A program made the position numbers and the translations under genes. Shown here piece by piece: positions 1-64,000 of a DNA stretch of 64,000 nucleotides (the stretch's first letter is position 1; each line of letters begins with the position of its first letter). The DNA comes from Candidatus Nanosyncoccus sp. (GTDB lineage: Bacteria > Patescibacteriota > Saccharimonadia > Saccharimonadales > Saccharimonadaceae). Location: positions 9,837-73,836 of the forward strand of contig JAZPZQ010000022.1 of the NCBI GenBank assembly GCA_045544765.1, given 5' to 3'. Below the pieces are notes generated by a model that was given only the letters and a program-made list of their open reading frames with translations, searched no databases and was not told the origin of the DNA.

Positions 1-944
1 TTAGCTTGAGCATTAACTAAATGTACTTTGCTAGAACCCGCCAAAAACTCATATAATTCCGTATAATTCTTCTCAAAATCCCGCCAATCAGATTTGGATA
101 CCTTCATTAACCACTTCAAGGCTGTACCTAGCGCCACGATTTCGCCCCAAGCCTGTAAGCCCGATTCAAACCTGGTATAGCGGTGCTCTTTCCCTTCTGC
201 CGATAAAGTATAGGAATCTTTCTCTACGTCATCCACCATTCCACCGCCCATAAATCCTTGCACCATCTTGTCCATCAATTCATCCCGCCACACAATCACA
301 CCAAGAGATGGCGCGTATAGTTTATGCGCCGAGAAACAAATCGCATCCGGCTCCACGCCTTGTAAAATCTCACTGGAGTGTGCCATTGCCTGTGCCGCAT
401 CAATTATCACGATCCCACCCGCTTTATGCACAGTCTTAACCAGTTCTTTAATATTACCGAGTTTCCGCCCGTCAAAATTTGAGGCGCAGTTAACTACTAC
501 CACCGCACGCGTAAAATTATAATCAGCTAAATCAATCGAGCCGTCCGCCTCGCGTTTCACCACCTCGCGCGACAAACCCGTCCGCTCACTAAACGCCATC
601 GTGGCGAGAAACGGTGAATTATGCTCAATCTCGCTAGTCATCACCTTATCAAAACATTCGGGTTTAAGCTGGGATAAAATCAGATTGATACCGTATGTTG
701 TATTGAGCGTAAAAGAAACAGTATATTTTTTCGCCTTCAGACCCAAATATTTCAAAACCAGCTCACGCGTTTCTTCGACCTTTTCATCCGTCTCTACTCC
801 CCATTTATACTTCACCCGCTCCCCGCACGAATTATGCTCAGTATAATATTGATTTAGCGCGTCAATCACGCATCGCGGTCTTAAACTCTGGCAAGCCGCA
901 TCGAGGTATACTTCCCCTTCACCTAAATAATCAAACTCTTTCAT
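1..944 (-). CDS. Aminotransferase class V / SufS-like cysteine desulfurase (3' end runs off the window)
   Basis: Missing from the ORF track. My translation from ATG 944 gives MKEFDYLGEGEVYLDAACQSLRP...TLNTTYGINL...EIEHNS...GFMGGGMV...RFESGLQAWG, matching SufS/Csd motifs. Confidence 0.8.
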   Translation of the reverse strand, partial: MKEFDYLGEGEVYLDAACQSLRPRCVIDALNQYYTEHNSCGERVKYKWGVETDEKVEETRELVLKYLGLKAKKYTVSFTLNTTYGINLILSQLKPECFDKVMTSEIEHNSPFLATMAFSERTGLSREVVKREADGSIDLADYNFTRAVVVVNCASNFDGRKLGNIKELVKTVHKAGGIVIIDAAQAMAHSSEILQGVEPDAICFSAHKLYAPSLGVIVWRDELMDKMVQGFMGGGMVDDVEKDSYTLSAEGKEHRYTRFESGLQAWGEIVALGTALKWLMKVSKSDWRDFEKNYTELYEFLAGSSKVHLVNAQA

Positions 945-960
945 ATATATTATTATACAA

Positions 961-990
961 CAAAAACCACCCTCCGAAAGGGTGGAATTT
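961..990 (-). terminator. Intrinsic terminator after rplL
   Basis: CCACCCT/AGGGTGG hairpin (967-985) followed by a T-run on the minus strand. Confidence 0.75.
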
Positions 991-1021
991 GCCACAACTA
1001 ACTAACCTATCTAAAAAGTTT

Positions 1022-1405
1022 TTACGCTAATTCGACAGTAGCACCAGCTTCCTCAAGTGCCTTCTTCATCGCCTCAGCATCAGCCTTAGCAACCTTCTCC
1101 TTCACAGTAGCAGGAGCGCCATCTACGATAGCCTTAGCCTCACCAAGACCAAGACCAGTAGCTTCCTTGACAGCCTTAATAACTGCAATCTTCTGTGCGC
1201 CAGCGTCTTTCAAGACAACGTCGTATTCAGACTTTTCGTCTGCAGCGGCGGCACCGGCGTCAGCGGCTGGACCAGCAGCAACTGCCACGGCAGCAGCAGC
1301 TGGCTCAATGCCATACTCGTCCTTCAGGACGTTCTTTAGTTCATTTACTTCGAGAACGGTCAACTTGGCCAATTCCTCAGCTAACTTCTTAATATCTGTA
1401 GCCAT
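1022..1405 (-). CDS. rplL: 50S ribosomal protein L7/L12
   Basis: [10 protein letters not shown]...[10 protein letters not shown] hinge...[20 protein letters not shown]. Start moved to MATDIK (ATG 1405) behind an AAGGAG SD. Confidence 0.98.
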
Positions 1406-1476
1406 AATTTTCTCCTTTGAAGTGGGGTAAAAACTCCCCATCATCTTACTTGGTTAATAATTAAATGTTGCTGATT

Positions 1477-1998
1477 TTAGGCAGCGTGGGCTTCCAGCCC
1501 AGACACGATACCAGATAAACCACCGGCGAGACCGGAAATCGAATCGGTAACCGGTGACAACAATTGCGCCACCACCTGAGCGATAAGCTCGTTTTTGCTT
1601 GGCATCGCCGCGAGCGCCTTCACGTCATCCTCGGAAAGAGCATTTCCAAGATCGTTGAAGCCACCAGCGAGACTCAGCGCATCGTGAGTCTTGGCAAAAT
1701 TAGCCAAGACTTTAGCTGGAGCCACTTCGTCGTTATCAGATACTGCATACAGTAATTGACCAGTCAGACCGGTCGTATCGGTATCTTTATAAACGGCGAT
1801 TTGCCCCATTGCTACGCGTACTAAGCGGTTCTTGACCACCTTAATTTTTACGCCAGCTTCACGGGCAGCTTTGCGTAGCTCTTGTAATTCAGCCACGGTC
1901 AGCCCCTGATACTTCGCGTAAACCGTAGTCTTTGCGCTAGAAAGTAGCTCTGTCAAATCAGCAACCAAAGTATTCTTTTTATCCTTCGAAATTGCCAT
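1477..1998 (-). CDS. rplJ: 50S ribosomal protein L10
   Basis: YQGLTVAELQELRK, VVKNRL and LAAMPSKNELIAQ motifs; directly upstream of rplL. Confidence 0.97.
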   Translation of the reverse strand: MAISKDKKNTLVADLTELLSSAKTTVYAKYQGLTVAELQELRKAAREAGVKIKVVKNRLVRVAMGQIAVYKDTDTTGLTGQLLYAVSDNDEVAPAKVLANFAKTHDALSLAGGFNDLGNALSEDDVKALAAMPSKNELIAQVVAQLLSPVTDSISGLAGGLSGIVSGLEAHAA

Positions 1999-1999
1999 T

Positions 2000-2132
2000 C
2001 TAAGTTCCTTTGGTTATTTTAATAATAGCAGGCTAGTTAGTTGTTAACAATGCGTCACCAAATAAAATTATAAGAAATTTCCTCGGCGACATAATTAAGA
2101 GTAAAACTCCGTCGCTGTCTTTGGTAACTACC
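2000..2132 (-). promoter_or_regulatory. L10 leader (r-protein autoregulatory RNA)
   Basis: Minus strand AAAGACAGCGACGG...TTAAT...TGTCGCCGAGG resembles the L10_leader pattern; extended -10 TGATATAAT just upstream (~2136-2144). Boundaries approximate. Confidence 0.7.
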
Positions 2133-2168
2133 CTAATTATATCACGGAACTGCTATATTTGCAACAGA

Positions 2169-2753
2169 TTATTCTATGTGCTTGGTAGTAGCAAACTGAA
2201 AAATCCCGCCAAGTGCCGCAAAGATGATTAGCATCGGAAAATACAATATATTGAAATCCAGCACTGGGAAGATATTTAATAGCGCAACGGTCAAAGCATA
2301 GCTACCAGCAAGTGATGTCGCGATAATAATCGCCGGCTTCATCATTCTGGTGGCAAACGCCCCAGCAAAAACACCAATGATGGCACCTATTGCGAGAGTT
2401 AGAACATCCGTGCCGAAATACTGCACTACAATCATCATCACTAGGAAGAAACAAATCCCTGCCACGCAAAGTTTTTCGATCGAAAAACCAAACAAAGCCA
2501 GTAATAATCCACCTGCAATCGGCAACAAAATCTGGAAAAGTTGCGTACCAATTACCTCCGGCGAGATGCTCGTAATCCACGGCAACAAAAACATCATAAT
2601 ATTGTAACCGATCAAAAACCAAACGATGAAGAAGGCAATCTTTTTAATGCGATAGCCAAACAGCATCACCACTAGCCCGAGAACAGCCATTATTGTGAGT
2701 CCCACAGGACCCATCACCTCAAATTTTGCTTTAATTTGTTGTGAGTATTCCAT
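2169..2753 (-). CDS. Multi-pass membrane protein (DUF4203/TMEM198-like)
   Basis: About six hydrophobic helices; LFGYRIKK and G-rich helix motifs. Confidence 0.6.
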   Translation of the reverse strand: MEYSQQIKAKFEVMGPVGLTIMAVLGLVVMLFGYRIKKIAFFIVWFLIGYNIMMFLLPWITSISPEVIGTQLFQILLPIAGGLLLALFGFSIEKLCVAGICFFLVMMIVVQYFGTDVLTLAIGAIIGVFAGAFATRMMKPAIIIATSLAGSYALTVALLNIFPVLDFNILYFPMLIIFAALGGIFQFATTKHIE

Positions 2754-2832
2754 AATAAGCTTATTGTACTAAACAAAAACCATACTTGCAAGACCCAAGG
2801 GTGACAATTATAAAGACAAATAACTAGAAAGA

Positions 2833-3828
2833 TTAATTGTAAAGATTTTCAATCTGAATCGAAGGACCCATCGTAGTGGTAATAAACACCGACTTTACAT
2901 AGGAACCCTTAAGTGAAGCCGGTTTCTGAGCCTTCAACGAGTCAAAGAACGCATTGGCATTCTCGAGCAACTTATCGGCACCAAAGGAAACTTTCCCTAC
3001 GCCAATATGCACAATGGCCTGCTTGTCGACACGGTATTCAACCTTACCAGCCTTGGCTTCCTTCACCGCTTTTTCGACATCCATCGTCACGGTACCAGCC
3101 TTTGGATTTGGCATCAAACCTTTCGGACCAAGTAAGCGTGCGAATTTACCAAGCTTTGGCATATATTGCGGAGTAGAAATAAGAACATCGAAATCAATCA
3201 CGCCTTTATCAAGTTTCTTCAAAAATTCTTCATCCTCAGCGATATCGGCCCCGGCTGCTGTAGCAGTCTTACAAACATCAAGCGGAGCGAATACGGCTAC
3301 ACGCACAGTCTTACCGTTCCCATTCGGCAATACCAAAGTAGTGCGAATGTTCTGATCGGCTTGTCTAGGATCAACTCCGAGTCGCGCGTGCACCTCTACC
3401 GAAGCGTCAAATTTGGCTGGATTAGCCTTGAGTGCTAATTCAATCGCGTCTTTTAAGCTGTAAACCTTGCCTTTCTCAACTAGCTTAGCAGCTTCTTGAT
3501 ATTTTTTGCCACGACGCTCAATCTTGGGGCGCGTCACAGGCTTGGCGCCTTTTGGCTTCACCATTCCCTCTTCGGCTTTGCGCTCTTCCTTGCGAGCTTG
3601 ACGCTCCTCTTCGGCCTTTACTTCTTCAATATGCTTCTTGGACTTCTTGCCAGATTTCGCAAAAGTCTCCTTAGTATCCTCAACTTTTTCTTCAAGTTGT
3701 TCCTTGGCTTCTTCGACTTTTTCTCCAATTTTCTCTTTAGCTTCGGCTAATTTTTCTTTAACCTCGTCAACTTTCTCAGCGACTTCGGCTTTGATTTCTT
3801 CTAGTTTTTCGGCCTTCTCTTCTGCCAT
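2833..3828 (-). CDS. rplA: 50S ribosomal protein L1 with ~100-aa N-terminal extension
   Basis: KFDASVEVHARLGVDP, LGPKGLMPNPKAGTV and TTMGPS motifs; follows rplK. Confidence 0.97.
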   Translation of the reverse strand: MAEEKAEKLEEIKAEVAEKVDEVKEKLAEAKEKIGEKVEEAKEQLEEKVEDTKETFAKSGKKSKKHIEEVKAEEERQARKEERKAEEGMVKPKGAKPVTRPKIERRGKKYQEAAKLVEKGKVYSLKDAIELALKANPAKFDASVEVHARLGVDPRQADQNIRTTLVLPNGNGKTVRVAVFAPLDVCKTATAAGADIAEDEEFLKKLDKGVIDFDVLISTPQYMPKLGKFARLLGPKGLMPNPKAGTVTMDVEKAVKEAKAGKVEYRVDKQAIVHIGVGKVSFGADKLLENANAFFDSLKAQKPASLKGSYVKSVFITTTMGPSIQIENLYN

Positions 3829-3880
3829 AATTATCCTTTCTGTGGTGCTAGCGGCCTCAAGCCTCCCACAATTATAAATT

Positions 3881-4309
3881 TTATTCTTCTACGGTAACAC
3901 CCATCGAACGAGCGGTGCCGGCGACAATCTTAATCGCACCTTCAATATCAACCGCGTTGAGCTGATCCATCTTTTTCTCGGCAATCTCTTTGAGCTGGGC
4001 CTTAGTAATCTTACCAACCTTATCCACATTTGGCTTACCAGAACCCTTCTCAATCTTAATCGCTTCGCGAATCAAATCATCCACTGGCTGACCAAGTGAT
4101 TTCCAGTCAAAAGTACGGTCTTCAAACACACGAATATGGACAATTACATTCTTGCCCATCAAATCTTTGGTAGCCTCATTAAATGGATTGATGAAATCCA
4201 TCATATTGAGACCCCACTGACCGAGCGTCGAACCTACCGGAGGTCCCGCTGTCGCGCGTCCCGCTGGAATACGTAACTTCAAGTTACCGATAACTTTCTT
4301 TTCTGCCAT
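3881..4309 (-). CDS. rplK: 50S ribosomal protein L11
   Basis: AGRATAGPPVGSTLGQ and GTARSMGV motifs. Confidence 0.98.
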   Translation of the reverse strand: MAEKKVIGNLKLRIPAGRATAGPPVGSTLGQWGLNMMDFINPFNEATKDLMGKNVIVHIRVFEDRTFDWKSLGQPVDDLIREAIKIEKGSGKPNVDKVGKITKAQLKEIAEKKMDQLNAVDIEGAIKIVAGTARSMGVTVEE

Positions 4310-4344
4310 AAAAAACCTTTCTAGTGCGTAACTATTATATTATA

Positions 4345-4890
4345 TCACAATTGCTTAACTTGTAAAGCATCAAGCTCGACCGGTGTTTCACGTCCAAACA
4401 TCGAAACCATCACCTTGAGCTTGCCCTTTGCCGCATCAATCTCGGAAATCGAACCATCAAAGCCCTTAAACGGCCCATCCGTAATTGAAACCACTTCACC
4501 TACTTCATACTTCACTGAGAATTTTGGATCTTCCACTCCCATCCGCTTCTTAATCTTAGCAATTTCCTTAGCGGAAACTGGAGTTGGCTGAGTGCCGGTA
4601 CCAATAAAGCCAGTTACGCCTGGAGTGTTACGAATAATATACCAAGTCTCATCCGAAAGCTTCATATCCACCAACACATAGCCTTGTAAAATCTTTCTAT
4701 CTACAATCTTGCGCTTACCGTTCTTAATTTCAATTTGCTTTTCTTTCGGCACGATCGCCTCAAAAATCTTATCCGCCATCTCCACTGTATTTACACGTTG
4801 GTTGATGGAATCGGCCACTTTATCTTCATAACCTGAGTAGGTCGAAATCGCATACCACGCCCGAGTGTCATCATATCTATTTACTGCCAT
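4345..4890 (-). CDS. nusG: Transcription termination/antitermination factor NusG
   Basis: WYAISTYSGYE, IRNTPGVTGF, KOW GPFKGF, FGRETPVEL. Confidence 0.98.
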   Translation of the reverse strand: MAVNRYDDTRAWYAISTYSGYEDKVADSINQRVNTVEMADKIFEAIVPKEKQIEIKNGKRKIVDRKILQGYVLVDMKLSDETWYIIRNTPGVTGFIGTGTQPTPVSAKEIAKIKKRMGVEDPKFSVKYEVGEVVSITDGPFKGFDGSISEIDAAKGKLKVMVSMFGRETPVELDALQVKQL

Positions 4891-4904
4891 TTATAACCCT
4901 TTCT

Positions 4905-5285
4905 TTATTTACTTAATATTAAACTAAACAGCCAGGTAAAGAACAAATCGAGCAATGAAATAATAATTACAAATAAAGCTGTATAAATAATCACTGCTAG
5001 TACCATTTTCCAAGTTGCTTTGCGATTCGGCCAACGAACTTGTCGTAACTCGCGCCACGAATCGCGCAAATATCTACCCAAATATACGAAAGGACGAATC
5101 AAAATAAATGGTTTCTTTTCATTTTTCTCGCCTACTAGCTTTTCCGCTTTTTTGGTTTCTTTTCGCGCTTTCTTTTCTTGCTTTTTGTCTTTGACGACAA
5201 CTTTCTTGCGAGTAATTGCCGGCTCGTCCTGCTCTGTTTTCTTGGCGGGACCGTCGCTTGCTTTAATTCTAGTGATTTTAGCCAT
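4905..5285 (-). CDS. secE: Preprotein translocase SecE with charged N-terminal extension
   Basis: WRELRQVRWP motif plus one C-terminal TM; upstream of nusG. Confidence 0.93.
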   Translation of the reverse strand: MAKITRIKASDGPAKKTEQDEPAITRKKVVVKDKKQEKKARKETKKAEKLVGEKNEKKPFILIRPFVYLGRYLRDSWRELRQVRWPNRKATWKMVLAVIIYTALFVIIISLLDLFFTWLFSLILSK

Positions 5286-5304
5286 CTTACTCCTTTTTAT
5301 GTAT

Positions 5305-5377
5305 CAAAAAAGTCTGATACCAGACTATGTCAACATTTTACCTTGTTGACAAAGAATTGTCATCAGGTAAAATGTTG
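5305..5377. promoter_or_regulatory. Palindromic back-to-back sigma70-like promoters plus terminator-like hairpin in the secE leader
   Basis: 47-bp imperfect palindrome at 5331-5377. Minus strand: ATGACA-17-TAAAAT. Plus strand: TTGACA-16-TAAAAT. Hairpin AGTCTG/CAGACT plus T-run at 5305-5326 (minus). Confidence 0.55.
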
Positions 5378-5452
5378 TCCACCGGGCGTGGCCTCGAAAA
5401 ATTTCAGACGAGTTTGAGATTTTTACTCGGCTCCTACGGCGAGCAAAATATA

Positions 5453-7201
5453 CTACTTCGGGAATAAAAAGTCAAGATAATCTTGCATCATCCGGGCGCC
5501 CGAAATCACCGGCAAAAAGGTAGCGAGCTGCCTACGCAAAATATATTCCAAATCAAAATCATTATCCCAAGCCAGAATCGCCTCTTCCATCCGTTGATAC
5601 AGCATATCCAGCTCCTCATCCTCGTCTAACCCGCTAACATTTAGATATGCATTCATCGAGCCATCCGCTACCCCGCCATCGTGAGTTGAAATCAGCATAT
5701 TGAGATTAGCCACGTCCTTCATCCAGGAAGTTCCGCAAGCTTCCAGCCCCACAATCGGTACATTAATCGCAACATTAGCCCCGCACGATAGCCCATAAGC
5801 TAGCTCCTCGTCATAATCGACCAGATAATGTACATGCTCGCGCAAATATTCATCGCTATCCACCAAATCAAGTAGTGCCTTCAGCTTTCCCGACATTACC
5901 GCATCACCAGCGTGTACCCGCCCCGCTAGAATATAATGCGCTCCGCGTTCTTCCAGAATATTGCGTAGCCTCACCGGATTACGAAACGGCATTTCCGGTC
6001 GTTTATAGTCTACAAACCTTCGCTTAAAGTCAAAAATAAAATCATCCTCATTAAACCGCAGGATTTTACCGTACTGATCGGGCCGGTTTTTGAGTATTTT
6101 GTTAAGAACTGCCCTGCCCTCGGACTTAAAGTCATAGATCTTGTCCGCCGTTAATTTTTCCAGGTGCTCTGTAAAATTTGGCGTCGGCAAAGTGTAACTA
6201 TCCAGCACCTCACTTGACTGATAGTACTCCAAAATCGAAGGCAGCACCCAAGTTTTCATATCAATACCATTGGTAATGGCTTTGAATTTCACTTTGTTCC
6301 CCGCGAGGTCACGATAATTGGCTACGCGCGCGTGTAGTTTAGAAACTCCCGAACGTAACTCGGCAATTTCTATCGTCACCGATGATAGTTTAATACGGCT
6401 ATCGGTAAATTTATCCGCCAGCCACTTTTTCACCGCTAATGACTTCAAATTCGGGAAAACAAATCTATCAAACTGTTCACGGCTAAATTCCGCTTCGGCT
6501 GCTTGGACCAAAGTATGGTTAGTATATAATGTATGTTTACGCGTATAGACCACCGCTTCGTAAAAATCCATCCCATTACTAGCTAGCTCGTCCAGTCTCG
6601 CAAGAGCCGCAAAGAAAGTCGCCACCTCATTTAACTGCATAATGGCGGGTTTTAGGCCTAACAATTTCAAAGCCGCATAACCACCAAAACCTAACGAAGC
6701 TTCCTGATACAGACGATGATCTGACCCACTCATTCCAGAATATAACTCACCAAAATTTGGCTCTGTAATAGAAATAATCCGCGTAGACTTGAATCTTTTT
6801 TCGATCACATCCAATTTACACAAAGTATTACAACATTTCACATTAACCGAATCAATATAATGAAAGCCGAATTTCTGATAGTCGACCGGTATATGCTCGT
6901 CAACTACCTTACCATCTACGACTCTTTGATGGACTTCAAAAGGATAAAATGGCGTAATCAGCGCAAACGGAATCCCCATATCTTCCGCCACGCGGCGCGT
7001 ATCCGCCGCTAAAATCCCGAGACCTCCCCCGCCCCGAATCCCATTCTTCTGGTCATACAATTCTATCGTCCAATAAGTATACGGTCGTTCTGGTGAAATT
7101 GCCTTTGTGAGATGACTCCGCTCCACCGCCTCATAAAAAAGCTCTACGTCCTCAATATTTTCTAGCGGATGATAAAAATACTGCCCATCTTCTTCATTCA
7201 T
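5453..7201 (-). CDS. glgP: Alpha-glucan/glycogen phosphorylase family (GT35), compact form
   Basis: GGGGLGILAAD, TNHT, FKRRFVDYKRP and PLP-lysine motif EACGTSWMK. Confidence 0.88.
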   Translation of the reverse strand: MNEEDGQYFYHPLENIEDVELFYEAVERSHLTKAISPERPYTYWTIELYDQKNGIRGGGGLGILAADTRRVAEDMGIPFALITPFYPFEVHQRVVDGKVVDEHIPVDYQKFGFHYIDSVNVKCCNTLCKLDVIEKRFKSTRIISITEPNFGELYSGMSGSDHRLYQEASLGFGGYAALKLLGLKPAIMQLNEVATFFAALARLDELASNGMDFYEAVVYTRKHTLYTNHTLVQAAEAEFSREQFDRFVFPNLKSLAVKKWLADKFTDSRIKLSSVTIEIAELRSGVSKLHARVANYRDLAGNKVKFKAITNGIDMKTWVLPSILEYYQSSEVLDSYTLPTPNFTEHLEKLTADKIYDFKSEGRAVLNKILKNRPDQYGKILRFNEDDFIFDFKRRFVDYKRPEMPFRNPVRLRNILEERGAHYILAGRVHAGDAVMSGKLKALLDLVDSDEYLREHVHYLVDYDEELAYGLSCGANVAINVPIVGLEACGTSWMKDVANLNMLISTHDGGVADGSMNAYLNVSGLDEDEELDMLYQRMEEAILAWDNDFDLEYILRRQLATFLPVISGARMMQDYLDFLFPK

Positions 7202-7225
7202 GCTTATGATTATAACACAAGTTTT

Positions 7226-8188
7226 CTAATACCAAAATTTTTTGGGCAACTTATCAGCAATCCTCTTATGAAAATCCCAATCAAAGTCTTCCAGGCGCTT
7301 TGGGTTCTTGGTCTTAAAATAATTCTTCCGAATATAATTCGCGCTCATCGTTTCACCCGGAATCAAACGATATTTTTTCCAAAAGTTTAGCCCTCGTTTA
7401 TAACCCTCAGGTGGATAAACTGCCATCGGCAAAAAGTCGCAGTTCATTTCCGGGTCAGAGTATAGTTTTAATGCCAGCATCGACATCGTCGGAATTATAT
7501 CTTCCTCTTTCCTGTAGACGTCCTCATTCTTAAACACCGTAGCTTGCCGCGTAGCTGATGGCGCCACGAACACCACTCCACCATCCTTCAAGCCATCGTG
7601 CGAAATACGAGTATACAGGTCGCGGAACTCGCGTTTTAACCTCGAACCCTGTTCATATAAGAAAGTACCTTCTTTTAGATTCATCTTTTTCCAAGTCGCA
7701 GGCGTAATCGTGGGGGTAATTATAATACCAAGCCTTTTAATACGGTCATAATTTGGCGCCAGTGCTTCATACCACGGCAAATTCACCGGAAAATACATTG
7801 GTTTGTCGCCCATAATATCAATCTTCATAGTCAGAATTCGTGCAATTTCACCAAGCGAAGGATGGTTGAAACCGATTACTAGACCATTTTTGCTATCTTT
7901 TGGCATCCCAGCATAAGATCCCGGAGTAAGTTTTGACAGTTTTTTGACTAATTTCTTACGCGCGGCTTGGTTATGTTTTTCTGGATCATTTTTAGGACCC
8001 GTGGTCTTAAAAAAATAGTTTATAGCAGCATTACAAATCTTGCCTACCGGCACCATTTCCTTACGTAAATCCTCCGCGCCGAGCGTCGTGAGCAAAGAAT
8101 AATTCTCGTGCTGAATTTTATCAATAATTTTCTCTGCGGGAAGTTCTTTTAGTTCTTTTTTGCTAAAAATCTTTTTCTGTCTCGCCAT
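7226..8188 (-). CDS. Putative divergent PlsC/LPLAT-like acyltransferase
   Basis: FNHPSLGE (HX4D-like block I) and VAPSATR (FPEGTR-like block III). Start set at MARQKK (ATG 8188), 7 nt after TATAAT. Confidence 0.45.
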   Translation of the reverse strand: MARQKKIFSKKELKELPAEKIIDKIQHENYSLLTTLGAEDLRKEMVPVGKICNAAINYFFKTTGPKNDPEKHNQAARKKLVKKLSKLTPGSYAGMPKDSKNGLVIGFNHPSLGEIARILTMKIDIMGDKPMYFPVNLPWYEALAPNYDRIKRLGIIITPTITPATWKKMNLKEGTFLYEQGSRLKREFRDLYTRISHDGLKDGGVVFVAPSATRQATVFKNEDVYRKEEDIIPTMSMLALKLYSDPEMNCDFLPMAVYPPEGYKRGLNFWKKYRLIPGETMSANYIRKNYFKTKNPKRLEDFDWDFHKRIADKLPKKFWY

Positions 8189-8391
8189 ACCGTATATTAT
8201 ACATGAAAAAAACCCAAATTGTAAATAATGACTCAACATCTGTACAGCGAACTTTTACTTGACAAATCCAGTCAAATAATATGTAAGCAGAAGTTAAATG
8301 TTAACCGTCTATAACGACGAAATCGCCAGTGAAAACGACACAGAATTATTATCAAAGGCTTTTCAATCTGATATAATTAAAGGAGTAAAAA

Positions 8392-9180
8392 ATGGGAAAA
8401 ATAAACGATATAGACATAACTAAATGGCAAGAGAGCGATGTCTGGACAGACAGCCTCTGGCTTATTGATGAAAGAGATAAAAGCGGAAAGCACGACGGCT
8501 TCTATCACGGTAATTTCGTTCCGCAGGTCCCAAGACAACTTATAAAGAAATACACAAAGAAAGGTGATGTTGTCCTAGACCTATTTTTAGGTAGTGGCAC
8601 CACGGCCTTCGAGGCAGAAACATTAAAAAGAAATTTCATCGGTGTAGATATCGTCCCAGAAATGGTAACATATACCAAAGAGAAACTTGACGACCATAAA
8701 GATTGTTTTTATGAGGTAATTGAAGGTGATAGTTCGAGCAAAGATACAAAAGAAAAAGTCCAAGCATTAATAGAAGCCTATAATAAAAGCACTGCGCAAT
8801 TAGTTATACTTCACCCACCTTATGCAAATATCATAAAGTTTAGCAACAATAAAAATGACTTGTCGAACGCAACTTGCCTAAGCGATTTTATAAAAATGTT
8901 TTCAAAAGTTCTCAAAAATGCCTCCGAATTATTGGAAAATAGTCGTTATTTAGCAATAGTTATCGGCGATATGTACAAAAACAGCGAGTGGGTGCCGCTA
9001 GGTTTTTATTGTATGAACGCCGCCCAAAAACAAGGTTTCAAATTAAAAAGTATTGTCGTCAAAAATATGTCTGGCAATAGAGGTAAACGAAATCAGGAAG
9101 GCATATGGAAATATCGCTCGCTAGCAAACGATTATTATGTTTTCAAACATGAATATGTTTTTATTTTTAAGAAAGGGTGA
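8392..9180 (+). CDS. Site-specific amino-DNA methyltransferase (N4C/N6A class)
   Basis: Motif I LDLFLGSGTT, then motif IV variant HPPY. Confidence 0.85.
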   Translation: MGKINDIDITKWQESDVWTDSLWLIDERDKSGKHDGFYHGNFVPQVPRQLIKKYTKKGDVVLDLFLGSGTTAFEAETLKRNFIGVDIVPEMVTYTKEKLDDHKDCFYEVIEGDSSSKDTKEKVQALIEAYNKSTAQLVILHPPYANIIKFSNNKNDLSNATCLSDFIKMFSKVLKNASELLENSRYLAIVIGDMYKNSEWVPLGFYCMNAAQKQGFKLKSIVVKNMSGNRGKRNQEGIWKYRSLANDYYVFKHEYVFIFKKG

Positions 9181-9892
9181 GTTTATTCTTCTTCAATAGT
9201 TCGGCAACACCAGCCATATTAAAACGGAACTTGAAATTATCTCGGTTGTTGTGAACCTGAAATTCGCCAATCGTCACACCGTCATATTTTACAGTAGTGC
9301 TCTCATTCCACTCTGCCACAGTGCTTTTAGTAAATGAAACTTTACTTTTACTCCAGACTGGGCTACTTGATTTTTCGAATACGACAAATTGAGGATTATT
9401 GGTTGGGTTATCGCCTCTATCTACGACATTATAAAAGTGAACCAAATAATCACAATCAAACATATTCTCCCAGTATAAAGCAAGTAATTCATCAATTCTG
9501 GTCAAAGCGATCTGCTTAAATAAGCGTGCTTTCTCCGCATAAGTCGAAGGAACGGTTTCTATTGATAATGCTTTAGCAAGATGACTATACCAAGTGCTAG
9601 ATGAAGCCTGGCCAATTTTCTGTGGGGCAGCCTTTCCTAGTGCTTGCTTGTTTGTTTTTACCGATAAGGTTTTGCCACCAGAAAGATTAAAATCAACTGC
9701 GTTCTGGCCTTCAGCGATATGCTTGATTGGACTTGGGATATTATAGGAGGCAAAAATACCACCGACAATTGGCTTAATTGATTGGGTTATACTGCTAACG
9801 CCTCTTGAACGATAAGTCGGATTAATACTAACACCAAAGACATCCGCAATTGCAATTTCTGCCGAGACGCCAACTTGCTCATTATTTAACAT
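9167..9892 (-). CDS. Putative type II restriction endonuclease
   Basis: Lies between two MTases; PD-(D/E)xK-like VDF...LSVKTN and GKAAPQKIGQ; SD GAGGAAGG. Confidence 0.6.
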   Translation of the reverse strand: MLNNEQVGVSAEIAIADVFGVSINPTYRSRGVSSITQSIKPIVGGIFASYNIPSPIKHIAEGQNAVDFNLSGGKTLSVKTNKQALGKAAPQKIGQASSSTWYSHLAKALSIETVPSTYAEKARLFKQIALTRIDELLALYWENMFDCDYLVHFYNVVDRGDNPTNNPQFVVFEKSSSPVWSKSKVSFTKSTVAEWNESTTVKYDGVTIGEFQVHNNRDNFKFRFNMAGVAELLKKNKLTLS

Positions 9893-9991
9893 TGAAATTG
9901 TCCTTCCTCATTAAGTACCACTTATTTTAACATATTTTTGAAAAAAGTAAATATAAGCCCAAGTACATGTAATCTGTGGTAGAATATAGAT

Positions 9992-11035
9992 ATGAACTAC
10001 ATTGGCAGCAAGTTATCTTTACTAGATTTTATCGAAAAGTCCGTAGATGAAGTTACTTCAGGCGATTATGCTTCTGTTTGCGATTTATTTGCTGGAACTG
10101 GAGCAGTCGGAAAACACTTCAAAAAGAAGGGCAAAAAGATTGTTTCCAATGATATACAAACATACAGTTATGTCCTAAATCGCCATTATATCGGCAATCA
10201 TAAGCCTCTAGAGTTTAATGGCCTTAAGCAAGAAATTAGCGATCTAGATAAAAGCGATAATAAAATTGCTACTGTTTGCGACTATCTCACGAATATTCCT
10301 GGGGAGGATGGCTTTATTTTTACCAATTATTGCCTCGGTGGCGGTCAAGGAAGACAATATTTTTCCGATGAAAATGGGAGGAAATGTGATGCAATTAGAA
10401 ATACAATCGAAACTTGGTACAAGGTCGACAAGATAAACGAAGATGAATATTACTGTCTTCTTTGCTCTCTTCTTGAGAGTATTGATAAGGTAGCAAACAC
10501 AGCGAGCGTATATGGTGCATTTCTTAAGTCTCTAAAGAAGTCAGCGCAAAAGCCCCTTGAACTTATTCCAGCAGAACTAATCATAAATGAGAATGAGCAT
10601 TTAGTATTTAATGACGATGCGAACAAGATAGCAAGCGAACAATATGTTGATGTCCTATATTTAGATCCACCATATAATCAACGCCAATATGCTACAAACT
10701 ATCATCTGTTGGAAACTATCGCCAAAAATGATAACCCTGAAATTCATGGCAAAACTGGGCTCCGTGAATATAAGAAGCAAAAGTCATTATATTGTTCTCG
10801 CTCTCAAGTCAAAAAAGCATTTTCAGATTTAATAGCAAACGCAAAAGCAAAGTATATCTTCCTAAGCTACAACAACGAAGGGCTTCTTTCTCTAGAAGAC
10901 ATTGAAGAAATCATGGGCAGTCGCGGAGAATATGGCTTTTTCACAAAAGACTATCATCGATTCAAAGCAGACGCGGGCAGGGATTACTCCGCAGATAGAA
11001 CAATCGAATATTTACACTATGTAAAGTGCGCTTAA
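9992..11035 (+). CDS. D12-class N6-adenine DNA methyltransferase (M.NlaIII/FokI-like)
   Basis: MNYIGSK...CDLFAGTGAVG...YLDPPYN. Confidence 0.9.
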   Translation: MNYIGSKLSLLDFIEKSVDEVTSGDYASVCDLFAGTGAVGKHFKKKGKKIVSNDIQTYSYVLNRHYIGNHKPLEFNGLKQEISDLDKSDNKIATVCDYLTNIPGEDGFIFTNYCLGGGQGRQYFSDENGRKCDAIRNTIETWYKVDKINEDEYYCLLCSLLESIDKVANTASVYGAFLKSLKKSAQKPLELIPAELIINENEHLVFNDDANKIASEQYVDVLYLDPPYNQRQYATNYHLLETIAKNDNPEIHGKTGLREYKKQKSLYCSRSQVKKAFSDLIANAKAKYIFLSYNNEGLLSLEDIEEIMGSRGEYGFFTKDYHRFKADAGRDYSADRTIEYLHYVKCA

Positions 11036-11083
11036 ATGTCTTGTTGTGCCGATAAATCTAATTACAGGAACTTCATTTTTTGA

Positions 11084-11550
11084 CATCTTCGTATCTGTAA
11101 AAGTGGTAAAAAAGCTTCAAGATATGGCAAGAATGATGTGTCTAATTTCTTAAGGTCATTCGTCATATGTAAGCATTGTGGCAAAACTATGTCCACTAGT
11201 ATCGTAGGTGGTGAAAGAAACTCATTTAGATTTAGATGTAATACAAAAAGCTGTCCAATACGGAATAAAAGCCCTGCAGGTTCATTATTGCGTGATTACG
11301 CAGTCGAATTTTTGAAAACGCAACTAAATAGACCACACGCTTCGTGAACCATTCGATAAATTGGACGATAATGGCGATAATAATACTTGGCTGGAACTTA
11401 AGTACCTTGATAGGAACCGAAGAAGAGGACAAATTCTGCATAATTAAGTCGCGAATTACGGTCCTTAAACCGCTGTTACAGAGGTGTGATGCGCAGGAGC
11501 TAAATCCATGGAATCCATGGCTCTGGCTGGAGCCGAACTACAAACGCTAG
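11084..11550 (+). pseudogene. Decayed large serine recombinase remnant (zinc-ribbon and C-terminal fragments)
   Basis: Frame of ORF 11138 reads ...NFLRSFVICKHCGKTMST...RFRCNTKSC...DYAVEFL, an LSR Zn-ribbon signature, with no N-terminal catalytic domain. The next frame ends ...PWLWL. Confidence 0.6.
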
Positions 11551-11671
11551 TCTTTGGCGGTTTTGGCGAAAAATAGATGCTTTTACGACCCCTGTAGGGC
11601 CGTTTTTTGACTTTATGCTCGAACCGAGTTGTGACATGAAACATGCGCCAGATGATATAATTGAAGCAAGT

Positions 11672-12451
11672 ATGGCATTCGATTTCAAGAAAGAATATAA
11701 AGAGTTTTATATGCCGAAGAATAAACCGGCGATTATCGAAGTGCCAAAGATAAACTATATCGCCGTTAGAGGCAAAGGCAACCCCAACGAAGAAAACGGA
11801 GATTATCAGAATACTTTAGGCCTACTATATGGCATAGCTTATACGCTAAAAATGAGTTATAAGGGCGATCATAAGATAAATGGGTTCTTTAAGTACGTTG
11901 TACCACCACTAGAGGGCTTTTGGTGGCAAGATGACAAAGACGGCATAGATTACGATCATAAAGAAGATCTAAACTTTATCTCAATTATTCGTTTACCGGA
12001 CTTTGTAACGAAAGCTGATTTTGACTGGGCGATAGAAGAAGCCACCAAAAAGAAAAAACAAGACTTCTCTAGGGTGGAGTTTTTAACTTATGACGAGGGC
12101 TTATGCGTCCAATGTATGCATATTGGGAGCTACGACGACGAACCGGCTACCGTTGAATTGATGCATAAATACATGCAAAATAACGGACACGAACTCGATA
12201 TAACTGATAAAAGATATCACCACGAGATTTATCTAAGCGATCCAAGAAAATGTGACGCAAGCAAGCTTAAAACCGTAATCAGACACCCAATTAAGAAAAG
12301 TGGCTGGTCGGAAGAAGCTTGTAAAAACATGATGGAATTAATAGAAACCGTTAAGAAGATCGAGAAAGAGCAAGCTAAAATGACGCCGGAAGAAAAGAAA
12401 CGCAACGAGTGGGCAGCTTGGGACGGCGACACTATGCTGTTTAAATATTGA
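11672..12451 (+). CDS. GyrI-like small-molecule-binding domain protein
   Basis: MAFDFKKEYKEFY, VPPLEGFWW, HIGSYDDEP, HHEIYLSDPR; ~45-aa extra C-terminal tail. Confidence 0.85.
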   Translation: MAFDFKKEYKEFYMPKNKPAIIEVPKINYIAVRGKGNPNEENGDYQNTLGLLYGIAYTLKMSYKGDHKINGFFKYVVPPLEGFWWQDDKDGIDYDHKEDLNFISIIRLPDFVTKADFDWAIEEATKKKKQDFSRVEFLTYDEGLCVQCMHIGSYDDEPATVELMHKYMQNNGHELDITDKRYHHEIYLSDPRKCDASKLKTVIRHPIKKSGWSEEACKNMMELIETVKKIEKEQAKMTPEEKKRNEWAAWDGDTMLFKY

Positions 12452-12461
12452 TACCGCCTCG

Positions 12462-12932
12462 ATGGCGCAACCTCAAAGAAACGAGGTTATGATGGCAAAA
12501 CGCCGCATATACAAGAAGTCAAGGAATGGCGAGCCTATTAAGGTGACCGCCAGGCAGCTTCATCAACTCTACGTTAAGCACGAAGGTATCCTTACTTCGC
12601 GCGAATATAGCGATCTAAAGAATATGGAGCTGGTAGATTCAAACATTAGAGACGCCAAATGGGCGCTTAGAGAGTTTGATGACGAAACGCTGCTCGGAAC
12701 TTGGGATAAGGAGATGCGCTTTGGCTATGGAAAACGCATTTATATCCATTACGACGGCGAGGACAAGGATAAATACTTCTTCTCTCTCGCCTACATTCCA
12801 CGCGCCCTAAATAACCGCGACGTAAACGAAGCGATTCTGCGCATGTATTTCGTACGACGTTGGACCGTAACGAAACTTTGGCTTTGGGCCGAACCAGTAG
12901 ATATTACACCAAGCTACGGCCGCGAATTCTAG
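12462..12932 (+). CDS. Hypothetical protein
   Basis: 156-aa ORF; likely true start ~12492 after a GAGG SD; no motif recognised. Confidence 0.65.
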   Translation: MAQPQRNEVMMAKRRIYKKSRNGEPIKVTARQLHQLYVKHEGILTSREYSDLKNMELVDSNIRDAKWALREFDDETLLGTWDKEMRFGYGKRIYIHYDGEDKDKYFFSLAYIPRALNNRDVNEAILRMYFVRRWTVTKLWLWAEPVDITPSYGREF

Positions 12933-13150
12933 AAAATAAAGTGTCAGAAAGTCAATAGATAGCATCCACTTGATCACAATCGGACTTTTGGCCTTTTTCG
13001 TGCAGAAAACAGGGATAAAGTTTTTTCTTGACCTGAAATCGCTAAATGTTGTGAAATATGTGCGTGAAAAGCCGGTCGCAGGCGCCGAAAAGAGTGCGTT
13101 TCATGATATAATTAAGCTAAGGATATTTATAAATTTAATGTGGAGATAAC

Positions 13151-14656
13151 ATGATTGTCGGAGACTTACGCAACAAAGTGGATTCCATCTGGGATACGAT
13201 TTGGACCGGTGGTATTACTAACCCGATTACTGCAGTTGAGCAGATTACTTATTTAATGTTCATTAAGCTGCTTGATGACAATCAGCAGAAGGACGAATCG
13301 AAAGCTAATTCCCTCGGTATTCCACTGGAGCGCAAAATCTTCGGAGAAGGCGTCTGTGTAATCTCCGAAAAACCTCGTCTCGAAGCAAATTACGAAGATA
13401 TGCGTTGGCACGTTTTTCATAATTTCGATCCAGAGACTATGTTTAATACCGTAAAGGACTACGTCTTCCCATTCATTAAGACGATCGGCGACTCCACATT
13501 TAGTAAATACATGGATAGCGCAACGTTCCTAATCCCTACACCACTGGTTCTCTCTAAGATTGTAGATGGCATCGATGCCATGGATATGAATAATAAAGAT
13601 ATCATGGGTGATGTCTACGAATATCTTCTTAGTAAAATTGCCGCTTCTGGCCAAAACGGTCAGTTCCGCACTCCGCGCCACATCATCAATATGATCGTGG
13701 AACTCATGCAACCGACACTCAATGATAATATCCTGGATCCAGCTATGGGCAGCGCCGGATTCTTGCTCTCAACTATTCGTTATGTCGGCGAACATCAAGA
13801 AGATGATCTTATGGTGCCAGAAAAGCGCGATTACTACCGCTCTAAGCTTGTTACTGGCTTTGATACCGACCAATCTATGCTTCGTATTGGAGCAATGAAC
13901 TTAATGCTCCACGGTGTCGATAGTCCAAACATCAAATACCAAGATTCGCTTTCAAACGATAATACCGAGCGCGAAGCTTACTCTATGATTATGGCTAACC
14001 CACCATTTGCTGGTAGCCTTTTCCCAGATCAAGTGTCAAAGGATCTTCTCTCACTAGCCAATACGAAGAAAACAGAACTCTTGTTTGTTGCGTTATTTAT
14101 CAAGACACTAAAGATTGGTGGCCGCTGTGCGTCAATCGTCCCGGATGGCGTCTTATTTGGTAGTAGTACGGCCCACAAGGCGCTACGCAAAGAACTTGTC
14201 GAGAATCAGAAGCTTACCGCCGTAATTTCTATGCCTTCGGGTGTATTTAAGCCATATGCAGGCGTTTCTACGGCAATCTTAATCTTCACCAAGACCGATA
14301 CTGGCGGAACCGACAAGGTTTGGTTCTATGATATGAAAGCTGATGGCTTCAGTCTAGATGATAAGCGCGCCGCAGTAAAAGAAAACGATATTCCAGATAT
14401 TATCGAACGCTTCCATAATTTGAATAACGAAGAAGATCGTAGGCGTACCGACCAATCATTCTTTGTACCTAAAGACGAAATCGCAAAGAATGGTTACGAT
14501 CTTTCTATTAATAAGTACAAAGAAGTAGAATACGAGAAAGTCGAATATCCACCAACATCTGAAATTCTTGCCGATATCGAGAAATTAGACAAGGAAGTGG
14601 CCGATAACCTTGCCGAATTAAAGAAATTATTAACCGAAACAAATTCGAATTTGTAG
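13151..14656 (+). CDS. hsdM: Type I R-M methyltransferase subunit
   Basis: GQFRTPRHII, DPAMGSAGF, ANPPF, SINKYKE. Confidence 0.96.
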   Translation: MIVGDLRNKVDSIWDTIWTGGITNPITAVEQITYLMFIKLLDDNQQKDESKANSLGIPLERKIFGEGVCVISEKPRLEANYEDMRWHVFHNFDPETMFNTVKDYVFPFIKTIGDSTFSKYMDSATFLIPTPLVLSKIVDGIDAMDMNNKDIMGDVYEYLLSKIAASGQNGQFRTPRHIINMIVELMQPTLNDNILDPAMGSAGFLLSTIRYVGEHQEDDLMVPEKRDYYRSKLVTGFDTDQSMLRIGAMNLMLHGVDSPNIKYQDSLSNDNTEREAYSMIMANPPFAGSLFPDQVSKDLLSLANTKKTELLFVALFIKTLKIGGRCASIVPDGVLFGSSTAHKALRKELVENQKLTAVISMPSGVFKPYAGVSTAILIFTKTDTGGTDKVWFYDMKADGFSLDDKRAAVKENDIPDIIERFHNLNNEEDRRRTDQSFFVPKDEIAKNGYDLSINKYKEVEYEKVEYPPTSEILADIEKLDKEVADNLAELKKLLTETNSNL

Positions 14657-15799
14657 ATGAGTATGGATAATACAATAAGACTAAAAGATGCATGCAAAAT
14701 TCTAAATGGTTTCGCATTTAAGAGTAGTAAATATGTCGATTCGGGAATTCGGATTATCCGTATAGCAAATGTCCAGAAAGGATACGTTGAAGACGAAAAG
14801 CCAGCATTCTATCCAGACTCCGAAGAACCACTAATTCGCGACTATATGCTTGAAGAAAATGATCTTCTTTTATCGCTTACCGGAAACGTCGGACGTGTTG
14901 CATTGCTAGATAAGAAATGGCTACCGGCCGCACTTAATCAACGTGTCGCTTGTTTGAGAATTAAAGATGACAGAATCATAAAAGACTATTTATACTTCGC
15001 ATTGCTTTCTGATAAATTTGAGAACGATTGTATTAAATCATCAAAAGGCATTGCGCAGAAGAATATGAGTACCGAGTGGTTAAAAGACTACGAAATACCT
15101 CTGCCGAGTGAGCAAAGGCAACGAGAAATTGTCTCTTCACTAAAACATTTATCCGCAATTATCAAAAATAAAACTGAGCAAATTCGACAATTAGACAATC
15201 TCATCAAAGCCCGATTTGTCGAGATGTTCGGCAATGTCGTAGCCAATGATAAAGGATGGCCTACCGAGCCAATATCAAAGGCGGCACCCACAAGCTCACC
15301 AAAAATCAAAAACAACGAAACGGTTTGGCTTCTTAACCTAGATATGGTCGAATCGCAATCTGGCAAGGTGATAAGCAAGCTTATCGTTTCTGAAGACAAA
15401 ATTAACGCCTCTACATGTACTTTTGATGAAAATAATGTTCTCTATTCTAAGCTTCGTCCATATCTAAATAAAGTCGTTTTGCCGGATCAAGAAGGTTATT
15501 GCACTACTGAATTAGTCCCATTAAAGCCAGGCAAAGAACTTACCAGAGAGTTCTTGGCCACATTGCTAAGAAGTGACGCATTCGTGGGCTACATTAATGA
15601 AAAGACCGCCGGCGCGAAAATGCCACGTGTTTCAATGAATATTTTTAGGCAATTCGAATGTATCCTACCACCAATTGCACTGCAACAACAATTTTCAGAA
15701 TTCTATAACCAAGTCGACAAATCAAAATTTGCCGTACAGAAGTCACTCGAAAAGACTCAACAATTATTCGATAGTTTAATGCAGGAGTATTTTGGCTAG
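14657..15799 (+). CDS. hsdS: Type I R-M specificity subunit, expressed allele (TRD1 + TRD2a)
   Basis: Two TRDs, central KARFVEMFG, C-terminal QVDKSKF...DSLMQEYFG; starts immediately after the hsdM stop. Confidence 0.95.
   Translation: MSMDNTIRLKDACKILNGFAFKSSKYVDSGIRIIRIANVQKGYVEDEKPAFYPDSEEPLIRDYMLEENDLLLSLTGNVGRVALLDKKWLPAALNQRVACLRIKDDRIIKDYLYFALLSDKFENDCIKSSKGIAQKNMSTEWLKDYEIPLPSEQRQREIVSSLKHLSAIIKNKTEQIRQLDNLIKARFVEMFGNVVANDKGWPTEPISKAAPTSSPKIKNNETVWLLNLDMVESQSGKVISKLIVSEDKINASTCTFDENNVLYSKLRPYLNKVVLPDQEGYCTTELVPLKPGKELTREFLATLLRSDAFVGYINEKTAGAKMPRVSMNIFRQFECILPPIALQQQFSEFYNQVDKSKFAVQKSLEKTQQLFDSLMQEYFG
15204..15228 (+). repeat. Shufflon repeat A, copy 1
   Basis: TCAAAGCCCGATTTGTCGAGATGTT. 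Exact inverted copy at 17326-17350; 20-bp direct copy at 18631-18650. Confidence 0.92.
15713..15732 (+). repeat. Shufflon repeat B, copy 1
   Basis: GTCGACAAATCAAAATTTGC. Inverted copy within 16819-16850; direct copy within 19132-19163. Confidence 0.92.
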
Positions 15800-15851
15800 A
15801 AAGCATCTCCTTTTGTTAGTGGAGGTTCTAATCTAACAAAAGGAGTTATTA

Positions 15852-16820
15852 ATGGAGGAAACCATTAAATACATTTTGGTGGATATGGACGAATATCTCA
15901 CCGCAAATCAGTCACAAAAACTACAACGCGTACTTGTTTCGCGCTTAACAAAAGAAACGAGATCGATAAATGGCATTTCGAACGACAACTATCTGTCAAT
16001 GTTTCTGAATGCCAAAAAGATAGAAGGATGTTCCGAGCGGACTCTATCCTACTATAAAACTACCGTAGAAAAGCTATTAGACAAAATAGACGACCCAATA
16101 CGCAAAGTAACAACTGATGATATACGGGATTACCTTGCTAACTATCAAGGCTTAAATGGTTGTAGCAAAACGACAATCGATAATATCCGCCGCAATATCT
16201 CGAGCTTCTTTACTTGGCTTGAGGAAGAAGACTATATCATTAAAAGCCCAATGCGTAGGATCCATAAAATCAAAACCACAAAAACCGTGAAAGAAATAAT
16301 CTCGGACGAAGAAATCGAAAAAATGCGCGACAGATGCAGTAGCTTACGCGACCTGGCAATTATTGACCTTCTCTACTCGACCGGAATTAGAATTGGTGAG
16401 CTCGTAAGACTTAATATTGACGACATAGACTTTGAAGAACGCGAATGCATAGTTTTCGGCAAAGGCGACAAAGAGCGGCGCGTATATTTCGATGCTAAAA
16501 CCAAGATACACCTAATGGGCTACATAAATAGCCGCTCTGACGCAAATCCTGCCCTTTTTGTGACGCTTGACGCGCCTTACGATAGATTACAGATATCTGG
16601 CGTAGAAATCCGTCTGAGGCGCTTAGGACGCGAATTAGGCATAAATAAAGTTCACCCTCATAAATTCCGCCGGACTATGGCGACACGTGCAATCGACAAA
16701 GGAATGCCGATCGAGCAGGTTCAGAAACTACTAGGACACTCTCAGATCGATACGACCATGCATTACGCGATCGTAAATCAAACAAACGTAAAAGTCGCAC
16801 ACCGTAAGTTCATCGCTTAG
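15852..16820 (+). CDS. Tyrosine recombinase (shufflon invertase/integrase)
   Basis: STGIRIGEL, GKGDKER, HPHKFRR, LGH...TTMHY catalytic residues; sits between hsdS cassettes. Confidence 0.95.
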   Translation: MEETIKYILVDMDEYLTANQSQKLQRVLVSRLTKETRSINGISNDNYLSMFLNAKKIEGCSERTLSYYKTTVEKLLDKIDDPIRKVTTDDIRDYLANYQGLNGCSKTTIDNIRRNISSFFTWLEEEDYIIKSPMRRIHKIKTTKTVKEIISDEEIEKMRDRCSSLRDLAIIDLLYSTGIRIGELVRLNIDDIDFEERECIVFGKGDKERRVYFDAKTKIHLMGYINSRSDANPALFVTLDAPYDRLQISGVEIRLRRLGRELGINKVHPHKFRRTMATRAIDKGMPIEQVQKLLGHSQIDTTMHYAIVNQTNVKVAHRKFIA

Positions 16821-16850
16821 CGCAAATTTTGATTTGTCGACCTGAGCAAC
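16819..16850 (-). repeat. Shufflon repeat B, copy 2 (inverted)
   Basis: 32-bp exact reverse complement of 19132-19163; its 20-bp core matches 15713-15732. Confidence 0.92.
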
Positions 16851-17515
16851 AAAGGCGGCGAACACGTCAATGCTCGCTTTATCGGGGACTGGAAGTTTAA
16901 CCTTATCGAGCATATATCGAGTTATCTGGTTAATTGTTGTGGTTCCTGTAGATATTTGCGAACGAAATTCTGGCAGCTGAAAATAAGTCATGAGATATGG
17001 GTAATAATCGCTTCGTACAATCATCATGAACGCGCCGAAGCTCATTTGTTCCTGAAGGTCGGGAATGAGTGCAACTTTCCCGACAAGCTTAGCACTACCG
17101 TTCCTTGAGCACATCAGAATATCATTTTTCTTTACCATCTTTTTGTCGCCGATGTCGCATTTTACGCGGACAATGTCATTAAGATCTAACCGCATGCTTT
17201 GTATGTTGCTTGAACGCAAAACAATAGTTCCGTCATTTGACACGTCTGTCGGTTTATAAGTTAGCCCGTTCCAATATTCGGCTATGTCTGAAAGTGGTTT
17301 AATTGGGTATGTTTTTGAGTCGTTAAACATCTCGACAAATCGGGCTTTGACTAACTCATCTAACTGAATTAATTCTTTGTTTCTATCGGAGATTATGGAC
17401 TCGATTTTTCGCAAAATCATGCAGGCGCGCTTTTGCCTCTCTATATCTATCCATTCGATTTCGTAGTTGCTTAGATACAAATCGGTTTTAAGATTGTGGA
17501 GACCTGTTGTTTTTT
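16822..17515 (-). pseudogene. hsdS: Silent inverted hsdS cassette (TRD2b plus truncated tail of an alternative TRD1)
   Basis: ...KTTGLHNLKTDLYLSNYEIE...KARFVEMF...QVDKSKF; no intact start and no proper C-terminal tail. Confidence 0.85.
17326..17350 (-). repeat. Shufflon repeat A, copy 2 (inverted)
   Basis: AACATCTCGACAAATCGGGCTTTGA is the reverse complement of 15204-15228. Confidence 0.92.
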
Positions 17516-17558
17516 TTGTGAATAAATGTTATAACATATTTAACAATAAGGAGGATTT

Positions 17559-18527
17559 ATGAATTATAAAAAAATAGTAGTTGCTGGTGGTGGAGTTTTA
17601 GGTAGTCAAATAGCCTTTCAATCAGCATATTGTGGATATGATGTAACAATATGGTTAAGAAGTGAAGATAGTAAAACAAGAACACAACCTAAGCTAGATG
17701 CATTAAAAAAAGATTATATTGAAACCATCGAGTCTTTAGACACTAATGATGAGAATAGTTGGGCAAGAGGAATATCTGACATTGATAGTTTTAATAAAGA
17801 GGAATGTTTAAAAAAAGTTGATCTTGCCTATAACAATATTAAATTAGAAGTTGATATGAAAGAAGCAGTGAAAGATGCAGATTTGGTAATTGAATCTATG
17901 GCTGAGATTAAAGATGAAAAAATTAAATTTTATCAAACTTTAGCTCCATTGTTAGAAGAAAAAACGGTTATTGTAACTAACTCTTCTACTCTATTACCAT
18001 CTATGTTTGCTAAATATACAGGAAGACCCGAAAAATATTTATCACTTCATTTTGCAAACACAATATGGGTTAAAAATACAGCCGAACTAATGTCTCATGA
18101 TGGAACCAACAAAAAATATTTTGATGAAATTATGGAATTTGCAACAAGTATTCGAATGCTACCTCTTCCAGTATTAAAAGAAAAATCAGGATATCTATTA
18201 AATTCTATGCTTGTACCATTTTTATTAAGTGGTATGGATTTATTAACGAATGGAATATCTGATGCTCAAAGTATTGATATTGCCTGGAAAAGAGGAACAG
18301 GAGCTCCAAAAGGACCATTTGAAATTATTGATACTGTAGGATTGACAACCGCAAAAAATATAGTTGAACAATATCAAAAAGTTCCTGGATTAATGAGTCC
18401 ATTATTAAAGAAAATGATGCTACCATATAATTATAAAGGCATGCTTAATATGTTAAATAAATACATTGACGAAGGTAAATTAGGAAAATCAACAGGCGAA
18501 GGTTTTTATAAATATGACAAATCATAA
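17559..18527 (+). CDS. 3-hydroxyacyl-CoA dehydrogenase, AT-rich foreign gene
   Basis: GGGVLGSQIA Rossmann motif, DLVIESMAE, TNSSTL, LHFAN, GPFEIIDTVGL, GKLGKSTGEGFY; strong GGAGG SD. Confidence 0.92.
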   Translation: MNYKKIVVAGGGVLGSQIAFQSAYCGYDVTIWLRSEDSKTRTQPKLDALKKDYIETIESLDTNDENSWARGISDIDSFNKEECLKKVDLAYNNIKLEVDMKEAVKDADLVIESMAEIKDEKIKFYQTLAPLLEEKTVIVTNSSTLLPSMFAKYTGRPEKYLSLHFANTIWVKNTAELMSHDGTNKKYFDEIMEFATSIRMLPLPVLKEKSGYLLNSMLVPFLLSGMDLLTNGISDAQSIDIAWKRGTGAPKGPFEIIDTVGLTTAKNIVEQYQKVPGLMSPLLKKMMLPYNYKGMLNMLNKYIDEGKLGKSTGEGFYKYDKS

Positions 18528-18630
18528 TCATTTGCAAATGTCATAATGTTGTGTTATATTTTATTTAGTAATTGAGAAAATCGTGAGTTCATAGATTTGT
18601 GCCGATTTTTCGTAAACACGTTAAATTGAG

Positions 18631-19163
18631 GCCCGATTTGTCGAGATGTTTTATGATACTGATAGCGAACGAGTAAAGATAGCTGAATTAGTTGAGCAGA
18701 AAATTCCGACTGCTAAAAAGGATTTTGAGAGCGATGCAGAGATTAAGTATATTGATATCTCATCTATCGACAATAAACGCAATATAATGACTGGATTTAC
18801 GAAATACAAAATGTCGGACGCACCTTCTAGGGCGCAACAGCATGTACAGTTTGGCGATATCCTCATATCTACTGTAAGACCAAATTTAAAGAATGTTGCC
18901 ATGGTTTCTCTTGATAGCGATAATCTGGTCGCTTCTAGCGGATTTTGTGTCTTGAGATCTAAAAAATGCACTCCAGAGTTTCTAATGGCTATAGTTTGTT
19001 CCGATAAATTTACGGACGCAATGATTAATGTTGTTACAGGCGCAAACTACCCCGCAATAAAGAACTCAGACGTATTGAATTACTGCGTTCCATTACCGAG
19101 TGAAGAACAACAAAGGAATTTTTCAAACTTCGTTGCTCAGGTCGACAAATCAAAATTTGCGCT
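18631..19163 (+). pseudogene. hsdS: Silent TRD2c cassette bounded by repeat A (18631-18650) and repeat B (19132-19163)
   Basis: MFYDTD...STVRPNL...STG-like SSGF...GANYPAI...QVDKSKF; lacks TRD1. Forms the first ~170 aa of ORF 18646..22356. Confidence 0.85.
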
Positions 19164-19221
19164 TCAAAAATCCATCATAAGCCTTATGAATTTATGCAGT
19201 TTATGGTATAATATGAGTAAT

Positions 19222-22200
19222 ATGTTTTCGAGCGGCTATATGGGAAGACTCGAGCTAATTCGAGCACTTCCTACGAAGGAAGAGAAAGCTAAGGCGTCAC
19301 GCCTAGTTCTTCGTGAAGTACTCGAACAAATCTTTCCAGAGAAATCAGCTAAGAAAAAGAAAAAATACTCTCTTCTTGAGCTGATTGACTGCTCCCCAAT
19401 AAGAAACTATGTAAACGACGATCAGGTTACCGAATCGCTTCACTTTATTCGTATTATAGGTATTCGTGCTGAACATAATCAGCCAGTTCGTGAGAAAGAT
19501 GTAAAAATTGCCGTAGATAACCTGGAATACTTCATAAAGTTCTTGGACAACAAGAATAACACTTATGAAGAGCCAACGAAGTCTCCGGAATATTTCTCGG
19601 AAGCTGAAACTAGGGCGGCATATATCGACATGTATCTACGCGAAGCCGGATGGGATGTACTAACCCAAAAAGGCGTAGCCCTTCCTGGTAAAGCCGGTAT
19701 AGAAATAGAAGTCGGCAATATGCCTAACAACGCAGGTGTTGGCTACTGCGATTATGTACTTTACGACCGCGCCGGCAAGCCACTTGCTGTTGTCGAAGCG
19801 AAAAAGACTTCAAAGGATCCGCAAATTGGCCGTCATCAGGCAGACCTTTATGCGGAATCGCTGAAAGAAAAGTTTGGTTATAAACCAGTAATCTACTACA
19901 CAAATGGCTACGAGACCCATGTTATTGATGGCGTTTATCCTGATCGGAAAGTAACAGCATTCCACACTCTTGAAGAACTTGAGCGTATGATTCAGCGCCG
20001 AAATCGCGGCAATATAACTGATATGGCCGCAAAAGACGAAATCGCTGGCCGTCCATACCAAAAGATGGCCCTTACGCGCATGTGTGAGCGCTTTAACGCG
20101 CATCATCGCCGCGGACTAGTAGTTATGGCTACCGGCACCGGTAAAACGCGTGTATCAATCGCTTTGACGGATATTTTGGCAAGAAATGGCTGGATCAAGA
20201 ATGTCCTATTCTTAGCCGATCGAACTTCTCTCGTTAAGCAGGCAAAACGTAACTACGCAAAGCTTCTGCCAGATATGACAATCTGCGAGCTTTCTGAAGG
20301 CGGAAACGCAAACAAAGACATGAATGCTCGCTTGATGTTCTGTACTTATCAAACGATGATCAACTATATTGACGCCGAAGACAAAGATTTCTCGACTGGA
20401 CGTTTTGACTTGATTATCGTCGATGAGGCACACCGCTCAATCTTTAACCGTTACGCTTCGATTTTTGCCTATTTCGATAGCTTACTTGTCGGCTTTACCG
20501 CTACACCACGCGACGAAGTCGGAAGTAGCACATATGGAATATTCGAGTGTGAATCCGGAGAGCCAACTTTTGATTATCCACTAGAAGATGCAATTAAAGA
20601 GCATTATCTTGTAGGCTATGAAGTTATTAACCGTCATTCCCGTATTATGACGCAAGGTATTAAGCGCGAAGAACTGGACGAAGATCAACTCGAACAGTTG
20701 GATGATTTTCTTGAAGGCGACCGCGAAACGCCAGACTTAACAATTCCGGCAAATGCAATTTTCCGCTCTATTTTCAATGAAGATACTTGTCGCAGCGTAC
20801 TTGAAGACTTAATGGAAAAAGGCATCCGCGTAAATGGCGGTGAAACTATCGGAAAAACAATCATTTTTGCATACAACCACAAACACGCCGAAATGATCGT
20901 TAATGAATTCAAGAAGCTTTACCCCCATCTTCCATCAAATACCTGTCAGTTGGTCGACTATTCCGTAAACTACGCCGAAGATCTAGTAGTTAAGTTTGAC
21001 ACCGATGATGAGTTTAGAATTGCTGTTTCTGTCGATATGCTCGACACCGGTATCGATGTTCCTGCCGTTTCCAACCTCATGTTCTTCAAGCCAGTGCGTT
21101 CAAAGATTAAGTTTGTCCAGATGATTGGTCGCGGTACGCGTCTCTGCCCAGACTTGTTTGGTCCAGGCAACGACAAAAAGAAGTTCCTTATCTTCGATTA
21201 TTGCGATAACTTTGAATATTTCCAGGTAGAACATAACGAAGTAGTTAGCGCCGGCGATAAAGTTTCACTATCGCAAAGAATCTTCGCACTTCGATCAGAA
21301 ATCGCATATAGCCTCCAAGATTTCGAAAGTCAAGAAGACGAATTTCTCAGTAGCTATCGCGACAAAACCGTCCGCATACTCCTCGATATTGTTAAGGATT
21401 TAAAGAAAAGTACCAACCGTATTGCTGTTCGCCAAAATCTAAAATACGTCGATAAATATAACAACGACAAAGCATGGCTTGCTCTAACACCTGTAAATGT
21501 TCATGAACTTAAGACTTTTGTCGCACCACTTATTGAAGGCGGCTCTGACTCCGATTTCAAGGCTCTATCATTCGATATTAGAATGATGAGGATCCAGAGA
21601 GCAATATTGAAAAATACCCCAGCTTATGCGACTGCCGACGTAAAGAAAGTACGCGAAATAGCGCAATACCTTCTTCAAAACAAGATGACTATTCCGCAGG
21701 TTGAAGCCAAGAAAGATGATCTTAAAGAGCTATATGATGAATCTAGCTGGAATGAGCCACAAGTAAAAGACCTAGAGCGTCTACGCGATTCCGTACGCGA
21801 GCTAATTAAGTACATTACTGGCGACGAACTCAGATTAATCGATATCGACGTAAGCGACGAACTTGTAGATCCAGACTTCCAACCAGACGGTACAGTTATC
21901 GATATTCGCACATACAAGGAACGTGTAATTGATTACTTAACGAAGAATGGCGACGACATAACCATTGAAAAGATTCGCAATCTTGAAAAACTTGATCAGA
22001 AAGATGCTGAAAAGCTCAAACAATTGCTTTGGTTTGATTTAGGCTCCGAAGACGAATATAACGAGAATGCAAATGGTAAAAGCCTTGCTGCATTCGTACG
22101 TAGCTTGATAGGTATAGACCAAGATGCTGTAAATGAAAAGTTTGGCGAGTACCTTAATGCTCATCAACTTAATTCTAAACAGCAAGAATTCATTAATTTT

Positions 22201-22356
22201 ATCGTCAAATATGTCCAAAAGAACGGCGACATTGAACTTGCTGACCTACTAAAGACGGATCCGTTCAAATCCATCGACTGGAATGAACTATTTGGTGGCA
22301 ACGTAGAGCCAATCAAATACACTGTATCAGTACTCCATGATGCAATTGCCGCATAA
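19222..22356 (+). CDS. hsdR: Type I R-M restriction subunit (probable start 19222; frame open from 18646)
   Basis: DYVLY...VEAKK nuclease, MATGTGKT, DEAH, SVDMLDTG, QMIGRGTR. TGGTATAAT at 19204-19212 sits 9 nt before ATG 19222. Confidence 0.93.
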   Translation: MFSSGYMGRLELIRALPTKEEKAKASRLVLREVLEQIFPEKSAKKKKKYSLLELIDCSPIRNYVNDDQVTESLHFIRIIGIRAEHNQPVREKDVKIAVDNLEYFIKFLDNKNNTYEEPTKSPEYFSEAETRAAYIDMYLREAGWDVLTQKGVALPGKAGIEIEVGNMPNNAGVGYCDYVLYDRAGKPLAVVEAKKTSKDPQIGRHQADLYAESLKEKFGYKPVIYYTNGYETHVIDGVYPDRKVTAFHTLEELERMIQRRNRGNITDMAAKDEIAGRPYQKMALTRMCERFNAHHRRGLVVMATGTGKTRVSIALTDILARNGWIKNVLFLADRTSLVKQAKRNYAKLLPDMTICELSEGGNANKDMNARLMFCTYQTMINYIDAEDKDFSTGRFDLIIVDEAHRSIFNRYASIFAYFDSLLVGFTATPRDEVGSSTYGIFECESGEPTFDYPLEDAIKEHYLVGYEVINRHSRIMTQGIKREELDEDQLEQLDDFLEGDRETPDLTIPANAIFRSIFNEDTCRSVLEDLMEKGIRVNGGETIGKTIIFAYNHKHAEMIVNEFKKLYPHLPSNTCQLVDYSVNYAEDLVVKFDTDDEFRIAVSVDMLDTGIDVPAVSNLMFFKPVRSKIKFVQMIGRGTRLCPDLFGPGNDKKKFLIFDYCDNFEYFQVEHNEVVSAGDKVSLSQRIFALRSEIAYSLQDFESQEDEFLSSYRDKTVRILLDIVKDLKKSTNRIAVRQNLKYVDKYNNDKAWLALTPVNVHELKTFVAPLIEGGSDSDFKALSFDIRMMRIQRAILKNTPAYATADVKKVREIAQYLLQNKMTIPQVEAKKDDLKELYDESSWNEPQVKDLERLRDSVRELIKYITGDELRLIDIDVSDELVDPDFQPDGTVIDIRTYKERVIDYLTKNGDDITIEKIRNLEKLDQKDAEKLKQLLWFDLGSEDEYNENANGKSLAAFVRSLIGIDQDAVNEKFGEYLNAHQLNSKQQEFINFIVKYVQKNGDIELADLLKTDPFKSIDWNELFGGNVEPIKYTVSVLHDAIAA

Positions 22357-22367
22357 AAAAGACCACC

Positions 22368-22718
22368 CTACTGGGCGGCTTTTTGATACGCTTCTACAGC
22401 TTCGCGAACTCCGCATTCTGGACAAATCTCCGTCTCGTTATCTACGCGAGATAAAGCCGGATGCTCCGTAAACTCTTTTTTGCATTTCGGACAACACTGA
22501 AGCTCTAGGATCTTGTAAGCCATAGTTTTAGGTAGAGATTCAAGCTCCTCTCGCAGAATATCTTCGTCATCGTAACGCTTAGCGTCAACTAAAAACGAAG
22601 AATATTGCTCGTTCGACTTAAGATCCACACCGTTGTTGTCATATTTGCCGACATAATACCAAATATCTTTATCGTGAATTACGCCGATAACGTATTCACA
22701 TATACTAACATTACTCAT
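22368..22718 (-). CDS. Small protein with C-terminal zinc ribbon (mobile-element type)
   Basis: CPKC...PALSRVDNETEICPECG; SD AAGGAG. Confidence 0.75.
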   Translation of the reverse strand: MSNVSICEYVIGVIHDKDIWYYVGKYDNNGVDLKSNEQYSSFLVDAKRYDDEDILREELESLPKTMAYKILELQCCPKCKKEFTEHPALSRVDNETEICPECGVREAVEAYQKAAQ

Positions 22719-22734
22719 ATAAATACTCCTTAAT

Positions 22735-22839
22735 AACCCTGCAAGGTCTTTTCTAACACCGACCGTTAAAGAGCAACTTTAGATTAAAGTTAATATTCGG
22801 TTGTGGGTTAGTTAAAATTGCGGCTCCCTTTGCAGGGTT
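22735..22839 (-). ncRNA. Candidate structured 5' leader RNA
   Basis: Three nested helices (see findings) between a TTGCAA/TAAATT promoter and the SD. Confidence 0.4.
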
Positions 22840-22926
22840 GTCCAATTTAACCTTACTTTGGGACATTTTGCAAGTCATTCCACACCTTACGACCCCAAGA
22901 AGATATGGTATAATATAGACAACTAA

Positions 22927-23715
22927 TTGGAAGTTGTAATGCCTGAAAATGTAACAGAATTAGTAACCGACTTAATTGAGCTTCATCGTGAAGGAGTCGA
23001 CTTTGCTAATTTGTTCCATGAAACTTCCGAACTCTCGAAATCGGGCAAAGACGACCAATCCATCTTAGAGCACATCGACTACGAGCTTATTTATCTCAGC
23101 GACAAACACGAAGATATAACCAACCCTAAAGAAAAAGCCAAAAGGTACTACGACGACTGGGGTTTCAAATGCCTAGATCTACTCTGTAATATCGTGCCGC
23201 AACGATTCATCTTCAAATATATGAATTCAAAAGCCCAAATTCCGAATGATGCAGATTACTACGAAAAAATCGCATTAAGTTTTAATGCTGAGACGAAGGC
23301 ACTAGCCGAGATAATCCCAGAAATTGAGCGCGAATACGAAGACGGGCACAAACAGCTCTTCTATGACGACGATAAAGATATTAAGGTGAACTACGATCCA
23401 AAAACTCGCACGATCCACGTCGGCAATAAAGTAGTGCGTTTCCGCGAAGACGCGCCATTCACTCCTGCTCTTTGCGAAATTATATTTAAGGATCCAACAA
23501 AACTTTACGAATTACGCGATTTTCAGACCGTCTGGGATGATTTGTATGACTATATAGGTAATGAACGCCCTTCGGACTGGCACCGCGTCTACGAGGTCTT
23601 AAAACGCCTTAACGAACGCATTCGCAATATCGCCGGAATCGACGATTTATTTGAACTAAATACAAAATCAGTTAGAATTAATAATAGTTTTTTGAATGAT
23701 AGACAAAGAAAATAA
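22927..23715 (+). CDS. Hypothetical protein with probable C-terminal OmpR-like winged helix
   Basis: Beta-strands YDPKTRTIHVG, recognition helix RVYEVLKRLNERI, terminal wing. ATG at 22939 is the likelier start. Confidence 0.6.
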   Translation: MEVVMPENVTELVTDLIELHREGVDFANLFHETSELSKSGKDDQSILEHIDYELIYLSDKHEDITNPKEKAKRYYDDWGFKCLDLLCNIVPQRFIFKYMNSKAQIPNDADYYEKIALSFNAETKALAEIIPEIEREYEDGHKQLFYDDDKDIKVNYDPKTRTIHVGNKVVRFREDAPFTPALCEIIFKDPTKLYELRDFQTVWDDLYDYIGNERPSDWHRVYEVLKRLNERIRNIAGIDDLFELNTKSVRINNSFLNDRQRK

Positions 23716-24460
23716 GAAATGCAGACTCTGCGACGCGCCTTTAACTGCAAGTAATAAGAGAAGGTCTCATGCTCTTACAAAGGCATCATTTTTTGATCCG
23801 CCGACACTTAAGCCTGGCGAACATCTCCTACTACTATCGCCATACTGTCCAAACGAAGTAGACGCAGGACATCATACGTGGGAATACGCATTATGTGCAG
23901 ACTGCGAGTTAAAACTTGCTAAATGGGAACAAGAAAGAGAACGATTCTTGTCGTCCGCAGACAGGCCGACGAAAACTCCAGAAGAGCAGCCATGTGTTTT
24001 TGCCGAAGATTTTAATCAAGAATATATCGTTTTAGCCTGTCTTTCGGATTTGTATAGATGTCATATATTCACAGATTCGGCCTATAGTGGTGTAAATTTA
24101 GGCGAAAAACATTCAAGTAAAATAGCATCAATTTTAAATCAAGGAAAAATAGATAATTATAATGACTACCCTATAGTTTTCAGGCGTTTTAACAATAAAA
24201 ATAATATAGCAGATGAGGCTTTCCAGGTGCCTTATAAAGTTCGCTTCGAAAACCGCATTGTATGCTATGAGGTTATAGCACCTAGAGGCTGGACTTGGAT
24301 GATAAAAGTTGATAGCCAATCGAGCGAATTATTTGAAAAATACGCTCTTGGATCGTCTTCTAAAATTCATATTTTTAATGCTGGGGACATACAAGAAAAT
24401 AGGAACCGAAGAATCTTTGGCGGATTTATATCTGCTGCCTTGAGAGGTCTTGGTAAATAG
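23696..24460 (+). CDS. Zn-binding HNH-like putative nuclease
   Basis: CRLC...SHAL...CADCE arrangement typical of His-Me finger proteins; overlaps the upstream gene. Confidence 0.5.
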   Translation: MIDKENKKCRLCDAPLTASNKRRSHALTKASFFDPPTLKPGEHLLLLSPYCPNEVDAGHHTWEYALCADCELKLAKWEQERERFLSSADRPTKTPEEQPCVFAEDFNQEYIVLACLSDLYRCHIFTDSAYSGVNLGEKHSSKIASILNQGKIDNYNDYPIVFRRFNNKNNIADEAFQVPYKVRFENRIVCYEVIAPRGWTWMIKVDSQSSELFEKYALGSSSKIHIFNAGDIQENRNRRIFGGFISAALRGLGK

Positions 24461-24530
24461 CGCAATATTATCGCAATAATAACGCTGAACTCTCTTTTTG
24501 TATCCTTGGAATATGGAATGAAGAGGTAAT

Positions 24531-24647
24531 ATAACGTATCAGAAAGACAAGAAACTGGAGCAACAAGCACTCGTAAAGTTTCTAGAAATATTAATCGATA
24601 TAGACAAGCGCGAACATGTCGTTAATAAGGATGACGACAATGAATAG
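24531..24647 (+). CDS. Possible 38-aa helical microprotein (non-canonical ATA start)
   Basis: ITYQKDKKLEQQALVKFLEILIDIDKREHVVNKDDDNE*; GAGGT 3 nt before ATA; stop overlaps the SpoVG-like start. Confidence 0.35.
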   Translation: MTYQKDKKLEQQALVKFLEILIDIDKREHVVNKDDDNE

Positions 24648-24957
24648 CTTTATATCAGAAATCGAAATAATGCCAGTAAAGCCACATGGCGGACTGGTGG
24701 CCTTCGCAAGCTTTGTGCTATACGGAACGATTTACTGTAGTTCCGTCGGCATCATGACGCGACTAGACGGCTCATATAGACTCACCTTTCCGACCAAAAA
24801 GGTTGGACTGAATAGCTTCGGAATATTCTACCCGATAGACCGATATGTCGGGCAAGAAATAGAAGAAGCAGTGATTAGTAAATATGAAGACGTAATGAGA
24901 GCTAGTGATGATCGATACTGTGATTCTCCGAGTGAACTACCCCAATTTCAGGATTAG
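24640..24957 (+). CDS. SpoVG-like nucleic-acid-binding protein
   Basis: ISEIEIMPVK...GLVAFASFVL...RLTFPTKK...FYPI...IEEAVI; AAGGA SD before ATG 24640. Confidence 0.7.
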   Translation: MNSFISEIEIMPVKPHGGLVAFASFVLYGTIYCSSVGIMTRLDGSYRLTFPTKKVGLNSFGIFYPIDRYVGQEIEEAVISKYEDVMRASDDRYCDSPSELPQFQD

Positions 24958-26119
24958 CCCGAGTGTTTATCGCAAGTTCTCTCCTTCTGCTCATGGCATC
25001 TTTGGACCACCATACTATTCTTTTGGATCCGGCAAAGTTATTAAATGTGTATTACAGATAAAAGCGAAAGATAAGAAGCTAGGAGTATATCAGCCGCGCG
25101 TAACGCTTATGAAAGCGGTACGAGCCGGTGGCGTTTCTGTATTCTTGCACATCGAATTTTCGGCACCAAAGATTCTTTATAATAATAACTTTGACGAGCT
25201 TAGCTCTGGCGACTTTAAAGCCGTCTGCGCGGAACTATATCGCAAACTATATAAGCTTGGAATCGAGATTAAAAGAAACCAAATAGAAAGAGCCGAAGTT
25301 AAGACGATTCACTTTGGCAAGAATATCATATTTGACGATTACCGGACTGCGGCTAGTGTAATTGGCGATATTGCGAAAGCGAATGTATCGACCAGGAAGC
25401 AAGCCGATATGCGCGTATATCGGAACGATGGCGAAGCTCTGCATTTTTATAGTGCAAGCCAAGCCATTGCGATTTATGATAAGCGAAGAGAGCTGGCTAA
25501 GTCTCGCGTCAGCGAGCGCGGACTACTCGAGAAAGATAACTACTGCCAACTTACGCTATTTGATAATATCCGTAGCAAGAAGCCCTTTGAGGTGGTGCGT
25601 GTTGAAGCGCGATACAACACTAAGCGCGCTTTCAATACCGCGCTGAAACACGCTCTCGAGTACGGCCGCGCGAGCGATAGTGTCATGAAGCTCACTACAA
25701 AGCAAAAGCTTGTTTTCGTAGATATATTCAACGAAGAGTTAGCCAAGACACTACTTGAATATGAATTTGCGCAGATTGAGGCGAAGAATCTAGACTTAAA
25801 CGAAACGATTATGAATACAGCTACAAGCTTCCTTCATGAGATAAATACATTAAACCCAAAAGCAACTCTAGCACAACGCCTAGAGACTTTGGCAATATGG
25901 AGCCTAATGCGCGAAACCGGAAGCCGAGACGTTCGTAAAATGACCGGTGCTAATTCGGCGCAGTGGTCCAGGCTTACGAAGAAGATATCGAAAATCTATT
26001 TTAGAACGAGAAAGAGTAGCTCTACTAGCTACATAGAAGATAAACTGGCCGAATTCAAGCAAGTACGATTGCTTGAATACTTCACAGAATTAAATAAGGT
26101 GCGCGCTGGGCCAGACTAG
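24905..26119 (+). CDS. Rolling-circle replication initiator (phage gpII/X, CRI/Rep_trans-like)
   Basis: MIDTV, IEFSAPKILYNNNF, IYDKRRE, VRVEARY. Confidence 0.65.
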   Translation: MMIDTVILRVNYPNFRISPSVYRKFSPSAHGIFGPPYYSFGSGKVIKCVLQIKAKDKKLGVYQPRVTLMKAVRAGGVSVFLHIEFSAPKILYNNNFDELSSGDFKAVCAELYRKLYKLGIEIKRNQIERAEVKTIHFGKNIIFDDYRTAASVIGDIAKANVSTRKQADMRVYRNDGEALHFYSASQAIAIYDKRRELAKSRVSERGLLEKDNYCQLTLFDNIRSKKPFEVVRVEARYNTKRAFNTALKHALEYGRASDSVMKLTTKQKLVFVDIFNEELAKTLLEYEFAQIEAKNLDLNETIMNTATSFLHEINTLNPKATLAQRLETLAIWSLMRETGSRDVRKMTGANSAQWSRLTKKISKIYFRTRKSSSTSYIEDKLAEFKQVRLLEYFTELNKVRAGPD

Positions 26120-26217
26120 CGCTTATGTAGGGTGGTTCTTTACGGCTATTTTAGTTGCAAATAGCCCAGCTCCAAAGGTCCATTTATGATATGGACTTAT
26201 GAAAGGTTTAGGGTATT

Positions 26218-27924
26218 ATGTTTGATAACATGGGAAACTCTACCCCTGTAAATACCGGCCAAACTAACGAGCCGCAACTAACAAGAAAAGCCGTTCTATT
26301 CGCTCGCGTATCAACGGCGCGACAAGAAAAAGAAGGCTTATCTCTCGATGAAATTCAGCTACCGCGAATGCGCGATTATGCAATCGAGCAAAACTTGAAA
26401 ATCGTACGAGAATACGCCATTGGCGAGACTGGCGGCAGCTACAAGGAGCGTAAACGTTTCAACGAGATGATCCAGTTTCTAAAGGATAATCCGGACGTAA
26501 CGGATATTATCGCCTTCCGCGTAGATCGTATTACCAGGAACTTCCGCGACGCGGTAACGATTGAAGACTTACGTATTAAATACGGCAAGCGTATCCACTG
26601 TGTCGATGAAAGACTGATTCTCTCGGAGAATAGCCGCGCGACCGACCTCACATCTTGGAATGTGAAGGTTTTTGTGGGTCAGGAATATCTGAACCGTATT
26701 AAGGAAGATGGCTTAAACACGAAGATTAATAAACTGTCGCGTGGCGAGCTACCATGGAGCGCGCCTTATGGTTATGAATTTAGGACCATTAGTGTCAGAC
26801 CGAAGGTTAAAAACGTCGTACCAGTAGAACCGGCCGCCTCGATCGTAAAAGAAGTATTCTTGCTCTTCTCAACCGGAACTTATTCATGTAGGACTTTGGC
26901 GAGACTAATGAACAAGAAATACGGAACTAAATTCTCTCAAGGAATCATCCATAAATTCCTAAGATGCGAGTTTTATGTTGGATTTATTATCGATAAAAAA
27001 GGCGGAAAGAAATATCCGCATAATTATGAGAAGATAATAGATCGGGAGTTATTCGATATGGTCAACCAGATATTGGACAAGAGAAATCTAAAGAGCGACG
27101 ACCAGGTACCAAAGTATGGCGGAATAGACTCAGCTTATCGCGGTTTAATAAGGTGTGAAGAGTGTGGATGCACGATAACGCCAGAATTTAAGAAGCGCAA
27201 ACTAAGACATGGCGGCTATAATTACCATAAATACTACCACTGCACAAATCGACGCGGAGCACATAAGAGCTTGAAAAGCTATACCGAAAGCTACCTTGAT
27301 GAGCAAGTAAAAGAGTTCTTAAGAGGCTTAAAGCTAACCGAGGAAGAATTGGACGGAGTCAGAAAGGCACTGGCCGAAGCACACGCTGGAAAGATAGATT
27401 TCTATCGCGAGCAACGCCGAAGCTTGTCTCAAAAGCGCAAGAAACTAGAAGCGAGACAACAGGAAGCTTACGATATGTTGATGGACAAGAGTATTACTCT
27501 GGAACTTTATAACCAAAATAACGAGCGATATCGCAACGAACTGGCCGAGATCCAGGCGCAAGAAGCCGCGCTAGATCGAGCCGACGACAACTTCTATACT
27601 AACGCCGGCTATATCTTGAAAGTCTTTAAATATGCCGATAAATTATTCGACGTCGCGACGACGGCCGAAAAAAGAGACCTAATTGGTCTCGTCACGTGTT
27701 CGAACCGAACTTTAGGACCTAGTGGGCTGATATTACAGGGGTCAGGACCGTTCGCTCGGAACCTTTTGGACTCTAAAACTAAAAATGGCTGGGGTGAAGG
27801 GATTCGAACCCCTGAATGGTGGGACCAGAACCCACTGCCTTACCACTTGGCGACACCCCAGTACAAAACTAATTATATCACAAGTTTATTCGCTTCGCAA
27901 CGCTTCCACCGGGTCTTTGCGTGA
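26218..27924 (+). CDS. Large serine recombinase (integrase)
   Basis: LFARVS catalytic Ser, VDRITRN, APYGY, Zn ribbon CEECG...YYHC, coiled coil. The last ~46 codons are antisense tRNA and flank. Confidence 0.93.
   Translation: MFDNMGNSTPVNTGQTNEPQLTRKAVLFARVSTARQEKEGLSLDEIQLPRMRDYAIEQNLKIVREYAIGETGGSYKERKRFNEMIQFLKDNPDVTDIIAFRVDRITRNFRDAVTIEDLRIKYGKRIHCVDERLILSENSRATDLTSWNVKVFVGQEYLNRIKEDGLNTKINKLSRGELPWSAPYGYEFRTISVRPKVKNVVPVEPAASIVKEVFLLFSTGTYSCRTLARLMNKKYGTKFSQGIIHKFLRCEFYVGFIIDKKGGKKYPHNYEKIIDRELFDMVNQILDKRNLKSDDQVPKYGGIDSAYRGLIRCEECGCTITPEFKKRKLRHGGYNYHKYYHCTNRRGAHKSLKSYTESYLDEQVKEFLRGLKLTEEELDGVRKALAEAHAGKIDFYREQRRSLSQKRKKLEARQQEAYDMLMDKSITLELYNQNNERYRNELAEIQAQEAALDRADDNFYTNAGYILKVFKYADKLFDVATTAEKRDLIGLVTCSNRTLGPSGLILQGSGPFARNLLDSKTKNGWGEGIRTPEWWDQNPLPYHLATPQYKTNYITSLFASQRFHRVFA
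27786..27860 (-). tRNA. tRNA-Gln(CTG)
   Basis: Cloverleaf; anticodon arm GTGGG-TTCTGGT-CCCAC; GGTTCGAATCC; encoded CCA. Confidence 0.96.
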
Positions 27925-30900
27925 AGCTGCCCTTGCCGGAATTATCCCGCCAATCAAAGTCAGCACTACCGATAGCCCAATCAAAAACAGTGCCATCTTC
28001 GGATCTAACGCCGCACTTAGAGGTATATCCCCAGTAAAATGATGCAATACCAAATTGATAATCGGAATTAGTAGATACGACACACCTACACCAATAATTC
28101 CCGACAGCAACCCAATAATAAACGTCTCGGCATTAAATATCGACGAAATATTATGTTTCGAAGCGCCAATTGCTCGCAAAATCCCAATTTCTTTCGTTCT
28201 TTCATACACCGAAATATAAGTAATCACCCCAATCATAATTGACGACACCACCAGCGAAATCGACACAAAGGCAATCAGCACATACGAAACCGCATCCACA
28301 ATCGTTTTCACCGACGACATTAGTACTCCGGTCGTATCGGTGTAGTCAATCACTTTTTCATCCATATTAAGAGACCGCATTTTTTCATTATAGTCATCCA
28401 AAAACTCCATAAAATGCGTCTTCCCATCAAAACTCCAGAAATAAAAAGCCATCGTCGTTGGGTCGTCCAAATCTTGATAGCCCAGCGCCGAAAGATTAGT
28501 TGCAAGTGTAGATTTGCGTTTAGTAAACATCGCTGTCACCACACGCGATAATTCATCCTCCGTGAAATTCAACTTAAATGCACCAATAATCGCGTCCTTG
28601 TCCACATTGAAAGCCGAGGCAAAACTAGACGTGAGATATGACGATAATTCCCCCACCTTGGTCAAAATTTCCTTCTTCATCGTCACCTCCGTAATTGCCA
28701 CCGCAAAGGAATCAAATGCCGACTCCACCGGTGCTGCCGCTAAATATTGCTCCAAAACCGACCCAAAAATCAAGTCCACTATCGGTATTGGCATAGTTTC
28801 GACATCGTAAGGTATACCTTGCTTTTGCATAGCCGCGTCAAACCCAGTTACGTAAGCCGTAAGCAATCCTTTAAGTAGTCCCACAAAGGTCGTCTTGAAA
28901 GTGTCACTCGGTATATAATACTTCGCTTCTAGGTCAGAGAAATTTTCGCTAGCTAAGAACTCATCTACCTTCGTATCGATTTCCGCCTTCAAGAACGTGC
29001 CTTTACCGTCTAGCCCAGCGATATCTAGCTTCAACTTGTCCGCCAAATCAGTAAATCTATCCACCAACGTATCCTTCACCGGCGAAATATCCGCCGTGAT
29101 ATCATCCGAAATCTGCTGGATGTATTCGGCGCTCTTGGCTGCTACCGCATTCTGGTCAATTTTCACTCCAAAAGCCTGCGCAAGCTTTGCTTCATCTATC
29201 GACACTAAATCCGAGAACTCAAAACTATAATCATTCCCTTCTTCACCAAATTTAGTCCCCGAGAAAATATCCACTTCTGGCTCCGACAATTGCTTCTTCA
29301 CGATTCCGGTTTGAGCAGATTTTTCAATAATATGCGTCACTAGTGACGGCAAATAAGCAATCCCACTCCCGTTCGAGAGCATCTCCGCATTCATCACCGC
29401 TACGCCAGTAATCTTCAGCTTCTCAGATTCACCGAATAGTTTTCGCATATATTCTTTGTCTCCAGACATATCTTCGTAAACATCATATTTGCTGTTATAC
29501 TTATAAGTGTCAGTATTGGGTACCAGCCTTAAATCTACATTCATTAAATCTTCATAAGTTAGCTCTAACGGCGCATTATTTACATCCGCATTTTCACCAC
29601 TCATTATTTTAGAAACAATTTGGTTTAATTCATTCGTATCGTGGAACCCAAGCGAATAAGTAATCAGCTCCGAAACCTCACCCCGGCTACTTAGGACCAC
29701 CATCAGCTCGTTATAATTCTCTGGATAACGCCCTGCGAGAAGTTCAGTATCACTCCGCAAATTATCCCCATCGTATTGTTGGAACACCGATGTCATCGAC
29801 GAATAATTGCGAAGAAGCGACGATTCGCCGACTAGCGAAGTAAATAAAGTGCTCGGATTCATTTTGGCAATTGTCCCGGTGGCATCCTCGGCATAAATCA
29901 ACGGGTTCACATTATACTCGTACTCCAACATCCGGATATCGTCACTAACTTCCGATTTGTGCGCCTCTAGATAATCCGCAAAGCTCGGCAAATCATTATT
30001 AGAAACTGTCCCGAGCGTGGAAGTGAGAATCTGGTTTTCCTTTAGCTTGTTCCCGTTTTCTACCCCGTCAGCCGTGCCAGTCAAACTCAACAAAATACCT
30101 GTAATATCCGCCGTCTCCTTTTGCAGGCGCAAGGGGTAGGAGGTTAAAGTGTCTTCCTCAATCTTATCAATATAACTCTGGAACCCAGTCGAAACTGCAC
30201 TAATCAGCGCAATTCCAATAATCCCAATCGACCCCGCGATTGCAACTAAGATAGTCCGCGCCTTCTTGGTCAGCAAATTCCGCATCGACAGCCCCGCCGC
30301 CGTCAAGACCGACATTTTGGTTTTCTTCGATTTCTTCTCCGATTCAATTAAATTTAAATCGGTTTTAACCTTGCCGTCATAGGGATTAGAGTCAGAAGTA
30401 ATCTTACCGTCTTTCAAAGTGATAATCCGCGTAGCATACTCTTCCGCTAGCTCTGGATTATGTGTCACCATAATCACCAGTTTATTGCGAGCGATTTTCT
30501 TTAGCAAATCCATCACCTGTAGTGATGTTTCCGAATCCAAAGCCCCTGTCGGCTCGTCCGCGAGCAGAATATCCGGGTCGTTCACCAGAGCCCTGGCAAT
30601 CGCCACGCGTTGCATTTGTCCTCCCGAGAGCTGTGCAGGTAGTTTATTGATATGCTCCTCCAGCCCCACTTTCTTTAAGGCGTGCTTAGCTCTCCGCACC
30701 GATTCACGCTTTGAAATGCCCGACAGAGTCAGCGCCAGCCTCACGTTATTCAGTACCGTCTGGTGCGGAATCAAATTATACGACTGAAACACAAACCCAA
30801 TCCGATGGTTCCGATACGCATCCCAGTCCTTGTCACGAAACTTCTTGGTACTTTTCTCGTTTATAGTTAAATCACCCGAAGTGTATTTATCGAGTCCGCC

Positions 30901-31053
30901 GATGATATTTAACAAAGTCGTCTTACCTGAACCCGATGGCCCCAGAATTGCCGCAAACTCCGAGGTACGAAAATTAATCGTCACTTTATTCAGCACAACC
31001 CGCCGAATCCCACCGGTCTCGTAGACCTTACTCACACCCCGTATTTCAAGCAT
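27886..31053 (-). CDS. MacB/FtsX-type ABC transporter, fused ATPase-permease
   Basis: GPSGSGKT, LSGGQMQR, LLADEPTG; C-terminal ERTKEIGILRAIGA and 4 TMs. Confidence 0.93.
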   Translation of the reverse strand: MLEIRGVSKVYETGGIRRVVLNKVTINFRTSEFAAILGPSGSGKTTLLNIIGGLDKYTSGDLTINEKSTKKFRDKDWDAYRNHRIGFVFQSYNLIPHQTVLNNVRLALTLSGISKRESVRRAKHALKKVGLEEHINKLPAQLSGGQMQRVAIARALVNDPDILLADEPTGALDSETSLQVMDLLKKIARNKLVIMVTHNPELAEEYATRIITLKDGKITSDSNPYDGKVKTDLNLIESEKKSKKTKMSVLTAAGLSMRNLLTKKARTILVAIAGSIGIIGIALISAVSTGFQSYIDKIEEDTLTSYPLRLQKETADITGILLSLTGTADGVENGNKLKENQILTSTLGTVSNNDLPSFADYLEAHKSEVSDDIRMLEYEYNVNPLIYAEDATGTIAKMNPSTLFTSLVGESSLLRNYSSMTSVFQQYDGDNLRSDTELLAGRYPENYNELMVVLSSRGEVSELITYSLGFHDTNELNQIVSKIMSGENADVNNAPLELTYEDLMNVDLRLVPNTDTYKYNSKYDVYEDMSGDKEYMRKLFGESEKLKITGVAVMNAEMLSNGSGIAYLPSLVTHIIEKSAQTGIVKKQLSEPEVDIFSGTKFGEEGNDYSFEFSDLVSIDEAKLAQAFGVKIDQNAVAAKSAEYIQQISDDITADISPVKDTLVDRFTDLADKLKLDIAGLDGKGTFLKAEIDTKVDEFLASENFSDLEAKYYIPSDTFKTTFVGLLKGLLTAYVTGFDAAMQKQGIPYDVETMPIPIVDLIFGSVLEQYLAAAPVESAFDSFAVAITEVTMKKEILTKVGELSSYLTSSFASAFNVDKDAIIGAFKLNFTEDELSRVVTAMFTKRKSTLATNLSALGYQDLDDPTTMAFYFWSFDGKTHFMEFLDDYNEKMRSLNMDEKVIDYTDTTGVLMSSVKTIVDAVSYVLIAFVSISLVVSSIMIGVITYISVYERTKEIGILRAIGASKHNISSIFNAETFIIGLLSGIIGVGVSYLLIPIINLVLHHFTGDIPLSAALDPKMALFLIGLSVVLTLIGGIIPARAASRKDPVEALRSE

Positions 31054-31078
31054 ATATATTATATTATACTACAAATCG

Positions 31079-32005
31079 TTAAAACTTCAGCGAAAAAGTC
31101 GTCAACCCGTTTTCGGATTTCGCCGTTAAAACCCAGCCATTTCTATCAGCCAGTGATTTTGCAATCGAAAGCCCCAGCCCCACACCCTCCGCGCTTTTAT
31201 CAGCCTGATAAAATCTTTCAAAAATATGTTCCGCATCTGCTTCACTAATCAAAGTTCCGTCATTGCTTATGGTGAGCTCGTGATTAGACAAACTTAATTC
31301 GATTTTCTTATCACAGTATTTCACCGCGTTGTCCATCAAAACGCTAAAGATTTGCGCATAGTCAGCCCGCGCTAGCCGTACTTTGCCGTGCGCAGATATT
31401 TCGCTCTTAAACTTGAGTCCAGTCATCCTTGGTTCAAAACTTTCGATCATTTTCTTCGCCAAATCTTTCAAATTCACTTCTTCTGCCACCGCCTCGCTCA
31501 CTAAATCCGTCCGCGCCAAAGTTAGTAGCTCATTGTTAAGAGCCGACAATTTTTCTGCTTCCTTTTCTACATTGGAGATCCACTTATTTCCTCGGATATC
31601 TGCTGCCTCCAAATTCGCCGAAATCGCCGCAAGCGGTGTTTTAATCTCGTGCGAAGCATTCGCGATAAACACCTTTTGTGATTCATAGGCTTCCCGCACC
31701 GGCTTGATTGCTTCCTCTGCCAAAAAGTATGAAATCAAAGCCACAATCACTTCAATTGCCACACCAGAGACAATTAACGTGATCAGTAAATCCTGCGCTG
31801 CCGCCTGCTTCTCGTTTTTAATTGATACTTGCACCAAATTACCCACATCGTCCGAAAACATCTCGAGAGTTTGTTCACCGACCGGCGGCCTTCTGTTGGC
31901 TGACGAAGTCGCAAACAAATAAATCGAGGTAAAAGCAATCAAAATCACAATAGTCGTGATACCGAGGTTAATCCAAATTAGCTTGTTGCGTAGTTTCCTA
32001 AACAT
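31079..32005 (-). CDS. Sensor histidine kinase
   Basis: Two TMs; ASHEIKTPL, DNAVKY, FERFYQ, GLGLSIA. Confidence 0.95.
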   Translation of the reverse strand: MFRKLRNKLIWINLGITTIVILIAFTSIYLFATSSANRRPPVGEQTLEMFSDDVGNLVQVSIKNEKQAAAQDLLITLIVSGVAIEVIVALISYFLAEEAIKPVREAYESQKVFIANASHEIKTPLAAISANLEAADIRGNKWISNVEKEAEKLSALNNELLTLARTDLVSEAVAEEVNLKDLAKKMIESFEPRMTGLKFKSEISAHGKVRLARADYAQIFSVLMDNAVKYCDKKIELSLSNHELTISNDGTLISEADAEHIFERFYQADKSAEGVGLGLSIAKSLADRNGWVLTAKSENGLTTFSLKF

Positions 32006-32652
32006 AACTTATACCCCAACCCGCGAATTGTTTTGATAGTTACGCGCGAGCTAAGCCTTTTTAGTTTTTTCCGCAAATATGAGATGTATACTTCCACGTA
32101 GTTTTCCTCAAATTCCGCCTCCGCACCCCATACGTGCGCCAAGATTTGTTCCTTCGTTACAGTCGAACCCGGATTTTGAATTAGCATTTCAAATATCCCT
32201 GCTTCTTTGTCCGTTAATTCTATTCCATTTAAGGTTCGCTCCGACAAATTAAATTCCAAATCTTCGTACTTTAACACTTTCGCATCTCTGAGAGCCGGTC
32301 TTCGCGTCAGGGCCCTCAAACGTGCGATTAGCTCCGCGGTCTTAAACGGTTTCGCCAGATAATCATCCGCACCGTAATCCAGCCCACGAATTTTATCTTC
32401 CACTTCATTTAGAGCCGAAAGCATAATCACTGGCGTTTTGATTCCCCGCCCCCGTATCGTCGTCAGAATCTCCAATCCTGACAAATGCGGCAACATAATA
32501 TCCAGCACTATCGCGTCATAGTTTGGCTTTAAGGCTAGTTCCAAACCTTCTTCGCCATCCGCCGCCCAATCTACGTCAATCTTCTCTTTTTTCAGTAGAT
32601 GTATCACCGCTTCGGCTAAATATTTTTCATCTTCTACATATAATATTCTCAT
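31978..32652 (-). CDS. OmpR-family response regulator
   Basis: VED, LDIMLP, GADDYLAKPF, VEVYISYLRKK. Confidence 0.96.
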   Translation of the reverse strand: MRILYVEDEKYLAEAVIHLLKKEKIDVDWAADGEEGLELALKPNYDAIVLDIMLPHLSGLEILTTIRGRGIKTPVIMLSALNEVEDKIRGLDYGADDYLAKPFKTAELIARLRALTRRPALRDAKVLKYEDLEFNLSERTLNGIELTDKEAGIFEMLIQNPGSTVTKEQILAHVWGAEAEFEENYVEVYISYLRKKLKRLSSRVTIKTIRGLGYKLCLGNYATS

Positions 32653-32696
32653 AATTCTATTTTAACCCTAGCAATTTAAAACAAACTTAAAAACTC

Positions 32697-34373
32697 TTAC
32701 CGACGCTGACCGGAGCCATTTCCGCCATTAGTCCCGCCCGGCATCATTTGGTTAACATTGGTATTCCCCACCGTGGTCGTAACGCCAGAAATCGTGAAGC
32801 TGGTATACATTTCATCATTTAGATATAAAGTGTAAGTCTCACCCAGTTTAAACGACTCAGACCCCACAGCGATATGGCTAAAGCTCTTTTTCGCCGTGTG
32901 CTCGATAATTACATTACCATCTGTATCTTTAATCTCAATTGTGGTATTTGCTGATTGAGTAGCCGATAAATAAATACTGGCATTATATACCGACGAGCTA
33001 GAGCCTAGTGTCACTGCCATCCCGCTAGAGCCAACCGCGAGAACCGTACCGCCGTTCATCACAATGCCCATACCAGCATCGAGCGCACCGTTACCGTTAT
33101 TGGTAGGCCCATCTACTGTCACCTTACCACCGTTAAAATATACCCAACCATTGCTATCCACGCCATCCCCCGCGGCATTGATATATACCTCACCGCCCGC
33201 GATCACAATGGTACAGTTTTCGTCCGCATTAAACACCCCTGCACCTTGGCGGTTGGTCGCAGACGCGTCAGCTCCACCGCCCGCGTTAATCCCATCATCG
33301 GAACTGATTACATTTAACTTGCCACCATTAATCGCAATTGCTTGCGCTTCAATCCCCTCGTACGACTTCACAATCGTTATCTCGCCATCGTCTATGATAA
33401 CCTGGCGGTCAGCGTGCATCCCGTCATCGCCAGAGCTAATGTTAAAGGCACCGTTAATTATCCCGATATAATTATTAGAATGAACCGCATCGTCATGAGA
33501 ATTGATGACAAAGTTTCCGCCGTAAACCAAAACGCTGTTGATAGCTTTAATTCCTTTTGCTCCAGCCTCAAGGTTAAAATTACCACCCTCAATCATTACG
33601 AAACCTTTATCGCCATCAGTTTCATTGGTCGACTTAATAGCATCCGCGCCCGCCGAAATTTTGAAGTCACCATTTACGATATAAACAGAATCCTTACCAC
33701 GTATTCCGTCATCTTTTGCCACAATCTCATAGCTACCAGAATTAAACTTCACATCATCCTTCCCCACGATAGCATCGAGGTAATTGCTAGTTAGCTTCAA
33801 ACTGCCATCGCCCTGAAAAGTCAAATCAGCCTTAGAATAAATCGCTCCTGTCACATCTTCGTCGAAACTCGTCGCATAAGCCTCGCCATCCGTCAAGGTA
33901 TTCTCCCCCACTAGCTCAATCACCAAATCGTCTGCCGAGTAACAAGCGATTGCCGGGCCAATCGTATTAGTAATACTCACGTCTTCTAGAACCAGCCGCA
34001 CCACGCCGTCCGTGCCGGCGTTTACCGTGATTAAACCGTCCTCAAGTGTGCCAGTTATGTTATAAGTACCAGATTGTTCTATCGTCAAAGATTCACTAAG
34101 CTCGATATCATAAGTCGGATAACGGTCCCAATTGATTTTTAAATCACCATTGTCGGTGCTAATCGTCCCAGCAACTTGCGAAGCGCCATCATTGGAGCTA
34201 TTATTATTTAACGTTATAGTCACCCAGACGGAAATAAATATTACTAAGAATAATAATAGCCATCTTCCGTCGAAATGATGTTCAGCAGTTTTCTCCTTAG
34301 TCGTATTAGACGTACTAGACGCATCGCGTTCCTCGACCGGCTTAGTGTCTTCTGTCGTACCATTCTTCGTCAT
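32697..34373 (-). CDS. Cthe_2159-family beta-helix carbohydrate-binding protein, membrane-anchored
   Basis: N-terminal TM; AIYSKADLTF, DAIVGKDD, DDGIRGKD, DGVDSNG, DGPTNNGNGALD repeats. Start 34373 coupled to the DUF4956 stop. Confidence 0.85.
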   Translation of the reverse strand: MTKNGTTEDTKPVEERDASSTSNTTKEKTAEHHFDGRWLLLFLVIFISVWVTITLNNNSSNDGASQVAGTISTDNGDLKINWDRYPTYDIELSESLTIEQSGTYNITGTLEDGLITVNAGTDGVVRLVLEDVSITNTIGPAIACYSADDLVIELVGENTLTDGEAYATSFDEDVTGAIYSKADLTFQGDGSLKLTSNYLDAIVGKDDVKFNSGSYEIVAKDDGIRGKDSVYIVNGDFKISAGADAIKSTNETDGDKGFVMIEGGNFNLEAGAKGIKAINSVLVYGGNFVINSHDDAVHSNNYIGIINGAFNISSGDDGMHADRQVIIDDGEITIVKSYEGIEAQAIAINGGKLNVISSDDGINAGGGADASATNRQGAGVFNADENCTIVIAGGEVYINAAGDGVDSNGWVYFNGGKVTVDGPTNNGNGALDAGMGIVMNGGTVLAVGSSGMAVTLGSSSSVYNASIYLSATQSANTTIEIKDTDGNVIIEHTAKKSFSHIAVGSESFKLGETYTLYLNDEMYTSFTISGVTTTVGNTNVNQMMPGGTNGGNGSGQRR

Positions 34374-34374
34374 C

Positions 34375-35046
34375 CTATATCTCCTCTTCACAGCAAGGTT
34401 CGGAGAGTAAAACCTTCAAATTGCAATTCTTCACCCGAATTTCATCCAGGAAAGCTTTTTCCTTTACGCCGTGCTTCATTTTAACATCATAAGTTAATTT
34501 ATATAAAGACCCCATATTCATAGTTTTCATCCGGACCAAGCGTGCTCGTGAGGTATACTTTTTGAAAATGTCACTAAATACATCCTCATAGTCCAAATCT
34601 TCCGGAATCACAATTTTTAAAACTCTCTCGTGCTGATCTGGCTCCAGCAAGCGAGTATAGCTAAAGAAGAATACTGCAATAACATAAATTATCATCACGA
34701 CAGCCGCAAATAACACGTGCCCCATCCCACAAGCTAGCCCTAGCATCATCGCCGCAAATATTGCGAGTAAATCCTTCGCCCGTCCCGCAATCGAGCGAAA
34801 CCTAATTAGCGAAAACGCACCCAGAATCGCAATCGAAGTTCCGAGATTGCCATTAATCATAATCATCACCGCCATCACTAGCACCGGTAACACTGCCAGT
34901 GTCACCATCATTCCTTTAGTTGTTTGTGTAGTTTTGGCGTGCGTAAACGCTAGTACTACGCCTAAACCTAGTGCCACCAAAGCGGCAATTAATGCGCTAG
35001 TTATCTCTAAACCAGCTGCAGCTGTGTCAAAAATGCTATTAAACAT
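34375..35046 (-). CDS. DUF4956 membrane protein
   Basis: GAFSLIRFRS, GLACGMG, KTMNMGSLY, IRVKNCNL. Confidence 0.88.
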   Translation of the reverse strand: MFNSIFDTAAAGLEITSALIAALVALGLGVVLAFTHAKTTQTTKGMMVTLAVLPVLVMAVMIMINGNLGTSIAILGAFSLIRFRSIAGRAKDLLAIFAAMMLGLACGMGHVLFAAVVMIIYVIAVFFFSYTRLLEPDQHERVLKIVIPEDLDYEDVFSDIFKKYTSRARLVRMKTMNMGSLYKLTYDVKMKHGVKEKAFLDEIRVKNCNLKVLLSEPCCEEEI

Positions 35047-35764
35047 TTTGCTCCTTTCTTATTTTTTCATAAATTTTACCAATCTTACTAAATTGCTGCG
35101 GATAAATGTGAAGCTCCGACATTTTTTTAACCAGCCAAAGCGGCAACACGCCGTGCGCTTTAATCTCCATAATTACATTACGCTCATCCATGAAATATTT
35201 TTTATCACGCTTTGACTTTTCAAACTTCAGATTCTTTTCACGGTATTTTAAGTTTTCGTCAAAAGTAATCCTAAGTCCCTCGGCGTTTTTGTAACTTTCG
35301 CGGTCATATATCACCATAATCTTCGGTTTTAAAATAAATCGCTGGACCAAATAATCTACTTCACTCGCAATTTGTAAATCATTGGCGTTTTCTATCGCTC
35401 TCCGCGACAATTCTTCGAGCGTCTTTCGCCCACTGACCAGTTCCTCATAATCACTATGCGTAATCATTACGCGCCGTTTATAGCCAAGATTATACTCTTC
35501 GTCTTTAATTTTGGTCTTAATCTCCAAAAATACCCGGTCATACCCATCATAAGAACGCGCCCGCAGCTTTTCCTTAAAAATCGGCCTGTCAATCGATTGC
35601 ACGATTAAATCATAATTATCATTGTCAAAGTATATATTCATTACTACTGACCGAAAATACCCATCTCGCTCCATATTGCGCTGAATCAGTTTCAGAAGCT
35701 CTGCCTTTTCCTGGTCGGTAATCAGATACTTTTTCTCAATTCGGTCAAATACCTTTTCTTCCAT
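35039..35764 (-). CDS. VTC / polyphosphate-polymerase domain protein (TTM fold)
   Basis: RIEKKY, YFD, KLRARSY, FLEIKTK, YDRES, LRITFD, MEIK, FSKIGK. Confidence 0.88.
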   Translation of the reverse strand: MEEKVFDRIEKKYLITDQEKAELLKLIQRNMERDGYFRSVVMNIYFDNDNYDLIVQSIDRPIFKEKLRARSYDGYDRVFLEIKTKIKDEEYNLGYKRRVMITHSDYEELVSGRKTLEELSRRAIENANDLQIASEVDYLVQRFILKPKIMVIYDRESYKNAEGLRITFDENLKYREKNLKFEKSKRDKKYFMDERNVIMEIKAHGVLPLWLVKKMSELHIYPQQFSKIGKIYEKIRKEQNV

Positions 35765-35798
35765 ACTATATAATATATACCTCCAACATTAAAACAAC

Positions 35799-36830
35799 CT
35801 AAATTCCGGAACTATAATAATAGTTCTCTAGCATCGTGCCTAGTTCTGCAATTTTCTGGAACGGCGCTCGGTTTGTCATCACTACCACGATAAAATGCCG
35901 ACCTTTTTCCGGAAATTCAACTATCGCTGTGTCGTGATAAATGTTCCAGTAATTCCCACTCGGGTTGTAATCCCAGCCTACCTTATTATAGACATTAGCA
36001 CGCGTAAACCCACTCGGCAGCCCCTGTCGCCAATTGTATGTAGTAATCGGCTGATTTAGGAAAGAGTCTTTCATTTGCGCTAGTAAAGTTTCGTCAGTTA
36101 TATCAGGATGTTCATAAAACAGCTTCATTATGCTTAAAATATCACGCGGGTTAGAAATTAGATGCGAAATATCTGAATTCGTAATGCCAAATTCATTTGC
36201 AATAATTTGGTCTAAGGTATCGTGACCGATTATATTCCAGAGAGTCTCTGCGCAGGCCGAATTCGACTCCCGAATCGCCAGGTCAAGACATTCTAAAATG
36301 GTTCGACCTGTAGAACCGGCCGTTTCACTGCCGTCCCACTCACCGGCTTGTACTCGACGATAACCTTCATATACCACGAACAGTTTATAAAGCGAAGCGG
36401 TATTGTATGATTCATCTGGATTATAGCTCCCCACTTCCTCTCCCCGCTCTAAATCATATATCAATACACTTTTATTACCGCCTACCGACCCCGCCCACTC
36501 ATCCACTAGATTCTGAAAATCAATCACCTCCGGTAGCACCGGCTCTTCTTCCACCGGCTCTTCCACTGCTGGCACAATTTCCTCAACTTGCGGTTCGGGC
36601 GTAGTTGGTTTATTGGTTAGGAATAAAACTAGAAAAATAATAAGAGCAACGCAAGCAAAACCAAAAGTCACGATAACGATCTCGAGGGTATTCCGGAGCG
36701 CGGCAGCGCGAGGTTTAGCGCGCGAGCCCCATGGCGATGGGCGCGAGCGACGCGACCCGAGAGACGTTGTCGTGACTTTTGCGCTATCCTGGACTACGGT
36801 CTCGCTTTGATTAGCCTCGCCAGAAACCAT
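35799..36830 (-). CDS. Membrane-anchored serine hydrolase (class A beta-lactamase/PBP-like)
   Basis: ASLYK (SxxK), SNS, NKVG motifs; one TM. Confidence 0.8.
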   Translation of the reverse strand: MVSGEANQSETVVQDSAKVTTTSLGSRRSRPSPWGSRAKPRAAALRNTLEIVIVTFGFACVALIIFLVLFLTNKPTTPEPQVEEIVPAVEEPVEEEPVLPEVIDFQNLVDEWAGSVGGNKSVLIYDLERGEEVGSYNPDESYNTASLYKLFVVYEGYRRVQAGEWDGSETAGSTGRTILECLDLAIRESNSACAETLWNIIGHDTLDQIIANEFGITNSDISHLISNPRDILSIMKLFYEHPDITDETLLAQMKDSFLNQPITTYNWRQGLPSGFTRANVYNKVGWDYNPSGNYWNIYHDTAIVEFPEKGRHFIVVVMTNRAPFQKIAELGTMLENYYYSSGI

Positions 36831-38281
36831 TGTTTTGTCTCCTCATCCATTAATTTTGTTTGTAATGCCCCGTCATACACCGTCGGCACAATTTTAGTTT
36901 GCAGTAACTTGCCCTTGTAGAAGTAATGCGCCAAAATCAAGCTCCTCGTCGTCCCCGGCCACCGGGATTGATCAAAGAATAAATTGCCCAGACCATAATA
37001 TATTACTCCATCACCATATAGTTCAAAGGTCTGTGGCTGATGCGCCGAAGTCCCTACCACCATATCCGCCCCTAGATCAATCAAATGCCGGAAAAAGCCA
37101 ATCTCGTCCCCCGGCACATTCTGCGGATAGTCGCAAATCGGGTCTTCATAAGTTGATGCATAGGCACTACATTCGTAGTACTGAATATCAACAATTACAA
37201 AATCGCCTCGCGCCTTCGCCGCATTTATCTCAGCCACGGCATTTTCCTCGTAGTATTGATTCGCCCCTGGATTAGAACCATAAGTCGCTCCGCCCGTCGA
37301 AAGATTATAGGCTAGAAAAGTAATATCCGAGCCCTTCTCGTCTAACTCTAAAGGTACCGCTGCCGCATCGGCATTCGCCCCACCCCCCACCATTTTTATC
37401 CCATTCTCATTATATATATCGATGGTTTCAAGCGCCGCCGTCGCGCCACAGTCGAGATTATGATTACCAGTTAGCTCCACGATGTCTAGCCCAATCCCCT
37501 TCAAAGTGTCTATAAACCTCGGGTCCGAGCATATGTTACTACTATTAGCAAAATCTGTAAACGACGATTCATTGGAAGTATGCGTCAAATCAAAACTAGA
37601 TAGATAGTCGCCTATCCCTTCCGCAAAATAACCGCCGTTCCCTACTTGGTACATCTTGGCATTCATCCCCCGGCTGAGAGCCGTCACACCGGTCTGCGCA
37701 AACGTCAGCACCGTATCTTTTTTCGGAAAAGATTTTACGAAACTCTCACCAATCAGTGGCGCGATTTCCTCGGCATATTTTTCCGATTCAAACTTCAGTA
37801 CCCGAAACACCGCACCCTTATCAAATTCATCTAAGTAATAATTATCATTGATAGCGAGTAGCTTACGCGAAAAATCTAAATCATCAATATCAGTCATCGT
37901 AAACGCCACATCCGCAACATACGCATCTGCGAATAGTAAATCAGCCTCCGTAGCCTCCACATTGGTATCAAGACTATAAAAATCCGTGGTCGGTACCGAA
38001 ACCTTAATCAAGAACTCACCCCCCTTAAGCTCTGGCTTCTCCAAATAATTTTTTGCCGAAATATAGACATCCTTATCTAAATCAATTTCTTCCGTAAATA
38101 TACCACCCAGCTGCTCCAGCTCAGCGCTACTCAAACTCTCATCGTAATAAATCACCCCAGGAATCCGGAAAATTCCCGTCTTCGTAAACCACTGTACGCC
38201 AAAGAACACTCCCGCCCCCACCAGCAAAAACACAACCAAACCAATTACTATTCTACTTCCTCGTTTACTCCGCATCTTCAT
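36794..38281 (-). CDS. CapA/PGA_cap metallophosphatase-like protein, membrane-anchored
   Basis: GNHNLD, DMVVGTSAHQPQ, YYGLGNLFFD. Confidence 0.85.
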   Translation of the reverse strand: MKMRSKRGSRIVIGLVVFLLVGAGVFFGVQWFTKTGIFRIPGVIYYDESLSSAELEQLGGIFTEEIDLDKDVYISAKNYLEKPELKGGEFLIKVSVPTTDFYSLDTNVEATEADLLFADAYVADVAFTMTDIDDLDFSRKLLAINDNYYLDEFDKGAVFRVLKFESEKYAEEIAPLIGESFVKSFPKKDTVLTFAQTGVTALSRGMNAKMYQVGNGGYFAEGIGDYLSSFDLTHTSNESSFTDFANSSNICSDPRFIDTLKGIGLDIVELTGNHNLDCGATAALETIDIYNENGIKMVGGGANADAAAVPLELDEKGSDITFLAYNLSTGGATYGSNPGANQYYEENAVAEINAAKARGDFVIVDIQYYECSAYASTYEDPICDYPQNVPGDEIGFFRHLIDLGADMVVGTSAHQPQTFELYGDGVIYYGLGNLFFDQSRWPGTTRSLILAHYFYKGKLLQTKIVPTVYDGALQTKLMDEETKQWFLARLIKARP

Positions 38282-38327
38282 ATTATTTATTATACACTAA
38301 ATTTAGCGGAAGTGCTATAATAATAAT

Positions 38328-40292
38328 ATGTTCAAGTGGGCAAATCTTTTTGGTAAAAATGAGATAGAGCGCGATATTTTTTCGCCAAATCAACGTGTCA
38401 GATTTCATTTTTCCTTAAAATCTCGCCATATTTATTATTCGGTTTATAAAAACGACAAAATCGTGATCCAACCGTCGCGACTTGGTTTTCTTATCGCCGG
38501 GGAAGAGCCCCTGCGCGACAATCTCAAACTTATTCGCGAGCAAAAAGCCAAACATTCCGAAGCCATCGAGCTCCAGTGGGGCGAAGATCAGTTCATTCCC
38601 AATAATTATAATGAAACAGCTTTTTATCTCACCGAAGACAAAGACCCGAGGCGCATTTTTACTTTCCGCATCCGGGTATTTGACAATGCCGTAGCTTTCC
38701 GTTATGAAATTCCACCCCAGCCCAAGTTCAGCCAAATTTCCATCCAGGATGAACTTACCGAGTTTAATATAGACCTTAACAGCACTGCTTGGAAAATTCC
38801 CGCCTATCAACCAGACCGCTACGAATATAACTACGAAAAAACTTTTGTCCACGATTTGACCCATTCTGTTCACACTCCACTCACTCTGCGCACTCCCAAT
38901 GGTTTCTATCTCGCCATTCACGAAGCCGCGCTCTACAATTACGGCTCGATGACCATCAAACTAGACGAAAACCACTCTCTAAAAACCGATATTACCCCAC
39001 TTTCTGATGGTACCAAGGCCCACCTCAGCCTCCCCTTTCAAACCCCGTGGCGCCTTGTGATGCTAGCCGATTCCGCCATTGAGCTTACCACTAATCGCAC
39101 GATGTTTGCCCTAAACGAAGCCCCTACTCAAAATTTCGATTGGGTCGAGACGCTCAAATTTATCGGCATCTGGTGGGCGATGTACGTGGGTGAATGGACC
39201 TGGGCGCCCGGCGAACGCCACGGTGCTACTACGGAACACGCCCTACAATATATAGACGCGGCAGTGAGGCTCGGCATCTCCGGGCTTCTGATTGAGGGCT
39301 GGAACGAAGGCTGGGAAGGTGACTGGCTCGAAAACGGCATCAACAATAAATTCACCGTCGCAACTGATGATTTCGATTTAGAAAGAGTCGCCCGCTATGC
39401 CCGTCAGCATAACATTGAGTTGGTCGGTCACCACGAAACCGTCGGTTTTATCGATAATTACGAAAAACAACTCGAAGACGCCTATAATTATTATGCGGTC
39501 AATAATATCCATTACATTAAAACCGGCTACGCCGGCTCAATGATGCTAATCAACGGTCGGCGCGAATTTCACCATTCTCAACTCGGCGTCAACCATTATC
39601 AAAAAACTGTAGAGCTTGCCGCCAAGAAACACATTATGCTAGATATCCACGAGCCCATCAAAGGCACCGGTATCGAACGCACTTGGCCAAATCTCCTCAG
39701 CCGTGAAGGCGCTCGCGGTCAGGAATACGAAGGTGGCGCTCTTAGCCCCTCCCACGCCTGTTTTTTACCCTACACGCGTTTGCTCGCCGGCGGGATGGAT
39801 TACACTAGTGGCATTTTCGATCTAGCCAACAGCGTCAAGCGTATGGCTACTACTCTCGCTCGCCAACTAGCCTACTTCGTTACTATCTACTCCGGTATGC
39901 AAATGGCAGCTGATCGCCCTTATATTTATGAGGAACGCTTTCCCGAAGAATTTAAGTTTATCCGCGACGTCCCCACGAATTTCACTAAAACCATCCCGCT
40001 CGCCGGCGAGATTGGCGAATATTATGTAGTAGCCCGCAAAGACCGTGCCTCCGAGGATTGGTATCTCGGTGGCGTCACCGACGAAACTGGTCGACGCATC
40101 CACGTCAATCTAGATTTTCTAAGCGAAGGCGTATATGAGGCTAGCATTTTCGTTGATACCGAAAACGCCCACTACCGTGACGAGCAATTCGCCATCAACA
40201 AACAAACTAAACGCGTCAGCCGTAACGAATCCCTAGACTTATATATGGCGCCAGGTGGTGGCTTTGCTGTAAGGCTTCAAAAGCTATCGTAA
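38328..40292 (+). CDS. Glycoside hydrolase family 97 (alpha-glucosidase-like)
   Basis: EGWNEGW, HHET, KTGY, HEPIKGTG, REGARGQEY, MDYTSGIF; no signal peptide. Confidence 0.9.
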   Translation: MFKWANLFGKNEIERDIFSPNQRVRFHFSLKSRHIYYSVYKNDKIVIQPSRLGFLIAGEEPLRDNLKLIREQKAKHSEAIELQWGEDQFIPNNYNETAFYLTEDKDPRRIFTFRIRVFDNAVAFRYEIPPQPKFSQISIQDELTEFNIDLNSTAWKIPAYQPDRYEYNYEKTFVHDLTHSVHTPLTLRTPNGFYLAIHEAALYNYGSMTIKLDENHSLKTDITPLSDGTKAHLSLPFQTPWRLVMLADSAIELTTNRTMFALNEAPTQNFDWVETLKFIGIWWAMYVGEWTWAPGERHGATTEHALQYIDAAVRLGISGLLIEGWNEGWEGDWLENGINNKFTVATDDFDLERVARYARQHNIELVGHHETVGFIDNYEKQLEDAYNYYAVNNIHYIKTGYAGSMMLINGRREFHHSQLGVNHYQKTVELAAKKHIMLDIHEPIKGTGIERTWPNLLSREGARGQEYEGGALSPSHACFLPYTRLLAGGMDYTSGIFDLANSVKRMATTLARQLAYFVTIYSGMQMAADRPYIYEERFPEEFKFIRDVPTNFTKTIPLAGEIGEYYVVARKDRASEDWYLGGVTDETGRRIHVNLDFLSEGVYEASIFVDTENAHYRDEQFAINKQTKRVSRNESLDLYMAPGGGFAVRLQKLS

Positions 40293-40294
40293 AC

Positions 40295-40786
40295 TTACTG
40301 CCGAATGGCTGTTAAAATTAGCCGGTGGGACGCATCGCCATCACCCAAATCTTCACCAGCGCAGGTCATTAACACGAGCGTGTCGCGCTCAGCTTTACGC
40401 AGTAATTTGCTCATTCTAACCTCGGCCTTAGTCAAAACTTCACTGACCGAGACGACATATTTAGCGTCCTCATAGATAATTTCGTCACCAATGTTTACCT
40501 GGTTAAGCTCCTTAAACACCGTGCTCGAATGTCCAAATAGGAAATCCTTGTGCGCCGAACGACTGTAGCTCCCTACAATCGTATCAGGAGTCTCCAGCTC
40601 GCCGTCCACCAAGTCGACATTCGTCACATCCGAAACCAAGCCGATACTTGGTATCACGAGACGTGCCGAAACCGCATAAGATTTCGCTTCGGCCGGCCAA
40701 AAAACCACGCATAGATACGTAACAAAACAAACACAATACATTATTGTGAAAATAACTCTAGCGTCCCACCTACGTTTTAGCTCCAC
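40295..40786 (-). CDS. Sortase-family transpeptidase
   Basis: N-terminal TM; FGHS, LMTCAG and HRL supply His/Cys/Arg. GTG start after GGAGG. Confidence 0.78.
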   Translation of the reverse strand: MELKRRWDARVIFTIMYCVCFVTYLCVVFWPAEAKSYAVSARLVIPSIGLVSDVTNVDLVDGELETPDTIVGSYSRSAHKDFLFGHSSTVFKELNQVNIGDEIIYEDAKYVVSVSEVLTKAEVRMSKLLRKAERDTLVLMTCAGEDLGDGDASHRLILTAIRQ

Positions 40787-40819
40787 ACTCTCCTCCTTGA
40801 CTCTATTATAGCACAAGAA

Positions 40820-41365
40820 TTATAAACCGGGCGAGAATTTTTTTAACTTTTTTTCGTGTATTTTGTAGTTTTTATCATGCGACCCCACTTCCGCCCAAAA
40901 AGCTTTAGAATGGTCCATATGGTGTAGGTGAGCCAGTTCGTGCAAAATCACATAATCCCGCAACGCTTCCGGTACTTTCATTAGTCCAATATTAAGCGAA
41001 ATGGTACGATTACTCGAGCACGACCCCCAGCGTGTATTGGCGTGTGACAAACGGCATTTATCATACTTATAGCCGTATAACTTGGCATAATATTCAAGCC
41101 TATACGGTAAATATTCCCGCGCTTTTTTCATCAACTGTTTTTTCTGATAATCGCGTGACCTTTGCTCGTCAGGATTTTTGACCGGCAATTTCTCCATAAT
41201 CATTTTACGATTAGAGCTCAAAAATCTTTTAGCCAAAAAATCCGAAGTGTATCTGGGTACACTCATTTGTAATCGTCCAGAAGTCGACACAGAAAACTTT
41301 ACACCCCGCGACCAAGCGTTTTTACGTACAATTACTTCACCAAAATCTTTATCATTAATTATCAC
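40820..41365 (-). CDS. YgjP/DUF45 (M48-like) zinc hydrolase
   Basis: TRWGSCS, DYVILHELAHL, HSKAFW. Confidence 0.88.
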   Translation of the reverse strand: MIINDKDFGEVIVRKNAWSRGVKFSVSTSGRLQMSVPRYTSDFLAKRFLSSNRKMIMEKLPVKNPDEQRSRDYQKKQLMKKAREYLPYRLEYYAKLYGYKYDKCRLSHANTRWGSCSSNRTISLNIGLMKVPEALRDYVILHELAHLHHMDHSKAFWAEVGSHDKNYKIHEKKLKKFSPGL

Positions 41366-41375
41366 GGTATACTAA

Positions 41376-41882
41376 TTACTTAACGTCATCTAGCTCAGCC
41401 AAGCCCTTAATCACGTGCTTGGTCTGAGTTTCAAAGGTGTGCTTACCAGACAAAATAATCGGCTTCTCTATATCAGTCGGTGCCTCCATTACGGAAACCG
41501 CCTCATCATAAGCCTTCTTCGCTTTAGCTACACTCCGGTAGCGTGATTTTAGCCGCATCCTGATAGTCGCCATATCCGTCTGCACCCAAATCAACGCCGG
41601 TTCATACCCGTGACTACGGAGTAGATTCCGTATCTCGGCGCGATCACGCTCAGTATCCAAATCACCCTCTACTATAATTGTCTGCCGAGTCTTTAACACC
41701 TGTTCTAACACGACCATCACGCCTTCTTTCGAGAAACCATAGTCGCTTTCCAACTCTAACAAATCATAATATGCCAACCCAAATTTCTGCGCGAATCGCT
41801 CCGCAAAAGTAGTCTTACCGCTACAGGGCGCACCGAACACCAGAATCGCACGCGGTTTTGTTTTCTTATTACCTTCCTTCAT
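41376..41882 (-). CDS. P-loop kinase/AAA_33-like protein
   Basis: GAPCSGKT Walker A. Confidence 0.75.
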   Translation of the reverse strand: MKEGNKKTKPRAILVFGAPCSGKTTFAERFAQKFGLAYYDLLELESDYGFSKEGVMVVLEQVLKTRQTIIVEGDLDTERDRAEIRNLLRSHGYEPALIWVQTDMATIRMRLKSRYRSVAKAKKAYDEAVSVMEAPTDIEKPIILSGKHTFETQTKHVIKGLAELDDVK

Positions 41883-41927
41883 ACAAGTATTGTATCACAA
41901 GTTTTCCATTATTTGCAAATATTTCGT

Positions 41928-42992
41928 TTAATTATTGACGCCGTGATGCGCTGTAAACGAAGACGGGTTTAACTTAGCAAATATAAAACCATTATATAGC
42001 CCATACTGGATAATCCGTTCTACCGCATCTACCGAAAAGTCCTTAATATCGTGTTGCAATACCACGGAGCTTCCACCATACTTTAAGCCATTCACCACTC
42101 TGTCATAGACTCCATCCGCGGTCGTCACCCCAGCCGCATCGCCCGAAGTCACATTCCAATCAAAGTAAGTAAATCCACGGCTCTCCACTTCCTGTACTAG
42201 CTGGCTCATAATTCGCGAGTGACCGTCGTATCGCGTACTCACTGTATTTGAACTACCACCAGGAAATCGCATTAACATCGAAGTATATCCCGTGATGTCC
42301 TTAACCCGCTCCTGCACTTTATATAAATCCGCAAAAAAGTTGTCCATACTAGTATATATATAACTGTAATTATGTGAAAAAGTATGTAGTCCCACGGCGT
42401 GCCCTTCATCGTATTCGCGTTTTATCATATCATCCGAGCCATTCCCCGTCACAAAAAAAGTAGCTTTTACATTATATTTAGCCAAGATATCCAATAATTG
42501 CGCCGTATATGCCCCCGGTCCATCATCAAAAGTTAAATAAATTACACCTGCTGGCTCCAATACTTTCACGGTACGAGTTGCTGAAGCAGAATTGTTTTGT
42601 TCGTCAGTAGCAGTATATTTGATAGTGTATTCACCAACAACATTGGTGTCCACTTCACCCTCTTGTGTAACCACGGTTTCCGAACGCACATCTTCTGCCT
42701 CTACTCCCGGATCTTCGAAATTTGTCCCAACGGCAACATTAACCACTTCCCCACCTTTCAAAATAATAGTAGGCGGAGTTTCGTCGGGCGGAGTACCTGG
42801 GATATTGGCTTTAATGTATACATCACTGTTAAGAAAAGAGCTATTTGAAATTAGAATAGCATTGACTAACCATAATACCACCACCAAAACCAAGAACACT
42901 CGCCTACACCAATGGAACCTTTGTCTGGTTTTCACTTCCGACAAAATCTTTGGCTCTATCTTCCGACTTTGTTTAGAATTCACTCCAGTCAT
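41928..42992 (-). CDS. Polysaccharide (peptidoglycan) deacetylase with Ig-like DUF5011 domain
   Basis: N-terminal TM; PPTIILKG...ATRTV Ig domain; TFDDGP, HTFSH, RFPGGS, LQHD. Confidence 0.9.
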   Translation of the reverse strand: MTGVNSKQSRKIEPKILSEVKTRQRFHWCRRVFLVLVVVLWLVNAILISNSSFLNSDVYIKANIPGTPPDETPPTIILKGGEVVNVAVGTNFEDPGVEAEDVRSETVVTQEGEVDTNVVGEYTIKYTATDEQNNSASATRTVKVLEPAGVIYLTFDDGPGAYTAQLLDILAKYNVKATFFVTGNGSDDMIKREYDEGHAVGLHTFSHNYSYIYTSMDNFFADLYKVQERVKDITGYTSMLMRFPGGSSNTVSTRYDGHSRIMSQLVQEVESRGFTYFDWNVTSGDAAGVTTADGVYDRVVNGLKYGGSSVVLQHDIKDFSVDAVERIIQYGLYNGFIFAKLNPSSFTAHHGVNN

Positions 42993-43074
42993 CTGGTAAT
43001 ATTATAACATAACTCGCCTTACCTTATTCAGCAACTGTAAAGCTAACTTTTTGATCTAAATCAAACCATGGAGT

Positions 43075-43180
43075 AATTCGAAGATAAAATCCGCTAGAGT
43101 GGCATTTTCTCTTGCTGAAGCGCTATTATTGATAAAGCAAAGCAAGAAAAATGCCGCAATAGCGGATTTTAATTCGAATT
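43075..43180. repeat. ~106-bp imperfect inverted repeat abutting the tRNA-Trp CCA end
   Basis: Arms ~43075-43116 and 43141-43180 align over ~40 bp with a few mismatches and indels. Confidence 0.75.
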
Positions 43181-43256
43181 TGGCAGGGGTGGCAGGACTT
43201 GAACCCACGACACGCGGTTTTGGAGACCGCTGCTCTACCAACTGAGCTACACCCCT
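43181..43256 (-). tRNA. tRNA-Trp(CCA)
   Basis: Anticodon arm GCGGT-CTCCAAA-ACCGC; GGTTCAAGTCC; encoded CCA. Confidence 0.96.
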
Positions 43257-43323
43257 AAATGTGCTACCATATAATTTTATCACATTTTCTCCTAAAATCA
43301 TTAAAATCGTGTTAAAATGGTAT

Positions 43324-44553
43324 ATGATGAAAATACTTATGTTAGGCTGGGAATTGCCGCCTCACAATAGTGGAGGACTGGGCGTAGCGTGTCTCAATAT
43401 GGCGCGCGCCTTAGTGGACGAAGGCGCCAGTATTGATTTTGTCGTTCCCTATGAGGCTGAGCACGAAAACATCGACTTTATGCGCGTGTTGTCTGCCACC
43501 CACTTAGATCCGATTTATCGCTATGGCGGGGGCTCTTACGAATCACTCCAGATTCTCGAAAAAATCATTCCAGATAAAGACGCTTCCAAAATGGTTTCCA
43601 TTCGTGACGTACAAAAAACTTATTGCGAATTTGTCGATAAATACCTAATGAAATTTAAGCCCGACGTCGTCCACGCCCACGATTGGCTCACTTACGAGAC
43701 TGGAGTTCTCGCCAAGAAAAACTACGGCTTGCCTCTCATCGCTCACGTTCACGCTACCGAATTCGATCGCGCTGGTATGCACTCAGGCAATCCTTTAATT
43801 CACGAAATCGAATACGAAGGCCTCCTGATGGCGGATAAAATCATCGCCGTTTCCGAAGCCACCAAACGTATTATTCACGAAAAATACCACATTCCATTGA
43901 ACAAAATCGACGTAATCTATAATTCCCTCGACCAGGATTATGATACTAGTGAGTATCATTTTAGCAAAGAGCCCTACGCTTATGTCGAGAGTCTCAAACA
44001 AAAAGGCTGGACCATCGTATCTACCGTCGGTCGTTTTACGGTGCAAAAAGGTTTGTGGCACCTTATGCACGCCGCCAAATTAGTAGTAAAAAGACGCCCT
44101 AAGACCTTATTTATTTTTGCTGGCGATGGTGAAGAACGCAATGGGTTAATCAACCTCGCTGCTAAGTTAGGCATTTCTAAAAACGTTATTTTCACTGGAT
44201 TCGTGCGCGGTAAAAGACTCCGAGATATTTACTCCATTTCCGACATTTTCGTAATGAGCTCTATTTCCGAACCATTCGGGCTTACCGCCTTAGAGGCTGC
44301 CCACCACGGCGACTGCCTCATCCTTACTAAGCAATCCGGCGTATCCGAAATCATCTGGTCTGCATTGAAATACGACTTCTGGGACGAGCAAAAACTCGCC
44401 GACGAAATTATCGCCATCGCCGAAGAACCCGCCCTGAAAGACACCCTACGTCAAAATGTCAAACAAGAATATCGTAAAATTTCCTGGAATCAAGTTGCCA
44501 AAAAATGTCTGAAGATATATAATAATACCGTAAAACATAAGGGGATTAGTTAA
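43324..44553 (+). CDS. Glycosyltransferase family 4 (glycogen-synthase-like)
   Basis: LMLGWELPPHNSGGLG, HAHDWLT, EPFGLTALEA. Confidence 0.9.
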   Translation: MMKILMLGWELPPHNSGGLGVACLNMARALVDEGASIDFVVPYEAEHENIDFMRVLSATHLDPIYRYGGGSYESLQILEKIIPDKDASKMVSIRDVQKTYCEFVDKYLMKFKPDVVHAHDWLTYETGVLAKKNYGLPLIAHVHATEFDRAGMHSGNPLIHEIEYEGLLMADKIIAVSEATKRIIHEKYHIPLNKIDVIYNSLDQDYDTSEYHFSKEPYAYVESLKQKGWTIVSTVGRFTVQKGLWHLMHAAKLVVKRRPKTLFIFAGDGEERNGLINLAAKLGISKNVIFTGFVRGKRLRDIYSISDIFVMSSISEPFGLTALEAAHHGDCLILTKQSGVSEIIWSALKYDFWDEQKLADEIIAIAEEPALKDTLRQNVKQEYRKISWNQVAKKCLKIYNNTVKHKGIS

Positions 44554-44554
44554 A

Positions 44555-45754
44555 GTGCGCGCAATTTGCCTTTATTTGCATATCCATCAGCCTGTCCGCT
44601 ATCGCGAATATTCTATTTTTGATGTCGCCAATGATTCTAATTACTTCAAAGATTCATTCGACAGCCGTCAATCCAATGAGCGTATTTTCCGTAAAGTCAC
44701 AGATAAGAGCTACCGCCCAATGCTAGACTTATTGGAACAAAATATGCAAAAATATCCAGGCTTCAAGGTATCATTTAGTATTACCGGTACCTGGCTAGAT
44801 CAAGCCGCAAAATGGGCGCCGGAACTCATTATCCAGATCAAGCGAATGGTGGACCGCAATCAAGCCGAAATTGTCGGCGAGACTTATTACCACTCGCTTG
44901 CATATTTCTATAATCTCGACGAGTTCAACGACCAGGTTGAGTTACACGCAGAGAAGATCAAGCAATTGTTTGGTATCGCCCCGAAAGTCTTCCGTAACAC
45001 CGAGCTAGCTTACAACGATAGCTTAGCTCATTGGGCCGAAGAAAAGGGCTATCATGGCATCCTCGCCGAGGGTTGGGACAAAATTCTCGGTTGGCGTAGC
45101 CCTAATTTCGTCTATCGCCCTGCTGGCTGCAATAATCTAAAGCTTCTACTCAAGAACTACCACCTATCCGACGATATCGCCTTCCGTTTTTCTAACCGCA
45201 GCTGGAGCGAATGGCCTCTTACCGTGCCGAAATACTTGAATTGGCTTAATATGGACTGTCTCCGGGGCAATCTTATTAATTTATTCATGGACTTTGAAAC
45301 TTTCGGCGAGCATCAGTGGAAAGATACCGGCATATTTGACTTTATGAATAATCTCATCCCGCAATGGCTCAGCCAATATGAAAACAAATTCCTCACTGTT
45401 TCCGAGGCCTGCGATGTTTCCGAACCAGTCGGCGAAATTTATATGCCAGAGACCGTCACCTGGGCCGATACCGAACGTGACCTTTCCGCCTGGGCATCCA
45501 ATTCTATGCAACGTTCCGCTATGCAAGACCTTTATTCAATGCGAGACGCTATTCTAGCTACCAAAGACGGGCAGCTAATCCGCGACTGGCGCTACCTCAC
45601 CACCTCCGACCACCCCTACGCTATGTGTACCAAGTACTGGCACGATGGCGACGTCCACGCCTACTTTTCCGCCTACGCCTCACCTTATGAAGCCTTTATG
45701 TACTTCGAAAACGTCCTCCGCGACCTAGAATACAGATTACACATAAAAAAATAA
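44555..45754 (+). CDS. Glycoside hydrolase family 57 (alpha-amylase-like)
   Basis: HIHQP, ETYYH, FRNTEL, FMDFETFGEH, TTSDH. Confidence 0.92.
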   Translation: MRAICLYLHIHQPVRYREYSIFDVANDSNYFKDSFDSRQSNERIFRKVTDKSYRPMLDLLEQNMQKYPGFKVSFSITGTWLDQAAKWAPELIIQIKRMVDRNQAEIVGETYYHSLAYFYNLDEFNDQVELHAEKIKQLFGIAPKVFRNTELAYNDSLAHWAEEKGYHGILAEGWDKILGWRSPNFVYRPAGCNNLKLLLKNYHLSDDIAFRFSNRSWSEWPLTVPKYLNWLNMDCLRGNLINLFMDFETFGEHQWKDTGIFDFMNNLIPQWLSQYENKFLTVSEACDVSEPVGEIYMPETVTWADTERDLSAWASNSMQRSAMQDLYSMRDAILATKDGQLIRDWRYLTTSDHPYAMCTKYWHDGDVHAYFSAYASPYEAFMYFENVLRDLEYRLHIKK

Positions 45755-45774
45755 CCCCTCGAAGGGGTTATTTT
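45746..45774. terminator. Bidirectional terminator between GH57 and rpmG
   Basis: AAAATAACCCC-TCGAA-GGGGTTATTTT. Confidence 0.8.
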
Positions 45775-45982
45775 AACGTTTCTTCTCTTTGACTTCGTTT
45801 CTGCCGAGATTTTTCTTTGTTTCCACGAAAAGCACATGCTTCCTTAGCACCGGATCGTACTTCTTGAGGCTAAGCTTATCTGGGGTATTCATTGTGTTTT
45901 TCTTGGTATAATAAGCACGCACACCAGACTCTTCCGAAACCAAGCCAACCAATTTTCTCTTAGTGTTATTCTTCTTTGCCAT
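45773..45982 (-). CDS. rpmG: 50S ribosomal protein L33 (no Zn ligands, C-terminal extension)
   Basis: YYTKKN...[19 protein letters not shown]; true start MAKKNN at 45982. Confidence 0.93.
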
Positions 45983-46010
45983 AATAGACACCATTTTACC
46001 ACATAACAGG

Positions 46011-46042
46011 AAAAACCGCAAGACCCTAAGTCCTGCGGTTTT
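46011..46042 (-). terminator. Intrinsic terminator downstream of the Zn-finger microprotein
   Basis: AAAACCGCAGGAC-TTAGG-GTCTTGCGGTTTTT on the minus strand. Confidence 0.75.
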
Positions 46043-46077
46043 ATTGAGGTGAATTTAATGAAAGAATTAATGACGGA

Positions 46078-46209
46078 TTATGAACCGCAACGCAAAATAT
46101 GCACAGCATACTGACCTTCGGTCAGAAAAACTTTGCCACACCTTTCACAGGTCCAAGTTACACTGTAAATGTGTTTTCTGCGATAAGTCCATTTCCGATT
46201 TTTTGCCAT
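46078..46209 (-). CDS. Unannotated 43-aa basic C2HC zinc-finger microprotein
   Basis: MAKNRKWTYRRKHIYSVTWTCERCGKVFLTEGQYAVHILRCGS; C-x2-C-x12-H-x3-C; SD GAGGAAGGTGGTG. Confidence 0.72.
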   Translation of the reverse strand: MAKNRKWTYRRKHIYSVTWTCERCGKVFLTEGQYAVHILRCGS

Positions 46210-46230
46210 AGGCATCACCACCTTCCTCTA

Positions 46231-46286
46231 ATGTTCATCGAATATTCGATGAACATCATTTTACACCTAAACCGGGTTTTTTGCAA
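46231..46286 (-). promoter_or_regulatory. Promoter TTGCAA-17-TAAAAT with a perfect 26-bp palindrome over the predicted start site
   Basis: -35 at 46281-46286, -10 at 46258-46263; ATGTTCATCGAATATTCGATGAACAT at 46231-46256. Confidence 0.65.
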
Positions 46287-49200
46287 GCAAAAGCTTAATA
46301 AACTGCTTAATATCGGCCAATTTTAGGTTAGGATTCGCCGGCAAAAAGATCTCGGGGTCATCCATAAATGCCAGCGTTTCCACTTGTCGATAAACACTTT
46401 GTATCAGTTTAATTAACTCAGTTTCCGCTTCTTCTTCAAAATCATATGGTTTATCGTAGACTTCACCATCCTTATCTGGCACGACAAATAGGATATGCGC
46501 ACGTGTGACCTTATATTTGCGGTAGGTCGGCGAATTATTCAGGAGCAGTTTATAAAACAATAGCTGCAACATATATTTATACAAAGTAGCGTGGCTCTGC
46601 CATTTTTCCTTGTGATAGCCAGCTGTCTTAAAATCGTAAATTTCGATTGTTTTTGATTTTTCGTCGATTACAATATGGTCAATCGCACCAGTCACAGGTA
46701 CCCCAGCCACTGTCAGATTCTCTGGTCGTAGGTTTACTTCGGCCTTACCCGTTCTTAAAATGGCCCCAAACCGTTCCAAAGACACCGCCAAATCCGCCGG
46801 TCCCTTCTCGCGTAACCTCCGCATCACTTCGCTCTCCAGTTCCTTCTTCTCTAGCTCAGCCAGGAAATATTTAATTGCTTCATCATCAGACAGCCCGTCA
46901 TTAGTCACCGCTTCAAAGGTCTTATGTACCAAATTACCAAATGCCAATGCCTCCGTCTCCGGCTCGCTCGGCACTCGCAGGATTTCACGCTTAAAGAACT
47001 CCTCCGGCCCCGCGTACACAATATCAATAAAAGTAGTAAGTGATGTTGCTGACATCCGGTAACGACTGACCTGCTCCTTATAGATTGCCTTCATATCCGG
47101 TGTAGCGTCGCGGTAGGGCGATAGCCAATTTTTCAGGTTATTTTCGGAGATTTTATCCGCGCTTTGATCGTAGCAGCAATTCACTTCTCGGGACGGTAAA
47201 TACGGCGAAATCACCTTATCACCCTCTGTGTATTCTGCCAAATATTCCAACCTTTCAGGGCTTTTGCCGTTAAAATCAGCCAGCGAATTAGTAATATAAA
47301 GTGACTTTTTCGCCCGGGTCAACGTCACATACAGAATTCTTAGCTTTTCTCCGTCGGTTGTACCGGTATGACGAATCTGCATCAGGTTTTTAGGCAAACT
47401 TAGGGTGTTGTTGTTGCCTTTGGCTTTACCCCAGGCCATATTATCCGCCGACAAGATAAACACATACTCAAACTCGAGCCCCTTCGCTTTATGCGCCGTT
47501 AACACCTGCACAGCGTCCGTAGCCTCTTTGTATGGCGACAAAGTATTTATAGGCATCTCGGCAGACTCATAATCATCCACCATTGCAATCAAATCCGCAA
47601 GTTTCAGGCTTTTATCGCCAAAATGCTTGCGCAGTTTCCCTCGTAAAGCTGCCAAATTTTCGTACAAAGAAAACGCCGTATATTCACCCTGGTCTGTATA
47701 ATAGCCAAGAAACGGCGAGCGATACCCCTCTAGCTCTATCGCTCCAATCAGATAATCTAGGAAAATCTCCAATGGCTCTGTAAACGAACGCGCAACTAGA
47801 TTTGTTAGCCATTCCGCCACTTGCCGAATCTCTGGTACTTTCGAATTCGCTAAATAATCAAACACCGCCTTTCTATCACGTCGCGCCGAGGTAATAATTT
47901 TTACCACCTCTAACATTGGCAATTTAAAAAACGCATATCCCAATACTTCCAAAATTGCTGTGTTTCCGTTCTGTTGGTTCGCCAGCTCATATACCACCCG
48001 TGCCAATGTCAGAATCTGGTGAATTTTATCATCCTCCAGTAAATCACTCTGTTTCTCATACGCAATATTAATCTCAGGATGGGATTTTAGATAAGGCAAA
48101 AGCGGCATAAAATACTTGCGCTTGTAGGAAATTATTGCGATTTCATTCTGCGGCACCCCAGATTTTATCAGCTTGGCAATCCTATTTGCGACAAACCCAA
48201 ATTCCATATCTGACGCCTTAAATTCGTAACGATAAATCTGGGACTGGCTCGGCGCTTCCTTATGCGAAATCAACTCCTTATCCGCAAATCGATCCGGCGC
48301 TTGTCGGATTATCTCTCCCGCAAAGTCTAAAATCTCTTGCGTGCTCCGGTAATTTTCTACCAGAGGTATCACTTCCGCCTTGTAATGTTCCTGAAAATCC
48401 GTCAAATTCGTCGACAGCGCCCCCTGAAATTCATAAATCGCCTGGTCATCATCGCCCACTGCCATAATCATTGGCTTTTCGTAATCCGTCAAAGCTTTAA
48501 TGATTGCAAATTGCGATGGGTTAGTATCCTGAAATTCATCTAGCATAATATATTGATAGCGCTCCGACAAAGTTAACCGGAACCCTATGTCGCTAGACAG
48601 TATTTTTACGGCTTCCTGAATCATATCATCAAAATCATATAGGTTATTTTCACGAAGATGCAGGTCATATTGCTCTGCTACGTTTGCAAGGCCGAGTAGT
48701 TTTTTATTCGCCACGCGGTCTTTTAGTCTGTAATTCCCCTTCGCATCCTTCTCGAAATGGTCATTACGCCATTTGGTGAGCCCAGTAACTTTTTGTGAAG
48801 ATTCCGCCTCTATCATTGCCTCCCTTAGACTCCGCGCTAGTTCGCCAATTGAACGCTCTACTCGAGGTAAAATTGGTTTTACTTCGACGTATTCCTTTAG
48901 TATTTCGTTAATCGGCTGGTAAGCTTCCTCATAAGAATCTTTAAAGTTCCTCGGTACTACTTTTTTCAGCAGAGGCGATATTGCCTCTGACAAGACTTTT
49001 GAATCTTCCAGGTTAACTTCCGCTATTTTCTTCAAATCTGCCGGTGTAAGACCTGCTGATTTGGCTGCGGAAATCACACTAATGATATTTTTAACATTAT
49101 CACCCCTTAAAATGTCCGTACCTGGTAGAGCGTCCTGGATTGATTTGACAATCTTAAACTGCGTCACTTCATCAATGGCCGAATCTAGCTGCCGATCGTA

Positions 49201-49500
49201 ATCTTCGCTGTAATTACGATATTGCGCCAAAATATCTGTGCCAAACGCGTGATAAGTCCCAATGTTTACCTTCATCGCATCGGTACCGATTATGGTCTTT
49301 AAGCGCTCGCGCATATTTGAAGCGCCTGTCTCTGTAAAGGTCAAACATAAAATATTCTCTGGATTAGTATCCGTAGATTTCAAAATATAAGCCACCTTTT
49401 CCGACAGAAGTTGGGTCTTACCTGTGCCAGGACCCGCTAGCACCAACAAAGGTCCGTCCAGGTATTCTACCGCTCGCTTCTGATTCGCATTTAATCCCAT
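46267..49500 (-). CDS. UvrD/PcrA-like SF1 helicase fused to a C-terminal PD-(D/E)xK nuclease (AddA/AdnB-like)
   Basis: AGPGTGKT, LDEFQDT, VGDDDQAIY, TAHKAKGLE, YVTLTRAK, GAIDH...IYDFKT. Confidence 0.9.
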   Translation of the reverse strand: MGLNANQKRAVEYLDGPLLVLAGPGTGKTQLLSEKVAYILKSTDTNPENILCLTFTETGASNMRERLKTIIGTDAMKVNIGTYHAFGTDILAQYRNYSEDYDRQLDSAIDEVTQFKIVKSIQDALPGTDILRGDNVKNIISVISAAKSAGLTPADLKKIAEVNLEDSKVLSEAISPLLKKVVPRNFKDSYEEAYQPINEILKEYVEVKPILPRVERSIGELARSLREAMIEAESSQKVTGLTKWRNDHFEKDAKGNYRLKDRVANKKLLGLANVAEQYDLHLRENNLYDFDDMIQEAVKILSSDIGFRLTLSERYQYIMLDEFQDTNPSQFAIIKALTDYEKPMIMAVGDDDQAIYEFQGALSTNLTDFQEHYKAEVIPLVENYRSTQEILDFAGEIIRQAPDRFADKELISHKEAPSQSQIYRYEFKASDMEFGFVANRIAKLIKSGVPQNEIAIISYKRKYFMPLLPYLKSHPEINIAYEKQSDLLEDDKIHQILTLARVVYELANQQNGNTAILEVLGYAFFKLPMLEVVKIITSARRDRKAVFDYLANSKVPEIRQVAEWLTNLVARSFTEPLEIFLDYLIGAIELEGYRSPFLGYYTDQGEYTAFSLYENLAALRGKLRKHFGDKSLKLADLIAMVDDYESAEMPINTLSPYKEATDAVQVLTAHKAKGLEFEYVFILSADNMAWGKAKGNNNTLSLPKNLMQIRHTGTTDGEKLRILYVTLTRAKKSLYITNSLADFNGKSPERLEYLAEYTEGDKVISPYLPSREVNCCYDQSADKISENNLKNWLSPYRDATPDMKAIYKEQVSRYRMSATSLTTFIDIVYAGPEEFFKREILRVPSEPETEALAFGNLVHKTFEAVTNDGLSDDEAIKYFLAELEKKELESEVMRRLREKGPADLAVSLERFGAILRTGKAEVNLRPENLTVAGVPVTGAIDHIVIDEKSKTIEIYDFKTAGYHKEKWQSHATLYKYMLQLLFYKLLLNNSPTYRKYKVTRAHILFVVPDKDGEVYDKPYDFEEEAETELIKLIQSVYRQVETLAFMDDPEIFLPANPNLKLADIKQFIKLLLAKNPV

Positions 49501-50270
49501 TCTTTGAATCTCCCTATTATTTCGTTCATTATACTTGTAGTCGGTGGCAAATCGATTTCTCCTCGGATGATTCTCTTTAGCGCCGAAAGACCTTCGACCG
49601 TCTTCTCCGGGCGGAGAGAACCATTTTGCCTGAGCAAATCACCAAATTCATAATTTCTTGATGGATAGCCACAGGTGAGTTTAAGATCCCCAATCCCGCA
49701 CACCAAATTCACCGTATCCGCTCTGGCTCCATTTTCCGCCAAAATTGCCTTCATCTCGTCACAAGTCGCTTCGATATATCGCATCCACTCCTCACTGTCT
49801 CGTCTTAGTCCCCGGAATCCTGCTTCAATCGCATAAACGTTTTTAAGCGCTCCGCACATCAAAACGCCATTCTCATCGTCAGTCATATCAAAAGACAAGT
49901 AATCCGTAGTAAATAAATCCACGATTCGCGCGTCTGTCGCCGTTAGCTTAGTGGGCTTACCAGCCTTAATATCGTCCGCGAAACCCGGTCCCGACAATAC
50001 CATATAATCGCTAAAATCAGCAAAGGTTTGTGCCGACAGTATCCCTTTAGTGGCCACAATCAGCGGTATTTTTTTAGGTAAATGTGGTAGCACATAAGGC
50101 ACGGCTCGGGAGGGCACCGCTAGTACGATATATTTCGCCGAGCTTACCACTTGAGCTAAAGATTCACGCTCCACTCGCGAATCGTAATAATCAATATCGT
50201 ACCCCTTCTCAGCCAGCACTCCACCGAGCGCTGTTCCAAAAGCCCCGGCACCTAAGATTGCAATTTTCAT
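49491..50270 (-). CDS. gpsA: NAD(P)H-dependent glycerol-3-phosphate dehydrogenase, compact form
   Basis: GAGAFGTALG, GALKNVYAI, GIGDLKLTC...SRNY, KTVEG. Start MKIAIL at 50270. Confidence 0.85.
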   Translation of the reverse strand: MKIAILGAGAFGTALGGVLAEKGYDIDYYDSRVERESLAQVVSSAKYIVLAVPSRAVPYVLPHLPKKIPLIVATKGILSAQTFADFSDYMVLSGPGFADDIKAGKPTKLTATDARIVDLFTTDYLSFDMTDDENGVLMCGALKNVYAIEAGFRGLRRDSEEWMRYIEATCDEMKAILAENGARADTVNLVCGIGDLKLTCGYPSRNYEFGDLLRQNGSLRPEKTVEGLSALKRIIRGEIDLPPTTSIMNEIIGRFKEWD

Positions 50271-50303
50271 AATATCCATTATACACTATGATATAATAAA
50301 AAT

Positions 50304-51155
50304 ATGGAAAACACATTTACTATTATGCCGATGAGTCAACAAGTCAGCCTCACGCCAGGCGAGACTTATACCGGCACCCTTACTATCGTAAATCCTGTAG
50401 ACGCTACTGAGGATTTTCATTACAAAATTGAAATTTCACCATATGGCGTAGTTGGTGAAGATTATCAAGCCGACCTCAGGAGCGTGACAGGTCGTAACGA
50501 AATAACTAAATGGATCGAAATTGAGGAGCCGACCGGCACCGTCAAACCAAATGAATCCAAAAAAGTCACTTTCAAGATTAACACCCCCAAGAATGCTGCT
50601 GCCGGTGGTCAATATGCCGCCCTTACGGTTTCTAGCGATTCTAACACTGCGAGCAGTAACGGCGTTTCTGTTAACAATGTCTTCGAAATGGCTAGCCTTA
50701 TCTACGGGACAGTCGGTGGAGATATTACGCGAGGTGGCGAAATACTCGAAAATAACGTTCCTGGTTTTATTGCTGTCCCACCTCTAGAGACTTCAGTGAA
50801 ACTAGAGAATACTGGTAATATCCACGAAGTTGCCACTGTCGTACTGAAAGTCACCAATTTCTTTACTGGCGACGTAATCTTCCCAACCGGCGAAGAGACT
50901 GGCGAGTTTAGCGAAATCGTGATGCCAGAGACCACCTACTTAGCCACCCGCAACGTATCTAATCTTCCGGCGCTCGGCGTTGTTAAGGTCAGCCAGACGG
51001 TTTACTACCGCGGTCAAGACGCCAGTGTCACCGAAAGAGAAGTTATTATCTGTCCGATTTGGTTTATGCTTCTGGTCATCGCTTGTATTGCGGCCATAGT
51101 AGCGTTTATCGTTTCCCGCGTGCGCAAGCACCGCAAAAAACGCTTGAATGACTAA
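50304..51155 (+). CDS. Surface protein, WxL-interacting (DUF916/DUF3324)-like Ig domains with C-terminal TM
   Basis: Beta-rich; VKPNESKKVTF...GGQYAA, ENTGNIH, VIICPIWF plus TM and basic tail. Confidence 0.6.
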   Translation: MENTFTIMPMSQQVSLTPGETYTGTLTIVNPVDATEDFHYKIEISPYGVVGEDYQADLRSVTGRNEITKWIEIEEPTGTVKPNESKKVTFKINTPKNAAAGGQYAALTVSSDSNTASSNGVSVNNVFEMASLIYGTVGGDITRGGEILENNVPGFIAVPPLETSVKLENTGNIHEVATVVLKVTNFFTGDVIFPTGEETGEFSEIVMPETTYLATRNVSNLPALGVVKVSQTVYYRGQDASVTEREVIICPIWFMLLVIACIAAIVAFIVSRVRKHRKKRLND

Positions 51156-51156
51156 T

Positions 51157-51183
51157 AAAATCTCCCCTAGTGGGAGATTTTTT
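51157..51183. terminator. Bidirectional terminator
   Basis: AAAATCTCCC-CTAGT-GGGAGATTTT between convergent genes. Confidence 0.75.
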
Positions 51184-51202
51184 AGTGAAATCAAAGCGCG
51201 GT

Positions 51203-51751
51203 TTATTCGACCGAAAGAATCTTACCGGTACCGTGCTCCAATTTCAGTAATCTCTGATTTTTCGAACCTCTAAATCTTAAACTCAGATCCCTTTGTTTTA
51301 AGATAAATGGACCATCAATCAAAGCATCCAGTGATTTTAATAGTTCCCAAGGTTCTTTACCGTATTCTTTGATTATCTCATAAGTAAAGCCCGAAAAGCT
51401 CCACGCGTCCCAACCGAGTTCCTTCCGTACATAATCTGCAATCTGTTTACAGGCCTTAGGCTGGACAAATGGCTCGCCCCCGCAAAAAGTTAGTCCAGTT
51501 TGCCCCTTAAATTTCGATAACTGTTCTAAAACGTCTGCAATCGGCACCAGCATCCCAGCGCAATAATCCCAAGTTTCCGGATTTTGGCACCCTGGGCAAT
51601 GGTTCGGGCAGCCTTGCGTCCAAAGCACCGCTCTTAGGCCATCGCCATTGACAATATTATCGTGTTCCAAGGGTCCCGACAGCCGAATATACCCCTCCGG
51701 CGTCTCGAGTTGCTTGGCGATTTTTTCTAGTGAAATCTTGTGATAATCCAT
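51203..51751 (-). CDS. nrdG: Anaerobic RNR activating radical SAM protein
   Basis: VNGDGLR, QGCPNHCPGC, GGEPF, FRGSKNQR. Confidence 0.95.
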   Translation of the reverse strand: MDYHKISLEKIAKQLETPEGYIRLSGPLEHDNIVNGDGLRAVLWTQGCPNHCPGCQNPETWDYCAGMLVPIADVLEQLSKFKGQTGLTFCGGEPFVQPKACKQIADYVRKELGWDAWSFSGFTYEIIKEYGKEPWELLKSLDALIDGPFILKQRDLSLRFRGSKNQRLLKLEHGTGKILSVE

Positions 51752-51762
51752 AAAGTGATGTG

Positions 51763-51881
51763 AGTAAAAGCATAAATAGAATTCGAGGGTTGCCGCAGGT
51801 CACGACCGAGGACTAGGACGATTTTCCCCGTAACGACGGGCGAAAATCGTCCGCAACCCGAGAAACTATTTATGCTTTACT
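51763..51881. repeat. ~119-bp hairpin/MITE-like element between nrdD and nrdG
   Basis: Terminal IRs share AAAGCATAAATAG and GGGTTGC; inner stem GGACGATTTTC-CCCGT/ACGGG-C-GAAAATCGTCC. Confidence 0.7.
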
Positions 51882-54074
51882 TTCTCCTTTCGCACAATTA
51901 CAAATCTTCTCAAAGGGAATGTCGCCTTCGAGCCTCCCGCAATGCGGGCACCTATCACCTGTAATCACACCCGAAAACCCGCACACTGGGTCACGATCTA
52001 CCGGATGATTTACCGACCCATAGCCAATTCCGCAGTCATGCATTTTGCGAATCACCGCTTCAAATGCCGCGATATTTTGCGACGGGTCACCGTCTAGCTC
52101 GATGTAAGTAATATGTCCCGCGTTACAAAGATTATGATACGGTGCCTCAATCTCAATCTTCTCAAATGCCGAAATCGGGAAGTATACCGGCACATGGAAG
52201 GAATTGGTATAGAACTCGCGGTCGGTTACGCCCGGAATTATGCCGTATTCCTTGCGGTCAAGCTTCGTAAACCGCCCCGCAATCCCTTCCGCCGGAGTAG
52301 CGAGCAATGAGAAATTCAATTTGTACTTTTTACAGTATTCGTCACATTTCTCTCGCATATGCGTAATAATATCCAGACCAAGTTCCCGCGCATCCTCATC
52401 TTCGCCGTGATGCTTCCCCACCATCGCGACCAAAGTTTCCGCAAGCCCGATAAACCCAATCGAGAGCGTACCATGCTTAATCACATCGCGCAGAGTGTCA
52501 TTTGGCCCCAATTTCTCTGATCCGAACCAGTTACCCTGCCCCATCAGGAATGGGAAGTTGCGTACATGCTGATTCGCCTGGAACTCAAACCGCTCCAGCA
52601 GCTCGTCTTTTACCAAATCTAGTTTCTCGTCTAACTCATGATAGAACCCATCCCAATCAGCCTCTTTGCGCTCGCCTAGGCAAACCCCGTGCTTAATCCC
52701 AATCCGCACCAGATTAATCGTTGTAAATGACAAATTCCCGCGCCCTGTTACAATTCCATCCGACTCCGGAAACACCGATGCGAACACCCGCGTCCGGCAA
52801 CCCATCGTCGCAATTTCCGTCCGATAATCGCCTTTCTTATAATACTTCAAGTTATACGGCGCATCGATAAAACAGAAATTCGGGAATAGCCGCTTCGCCG
52901 AGACTTCCATCGACTTCTTAAACAAATCATAATTCGGGTCATCTGGCTCATAGTTCACCCCAGATTTTACCTTGAAAATTGAAATCGGGAAAATCGGCGT
53001 CTCGCCCTTACCTAGGCCATTTTCGGTCGCCTCAAGCAAGTATTTAGAGACTAGGCGCCCAGCTGGCGAAGTGTCCGTCCCAAAGTTAATTGAAGTAAAT
53101 GGCACCTGCGCCCCAGCCCTTGAGTGCATCGTGTTAAGGTTATGGATAAAACCTTCCATCGCCTGTAAAGTCTCTCTTTCCACGTCCTCATTCGAAGACT
53201 CAACTACTTCCTTTGGCCATTTAGCTTTCTCTAATTTTTTGTCATCACCATATTCGTAAGTATCTTTAACTTCTAGGTCGAGTTTTTTGCCGGTAAATTT
53301 GTTATATTTAGCGAGATTTCGCTTCAAAGCCTTACGGAAAGACTTATTCACCCCTGGTGCCATTGCGTAATCGAAATTTGGAATTGATTGTCCACCGTGC
53401 TGCTCATTTTGGTTAGCTTGAAGCAAAATCGCCGCGAGCGCCCCGTAGGAGCCAATCGAATTTGGGGTACGCAAATGCCCGTGCCCGGTGTTAAACCCGC
53501 CATTTTCAAACAACACAAACGGATCACTCTGGCAGCAAGTCAAAGTCCCTGTCGCATAAAAATCCAAATCGTGAATATGAATATCACCGCTGTCGTGCGC
53601 CTCGGCAATATCAGGACGCAGTAGCAATGACTTCGCAAACACCTTCGAGCCTTCCGCGCCAAATTGTAGCATCTTGCCCATCGCCGAGTTACCATCCACG
53701 TTAGCGTTGGACCGCTTCACATCCGAATCCTCACTCGCATCCGCGTGAGAAATCGTCCGATAAATCATCATCAGGTCCGACTTCGCTTCGCGCCTCCTCG
53801 AACGTTCCTGTCGATACTGGATATAAGCCTTCGCCGTCTTCTTGAAGCTCGATTCCATCAACACCTCTTCCACGATGTCTTGGATCTGCTCCACATTCGG
53901 CGTGCGCGCTGTAATCTTCTCCTCCGCCCGCTTCAATACCTTCTCAGTCAGAGCTTTTGCCCTATCATACTTAAACTCCTCCGTAGCCAGCCCCGCCTTC
54001 GCAATCGCCTCCGTAATCTTTTCCGGGTCAAATTTTACAATTTTCCCGTCTCGCTTCACGATTCTTTTAAACAT
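51870..54074 (-). CDS. nrdD: Class III (anaerobic) ribonucleotide reductase with ATP cone; lacks the C-terminal RITGY glycyl-radical segment
   Basis: IVKRDG ATP cone, HIHDLDF, TCCQ, MGCRT, ATPAEG, YTNSFH, CPHC; ends ...PFEKICNCAKGESKA. ATG 54074 after GGAGG. Confidence 0.93.
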   Translation of the reverse strand: MFKRIVKRDGKIVKFDPEKITEAIAKAGLATEEFKYDRAKALTEKVLKRAEEKITARTPNVEQIQDIVEEVLMESSFKKTAKAYIQYRQERSRRREAKSDLMMIYRTISHADASEDSDVKRSNANVDGNSAMGKMLQFGAEGSKVFAKSLLLRPDIAEAHDSGDIHIHDLDFYATGTLTCCQSDPFVLFENGGFNTGHGHLRTPNSIGSYGALAAILLQANQNEQHGGQSIPNFDYAMAPGVNKSFRKALKRNLAKYNKFTGKKLDLEVKDTYEYGDDKKLEKAKWPKEVVESSNEDVERETLQAMEGFIHNLNTMHSRAGAQVPFTSINFGTDTSPAGRLVSKYLLEATENGLGKGETPIFPISIFKVKSGVNYEPDDPNYDLFKKSMEVSAKRLFPNFCFIDAPYNLKYYKKGDYRTEIATMGCRTRVFASVFPESDGIVTGRGNLSFTTINLVRIGIKHGVCLGERKEADWDGFYHELDEKLDLVKDELLERFEFQANQHVRNFPFLMGQGNWFGSEKLGPNDTLRDVIKHGTLSIGFIGLAETLVAMVGKHHGEDEDARELGLDIITHMREKCDEYCKKYKLNFSLLATPAEGIAGRFTKLDRKEYGIIPGVTDREFYTNSFHVPVYFPISAFEKIEIEAPYHNLCNAGHITYIELDGDPSQNIAAFEAVIRKMHDCGIGYGSVNHPVDRDPVCGFSGVITGDRCPHCGRLEGDIPFEKICNCAKGESKA

Positions 54075-54078
54075 ATTA

Positions 54079-54127
54079 CCTCCATATATAGTGTCTAACA
54101 TCAATAATAACACACCATATATAGCAT
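54079..54127. promoter_or_regulatory. Tandem NrdR boxes
   Basis: CCTCCATATATAGTGT (54079-54094) and ACACCATATATAGCAT (54112-54127) match acaCwATATaTwGtgt; 33 bp start to start. Confidence 0.75.
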
Positions 54128-54365
54128 TTCAAGACCATTTATGCTTATTTTTCCACAAAAAATCGACAAACGTCGATCTTGGTGGACTTTAGCAAGGCTC
54201 GCATCGAGCTTTAGCGAGATAGAGCCTGGCTTTTTGAAGTTTTATTTCAATAAAAAATGGTGGGGGGCGAATTGAGCAGGTATTAACAACCTATAGGAAA
54301 GACATTCGGGAAAAGTTGAACTATGCTATAATAGAAACATAAGCATTATAGAAAGGATAATTTTT

Positions 54366-55244
54366 ATGGAACAAAATGTAGATACTAGTGCACCGGTGAC
54401 ACCAGTGGCACCTGTAGTAGAAAATAAGCAAAAAGGTAGAAATGGATTAAAAATTGCCGTTGTGGTTGCATGTATTGTCGCGGTGGCCGGAATTGTGTTT
54501 GGAATCATTACGTTGCTACAAGCATTGAAAAAAGATGAGCAGATTACTCAGCTAAATCAACAATTGGTAGACTGCACGGGTATCAGTAACAATAGTAATA
54601 TAACTGGAGAAAATGAGACAATCTGTTCAAATGAAGTGATAGCTGAAGTTGCTGATGGTAAAATTAATAATTATTTGGCTCAAACGATAGTGGATCCATA
54701 TTTAGTGTATTTTGGAAGATTCCGTAATATATTTGACCATGATTTTGATACAGATGCCAAGATGAAAATTGCGTTTGATAATCTAGGTCCAGAAAATATT
54801 ATTCTTTCAATGACTACTGATCAAAGTGTGGTCGTATCTTATGACAGCCTAAATGCGAAGTATCAGGATTTGTTTGGGAGAGATCAGGAAATAGAAAAAC
54901 GTAGTTATGATTCGCCATATTTAGATTTATCTTTTGAAAATGATTTGTTCAAGATTAGCTTTGGCGGTATTGGTGGTACTGGTGGAACAATGTTCTCTAT
55001 CGTTAAAGAGGCGCGTTATAATAACGATGAATTAGTGGTGGACGTATATCATGATACCGCCCCTTGGTGTGAAACCATAGAGAACAGAACTGGCGATGAT
55101 TATTGCGTAGATGCTTATTCAGGTGGGAAGAGTGAAAATGTCTATAACTTAATAAAGAATTTTTCAGATAAAATACCCGTATACATGATGACTTTTGCAA
55201 AAGACGATTGGCATTACGTGCTGAAGGATGTACAGAAAAAGTAG
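54366..55244 (+). CDS. Single-TM surface protein, paralogue 1
   Basis: MEQN...NGLKIAVVVAC TM, coiled coil, extracellular domain ending PVYMMTFAKDDWHYVLK. Confidence 0.75.
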   Translation: MEQNVDTSAPVTPVAPVVENKQKGRNGLKIAVVVACIVAVAGIVFGIITLLQALKKDEQITQLNQQLVDCTGISNNSNITGENETICSNEVIAEVADGKINNYLAQTIVDPYLVYFGRFRNIFDHDFDTDAKMKIAFDNLGPENIILSMTTDQSVVVSYDSLNAKYQDLFGRDQEIEKRSYDSPYLDLSFENDLFKISFGGIGGTGGTMFSIVKEARYNNDELVVDVYHDTAPWCETIENRTGDDYCVDAYSGGKSENVYNLIKNFSDKIPVYMMTFAKDDWHYVLKDVQKK

Positions 55245-55432
55245 CGCAATTGGTGAAATATAGCGATTGGAGCGAACTGAATACTTATTAATGATTTGAG
55301 AGGCCATGCTAGATAGATATCCGAGAAGGGCTAGTTGCGAGTTGATGGGCATTAATAATCTTTTAGGATAGCATTCGGGAAGACTGAACTGTGCTATAAT
55401 TGGAACATAAGCATCATAGAAAGGAAATAGTA

Positions 55433-56352
55433 ATGGAACAAAACATGAATGCTGAGGCTCCGGCAGCATCAACGACGTCATCTGCATCAACATCACCAGC
55501 GTCGGTACCGGTTCAACCGATACTTGCGGCGCCAGTGTTAGGGGGCAAGAAAAATGGCGGTAATGGATTAAAATAGCTACCGCAATTGCGTGTGTTATGG
55601 CGGTTTGTGGTATTGGGTTTGGTGTTTACGGGATGATACAAAGTTCTCAAAGAAGCAATCAAACCGATACCCCAAAAGATGGAACTGCGACTATTGTTGT
55701 CGAATCTGATAATTTAAGTTTAAAGCAAGTAAGAGATTTGCTTAATAAATATATTAATTTCGATTATAATGTAACATCGACAGAAAACAACCTCTTCGAG
55801 AATGGACTAACTGAACGATATAAATATTATCTTTCTCTTAAAAATCTAAACTATACCGATAAAAATAGTGCTATCCATGAAAACGCTGGTGCACCCGGTG
55901 AGGATACAGCAGATTACGAGTATAGTTTTACCTATGATGATATCAATAACACTTACCATAGTTTGTTCGGTTCCAATAGTGATGTTCAAAATCAAGAAGA
56001 TTTTTGGTGTTTCGTACCTTTTTTCTCTGAAGAATATAATAAATATATTTCAATTATTCGATGTGGAGGAGTCGACCCATCTATATATGCTTACGAAATT
56101 CTTGATTATTTTGTTGATAGCGATAAGCTAACCGTGGATATTGCATACATACATATATTTGGGGACTACAATAATGGTGAATGGAAAAAATATATAGCAT
56201 TAGATAGTAGCAATGAAGAGATTGTTGGAGAGGCTTCTAACTATCTTAGTGCTAACTACTTCACAGAACATGAAAATGACTTGCCTAAGTATCAGTTAAT
56301 ATTTGAAAAAGAAGATTCGAACTATATTCTCACGGGCGTAAACAGGCTTTAA
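55433..56352 (+). pseudogene. Single-TM surface protein, paralogue 2, with 1-nt frameshift at 55570-55573
   Basis: MEQNMNAE...NGLK* then IATAIACVMAVCG in another frame. A4 here versus A5 in paralogue 1; same promoter/SD block upstream. Confidence 0.75.
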
Positions 56353-56568
56353 TGTAGATATTAAAGAATCTTACAAGTTTATTATTAACGGAGATTTTTT
56401 GAGACCTGATTGTTTAGGGTATTAACAGACATTTTGACAGGGGTAAAAATCGCGTTTTTGGCAGATTTTGGCTGTAAAAATGGTCCAAAACTGCATACTA
56501 TTGATGCAAGGTACTTAACAGAAAATTACTACTAAAAAATCGGCTAAAATGCCGACTTATATAAAAAA

Positions 56569-56645
56569 TGGTGGACCCAGCAGGGCTCGAACCTGCGACC
56601 TTACGAATGTGAATCGTACGCTCTAGCCAACTGAGCTATGGGTCC
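56569..56645 (-). tRNA. tRNA-Val(CAC)
   Basis: Anticodon arm TACGA-TTCACAT-TCGTA; GGTTCGAGCCC; encoded CCA. Confidence 0.96.
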
Positions 56646-56667
56646 AGAAATGTGTTATAATTATAGC

Positions 56668-57708
56668 ATGAATTTAGATAAAATAAAAGCAGAACTGGAC
56701 GATTTGGAAGCATTTCTAGCCACCCCCGACGCCTATAGTGATACTAGCTTCGCCGCCAAAGCCAAGCGAGCTACTTTGCTACGCGAAATTATCGACCTAG
56801 ATGCCAAAATCTCCCAAGCCAAAGCCAATCTCGAAGAAGCCGAACTACTATCGAACGACCCAGAGCTTGGCGAAATCGCACGAGAAGATATCAAAGCCCT
56901 AAAATCCACTATCGAAACTGATTCCACTAGGCTCGAGGAGCTCCTTATTCCACGCGACCCTTCAGACGATAAGCCCGCCATCATCGAAATCCGTGCCGGC
57001 GCCGGTGGCGACGAAGCTAGTCTATTTGCCGGTGAAATGTACCGCCTATATCTTAAATACGCCGAAAACCACGGTCTCAAATCCGAATTAATCAGCAAAA
57101 ACGAAAATGAAGCCGGTGGTATGAAAGAAGTAATTTTCAAAATTTCTGGTGACAATGCCTACGGCCAACTCAAATTCGAAGGCGGCGTCCATCGTGTTCA
57201 ACGCGTGCCTGTAACCGAATCTCAAGGCCGCATCCATACTTCCACTGTTACCGTCGCCGTTCTTCCTGAAGCCGACGAACAAGACCTCGAAATCAACCCT
57301 GATGACCTCCGTATCGATATCTACCGCTCCGGCGGTCATGGTGGCCAAGGCGTTAATACGACTGACTCAGCTGTCCGCATCACCCACCTCCCTACCGGTA
57401 TTATGGTAGCCATGCAAGACGAGCGTTCTCAGCAACAAAACCGCATTAAAGCTATGAATATCTTGCGTTCTCGCCTCCTCGAAAAGAAAAAAGAAGAAGA
57501 GATGAAATCCGCCTCCGAGGCCCGTAAGTCTCTCATTGGTACCGGCGACCGTTCCGAAAAAATCCGTACCTACAACTTTCCCCAAGACCGCGTCACCGAT
57601 CACCGCATTCACTACTCACGCTCGAATATTTCAGCCGTAATGGACGGCGATATTGACGACATAATCCACGAACTTACCAAGCATGAACGCACCCTCAAAG
57701 AAGCCTAA
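56668..57708 (+). CDS. prfA: Peptide chain release factor 1
   Basis: [12 protein letters not shown] tripeptide, [14 protein letters not shown]. Start MNLDK at 56668. Confidence 0.97.
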
Positions 57709-58372
57709 AGCTTACCAAGATGGCACCAAGGATTTCTACGGTCGTGATTTTATCGTCACACCAGATGTGCTAATTCCCCGCCCCGAGACCGAACAAATCG
57801 TCGACGCGGTTCTAAATCTCGCCGGCAAACCCTATCTCCCAGGCGTCAAGCCATCACCAAAGCAACTCCCAGACAAATCAATCATCCTAGATGTCGGTAC
57901 CGGTTCCGGCTGTATCGCCATCACCATCAAAAAGGAGCTTCCCGAGGCTACAGTTTATGCTTCCGATATTTCAAAGAAGGCTCTCGAAATTGCACAAAAA
58001 AACGCCGACAAACATGGCGCATCCATAAGTACTATTATATCACACTTACTCGAAAAAGTCAATGACGGCACTATCCCCACCCCTGATCTCATCGTCGCTA
58101 ATCTACCCTACGTCGACCCAGATTGGGACTGGCTAGATAAAGAATCCTTGAGCCAGGAGCCAGAGTTGGCCCTCTACGCTAAAGACCACGGTCTCGCCCA
58201 GATCAAACAGCTTATCACCGAAGCCTCCGTCCTCAAGATTAAATACCTCGCCCTTGAAGCCGATCCTTGTCAACACGATTCCATAATCAGCTACGCACAA
58301 AAAGCGGGCTTCAAGCATCTTGAAACCCGCGGATTTATCCTTACTTTTTGTAGGCACCAAGCGTCACATTGA
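57683..58372 (+). CDS. prmC: Release factor glutamine methyltransferase
   Basis: [29 protein letters not shown]; overlaps prfA. Confidence 0.93.
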
Positions 58373-59498
58373 TGGCTGTCTCATTGCCCTCACGCACAAC
58401 GGTTAATTGTACCGTATCACCAGGTTTGTATTCGCCAATCAAATCCGACAAAGTACCGGAAGTCCCAATCTTAACACCATTGACTGCAGTTACGATGTCT
58501 TTATCTCTAAGACCTGCTTTTGCCGCAGGAGAATCTTTCACAATCGCCGAATAAGACGAAGAGCTATAAAGATATTCACCAGTAGAAACCGGCAAATTAT
58601 AAGCCTTGGCAATCTCGGGCGTAATCTGGACGCTATACACCCCAATATAAGCTCGTTCTGCTTTACCAGTTTCAATTAGCTGGTTCAACATACCCTTTAC
58701 CGATGATATCGGAATCGCAAAACCCATATTTTCAGCCGAAGAAGAAGTAGCAGTATTGATACCAATCACTTCACCTGCCGCATTAACCAAAGGCCCACCC
58801 GAATTCCCAGAATTAATTGCCGCATCAGTCTGAATCATATCGGTCAGGGTCTCTACGTTGTATCCCGAACCATCCGAAGCGGTCACAGAACGCCCCATGC
58901 CGGAAATAATCCCAGCAGTCACAGTATTCTGGTATTCACCCAACGCGTTGCCAATCGCAATCACTTGCTGACCCACGCTAATAGTCTTAGAATCACCCAA
59001 AGTCGCCGGAGTTAAATCCGAGACATCCTTGATCTTAAGGTAAGCGATGTCGTCGAGCGGATCAGTCGCCACCACTTCAACATCTTCATAAGTAGTCCCG
59101 TCATCTAGAATCACCGTTACCTTGGTAGCCCCGTTAATCACATGCTTATTCGTAATAATATAACCATCCGAAGTGGCAATTACGCCAGTCCCCGCCGCCG
59201 AAGAAGAATAATCTTGCCCGAAATAATTCCGAGTCGTGGTCGAAGTTACTATCGACACTACGCTTTTAGAAACCTTTTCCGCAATATCCGCTATCGACCC
59301 TTCCGTAAAATTCGCCGAATTACCATCAGCCCCACTGCCTAAAAACGTGATTGGTGTCGATGACTTCTCAAAACCCATCCAGCCCAGCGCCAAACCGCCA
59401 GCACCCAGCACCAAAGCTATCGCCGACATCACCACTGCCGCCTTAACCCCTCTATTTTTTTCTGCTTCAACAATTTCGCCCTTTTTCTCTGTTTCCAT
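58341..59498 (-). CDS. htrA: HtrA/DegP-like serine protease with PDZ domain
   Basis: TNKHV, DDIA, QTDAAINSGNSGG; N-terminal TM. Confidence 0.93.
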   Translation of the reverse strand: METEKKGEIVEAEKNRGVKAAVVMSAIALVLGAGGLALGWMGFEKSSTPITFLGSGADGNSANFTEGSIADIAEKVSKSVVSIVTSTTTRNYFGQDYSSSAAGTGVIATSDGYIITNKHVINGATKVTVILDDGTTYEDVEVVATDPLDDIAYLKIKDVSDLTPATLGDSKTISVGQQVIAIGNALGEYQNTVTAGIISGMGRSVTASDGSGYNVETLTDMIQTDAAINSGNSGGPLVNAAGEVIGINTATSSSAENMGFAIPISSVKGMLNQLIETGKAERAYIGVYSVQITPEIAKAYNLPVSTGEYLYSSSSYSAIVKDSPAAKAGLRDKDIVTAVNGVKIGTSGTLSDLIGEYKPGDTVQLTVVREGNETAINVTLGAYKK

Positions 59499-59506
59499 TT
59501 TCCTCC

Positions 59507-60289
59507 TTATATATTAAATATTGGGTTACTAAAACAAATTACGATGATGCCGATCAGCACCGCCCCAAACACCACCGGCCCCACAATATGCTTAAATCTA
59601 AAATCTTCCTGGTATTTAATCATTGCCTGCCGCGCATAATTATACACAAACGCAAAAATCGTCAAAATCACCGCAACCTGCGGAATCCGCACACCAGTCG
59701 AACCAAAAGTATACACGATCGACCAAGTATTGCAAAGCCACGCCACTTCCGCAAACACCACCCCACACACCAAAGTCGTAAGCGTAAAATCTTTATCCGA
59801 ACTTTGCGCCAAGACGTGTCGACTCGCTGCATAACCAATCAAAAACTCAAGCAACACCAATGCAGTCACATCCAGCCCGGCCGTCATAATTGCCGAAGCG
59901 CTTGTGCCTAAAAACACTGCAGTCAGCGATTGTGCCAAGTTGGCATTTTCCGAAGACAAAGGCTTGATAAACAGCAACCAAATACAATAAAACCCAGCCA
60001 AAATAAAATGCACCGGCATAAAAGCAGCCCCGGCGTAATAAGACAGCAAAACTACGCTGATGCCCACAATCAAATCAACCAAATTAGACTTAATATTAAG
60101 CCATAGGTACCTTGCCCGCACAGCAAAAATCCGCCATTTGGACACTAAAACCAAAAGCAACCCCAACACTGGGCTCCCAGACAACACCGTGATAAAGACG
60201 GCGCCAACCCCCAGCAGTAAATTGAGCAAAATATGTACCATATTGCTCGCAATGTTTCTCGATTTTCTTGCTAAAATATAATCTGCCAT
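59507..60289 (-). CDS. Conserved multi-pass membrane protein
   Basis: About eight TMs; LVSKWRIFAVR motif; no function recognised. Confidence 0.7.
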   Translation of the reverse strand: MADYILARKSRNIASNMVHILLNLLLGVGAVFITVLSGSPVLGLLLVLVSKWRIFAVRARYLWLNIKSNLVDLIVGISVVLLSYYAGAAFMPVHFILAGFYCIWLLFIKPLSSENANLAQSLTAVFLGTSASAIMTAGLDVTALVLLEFLIGYAASRHVLAQSSDKDFTLTTLVCGVVFAEVAWLCNTWSIVYTFGSTGVRIPQVAVILTIFAFVYNYARQAMIKYQEDFRFKHIVGPVVFGAVLIGIIVICFSNPIFNI

Positions 60290-60381
60290 ATAACTATATT
60301 ATAACAGATTTATTAAAATAAGATTAAAAAGTAAGCCTAATTAGAATCGCAAGATGCTTTTAGTGTGATATAATTATCCCT

Positions 60382-61050
60382 ATGGAACCTAAGTTTTTTC
60401 AAAAACATCCACTATTGAAAGATTTACTGAGTCTAGGCGGCTTCATCGCAGCTATTGTACTTGGTACCATGTTTTTGAACACCTTTATTTATCGCTCATA
60501 TAACGTCGTAGGTGGCAGTATGGAAAACACCCTCCACCAGGATGACCGCGTAATCGTCAACCGCGCCGCCGTGTCGTGGGCACATTTCACCGGCAACGAA
60601 TATGTCCCAGAGCGTGGTCAAATCATTGTATTTCTAAACGAAGACGAGGAGAAGGTCAAAGAATACCAAGCCCAAGGCATCGAAAACCCTATGACTTGTT
60701 CCGTCCCATCAAACGTCAACGACCAGTATATCATCAAGCGCGTTATCGCCTTTCCCGGTGAAAGAGTCGTCGTCAAGGATGGCGTGATGACCATCTACAA
60801 CGAAGAAAACCCAGATGGTTTTGTTTATGACACCAAGTGGCGTACTTCCGATACCGACGGGCCCAAAGAGCACACCTCGGGCGAAGTCGATACCGTAGTT
60901 CCAGAAGGCGAATTATTTGTCTCCGGCGACAACCGCGAGGGCAACAATTCCTGGGATTCTCGCAACGGTCTCGGCACTATTCCGTACTGCCGTATCATCG
61001 GTCCCGTAATGCTTCGCTTATTCCCCTTTGACAAAATCCGCACCTTCTAA
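60382..61050 (+). CDS. lepB: Signal peptidase I
   Basis: GGSMENTL, YIIKRVIAFPGE, GDNR...SWDSR. Confidence 0.95.
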   Translation: MEPKFFQKHPLLKDLLSLGGFIAAIVLGTMFLNTFIYRSYNVVGGSMENTLHQDDRVIVNRAAVSWAHFTGNEYVPERGQIIVFLNEDEEKVKEYQAQGIENPMTCSVPSNVNDQYIIKRVIAFPGERVVVKDGVMTIYNEENPDGFVYDTKWRTSDTDGPKEHTSGEVDTVVPEGELFVSGDNREGNNSWDSRNGLGTIPYCRIIGPVMLRLFPFDKIRTF

Positions 61051-61128
61051 CCCCTAGTGACTTTGTAAAACACCACCCCTATAGCACCATATATTATATA
61101 GTGCTACATCTAGCGTTTTTATCCAATA

Positions 61129-62331
61129 TTACACTTCGCCAATTAATTTCACCGACTCCGCTTCCGGTAATTCCTCAACCTCACGCAACTTCCGCTCAAT
61201 CGTGCGCGAAGTTGTCTTAGCCGAGTCAATTTTGTTAGCCGATTCTTGTAGCTTCTTTTGTACCCCCTCAAGCAAATCCGAAAACTTTCCAAACTGCGTC
61301 TTCACCGCCCCGAGTGTCTGCCACACCTCCGCCGACCGCTTCTCTATCGCCACCGTCTTAAAGCCCATCAAAAGCCCGTTCAAAGCCACCGGCAAAGTCG
61401 ACGGGCTCGTAATCGAAACATGATATTTTTGTCTCACCTCGTCCGACAGTCCAGGAATCCGCAAAATCTCTGCATATAGAGATTCTGTCGGTACAAACAT
61501 CATCCCAAAGTCCGTAGTCATCGGCGGGTCTAAATATTTTGTCGAAATCTTTTTGGCTTGCTCCTTCACGTCTGCCGCTAGCGCCTTGGAATATTTCTCA
61601 ATTTCCGCCTTCTCACCATTATCATATGCCGCTATCAGTCTCGAGTAATTCTCCACCGGGAACTTTGAATCAATCGGTAGATACACAAGGCTTTCCGCAC
61701 TTTTCCCTGGCATTTTAATCGCAAACTCGACCCTATCGGCACTTCCTTTTTTTGTCACCACATTTTCCTCATACTGCGATTTGTTGAGGATATCTCCAAT
61801 AATAGCCCCTAGTTGCACTTCACCATAAATCCCCCGTGTCTTCACCCCTTCCATCACCTTTTTTAGATCTCCCACACCAGTCGCTAAATTCTTCATTTCA
61901 CCTAAACCTTGATATACTTGCGTCAGCTGGTTCGAAATCGACTTAAAGCTTTCATTAAAACGTTTCTCTACCGATGCTTTTAACTTCTCATCCACCGTTT
62001 CGCGCATCTGCTCTAGACTCTTCTCATTGCTAGTTCGCATTTGCTCCAGTTTCTTCTCATTCCCAGTCCTAAGTAGCTCCAGGCTCTTAGTATTGCTATT
62101 CTGCATCCGCTCCAGATTCTCAGAAATCTCCTTCCGATTTTCCCGGAAATTGCGATCAATCGCTGGACTAATCTTTCCAACCTCCCCCTCGACCCTAATC
62201 AGCCTTTCCTCCATCGCCTTAAAATCGGCCTGCTCAGCACCACCATTCGATGATTTACGCAGCAAAAGTACGATCACTACGACCAGCAGTAGAACTATTA
62301 ATACACCAACTATTATAATCACAATATCCAT
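61129..62331 (-). CDS. rmuC: DNA recombination protein RmuC
   Basis: KTRGIYGEVQL, PIDSKFP, MFVPTESLY, SPSTL. Confidence 0.93.
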   Translation of the reverse strand: MDIVIIIVGVLIVLLLVVVIVLLLRKSSNGGAEQADFKAMEERLIRVEGEVGKISPAIDRNFRENRKEISENLERMQNSNTKSLELLRTGNEKKLEQMRTSNEKSLEQMRETVDEKLKASVEKRFNESFKSISNQLTQVYQGLGEMKNLATGVGDLKKVMEGVKTRGIYGEVQLGAIIGDILNKSQYEENVVTKKGSADRVEFAIKMPGKSAESLVYLPIDSKFPVENYSRLIAAYDNGEKAEIEKYSKALAADVKEQAKKISTKYLDPPMTTDFGMMFVPTESLYAEILRIPGLSDEVRQKYHVSITSPSTLPVALNGLLMGFKTVAIEKRSAEVWQTLGAVKTQFGKFSDLLEGVQKKLQESANKIDSAKTTSRTIERKLREVEELPEAESVKLIGEV

Positions 62332-62343
62332 AATTTTATTATA

Positions 62344-64000
62344 TCACTCTTCGCTATTGTTATTTTTAATGTAGGCATATGAAGCAGCTCCCGTAACTGC
62401 TGCAACTGCAGCCGCAATCGCAAGCCCAGCCATAGAAGAAGCATCAGAGCTATTAGATGTTTCTACCAATCCGAGTGGTTCATTATAACTATCTGAACTA
62501 TTTTCAAGCCCAGCGACATCGTTAGTATTTTCCGAGTTACTCGCGTCACTACTCTCGTCAGACGAACTCGTTGAATTCGACGAAACAACACTATTTAGGC
62601 TAAGTGGCGATACGTTATTTGTTTGCGCTGAAGTATTACTGGTCTGTTCTGAATTTGTTTGCGAAGCAATCGGAGTCGTCATCGCCGCCCGGAAATCATC
62701 GATTAAGTCAGAGTCGGCATTTGGATTATGCATATACCAGTCGATGATATCTTGAGTAGTCTGCACGTAACCCATCATGAAGACAAACTTCAAATTATTT
62801 GAACTACTTTTCTGCTTGTAGTACCTAGTTCTATCGAACAAACCAGAGAGGTACGTCAGTTCATACTCTTGATATCTTTCCTCATCCGGCACACCAAGGA
62901 GACCCTCGAGCAAGTACGCTACAGTACCAGTACGGTCAGCACCTACACGGCAATGGAAGTAAATGTTCTGAGGATTATTTTCATTTACAATGTCCTCCAT
63001 AATATGTGTTACCGCCGTCCAAGCTCTCATGTAATTTGAGGTAGCATTATTCTCATCTCCAGAATTATAGTCAAAGTTGTAATGAATTACCTGGTCATTC
63101 TGATAGCTAGAAAGTCTCGTATTGCCAGAATACTCAGCTGGATCACCCACATCATACTCCTTCGTAATGCCGAGATTAGTTAGGTTAGTTGCTGGAGTCG
63201 TCCACAGTTTCTCACCACGGAACAATCTACCGTAATCTACATAGGCATCCACCGTTCCATCATCATCCGTATCAGCTGGTAAACCACCAAGGTCACGCAC
63301 ATTTCTAATCTGACCTGCATCCACCCAACGTGTACCGTGATCTGAACCGTTAGAAGTAACCGTCACATAACCATAAACTGTGTTATCACCATCCTTCATC
63401 CACTTATAAGTATTACCAGGAATCAAGTTACGGATAACACCATCAGAAGCATTTACATAAGTTACCTGCGCACCTAAGGTCTGATTATTGTATAGGTAGA
63501 CATTTACGGGAGCATTAAGCAAGGTATCATACACATCTGGCTTCGCACAGTCCACCGAGCCATTAGTCCAAGCCGTCGGATTTGGTGTAGTCGTCGCTGC
63601 ATCACCATAGCTTGGCTTCATACAATTATTAGTCTCGAAATTATTTTTTAGTGTCGACCAGAATTGTACTTCAGAAAGTTCACTCGTATCACCCCAGGTA
63701 GAATCATTGATCGTGGTAGTATTCTTATTAAAGGTCGTGATATTTACAGGGCTCCCAACCCAGTTATTAATAATCGTCTTATATCCTCTTGTCGCGTCGT
63801 TTGACACATCAAATACCACAGGTGTATCAGATGAATTATACACCCATTCCGCCACCAATGTTACATCACCAGTCGGGATATACTGAGTGCCATCGCTTAC
63901 TAAGGTATTACCATCATACCAGCCACCGAAGGTATAATTAGCGCTTGGTGCAGTCGGTGTCGGCAAAGCCCCTACCGGATCGCCAATTGTAATATCGTAG
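62344..64000 (-). CDS. Surface protein with InlB-B-like repeat, PTP-like phosphatase domain and C-terminal TM (5' end outside window)
   Basis: Frame open to 64000; PTPT...YTFGGWY repeat; NVRDLGG, LFRG, HCRVGADRTG P-loop; S/T-rich stalk plus TM. Confidence 0.82.
   Translation of the reverse strand, partial: YDITIGDPVGALPTPTAPSANYTFGGWYDGNTLVSDGTQYIPTGDVTLVAEWVYNSSDTPVVFDVSNDATRGYKTIINNWVGSPVNITTFNKNTTTINDSTWGDTSELSEVQFWSTLKNNFETNNCMKPSYGDAATTTPNPTAWTNGSVDCAKPDVYDTLLNAPVNVYLYNNQTLGAQVTYVNASDGVIRNLIPGNTYKWMKDGDNTVYGYVTVTSNGSDHGTRWVDAGQIRNVRDLGGLPADTDDDGTVDAYVDYGRLFRGEKLWTTPATNLTNLGITKEYDVGDPAEYSGNTRLSSYQNDQVIHYNFDYNSGDENNATSNYMRAWTAVTHIMEDIVNENNPQNIYFHCRVGADRTGTVAYLLEGLLGVPDEERYQEYELTYLSGLFDRTRYYKQKSSSNNLKFVFMMGYVQTTQDIIDWYMHNPNADSDLIDDFRAAMTTPIASQTNSEQTSNTSAQTNNVSPLSLNSVVSSNSTSSSDESSDASNSENTNDVAGLENSSDSYNEPLGLVETSNSSDASSMAGLAIAAAVAAVTGAASYAYIKNNNSEE

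Follow-up and report, generated by a model that had tools for sequence, protein, structure and literature searches.

The window (the whole 64-kb stretch of DNA that was analysed) contains the gene nrdD (51870..54074, minus strand), which encodes a class III ribonucleotide reductase (RNR) of 734 amino acids, counted from MFKRIV; a start at the upstream GTG at 54113 gives an extension which merely reads through the NrdR boxes. The coordinates of nrdG, of the spacer and of all features within nrdD given below also refer to the minus strand. NrdD matches the Pfam NRDD model (PF13597) over profile positions 2–529 of 562 (E 2.5e-179) and the NCBIfam model PRK07111 over positions 1–709 of 746 (1026.8 bits, cut-off 764), so that only the last ~35 positions of the latter are missing. 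The alignment to P. copri NrdD (PDB 8P23) covers chain residues 5–704 of 743 (E 1.6e-188), and the Gly711 loop is absent; Gly711 is the radical glycine of the P. copri enzyme (PMC11226230). At the N-terminus there is an ATP-cone (aa 4–92; 53799..54065; Pfam PF03477, E 2.8e-22), followed by SNANVDGNSAMG (53676..53711), the equivalent of the NxN flap in the 8P23 alignment. In P. copri NrdD this flap contacts both the glycyl-radical domain and the substrate (PMC11226230). The first-strand catalytic Cys is found in TCCQ (aa 179–182; 53529..53540), which is present in all relatives, and the finger-loop thiyl-radical Cys in MGCRT (aa 424–428; 52791..52805), the single-Cys motif of the formate type according to the NrdD motif classes (PMC9669993). 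The 8P23 alignment also places the Zn-ribbon remnant of the glycyl-radical domain (DPVC...CPHCG, DPVCGFSGVITGDRCPHCG; aa 695–713; 51936..51992). The sequence-only reading had named the ATP cone, TCCQ, MGCRT and the Zn site as kept, and Pfam, alignment and motif positions locate all four.

Class III RNRs, like all glycyl-radical enzymes, are defined by the glycyl-radical cofactor in their C-terminal region. NrdD possesses the barrel of the NRDD model, both catalytic Cys motifs and an adjacent NrdG, and based on the profile matches it lacks the R-[IV]-x-G-Y glycyl-radical loop that would follow the Zn ribbon. In the C-terminal comparisons, the last segment homologous to the canonical ...PFERI/RRITGYL is PFEKI (51903..51917). 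The truncation follows directly, and the chain closes as ...PFEKI-CNCAKGESKA, a hypervariable terminal peptide (51870..51902 with its TAA stop), 2–3 residues before the position of RRITGYL in relatives. At the position of CNCAKGESKA the relatives have ACC, CDCGC, CDCVNCDCADCSCTKKD, LS, LA or INK.

The adjacent nrdG (51203..51751) encodes a radical-SAM activase of 182 aa with a clade-specific N-terminal extension of 19–20 aa (TIGR02491, E 3.5e-36; Fer4_12). Its score against TIGR02491 is 124.5 bits (cut-off 126.1) and the CxxxCxxC region is present; the length and the profile matches bear out the earlier description of nrdG as intact. In every Nanosyncoccus locus whose contig extends there, nrdG is directly downstream of nrdD. 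The extension is absent from the aligned canonical and split-system NrdGs, and it does not represent a tail fused to NrdG, as its comparison with canonical tails is not significant (shuffle p 0.19–0.73). Between the two genes of the window there is a hairpin-forming spacer (51752..51869; MFE −61 kcal/mol, z −6.7), a late insertion. This element is found only in L013 and partly in L014, occurs nowhere else in the window, and has no match in Rfam. In L001, which has no hairpin, the nrdD stop overlaps the nrdG start, and most relatives are likewise hairpin-free, with the nrdD TAA stop overlapping the nrdG ATG and the truncation at the same residue. That a hairpin or mobile element caused the truncation, as considered in the sequence-only reading, is excluded because relatives without it end identically. 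Upstream of nrdD, two NrdR-box-like sites are found on the plus strand, each with 2 mismatches: CCTCCATATATAGTGT (54079..54094) and, 33 bp from it, ACACCATATATAGCAT (54112..54127). By itself, the degenerate pattern shows no enrichment over the window (5 matches vs 2.8 expected); the sites, read earlier as tandem NrdR boxes, carry weight because they are paired directly upstream of nrdD.

Nanosyncoccus (Saccharibacteria) are tiny bacteria of the ruminant gut. The C-termini were aligned across relatives, as the sequence-only reading had proposed, and the same truncation point is found throughout: the NrdD end point is identical in 120 of the 120 closest database proteins and in all 80 Nanosyncoccus species genomes that were compared, which are independent assemblies. 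No full-length NrdD is found in either set. The missing glycyl-radical tail is thus confirmed, and a truncation private to this genome is excluded. The tails in both sets are short, variable and often rich in Cys. For nrdD, dN is 0.058 and dS is saturated, which gives a dN/dS of at most about 0.02; the value for nrdG is ~0.05. NrdD keeps all 53 columns which are at least 93% conserved in 106 relatives, and within the clade 475 of 630 columns are at least 98% invariant. The loss of the tail is clade-wide, and the NrdD core and NrdG are under strong purifying selection. Since the truncation is genuine and kept by selection, the radical must reach NrdD in some other way.

An assembly error that hides RITGY, also considered in the sequence-only reading, is ruled out because more than 80 independent assemblies agree and metagenome contigs are collinear with the window. 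A metatranscriptome contig spans the nrdD stop codon, collinear and without joints; the region is transcribed. These data also bear on a restoration of the tail at the DNA or RNA level, by assembly correction, an intron or trans-splicing, or recoding or bypass across the hairpin. An endonuclease-bearing, intron-like insert does occur exactly after the radical Gly in the phage-like L004 and L097, and a strong hairpin follows the nrdD stop in the window, but the TAA which overlaps the nrdG ATG in most assemblies leaves no room for an exon. Together with the agreeing assemblies, the RNA contig collinear over the stop, the lack of an Rfam intron match and the lack of tail-coding sequence within ±10 kb in any frame, this makes restoration scarcely credible and close to refuted; an intron, a hidden exon and a bypass were each rejected on the last three grounds.

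Another explanation is that NrdD no longer reduces ribonucleotides and has a different role, e.g. nucleotide sensing by the ATP-cone, with dNTPs salvaged from the host bacterium. The absence of the defining radical site agrees with this, as does the reduced metabolism of Saccharibacteria, which are epibionts (PMC7427843). However, selection extends beyond the ATP-cone and includes the entire barrel, the two catalytic Cys, the NxN flap and the Glu of TPAEG, the radical-SAM activase is retained at the dN/dS given above, and the NrdR-box-like sites are kept upstream. To our knowledge, NrdG has no other role. We consider a non-reductase role very unlikely; judging from its sequence, the nrdD product probably works as the catalytic subunit of a class III RNR of the formate type.

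Regarding a separately encoded Gly loop in Nanosyncoccus, neither an R[IV]xGY-type motif nor a match to an HMM of 64 canonical tails is present in any frame of the ~119-nt nrdD–nrdG spacer or of the whole window, in agreement with the earlier statement that no frame of the spacer contains RITGY. No Gly-loop ORF was found in any frame of the ±10 kb nrdD flanks of 80 species (~1.45 Mb in total, corresponding to ~165–170 kb once redundancy is removed, or roughly one fifth of a genome). Nothing lies between nrdD and nrdG in these 80 species, which have a stop–start overlap or just a short spacer. The window and the flanks also lack a small paralogue of the NrdD C-terminus, and the combination of a full-length enzyme with a small paralogue of its own C-terminus, as in the GrcA type, does not occur in the clade sequence searched. 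Among ~170 inspected mini-ORFs, none is labelled Saccharibacteria or found among Nanosyncoccus-like genes; a metagenome scan for a Nanosyncoccus carrier gave 80 loci, none of which is among Nanosyncoccus-like genes. Some candidates were rejected: the apparent Nanosyncoccus-like gene in L144 is a rubrerythrin and not nrdG, P0329, seemingly a stand-alone whole domain, is a frameshifted nrdD beside a prophage, and the N-terminal extensions of the 766- and 773-aa homologues are read-through of the NrdR boxes and not a relocated Gly domain.

In other organisms, stand-alone NRDD-tail mini-proteins of 41–72 aa form 47 clusters and, in addition, more than 7,900 clusters of 41–68 aa (type ...FERIRRITGYLVGTLDRFN...DRVKH), with the pattern ...FERIRRITGYL...DRVKH. 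Their typical setting is an operon of tail-less nrdD, mini-ORF and nrdG, present in Eubacteriales, Desulfovibrio piger and phage-like contigs. The mini-ORFs of D. piger (WP_072333953.1, 55 aa) and Eubacteriales (MBM6913858.1, 48 aa) have their own Shine–Dalgarno sites in chromosomal three-gene operons. In 31 of 39 informative metagenome loci, the mini-ORF directly follows the gene for a large subunit whose match ends at residues 716–732 of the NrdD encoded in the window. For eight mini-ORFs, neither nrdD nor nrdG was found within up to 10 kb, which shows that unlinked carriers exist; these orphans might be spare parts for full-length enzymes and not obligate subunits. As RRITGYL mini-ORFs are numerous, either between tail-less nrdD and nrdG or alone, the trans-acting glycyl-radical domain is a real and widespread gene arrangement. 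The statement in the sequence-only reading that short stand-alone RRITGYL ORFs occur in gut Clostridia was correct, with very many examples, including Eubacteriales chromosomes. A split intein does not fit the junction (the large-subunit tail begins with P, A or G, and the mini-ORF lacks an HN-C/S/T junction). We found no description of a tail-less or two-piece NrdD in the literature searched, and the phage collection contains only distant nrdD homologues. The proposal that a separate protein encoded elsewhere supplies the Gly loop is partly supported: such proteins are widely encoded in other organisms, but for Nanosyncoccus neither the operon and window nor the ±10 kb flanks of 80 species yielded such an ORF.

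The Nanosyncoccus large subunit stops short of the Gly loop, at or near ...CPxCGR-x(5-10), as do those of L088, L092, L097 and the 31 metagenome loci. The NrdG of L097 is among the closest to that of Nanosyncoccus (62–72% identity); its large subunit is broken at the same point, after ...PFDKL, and its Gly loop is a separate gene. In the neighbour-joining tree, Nanosyncoccus NrdD is found inside a clade dominated by tail-less large subunits. With canonical NrdD/NrdG systems (P. copri, 8P23; phage T4 NrdD, 1H78/1H79) Nanosyncoccus shares the ATP-cone, NxN flap, barrel, first-strand Cys, MGCR finger-loop Cys, Zn ribbon, adjacent activase and NrdR-box-like sites, but it lacks the buried loop of the radical Gly (Gly711 in P. 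copri), the C-terminal helix and the tail, and its chain ends just after the Zn ribbon. With the split operons (D. piger, Eubacteriales and the phage-like L006 and L087) it shares a PRK07111-type NrdD (~55–60% identity), a downstream nrdG and a large subunit whose end falls in this region and in many cases closes with CC or CxC. In the split operons, however, the Gly loop has its own cistron and ribosome-binding site, and the large subunits usually keep a degenerate tail of 25–35 aa (..L+KKYP..P..CC), whereas Nanosyncoccus has neither tail nor mini-ORF.

We favour, a little above even chance, the explanation that Nanosyncoccus NrdD is a catalytic subunit without a glycyl-radical domain, which receives its radical in trans from a carrier encoded elsewhere. 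The common ancestor of Nanosyncoccus would have lost the glycyl-radical loop and the following C-terminal helix from nrdD and kept the Zn ribbon. NrdG would still install the glycyl radical, onto a small, separately encoded carrier, the Gly loop of which may enter the open barrel beside the finger-loop Cys (MGCRT) and provide the radical in trans. The carrier gene would be outside the operon, elsewhere in the genome and beyond the ~20% of sequence searched. This model follows the arrangement suggested by the operons of tail-less nrdD, mini-ORF and nrdG, and, by analogy, the rescue of pyruvate formate-lyase (PFL) by GrcA; the two-piece NrdD of other organisms is itself predicted from the gene arrangement. 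Against a carrier count its absence from the window and from the ~165–170 kb of non-redundant flanks, and the empty nrdD–nrdG slot in every species.

The same absence from all sequence sampled points to the main rival explanation, an initiation without glycyl radical and without carrier, in which SAM bound to NrdG would generate the finger-loop thiyl radical more directly or via another residue, the 5'-deoxyadenosyl radical being used as class II RNR uses adenosylcobalamin. In its favour are also the constant adjacency of nrdD and nrdG, often translationally coupled and with nothing between them in 80 species, the clade-specific N-terminal extension of NrdG, and the full conservation of the catalytic core. 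Among glycyl-radical enzymes, however, we know of no precedent for such an initiation. The radical Cys lies deep within the barrel, whereas the activases PFL-AE and NrdG work on a peptide loop which is extruded. As the terminal peptide is hypervariable and in some cases has neither Cys nor Gly, it provides no conserved alternative radical site; a terminal CxC or Gly in this function was rejected because the tails FERLS, FERLA and FEKINK have neither. The NrdG segment IRLSGPL was rejected as a Gly site, since ordinary NrdGs also contain it and the Gly in it is not invariant. Also, the carrier search covered only ~20% of the genome. We regard initiation without a glycyl radical as possible but unlikely. 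The more specific claim that Nanosyncoccus has no carrier at all, and that NrdG and SAM start its NrdD with no stored glycyl radical, which would make it a SAM-dependent counterpart of class II RNR, appears decidedly unlikely. Class II RNR (NrdJ, adenosylcobalamin), in which the 5'-deoxyadenosyl radical makes the thiyl radical directly with no stored protein radical (PMC12288474), is a mechanistic analogue for this carrier-free rival only. By sequence, Nanosyncoccus NrdD does not belong to it; neither a B12 domain nor a B12-related gene was seen, and Nanosyncoccus has a radical-SAM activase as partner.

For the preferred model of a carrier in trans, a close concept is that of GrcA/YfiD and phage T4 Y06I, in which a small Gly-loop protein, activated by the activase, completes a truncated glycyl-radical enzyme in trans. 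GrcA/YfiD is an autonomous glycyl-radical ‘spare part’ for PFL (PMC12288474; PMC8683613). Unlike the proposed Nanosyncoccus system, GrcA repairs an oxygen-cleaved enzyme which is made full-length, and that enzyme is PFL and not an RNR; in Nanosyncoccus the gene itself encodes a catalytic subunit without the tail, and a carrier, if there is one, would have to be obligate. RNR catalytic subunits which work in pieces are also found in Aeromonas phage Aeh1 (nrdA-a/nrdA-b) and in split phage nrdD genes; interruptions by introns, inteins and homing endonucleases also occur (PMC3653736). Those cases concern class I or intron- or intein-interrupted phage genes, in contrast to the chromosomal, genus-wide loss of just the radical loop in Nanosyncoccus.

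In these data, a whole genus thus keeps a class III RNR and its activase under strong selection without the site of the radical cofactor, and thousands of other genomes encode the glycyl-radical site as a separate protein of 45–120 aa, in mini-ORFs which are now annotated as though they were the whole reductase. If the trans model is true, class III RNR occurs naturally as two subunits, a catalytic and a small radical one, parallel to the α/β organisation of class I. The ‘spare part’ idea of GrcA would then be extended from repair to obligate assembly, with a bearing on oxygen tolerance, regulation and annotation. If Nanosyncoccus has no carrier, it would use a new initiation chemistry for ribonucleotide reduction, relevant to the evolution of the RNR classes.

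The nrdD gene of the window (51870-54074, minus strand) encodes a 734-aa product starting MFKRIVKRDG, and nrdG (51203-51751, minus strand) a 182-aa NrdG-type radical-SAM activase; both are ORFs with profile matches (Pfam and NCBIfam for nrdG). The window NrdD matches Pfam NRDD with an E value of 2.5e-179, at profile positions 2-529 of 562 only, and NCBIfam PRK07111 at positions 1-709 of 746; an ATP-cone is also present. Its catalytic motifs are TCCQ (aa 179-182) and MGCRT (aa 424-428), the latter of the single-Cys formate type (for this finger-loop motif class see PMC9669993), and the Zn-ribbon segment DPVC...CPHCG is located at aa 695-713. Among the homologues compared, many of those in the range P0123-P0201 reach 900-1,800 aa through inteins placed at the MGCR finger loop, where the radical cysteine lies (window aa ~421-428). 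The protein ends with ...GRLEGDIPFEKI-CNCAKGESKA, and the nearest full-length relatives run on as ...VPFERI-RRITGYLVGTLDRFNDAKKAEEKDRVKH where it diverges. The closest solved structure is that of P. copri NrdD (8P23), whose glycyl-radical domain spans residues 676-739 and comprises the Zn site, the buried Gly711 loop and the C-terminal tail (PMC11226230). The window NrdD aligns to chain residues 5-704 of 743, so it keeps the Zn ribbon and lacks the loop and everything downstream. Neither an R[IV]xGY-like motif nor a match to an HMM built on 64 canonical NrdD tails is found in the six frames of the 64-kb window. The sequence-only reading of a tail-less class III NrdD with an intact nrdG is therefore borne out in every particular by the profile matches, the 8P23 alignment and the six-frame search; judged from sequence, class III RNR membership holds in every feature save the defining glycyl-radical loop.

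Two NrdR-box-like sites, 33 bp apart, are located directly upstream of nrdD; the extra length of 766/773-aa homologues was dismissed as mere read-through over these boxes. Also beside the locus, a promoter/5'UTR-like segment of ~80 nt is duplicated (54279-54357 and 55348-55425; 71-90% identity, ending ...TGCTATAAT...AGAAAGGA). The copies lie ahead of two paralogues that are membrane-anchored at their N-termini (54366-55244 and 55597-56352), an arrangement suggestive of a tandem gene family sharing a conserved leader. A scan of ten large ORFs of the window shows no other RNR. The window also contains, at 13151-22356 and 26218-27924, a type I restriction-modification system (HsdM, and HsdR with an N-terminal specificity-domain match) and a large serine recombinase. 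According to McLean et al. (PMC7427843), nrdD is the RNR gene acquired by mammal-associated Saccharibacteria, and its G3 and G5 versions cluster with Clostridia.

The 120 best database homologues of the window NrdD (91-95% identical; where named, labelled Candidatus Saccharibacteria or Nanosyncoccus) all share its end point. A GTDB scan with one genome per species gave 536 genomes with a relative; in all of the best 80 of these, NrdD (89-97% identical to the window protein) is truncated after FE[KR][VIL]. These 80 are titled Saccharibacteria/Nanosyncoccus or unnamed bacterium, and most are from the guts of sheep, goat, yak, buffalo and cattle. The comparison of C-termini across relatives, proposed earlier as a check, thus gave the same truncation in all of these close ones. 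Beyond FE[KR][VIL] there are 2-17 hypervariable residues (e.g. CNCAKGE, ACC, CDCGC, QNCNC, CDCVNCDCADCSCTKKD, also LS, LA and INK), mostly Cys-rich yet without any conserved residue. Wherever the contig reaches that far, nrdG (66-90% identity) lies directly downstream; there is no spacer in Ca. N. alces and most other species, where the stop codon of nrdD and the start codon of nrdG overlap (TAATG). In metagenome contigs from related strains, nrdG, spacer and nrdD are arranged collinearly with the window. An artefact or private lesion was rejected because of these collinear contigs and the end point shared by the 120 homologues and 80 genomes. A gut metatranscriptome contig (51768-51951) spans the nrdD stop codon without a joint, and repair of the tail at the DNA or RNA level is essentially excluded.

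In the window, a hairpin-forming spacer of 118 nt (51752-51869; MFE -61 kcal/mol, z -6.7) separates nrdD and nrdG and is covered by the metatranscriptome contig. It has no second copy in the window and no Rfam match; elsewhere it is present in L013, the closest relative (97% over 97 nt), and in part in L014, but in no other species. Since other species lack it and end identically, it was rejected as the cause of the truncation; it is a late local insertion. It may act as a transcript-stabilising or attenuating element.

Concerning selection, nrdD has a dN of ~0.058 between the window and other species, with synonymous sites saturated (dS >2 or not computable in 71 of 78 comparisons), and dN/dS is therefore at most ~0.02. 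For nrdG, dN is ~0.15 and dN/dS ~0.05. Nanosyncoccus NrdD keeps every one of the 53 core columns with at least 93% conservation in 106 non-Nanosyncoccus relatives, and only two of the 141 columns at least 80% conserved in relatives differ. Within the clade (187 distinct sequences), invariance reaches at least 98% in 475 of 630 columns. These measures indicate that nrdD and nrdG are functional. A non-catalytic role of NrdD is quite improbable, as selection acts on all catalytic elements and on nrdG. Nanosyncoccus NrdD is a conserved, transcribed and selected catalytic subunit without a radical site, accompanied by a conserved activase.

A homologue search over 1.84 billion cluster representatives showed that tail-less NrdDs are common, and most of them have the tail encoded close by as a piece of its own: in about 27 of the 30 best clusters inspected (50-61% identity) the Gly motif is absent after CPxCGR, and family-specific tails are present instead. 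L006 and L087, two phage-like contigs, each have a small ORF of 47-48 aa (M..VVSERERGKGVGFSRIRRITGYLTGDL.TW..AK.AEE.DRVKH) 1-2 kb downstream of the large gene; its Shine-Dalgarno site is perfect, and nrdG follows further downstream. Beside this canonical stand-alone Gly-loop gene (mini-ORF), the large subunits contain a degenerate Gly-domain copy (..EMWNKIKGY...GNPDEEADR.SN; L006 5300-5453, L087 8000-8109; tail HMM E 3e-4); the phage-type split probably arose via 3'-end duplication and then decay of the fused copy. In two other loci the downstream Gly-loop gene is interrupted exactly after the radical-Gly codon, between RR[VI]TG and YLVGTL..., by an insert with an HNH endonuclease gene (L004 12415-13286, L097 2286-3340). 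The insert looks like a group I intron and appears to use the most conserved nrdD codons as its homing site.

A compact nrdD–mini-ORF–nrdG operon is found on chromosomes of Eubacteriales (2-3 Mb contigs) and Desulfovibrio piger, with an NrdD of 751-761 aa ending ...L+KKYP..P..CC and a mini-ORF (48 or 55 aa) that has a ribosome-binding site to itself. Two of the mini-proteins (MBM6913858.1 and WP_072333953.1) are labelled 'anaerobic ribonucleoside-triphosphate reductase' by NCBI and match just the last ~35 positions of NrdD models. When tails served as queries in two protein searches, 47 clusters and more than 7,900 clusters of proteins 41-72 aa long were obtained, a minority of which are broken-gene fragments (e.g. 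P0329). Stand-alone ORFs of <150 aa are present in 61 of the 80 best metagenome loci. Upstream sequence suffices in 39 of them; in 31 of these the large subunit is immediately upstream, its match to the window protein ending at residues 716-732, and nrdG is usually just downstream. The stand-alone RRITGYL ORFs of gut Clostridia named in the sequence-only reading thus proved real. In the other eight of the 39 loci (L127, L128, L129, L135, L143, L146, L167 and L175; near position 10000 in long loci), nrdD and nrdG are absent from the available flanks, up to 10 kb. These orphans are 49-128 aa long, several share a conserved ~70-aa leader (..DGEYVDLxY..), and that of L143 lies among ordinary bacterial genes, flanked by a Crp/Fnr-like regulator and a rubrerythrin; they may serve class III RNR as GrcA-like spare parts. 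A terminal CxC recurs in the large subunits of many split systems (D. piger ...PRCCR, Eubacteriales ...FCGCE, phage ...VCCGE) and may have a role; it is dispensable in several Nanosyncoccus species. These gene arrangements suggest that class III RNR is widely served in nature by a glycyl-radical domain acting in trans.

In a neighbour-joining core tree, Nanosyncoccus NrdD falls inside a clade dominated by tail-less large subunits, nearest to the Eubacteriales split enzyme and two canonical proteins (P0121 and P0122). Its NrdG is closest to that of L097 (62-72% identity), whose large subunit breaks at the same position, after ...PFDKL, with the Gly loop in a separate gene behind it; identity to the NrdG of L120, where the enzyme is of the canonical fused type, is ~65%. 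The ancestor could therefore have been fused or split. The trans-acting radical domain proposed earlier exists as an arrangement elsewhere, in the three-gene operons, but in Nanosyncoccus no mini-ORF is found between nrdD and nrdG, in the 64-kb window or in 1.45 Mb of flanks from 80 species. With redundancy removed, this search covered only ~165-170 kb of gene space, about a fifth of a Saccharibacteria genome of 0.7-1 Mb, and within it Nanosyncoccus alone among the systems examined is without any Gly-loop carrier. None of the metagenome mini-ORF loci recovered has a Nanosyncoccus-like gene neighbourhood.

To our knowledge, glycyl-radical formation is the only job of an NrdG-type activase. We lean towards a model in which NrdG would put the glycyl radical on a carrier protein encoded by another gene, and the Gly loop of this carrier would dock into the vacant NrdD slot beside the MGCR cysteine. 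The three-gene operons imply the same arrangement, and GrcA likewise completes cleaved pyruvate formate-lyase. Initiation without a stored glycyl radical, NrdG and SAM acting more directly, would be compatible with the invariably empty nrdD-nrdG operon and with 19-20 extra residues at the NrdG N-terminus (window 51695-51751, aa 1-19; consensus ..hkisl.ki.kq.e.P.G), an extension specific to the clade and missing from canonical and split-system NrdGs. Such initiation is without precedent, however, and the buried radical cysteine poses a steric problem; we consider it unlikely, and a fully carrier-free version somewhat more so. Neither candidate tail site in NrdG was retained: the extension as a relic of the lost tail was rejected (p 0.19-0.73), as was the RRITGYL lookalike IRLSGPL, which is common in ordinary NrdGs and in which the Gly varies.

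Split phage RNR genes in general are already known (PMC3653736); no description of a tail-less or two-piece NrdD was found in the literature searched. These results point to Nanosyncoccus as a genus where not even the small piece is found at the position it normally occupies, and to an undescribed two-piece class III RNR architecture which is common in gut anaerobes and their phages.
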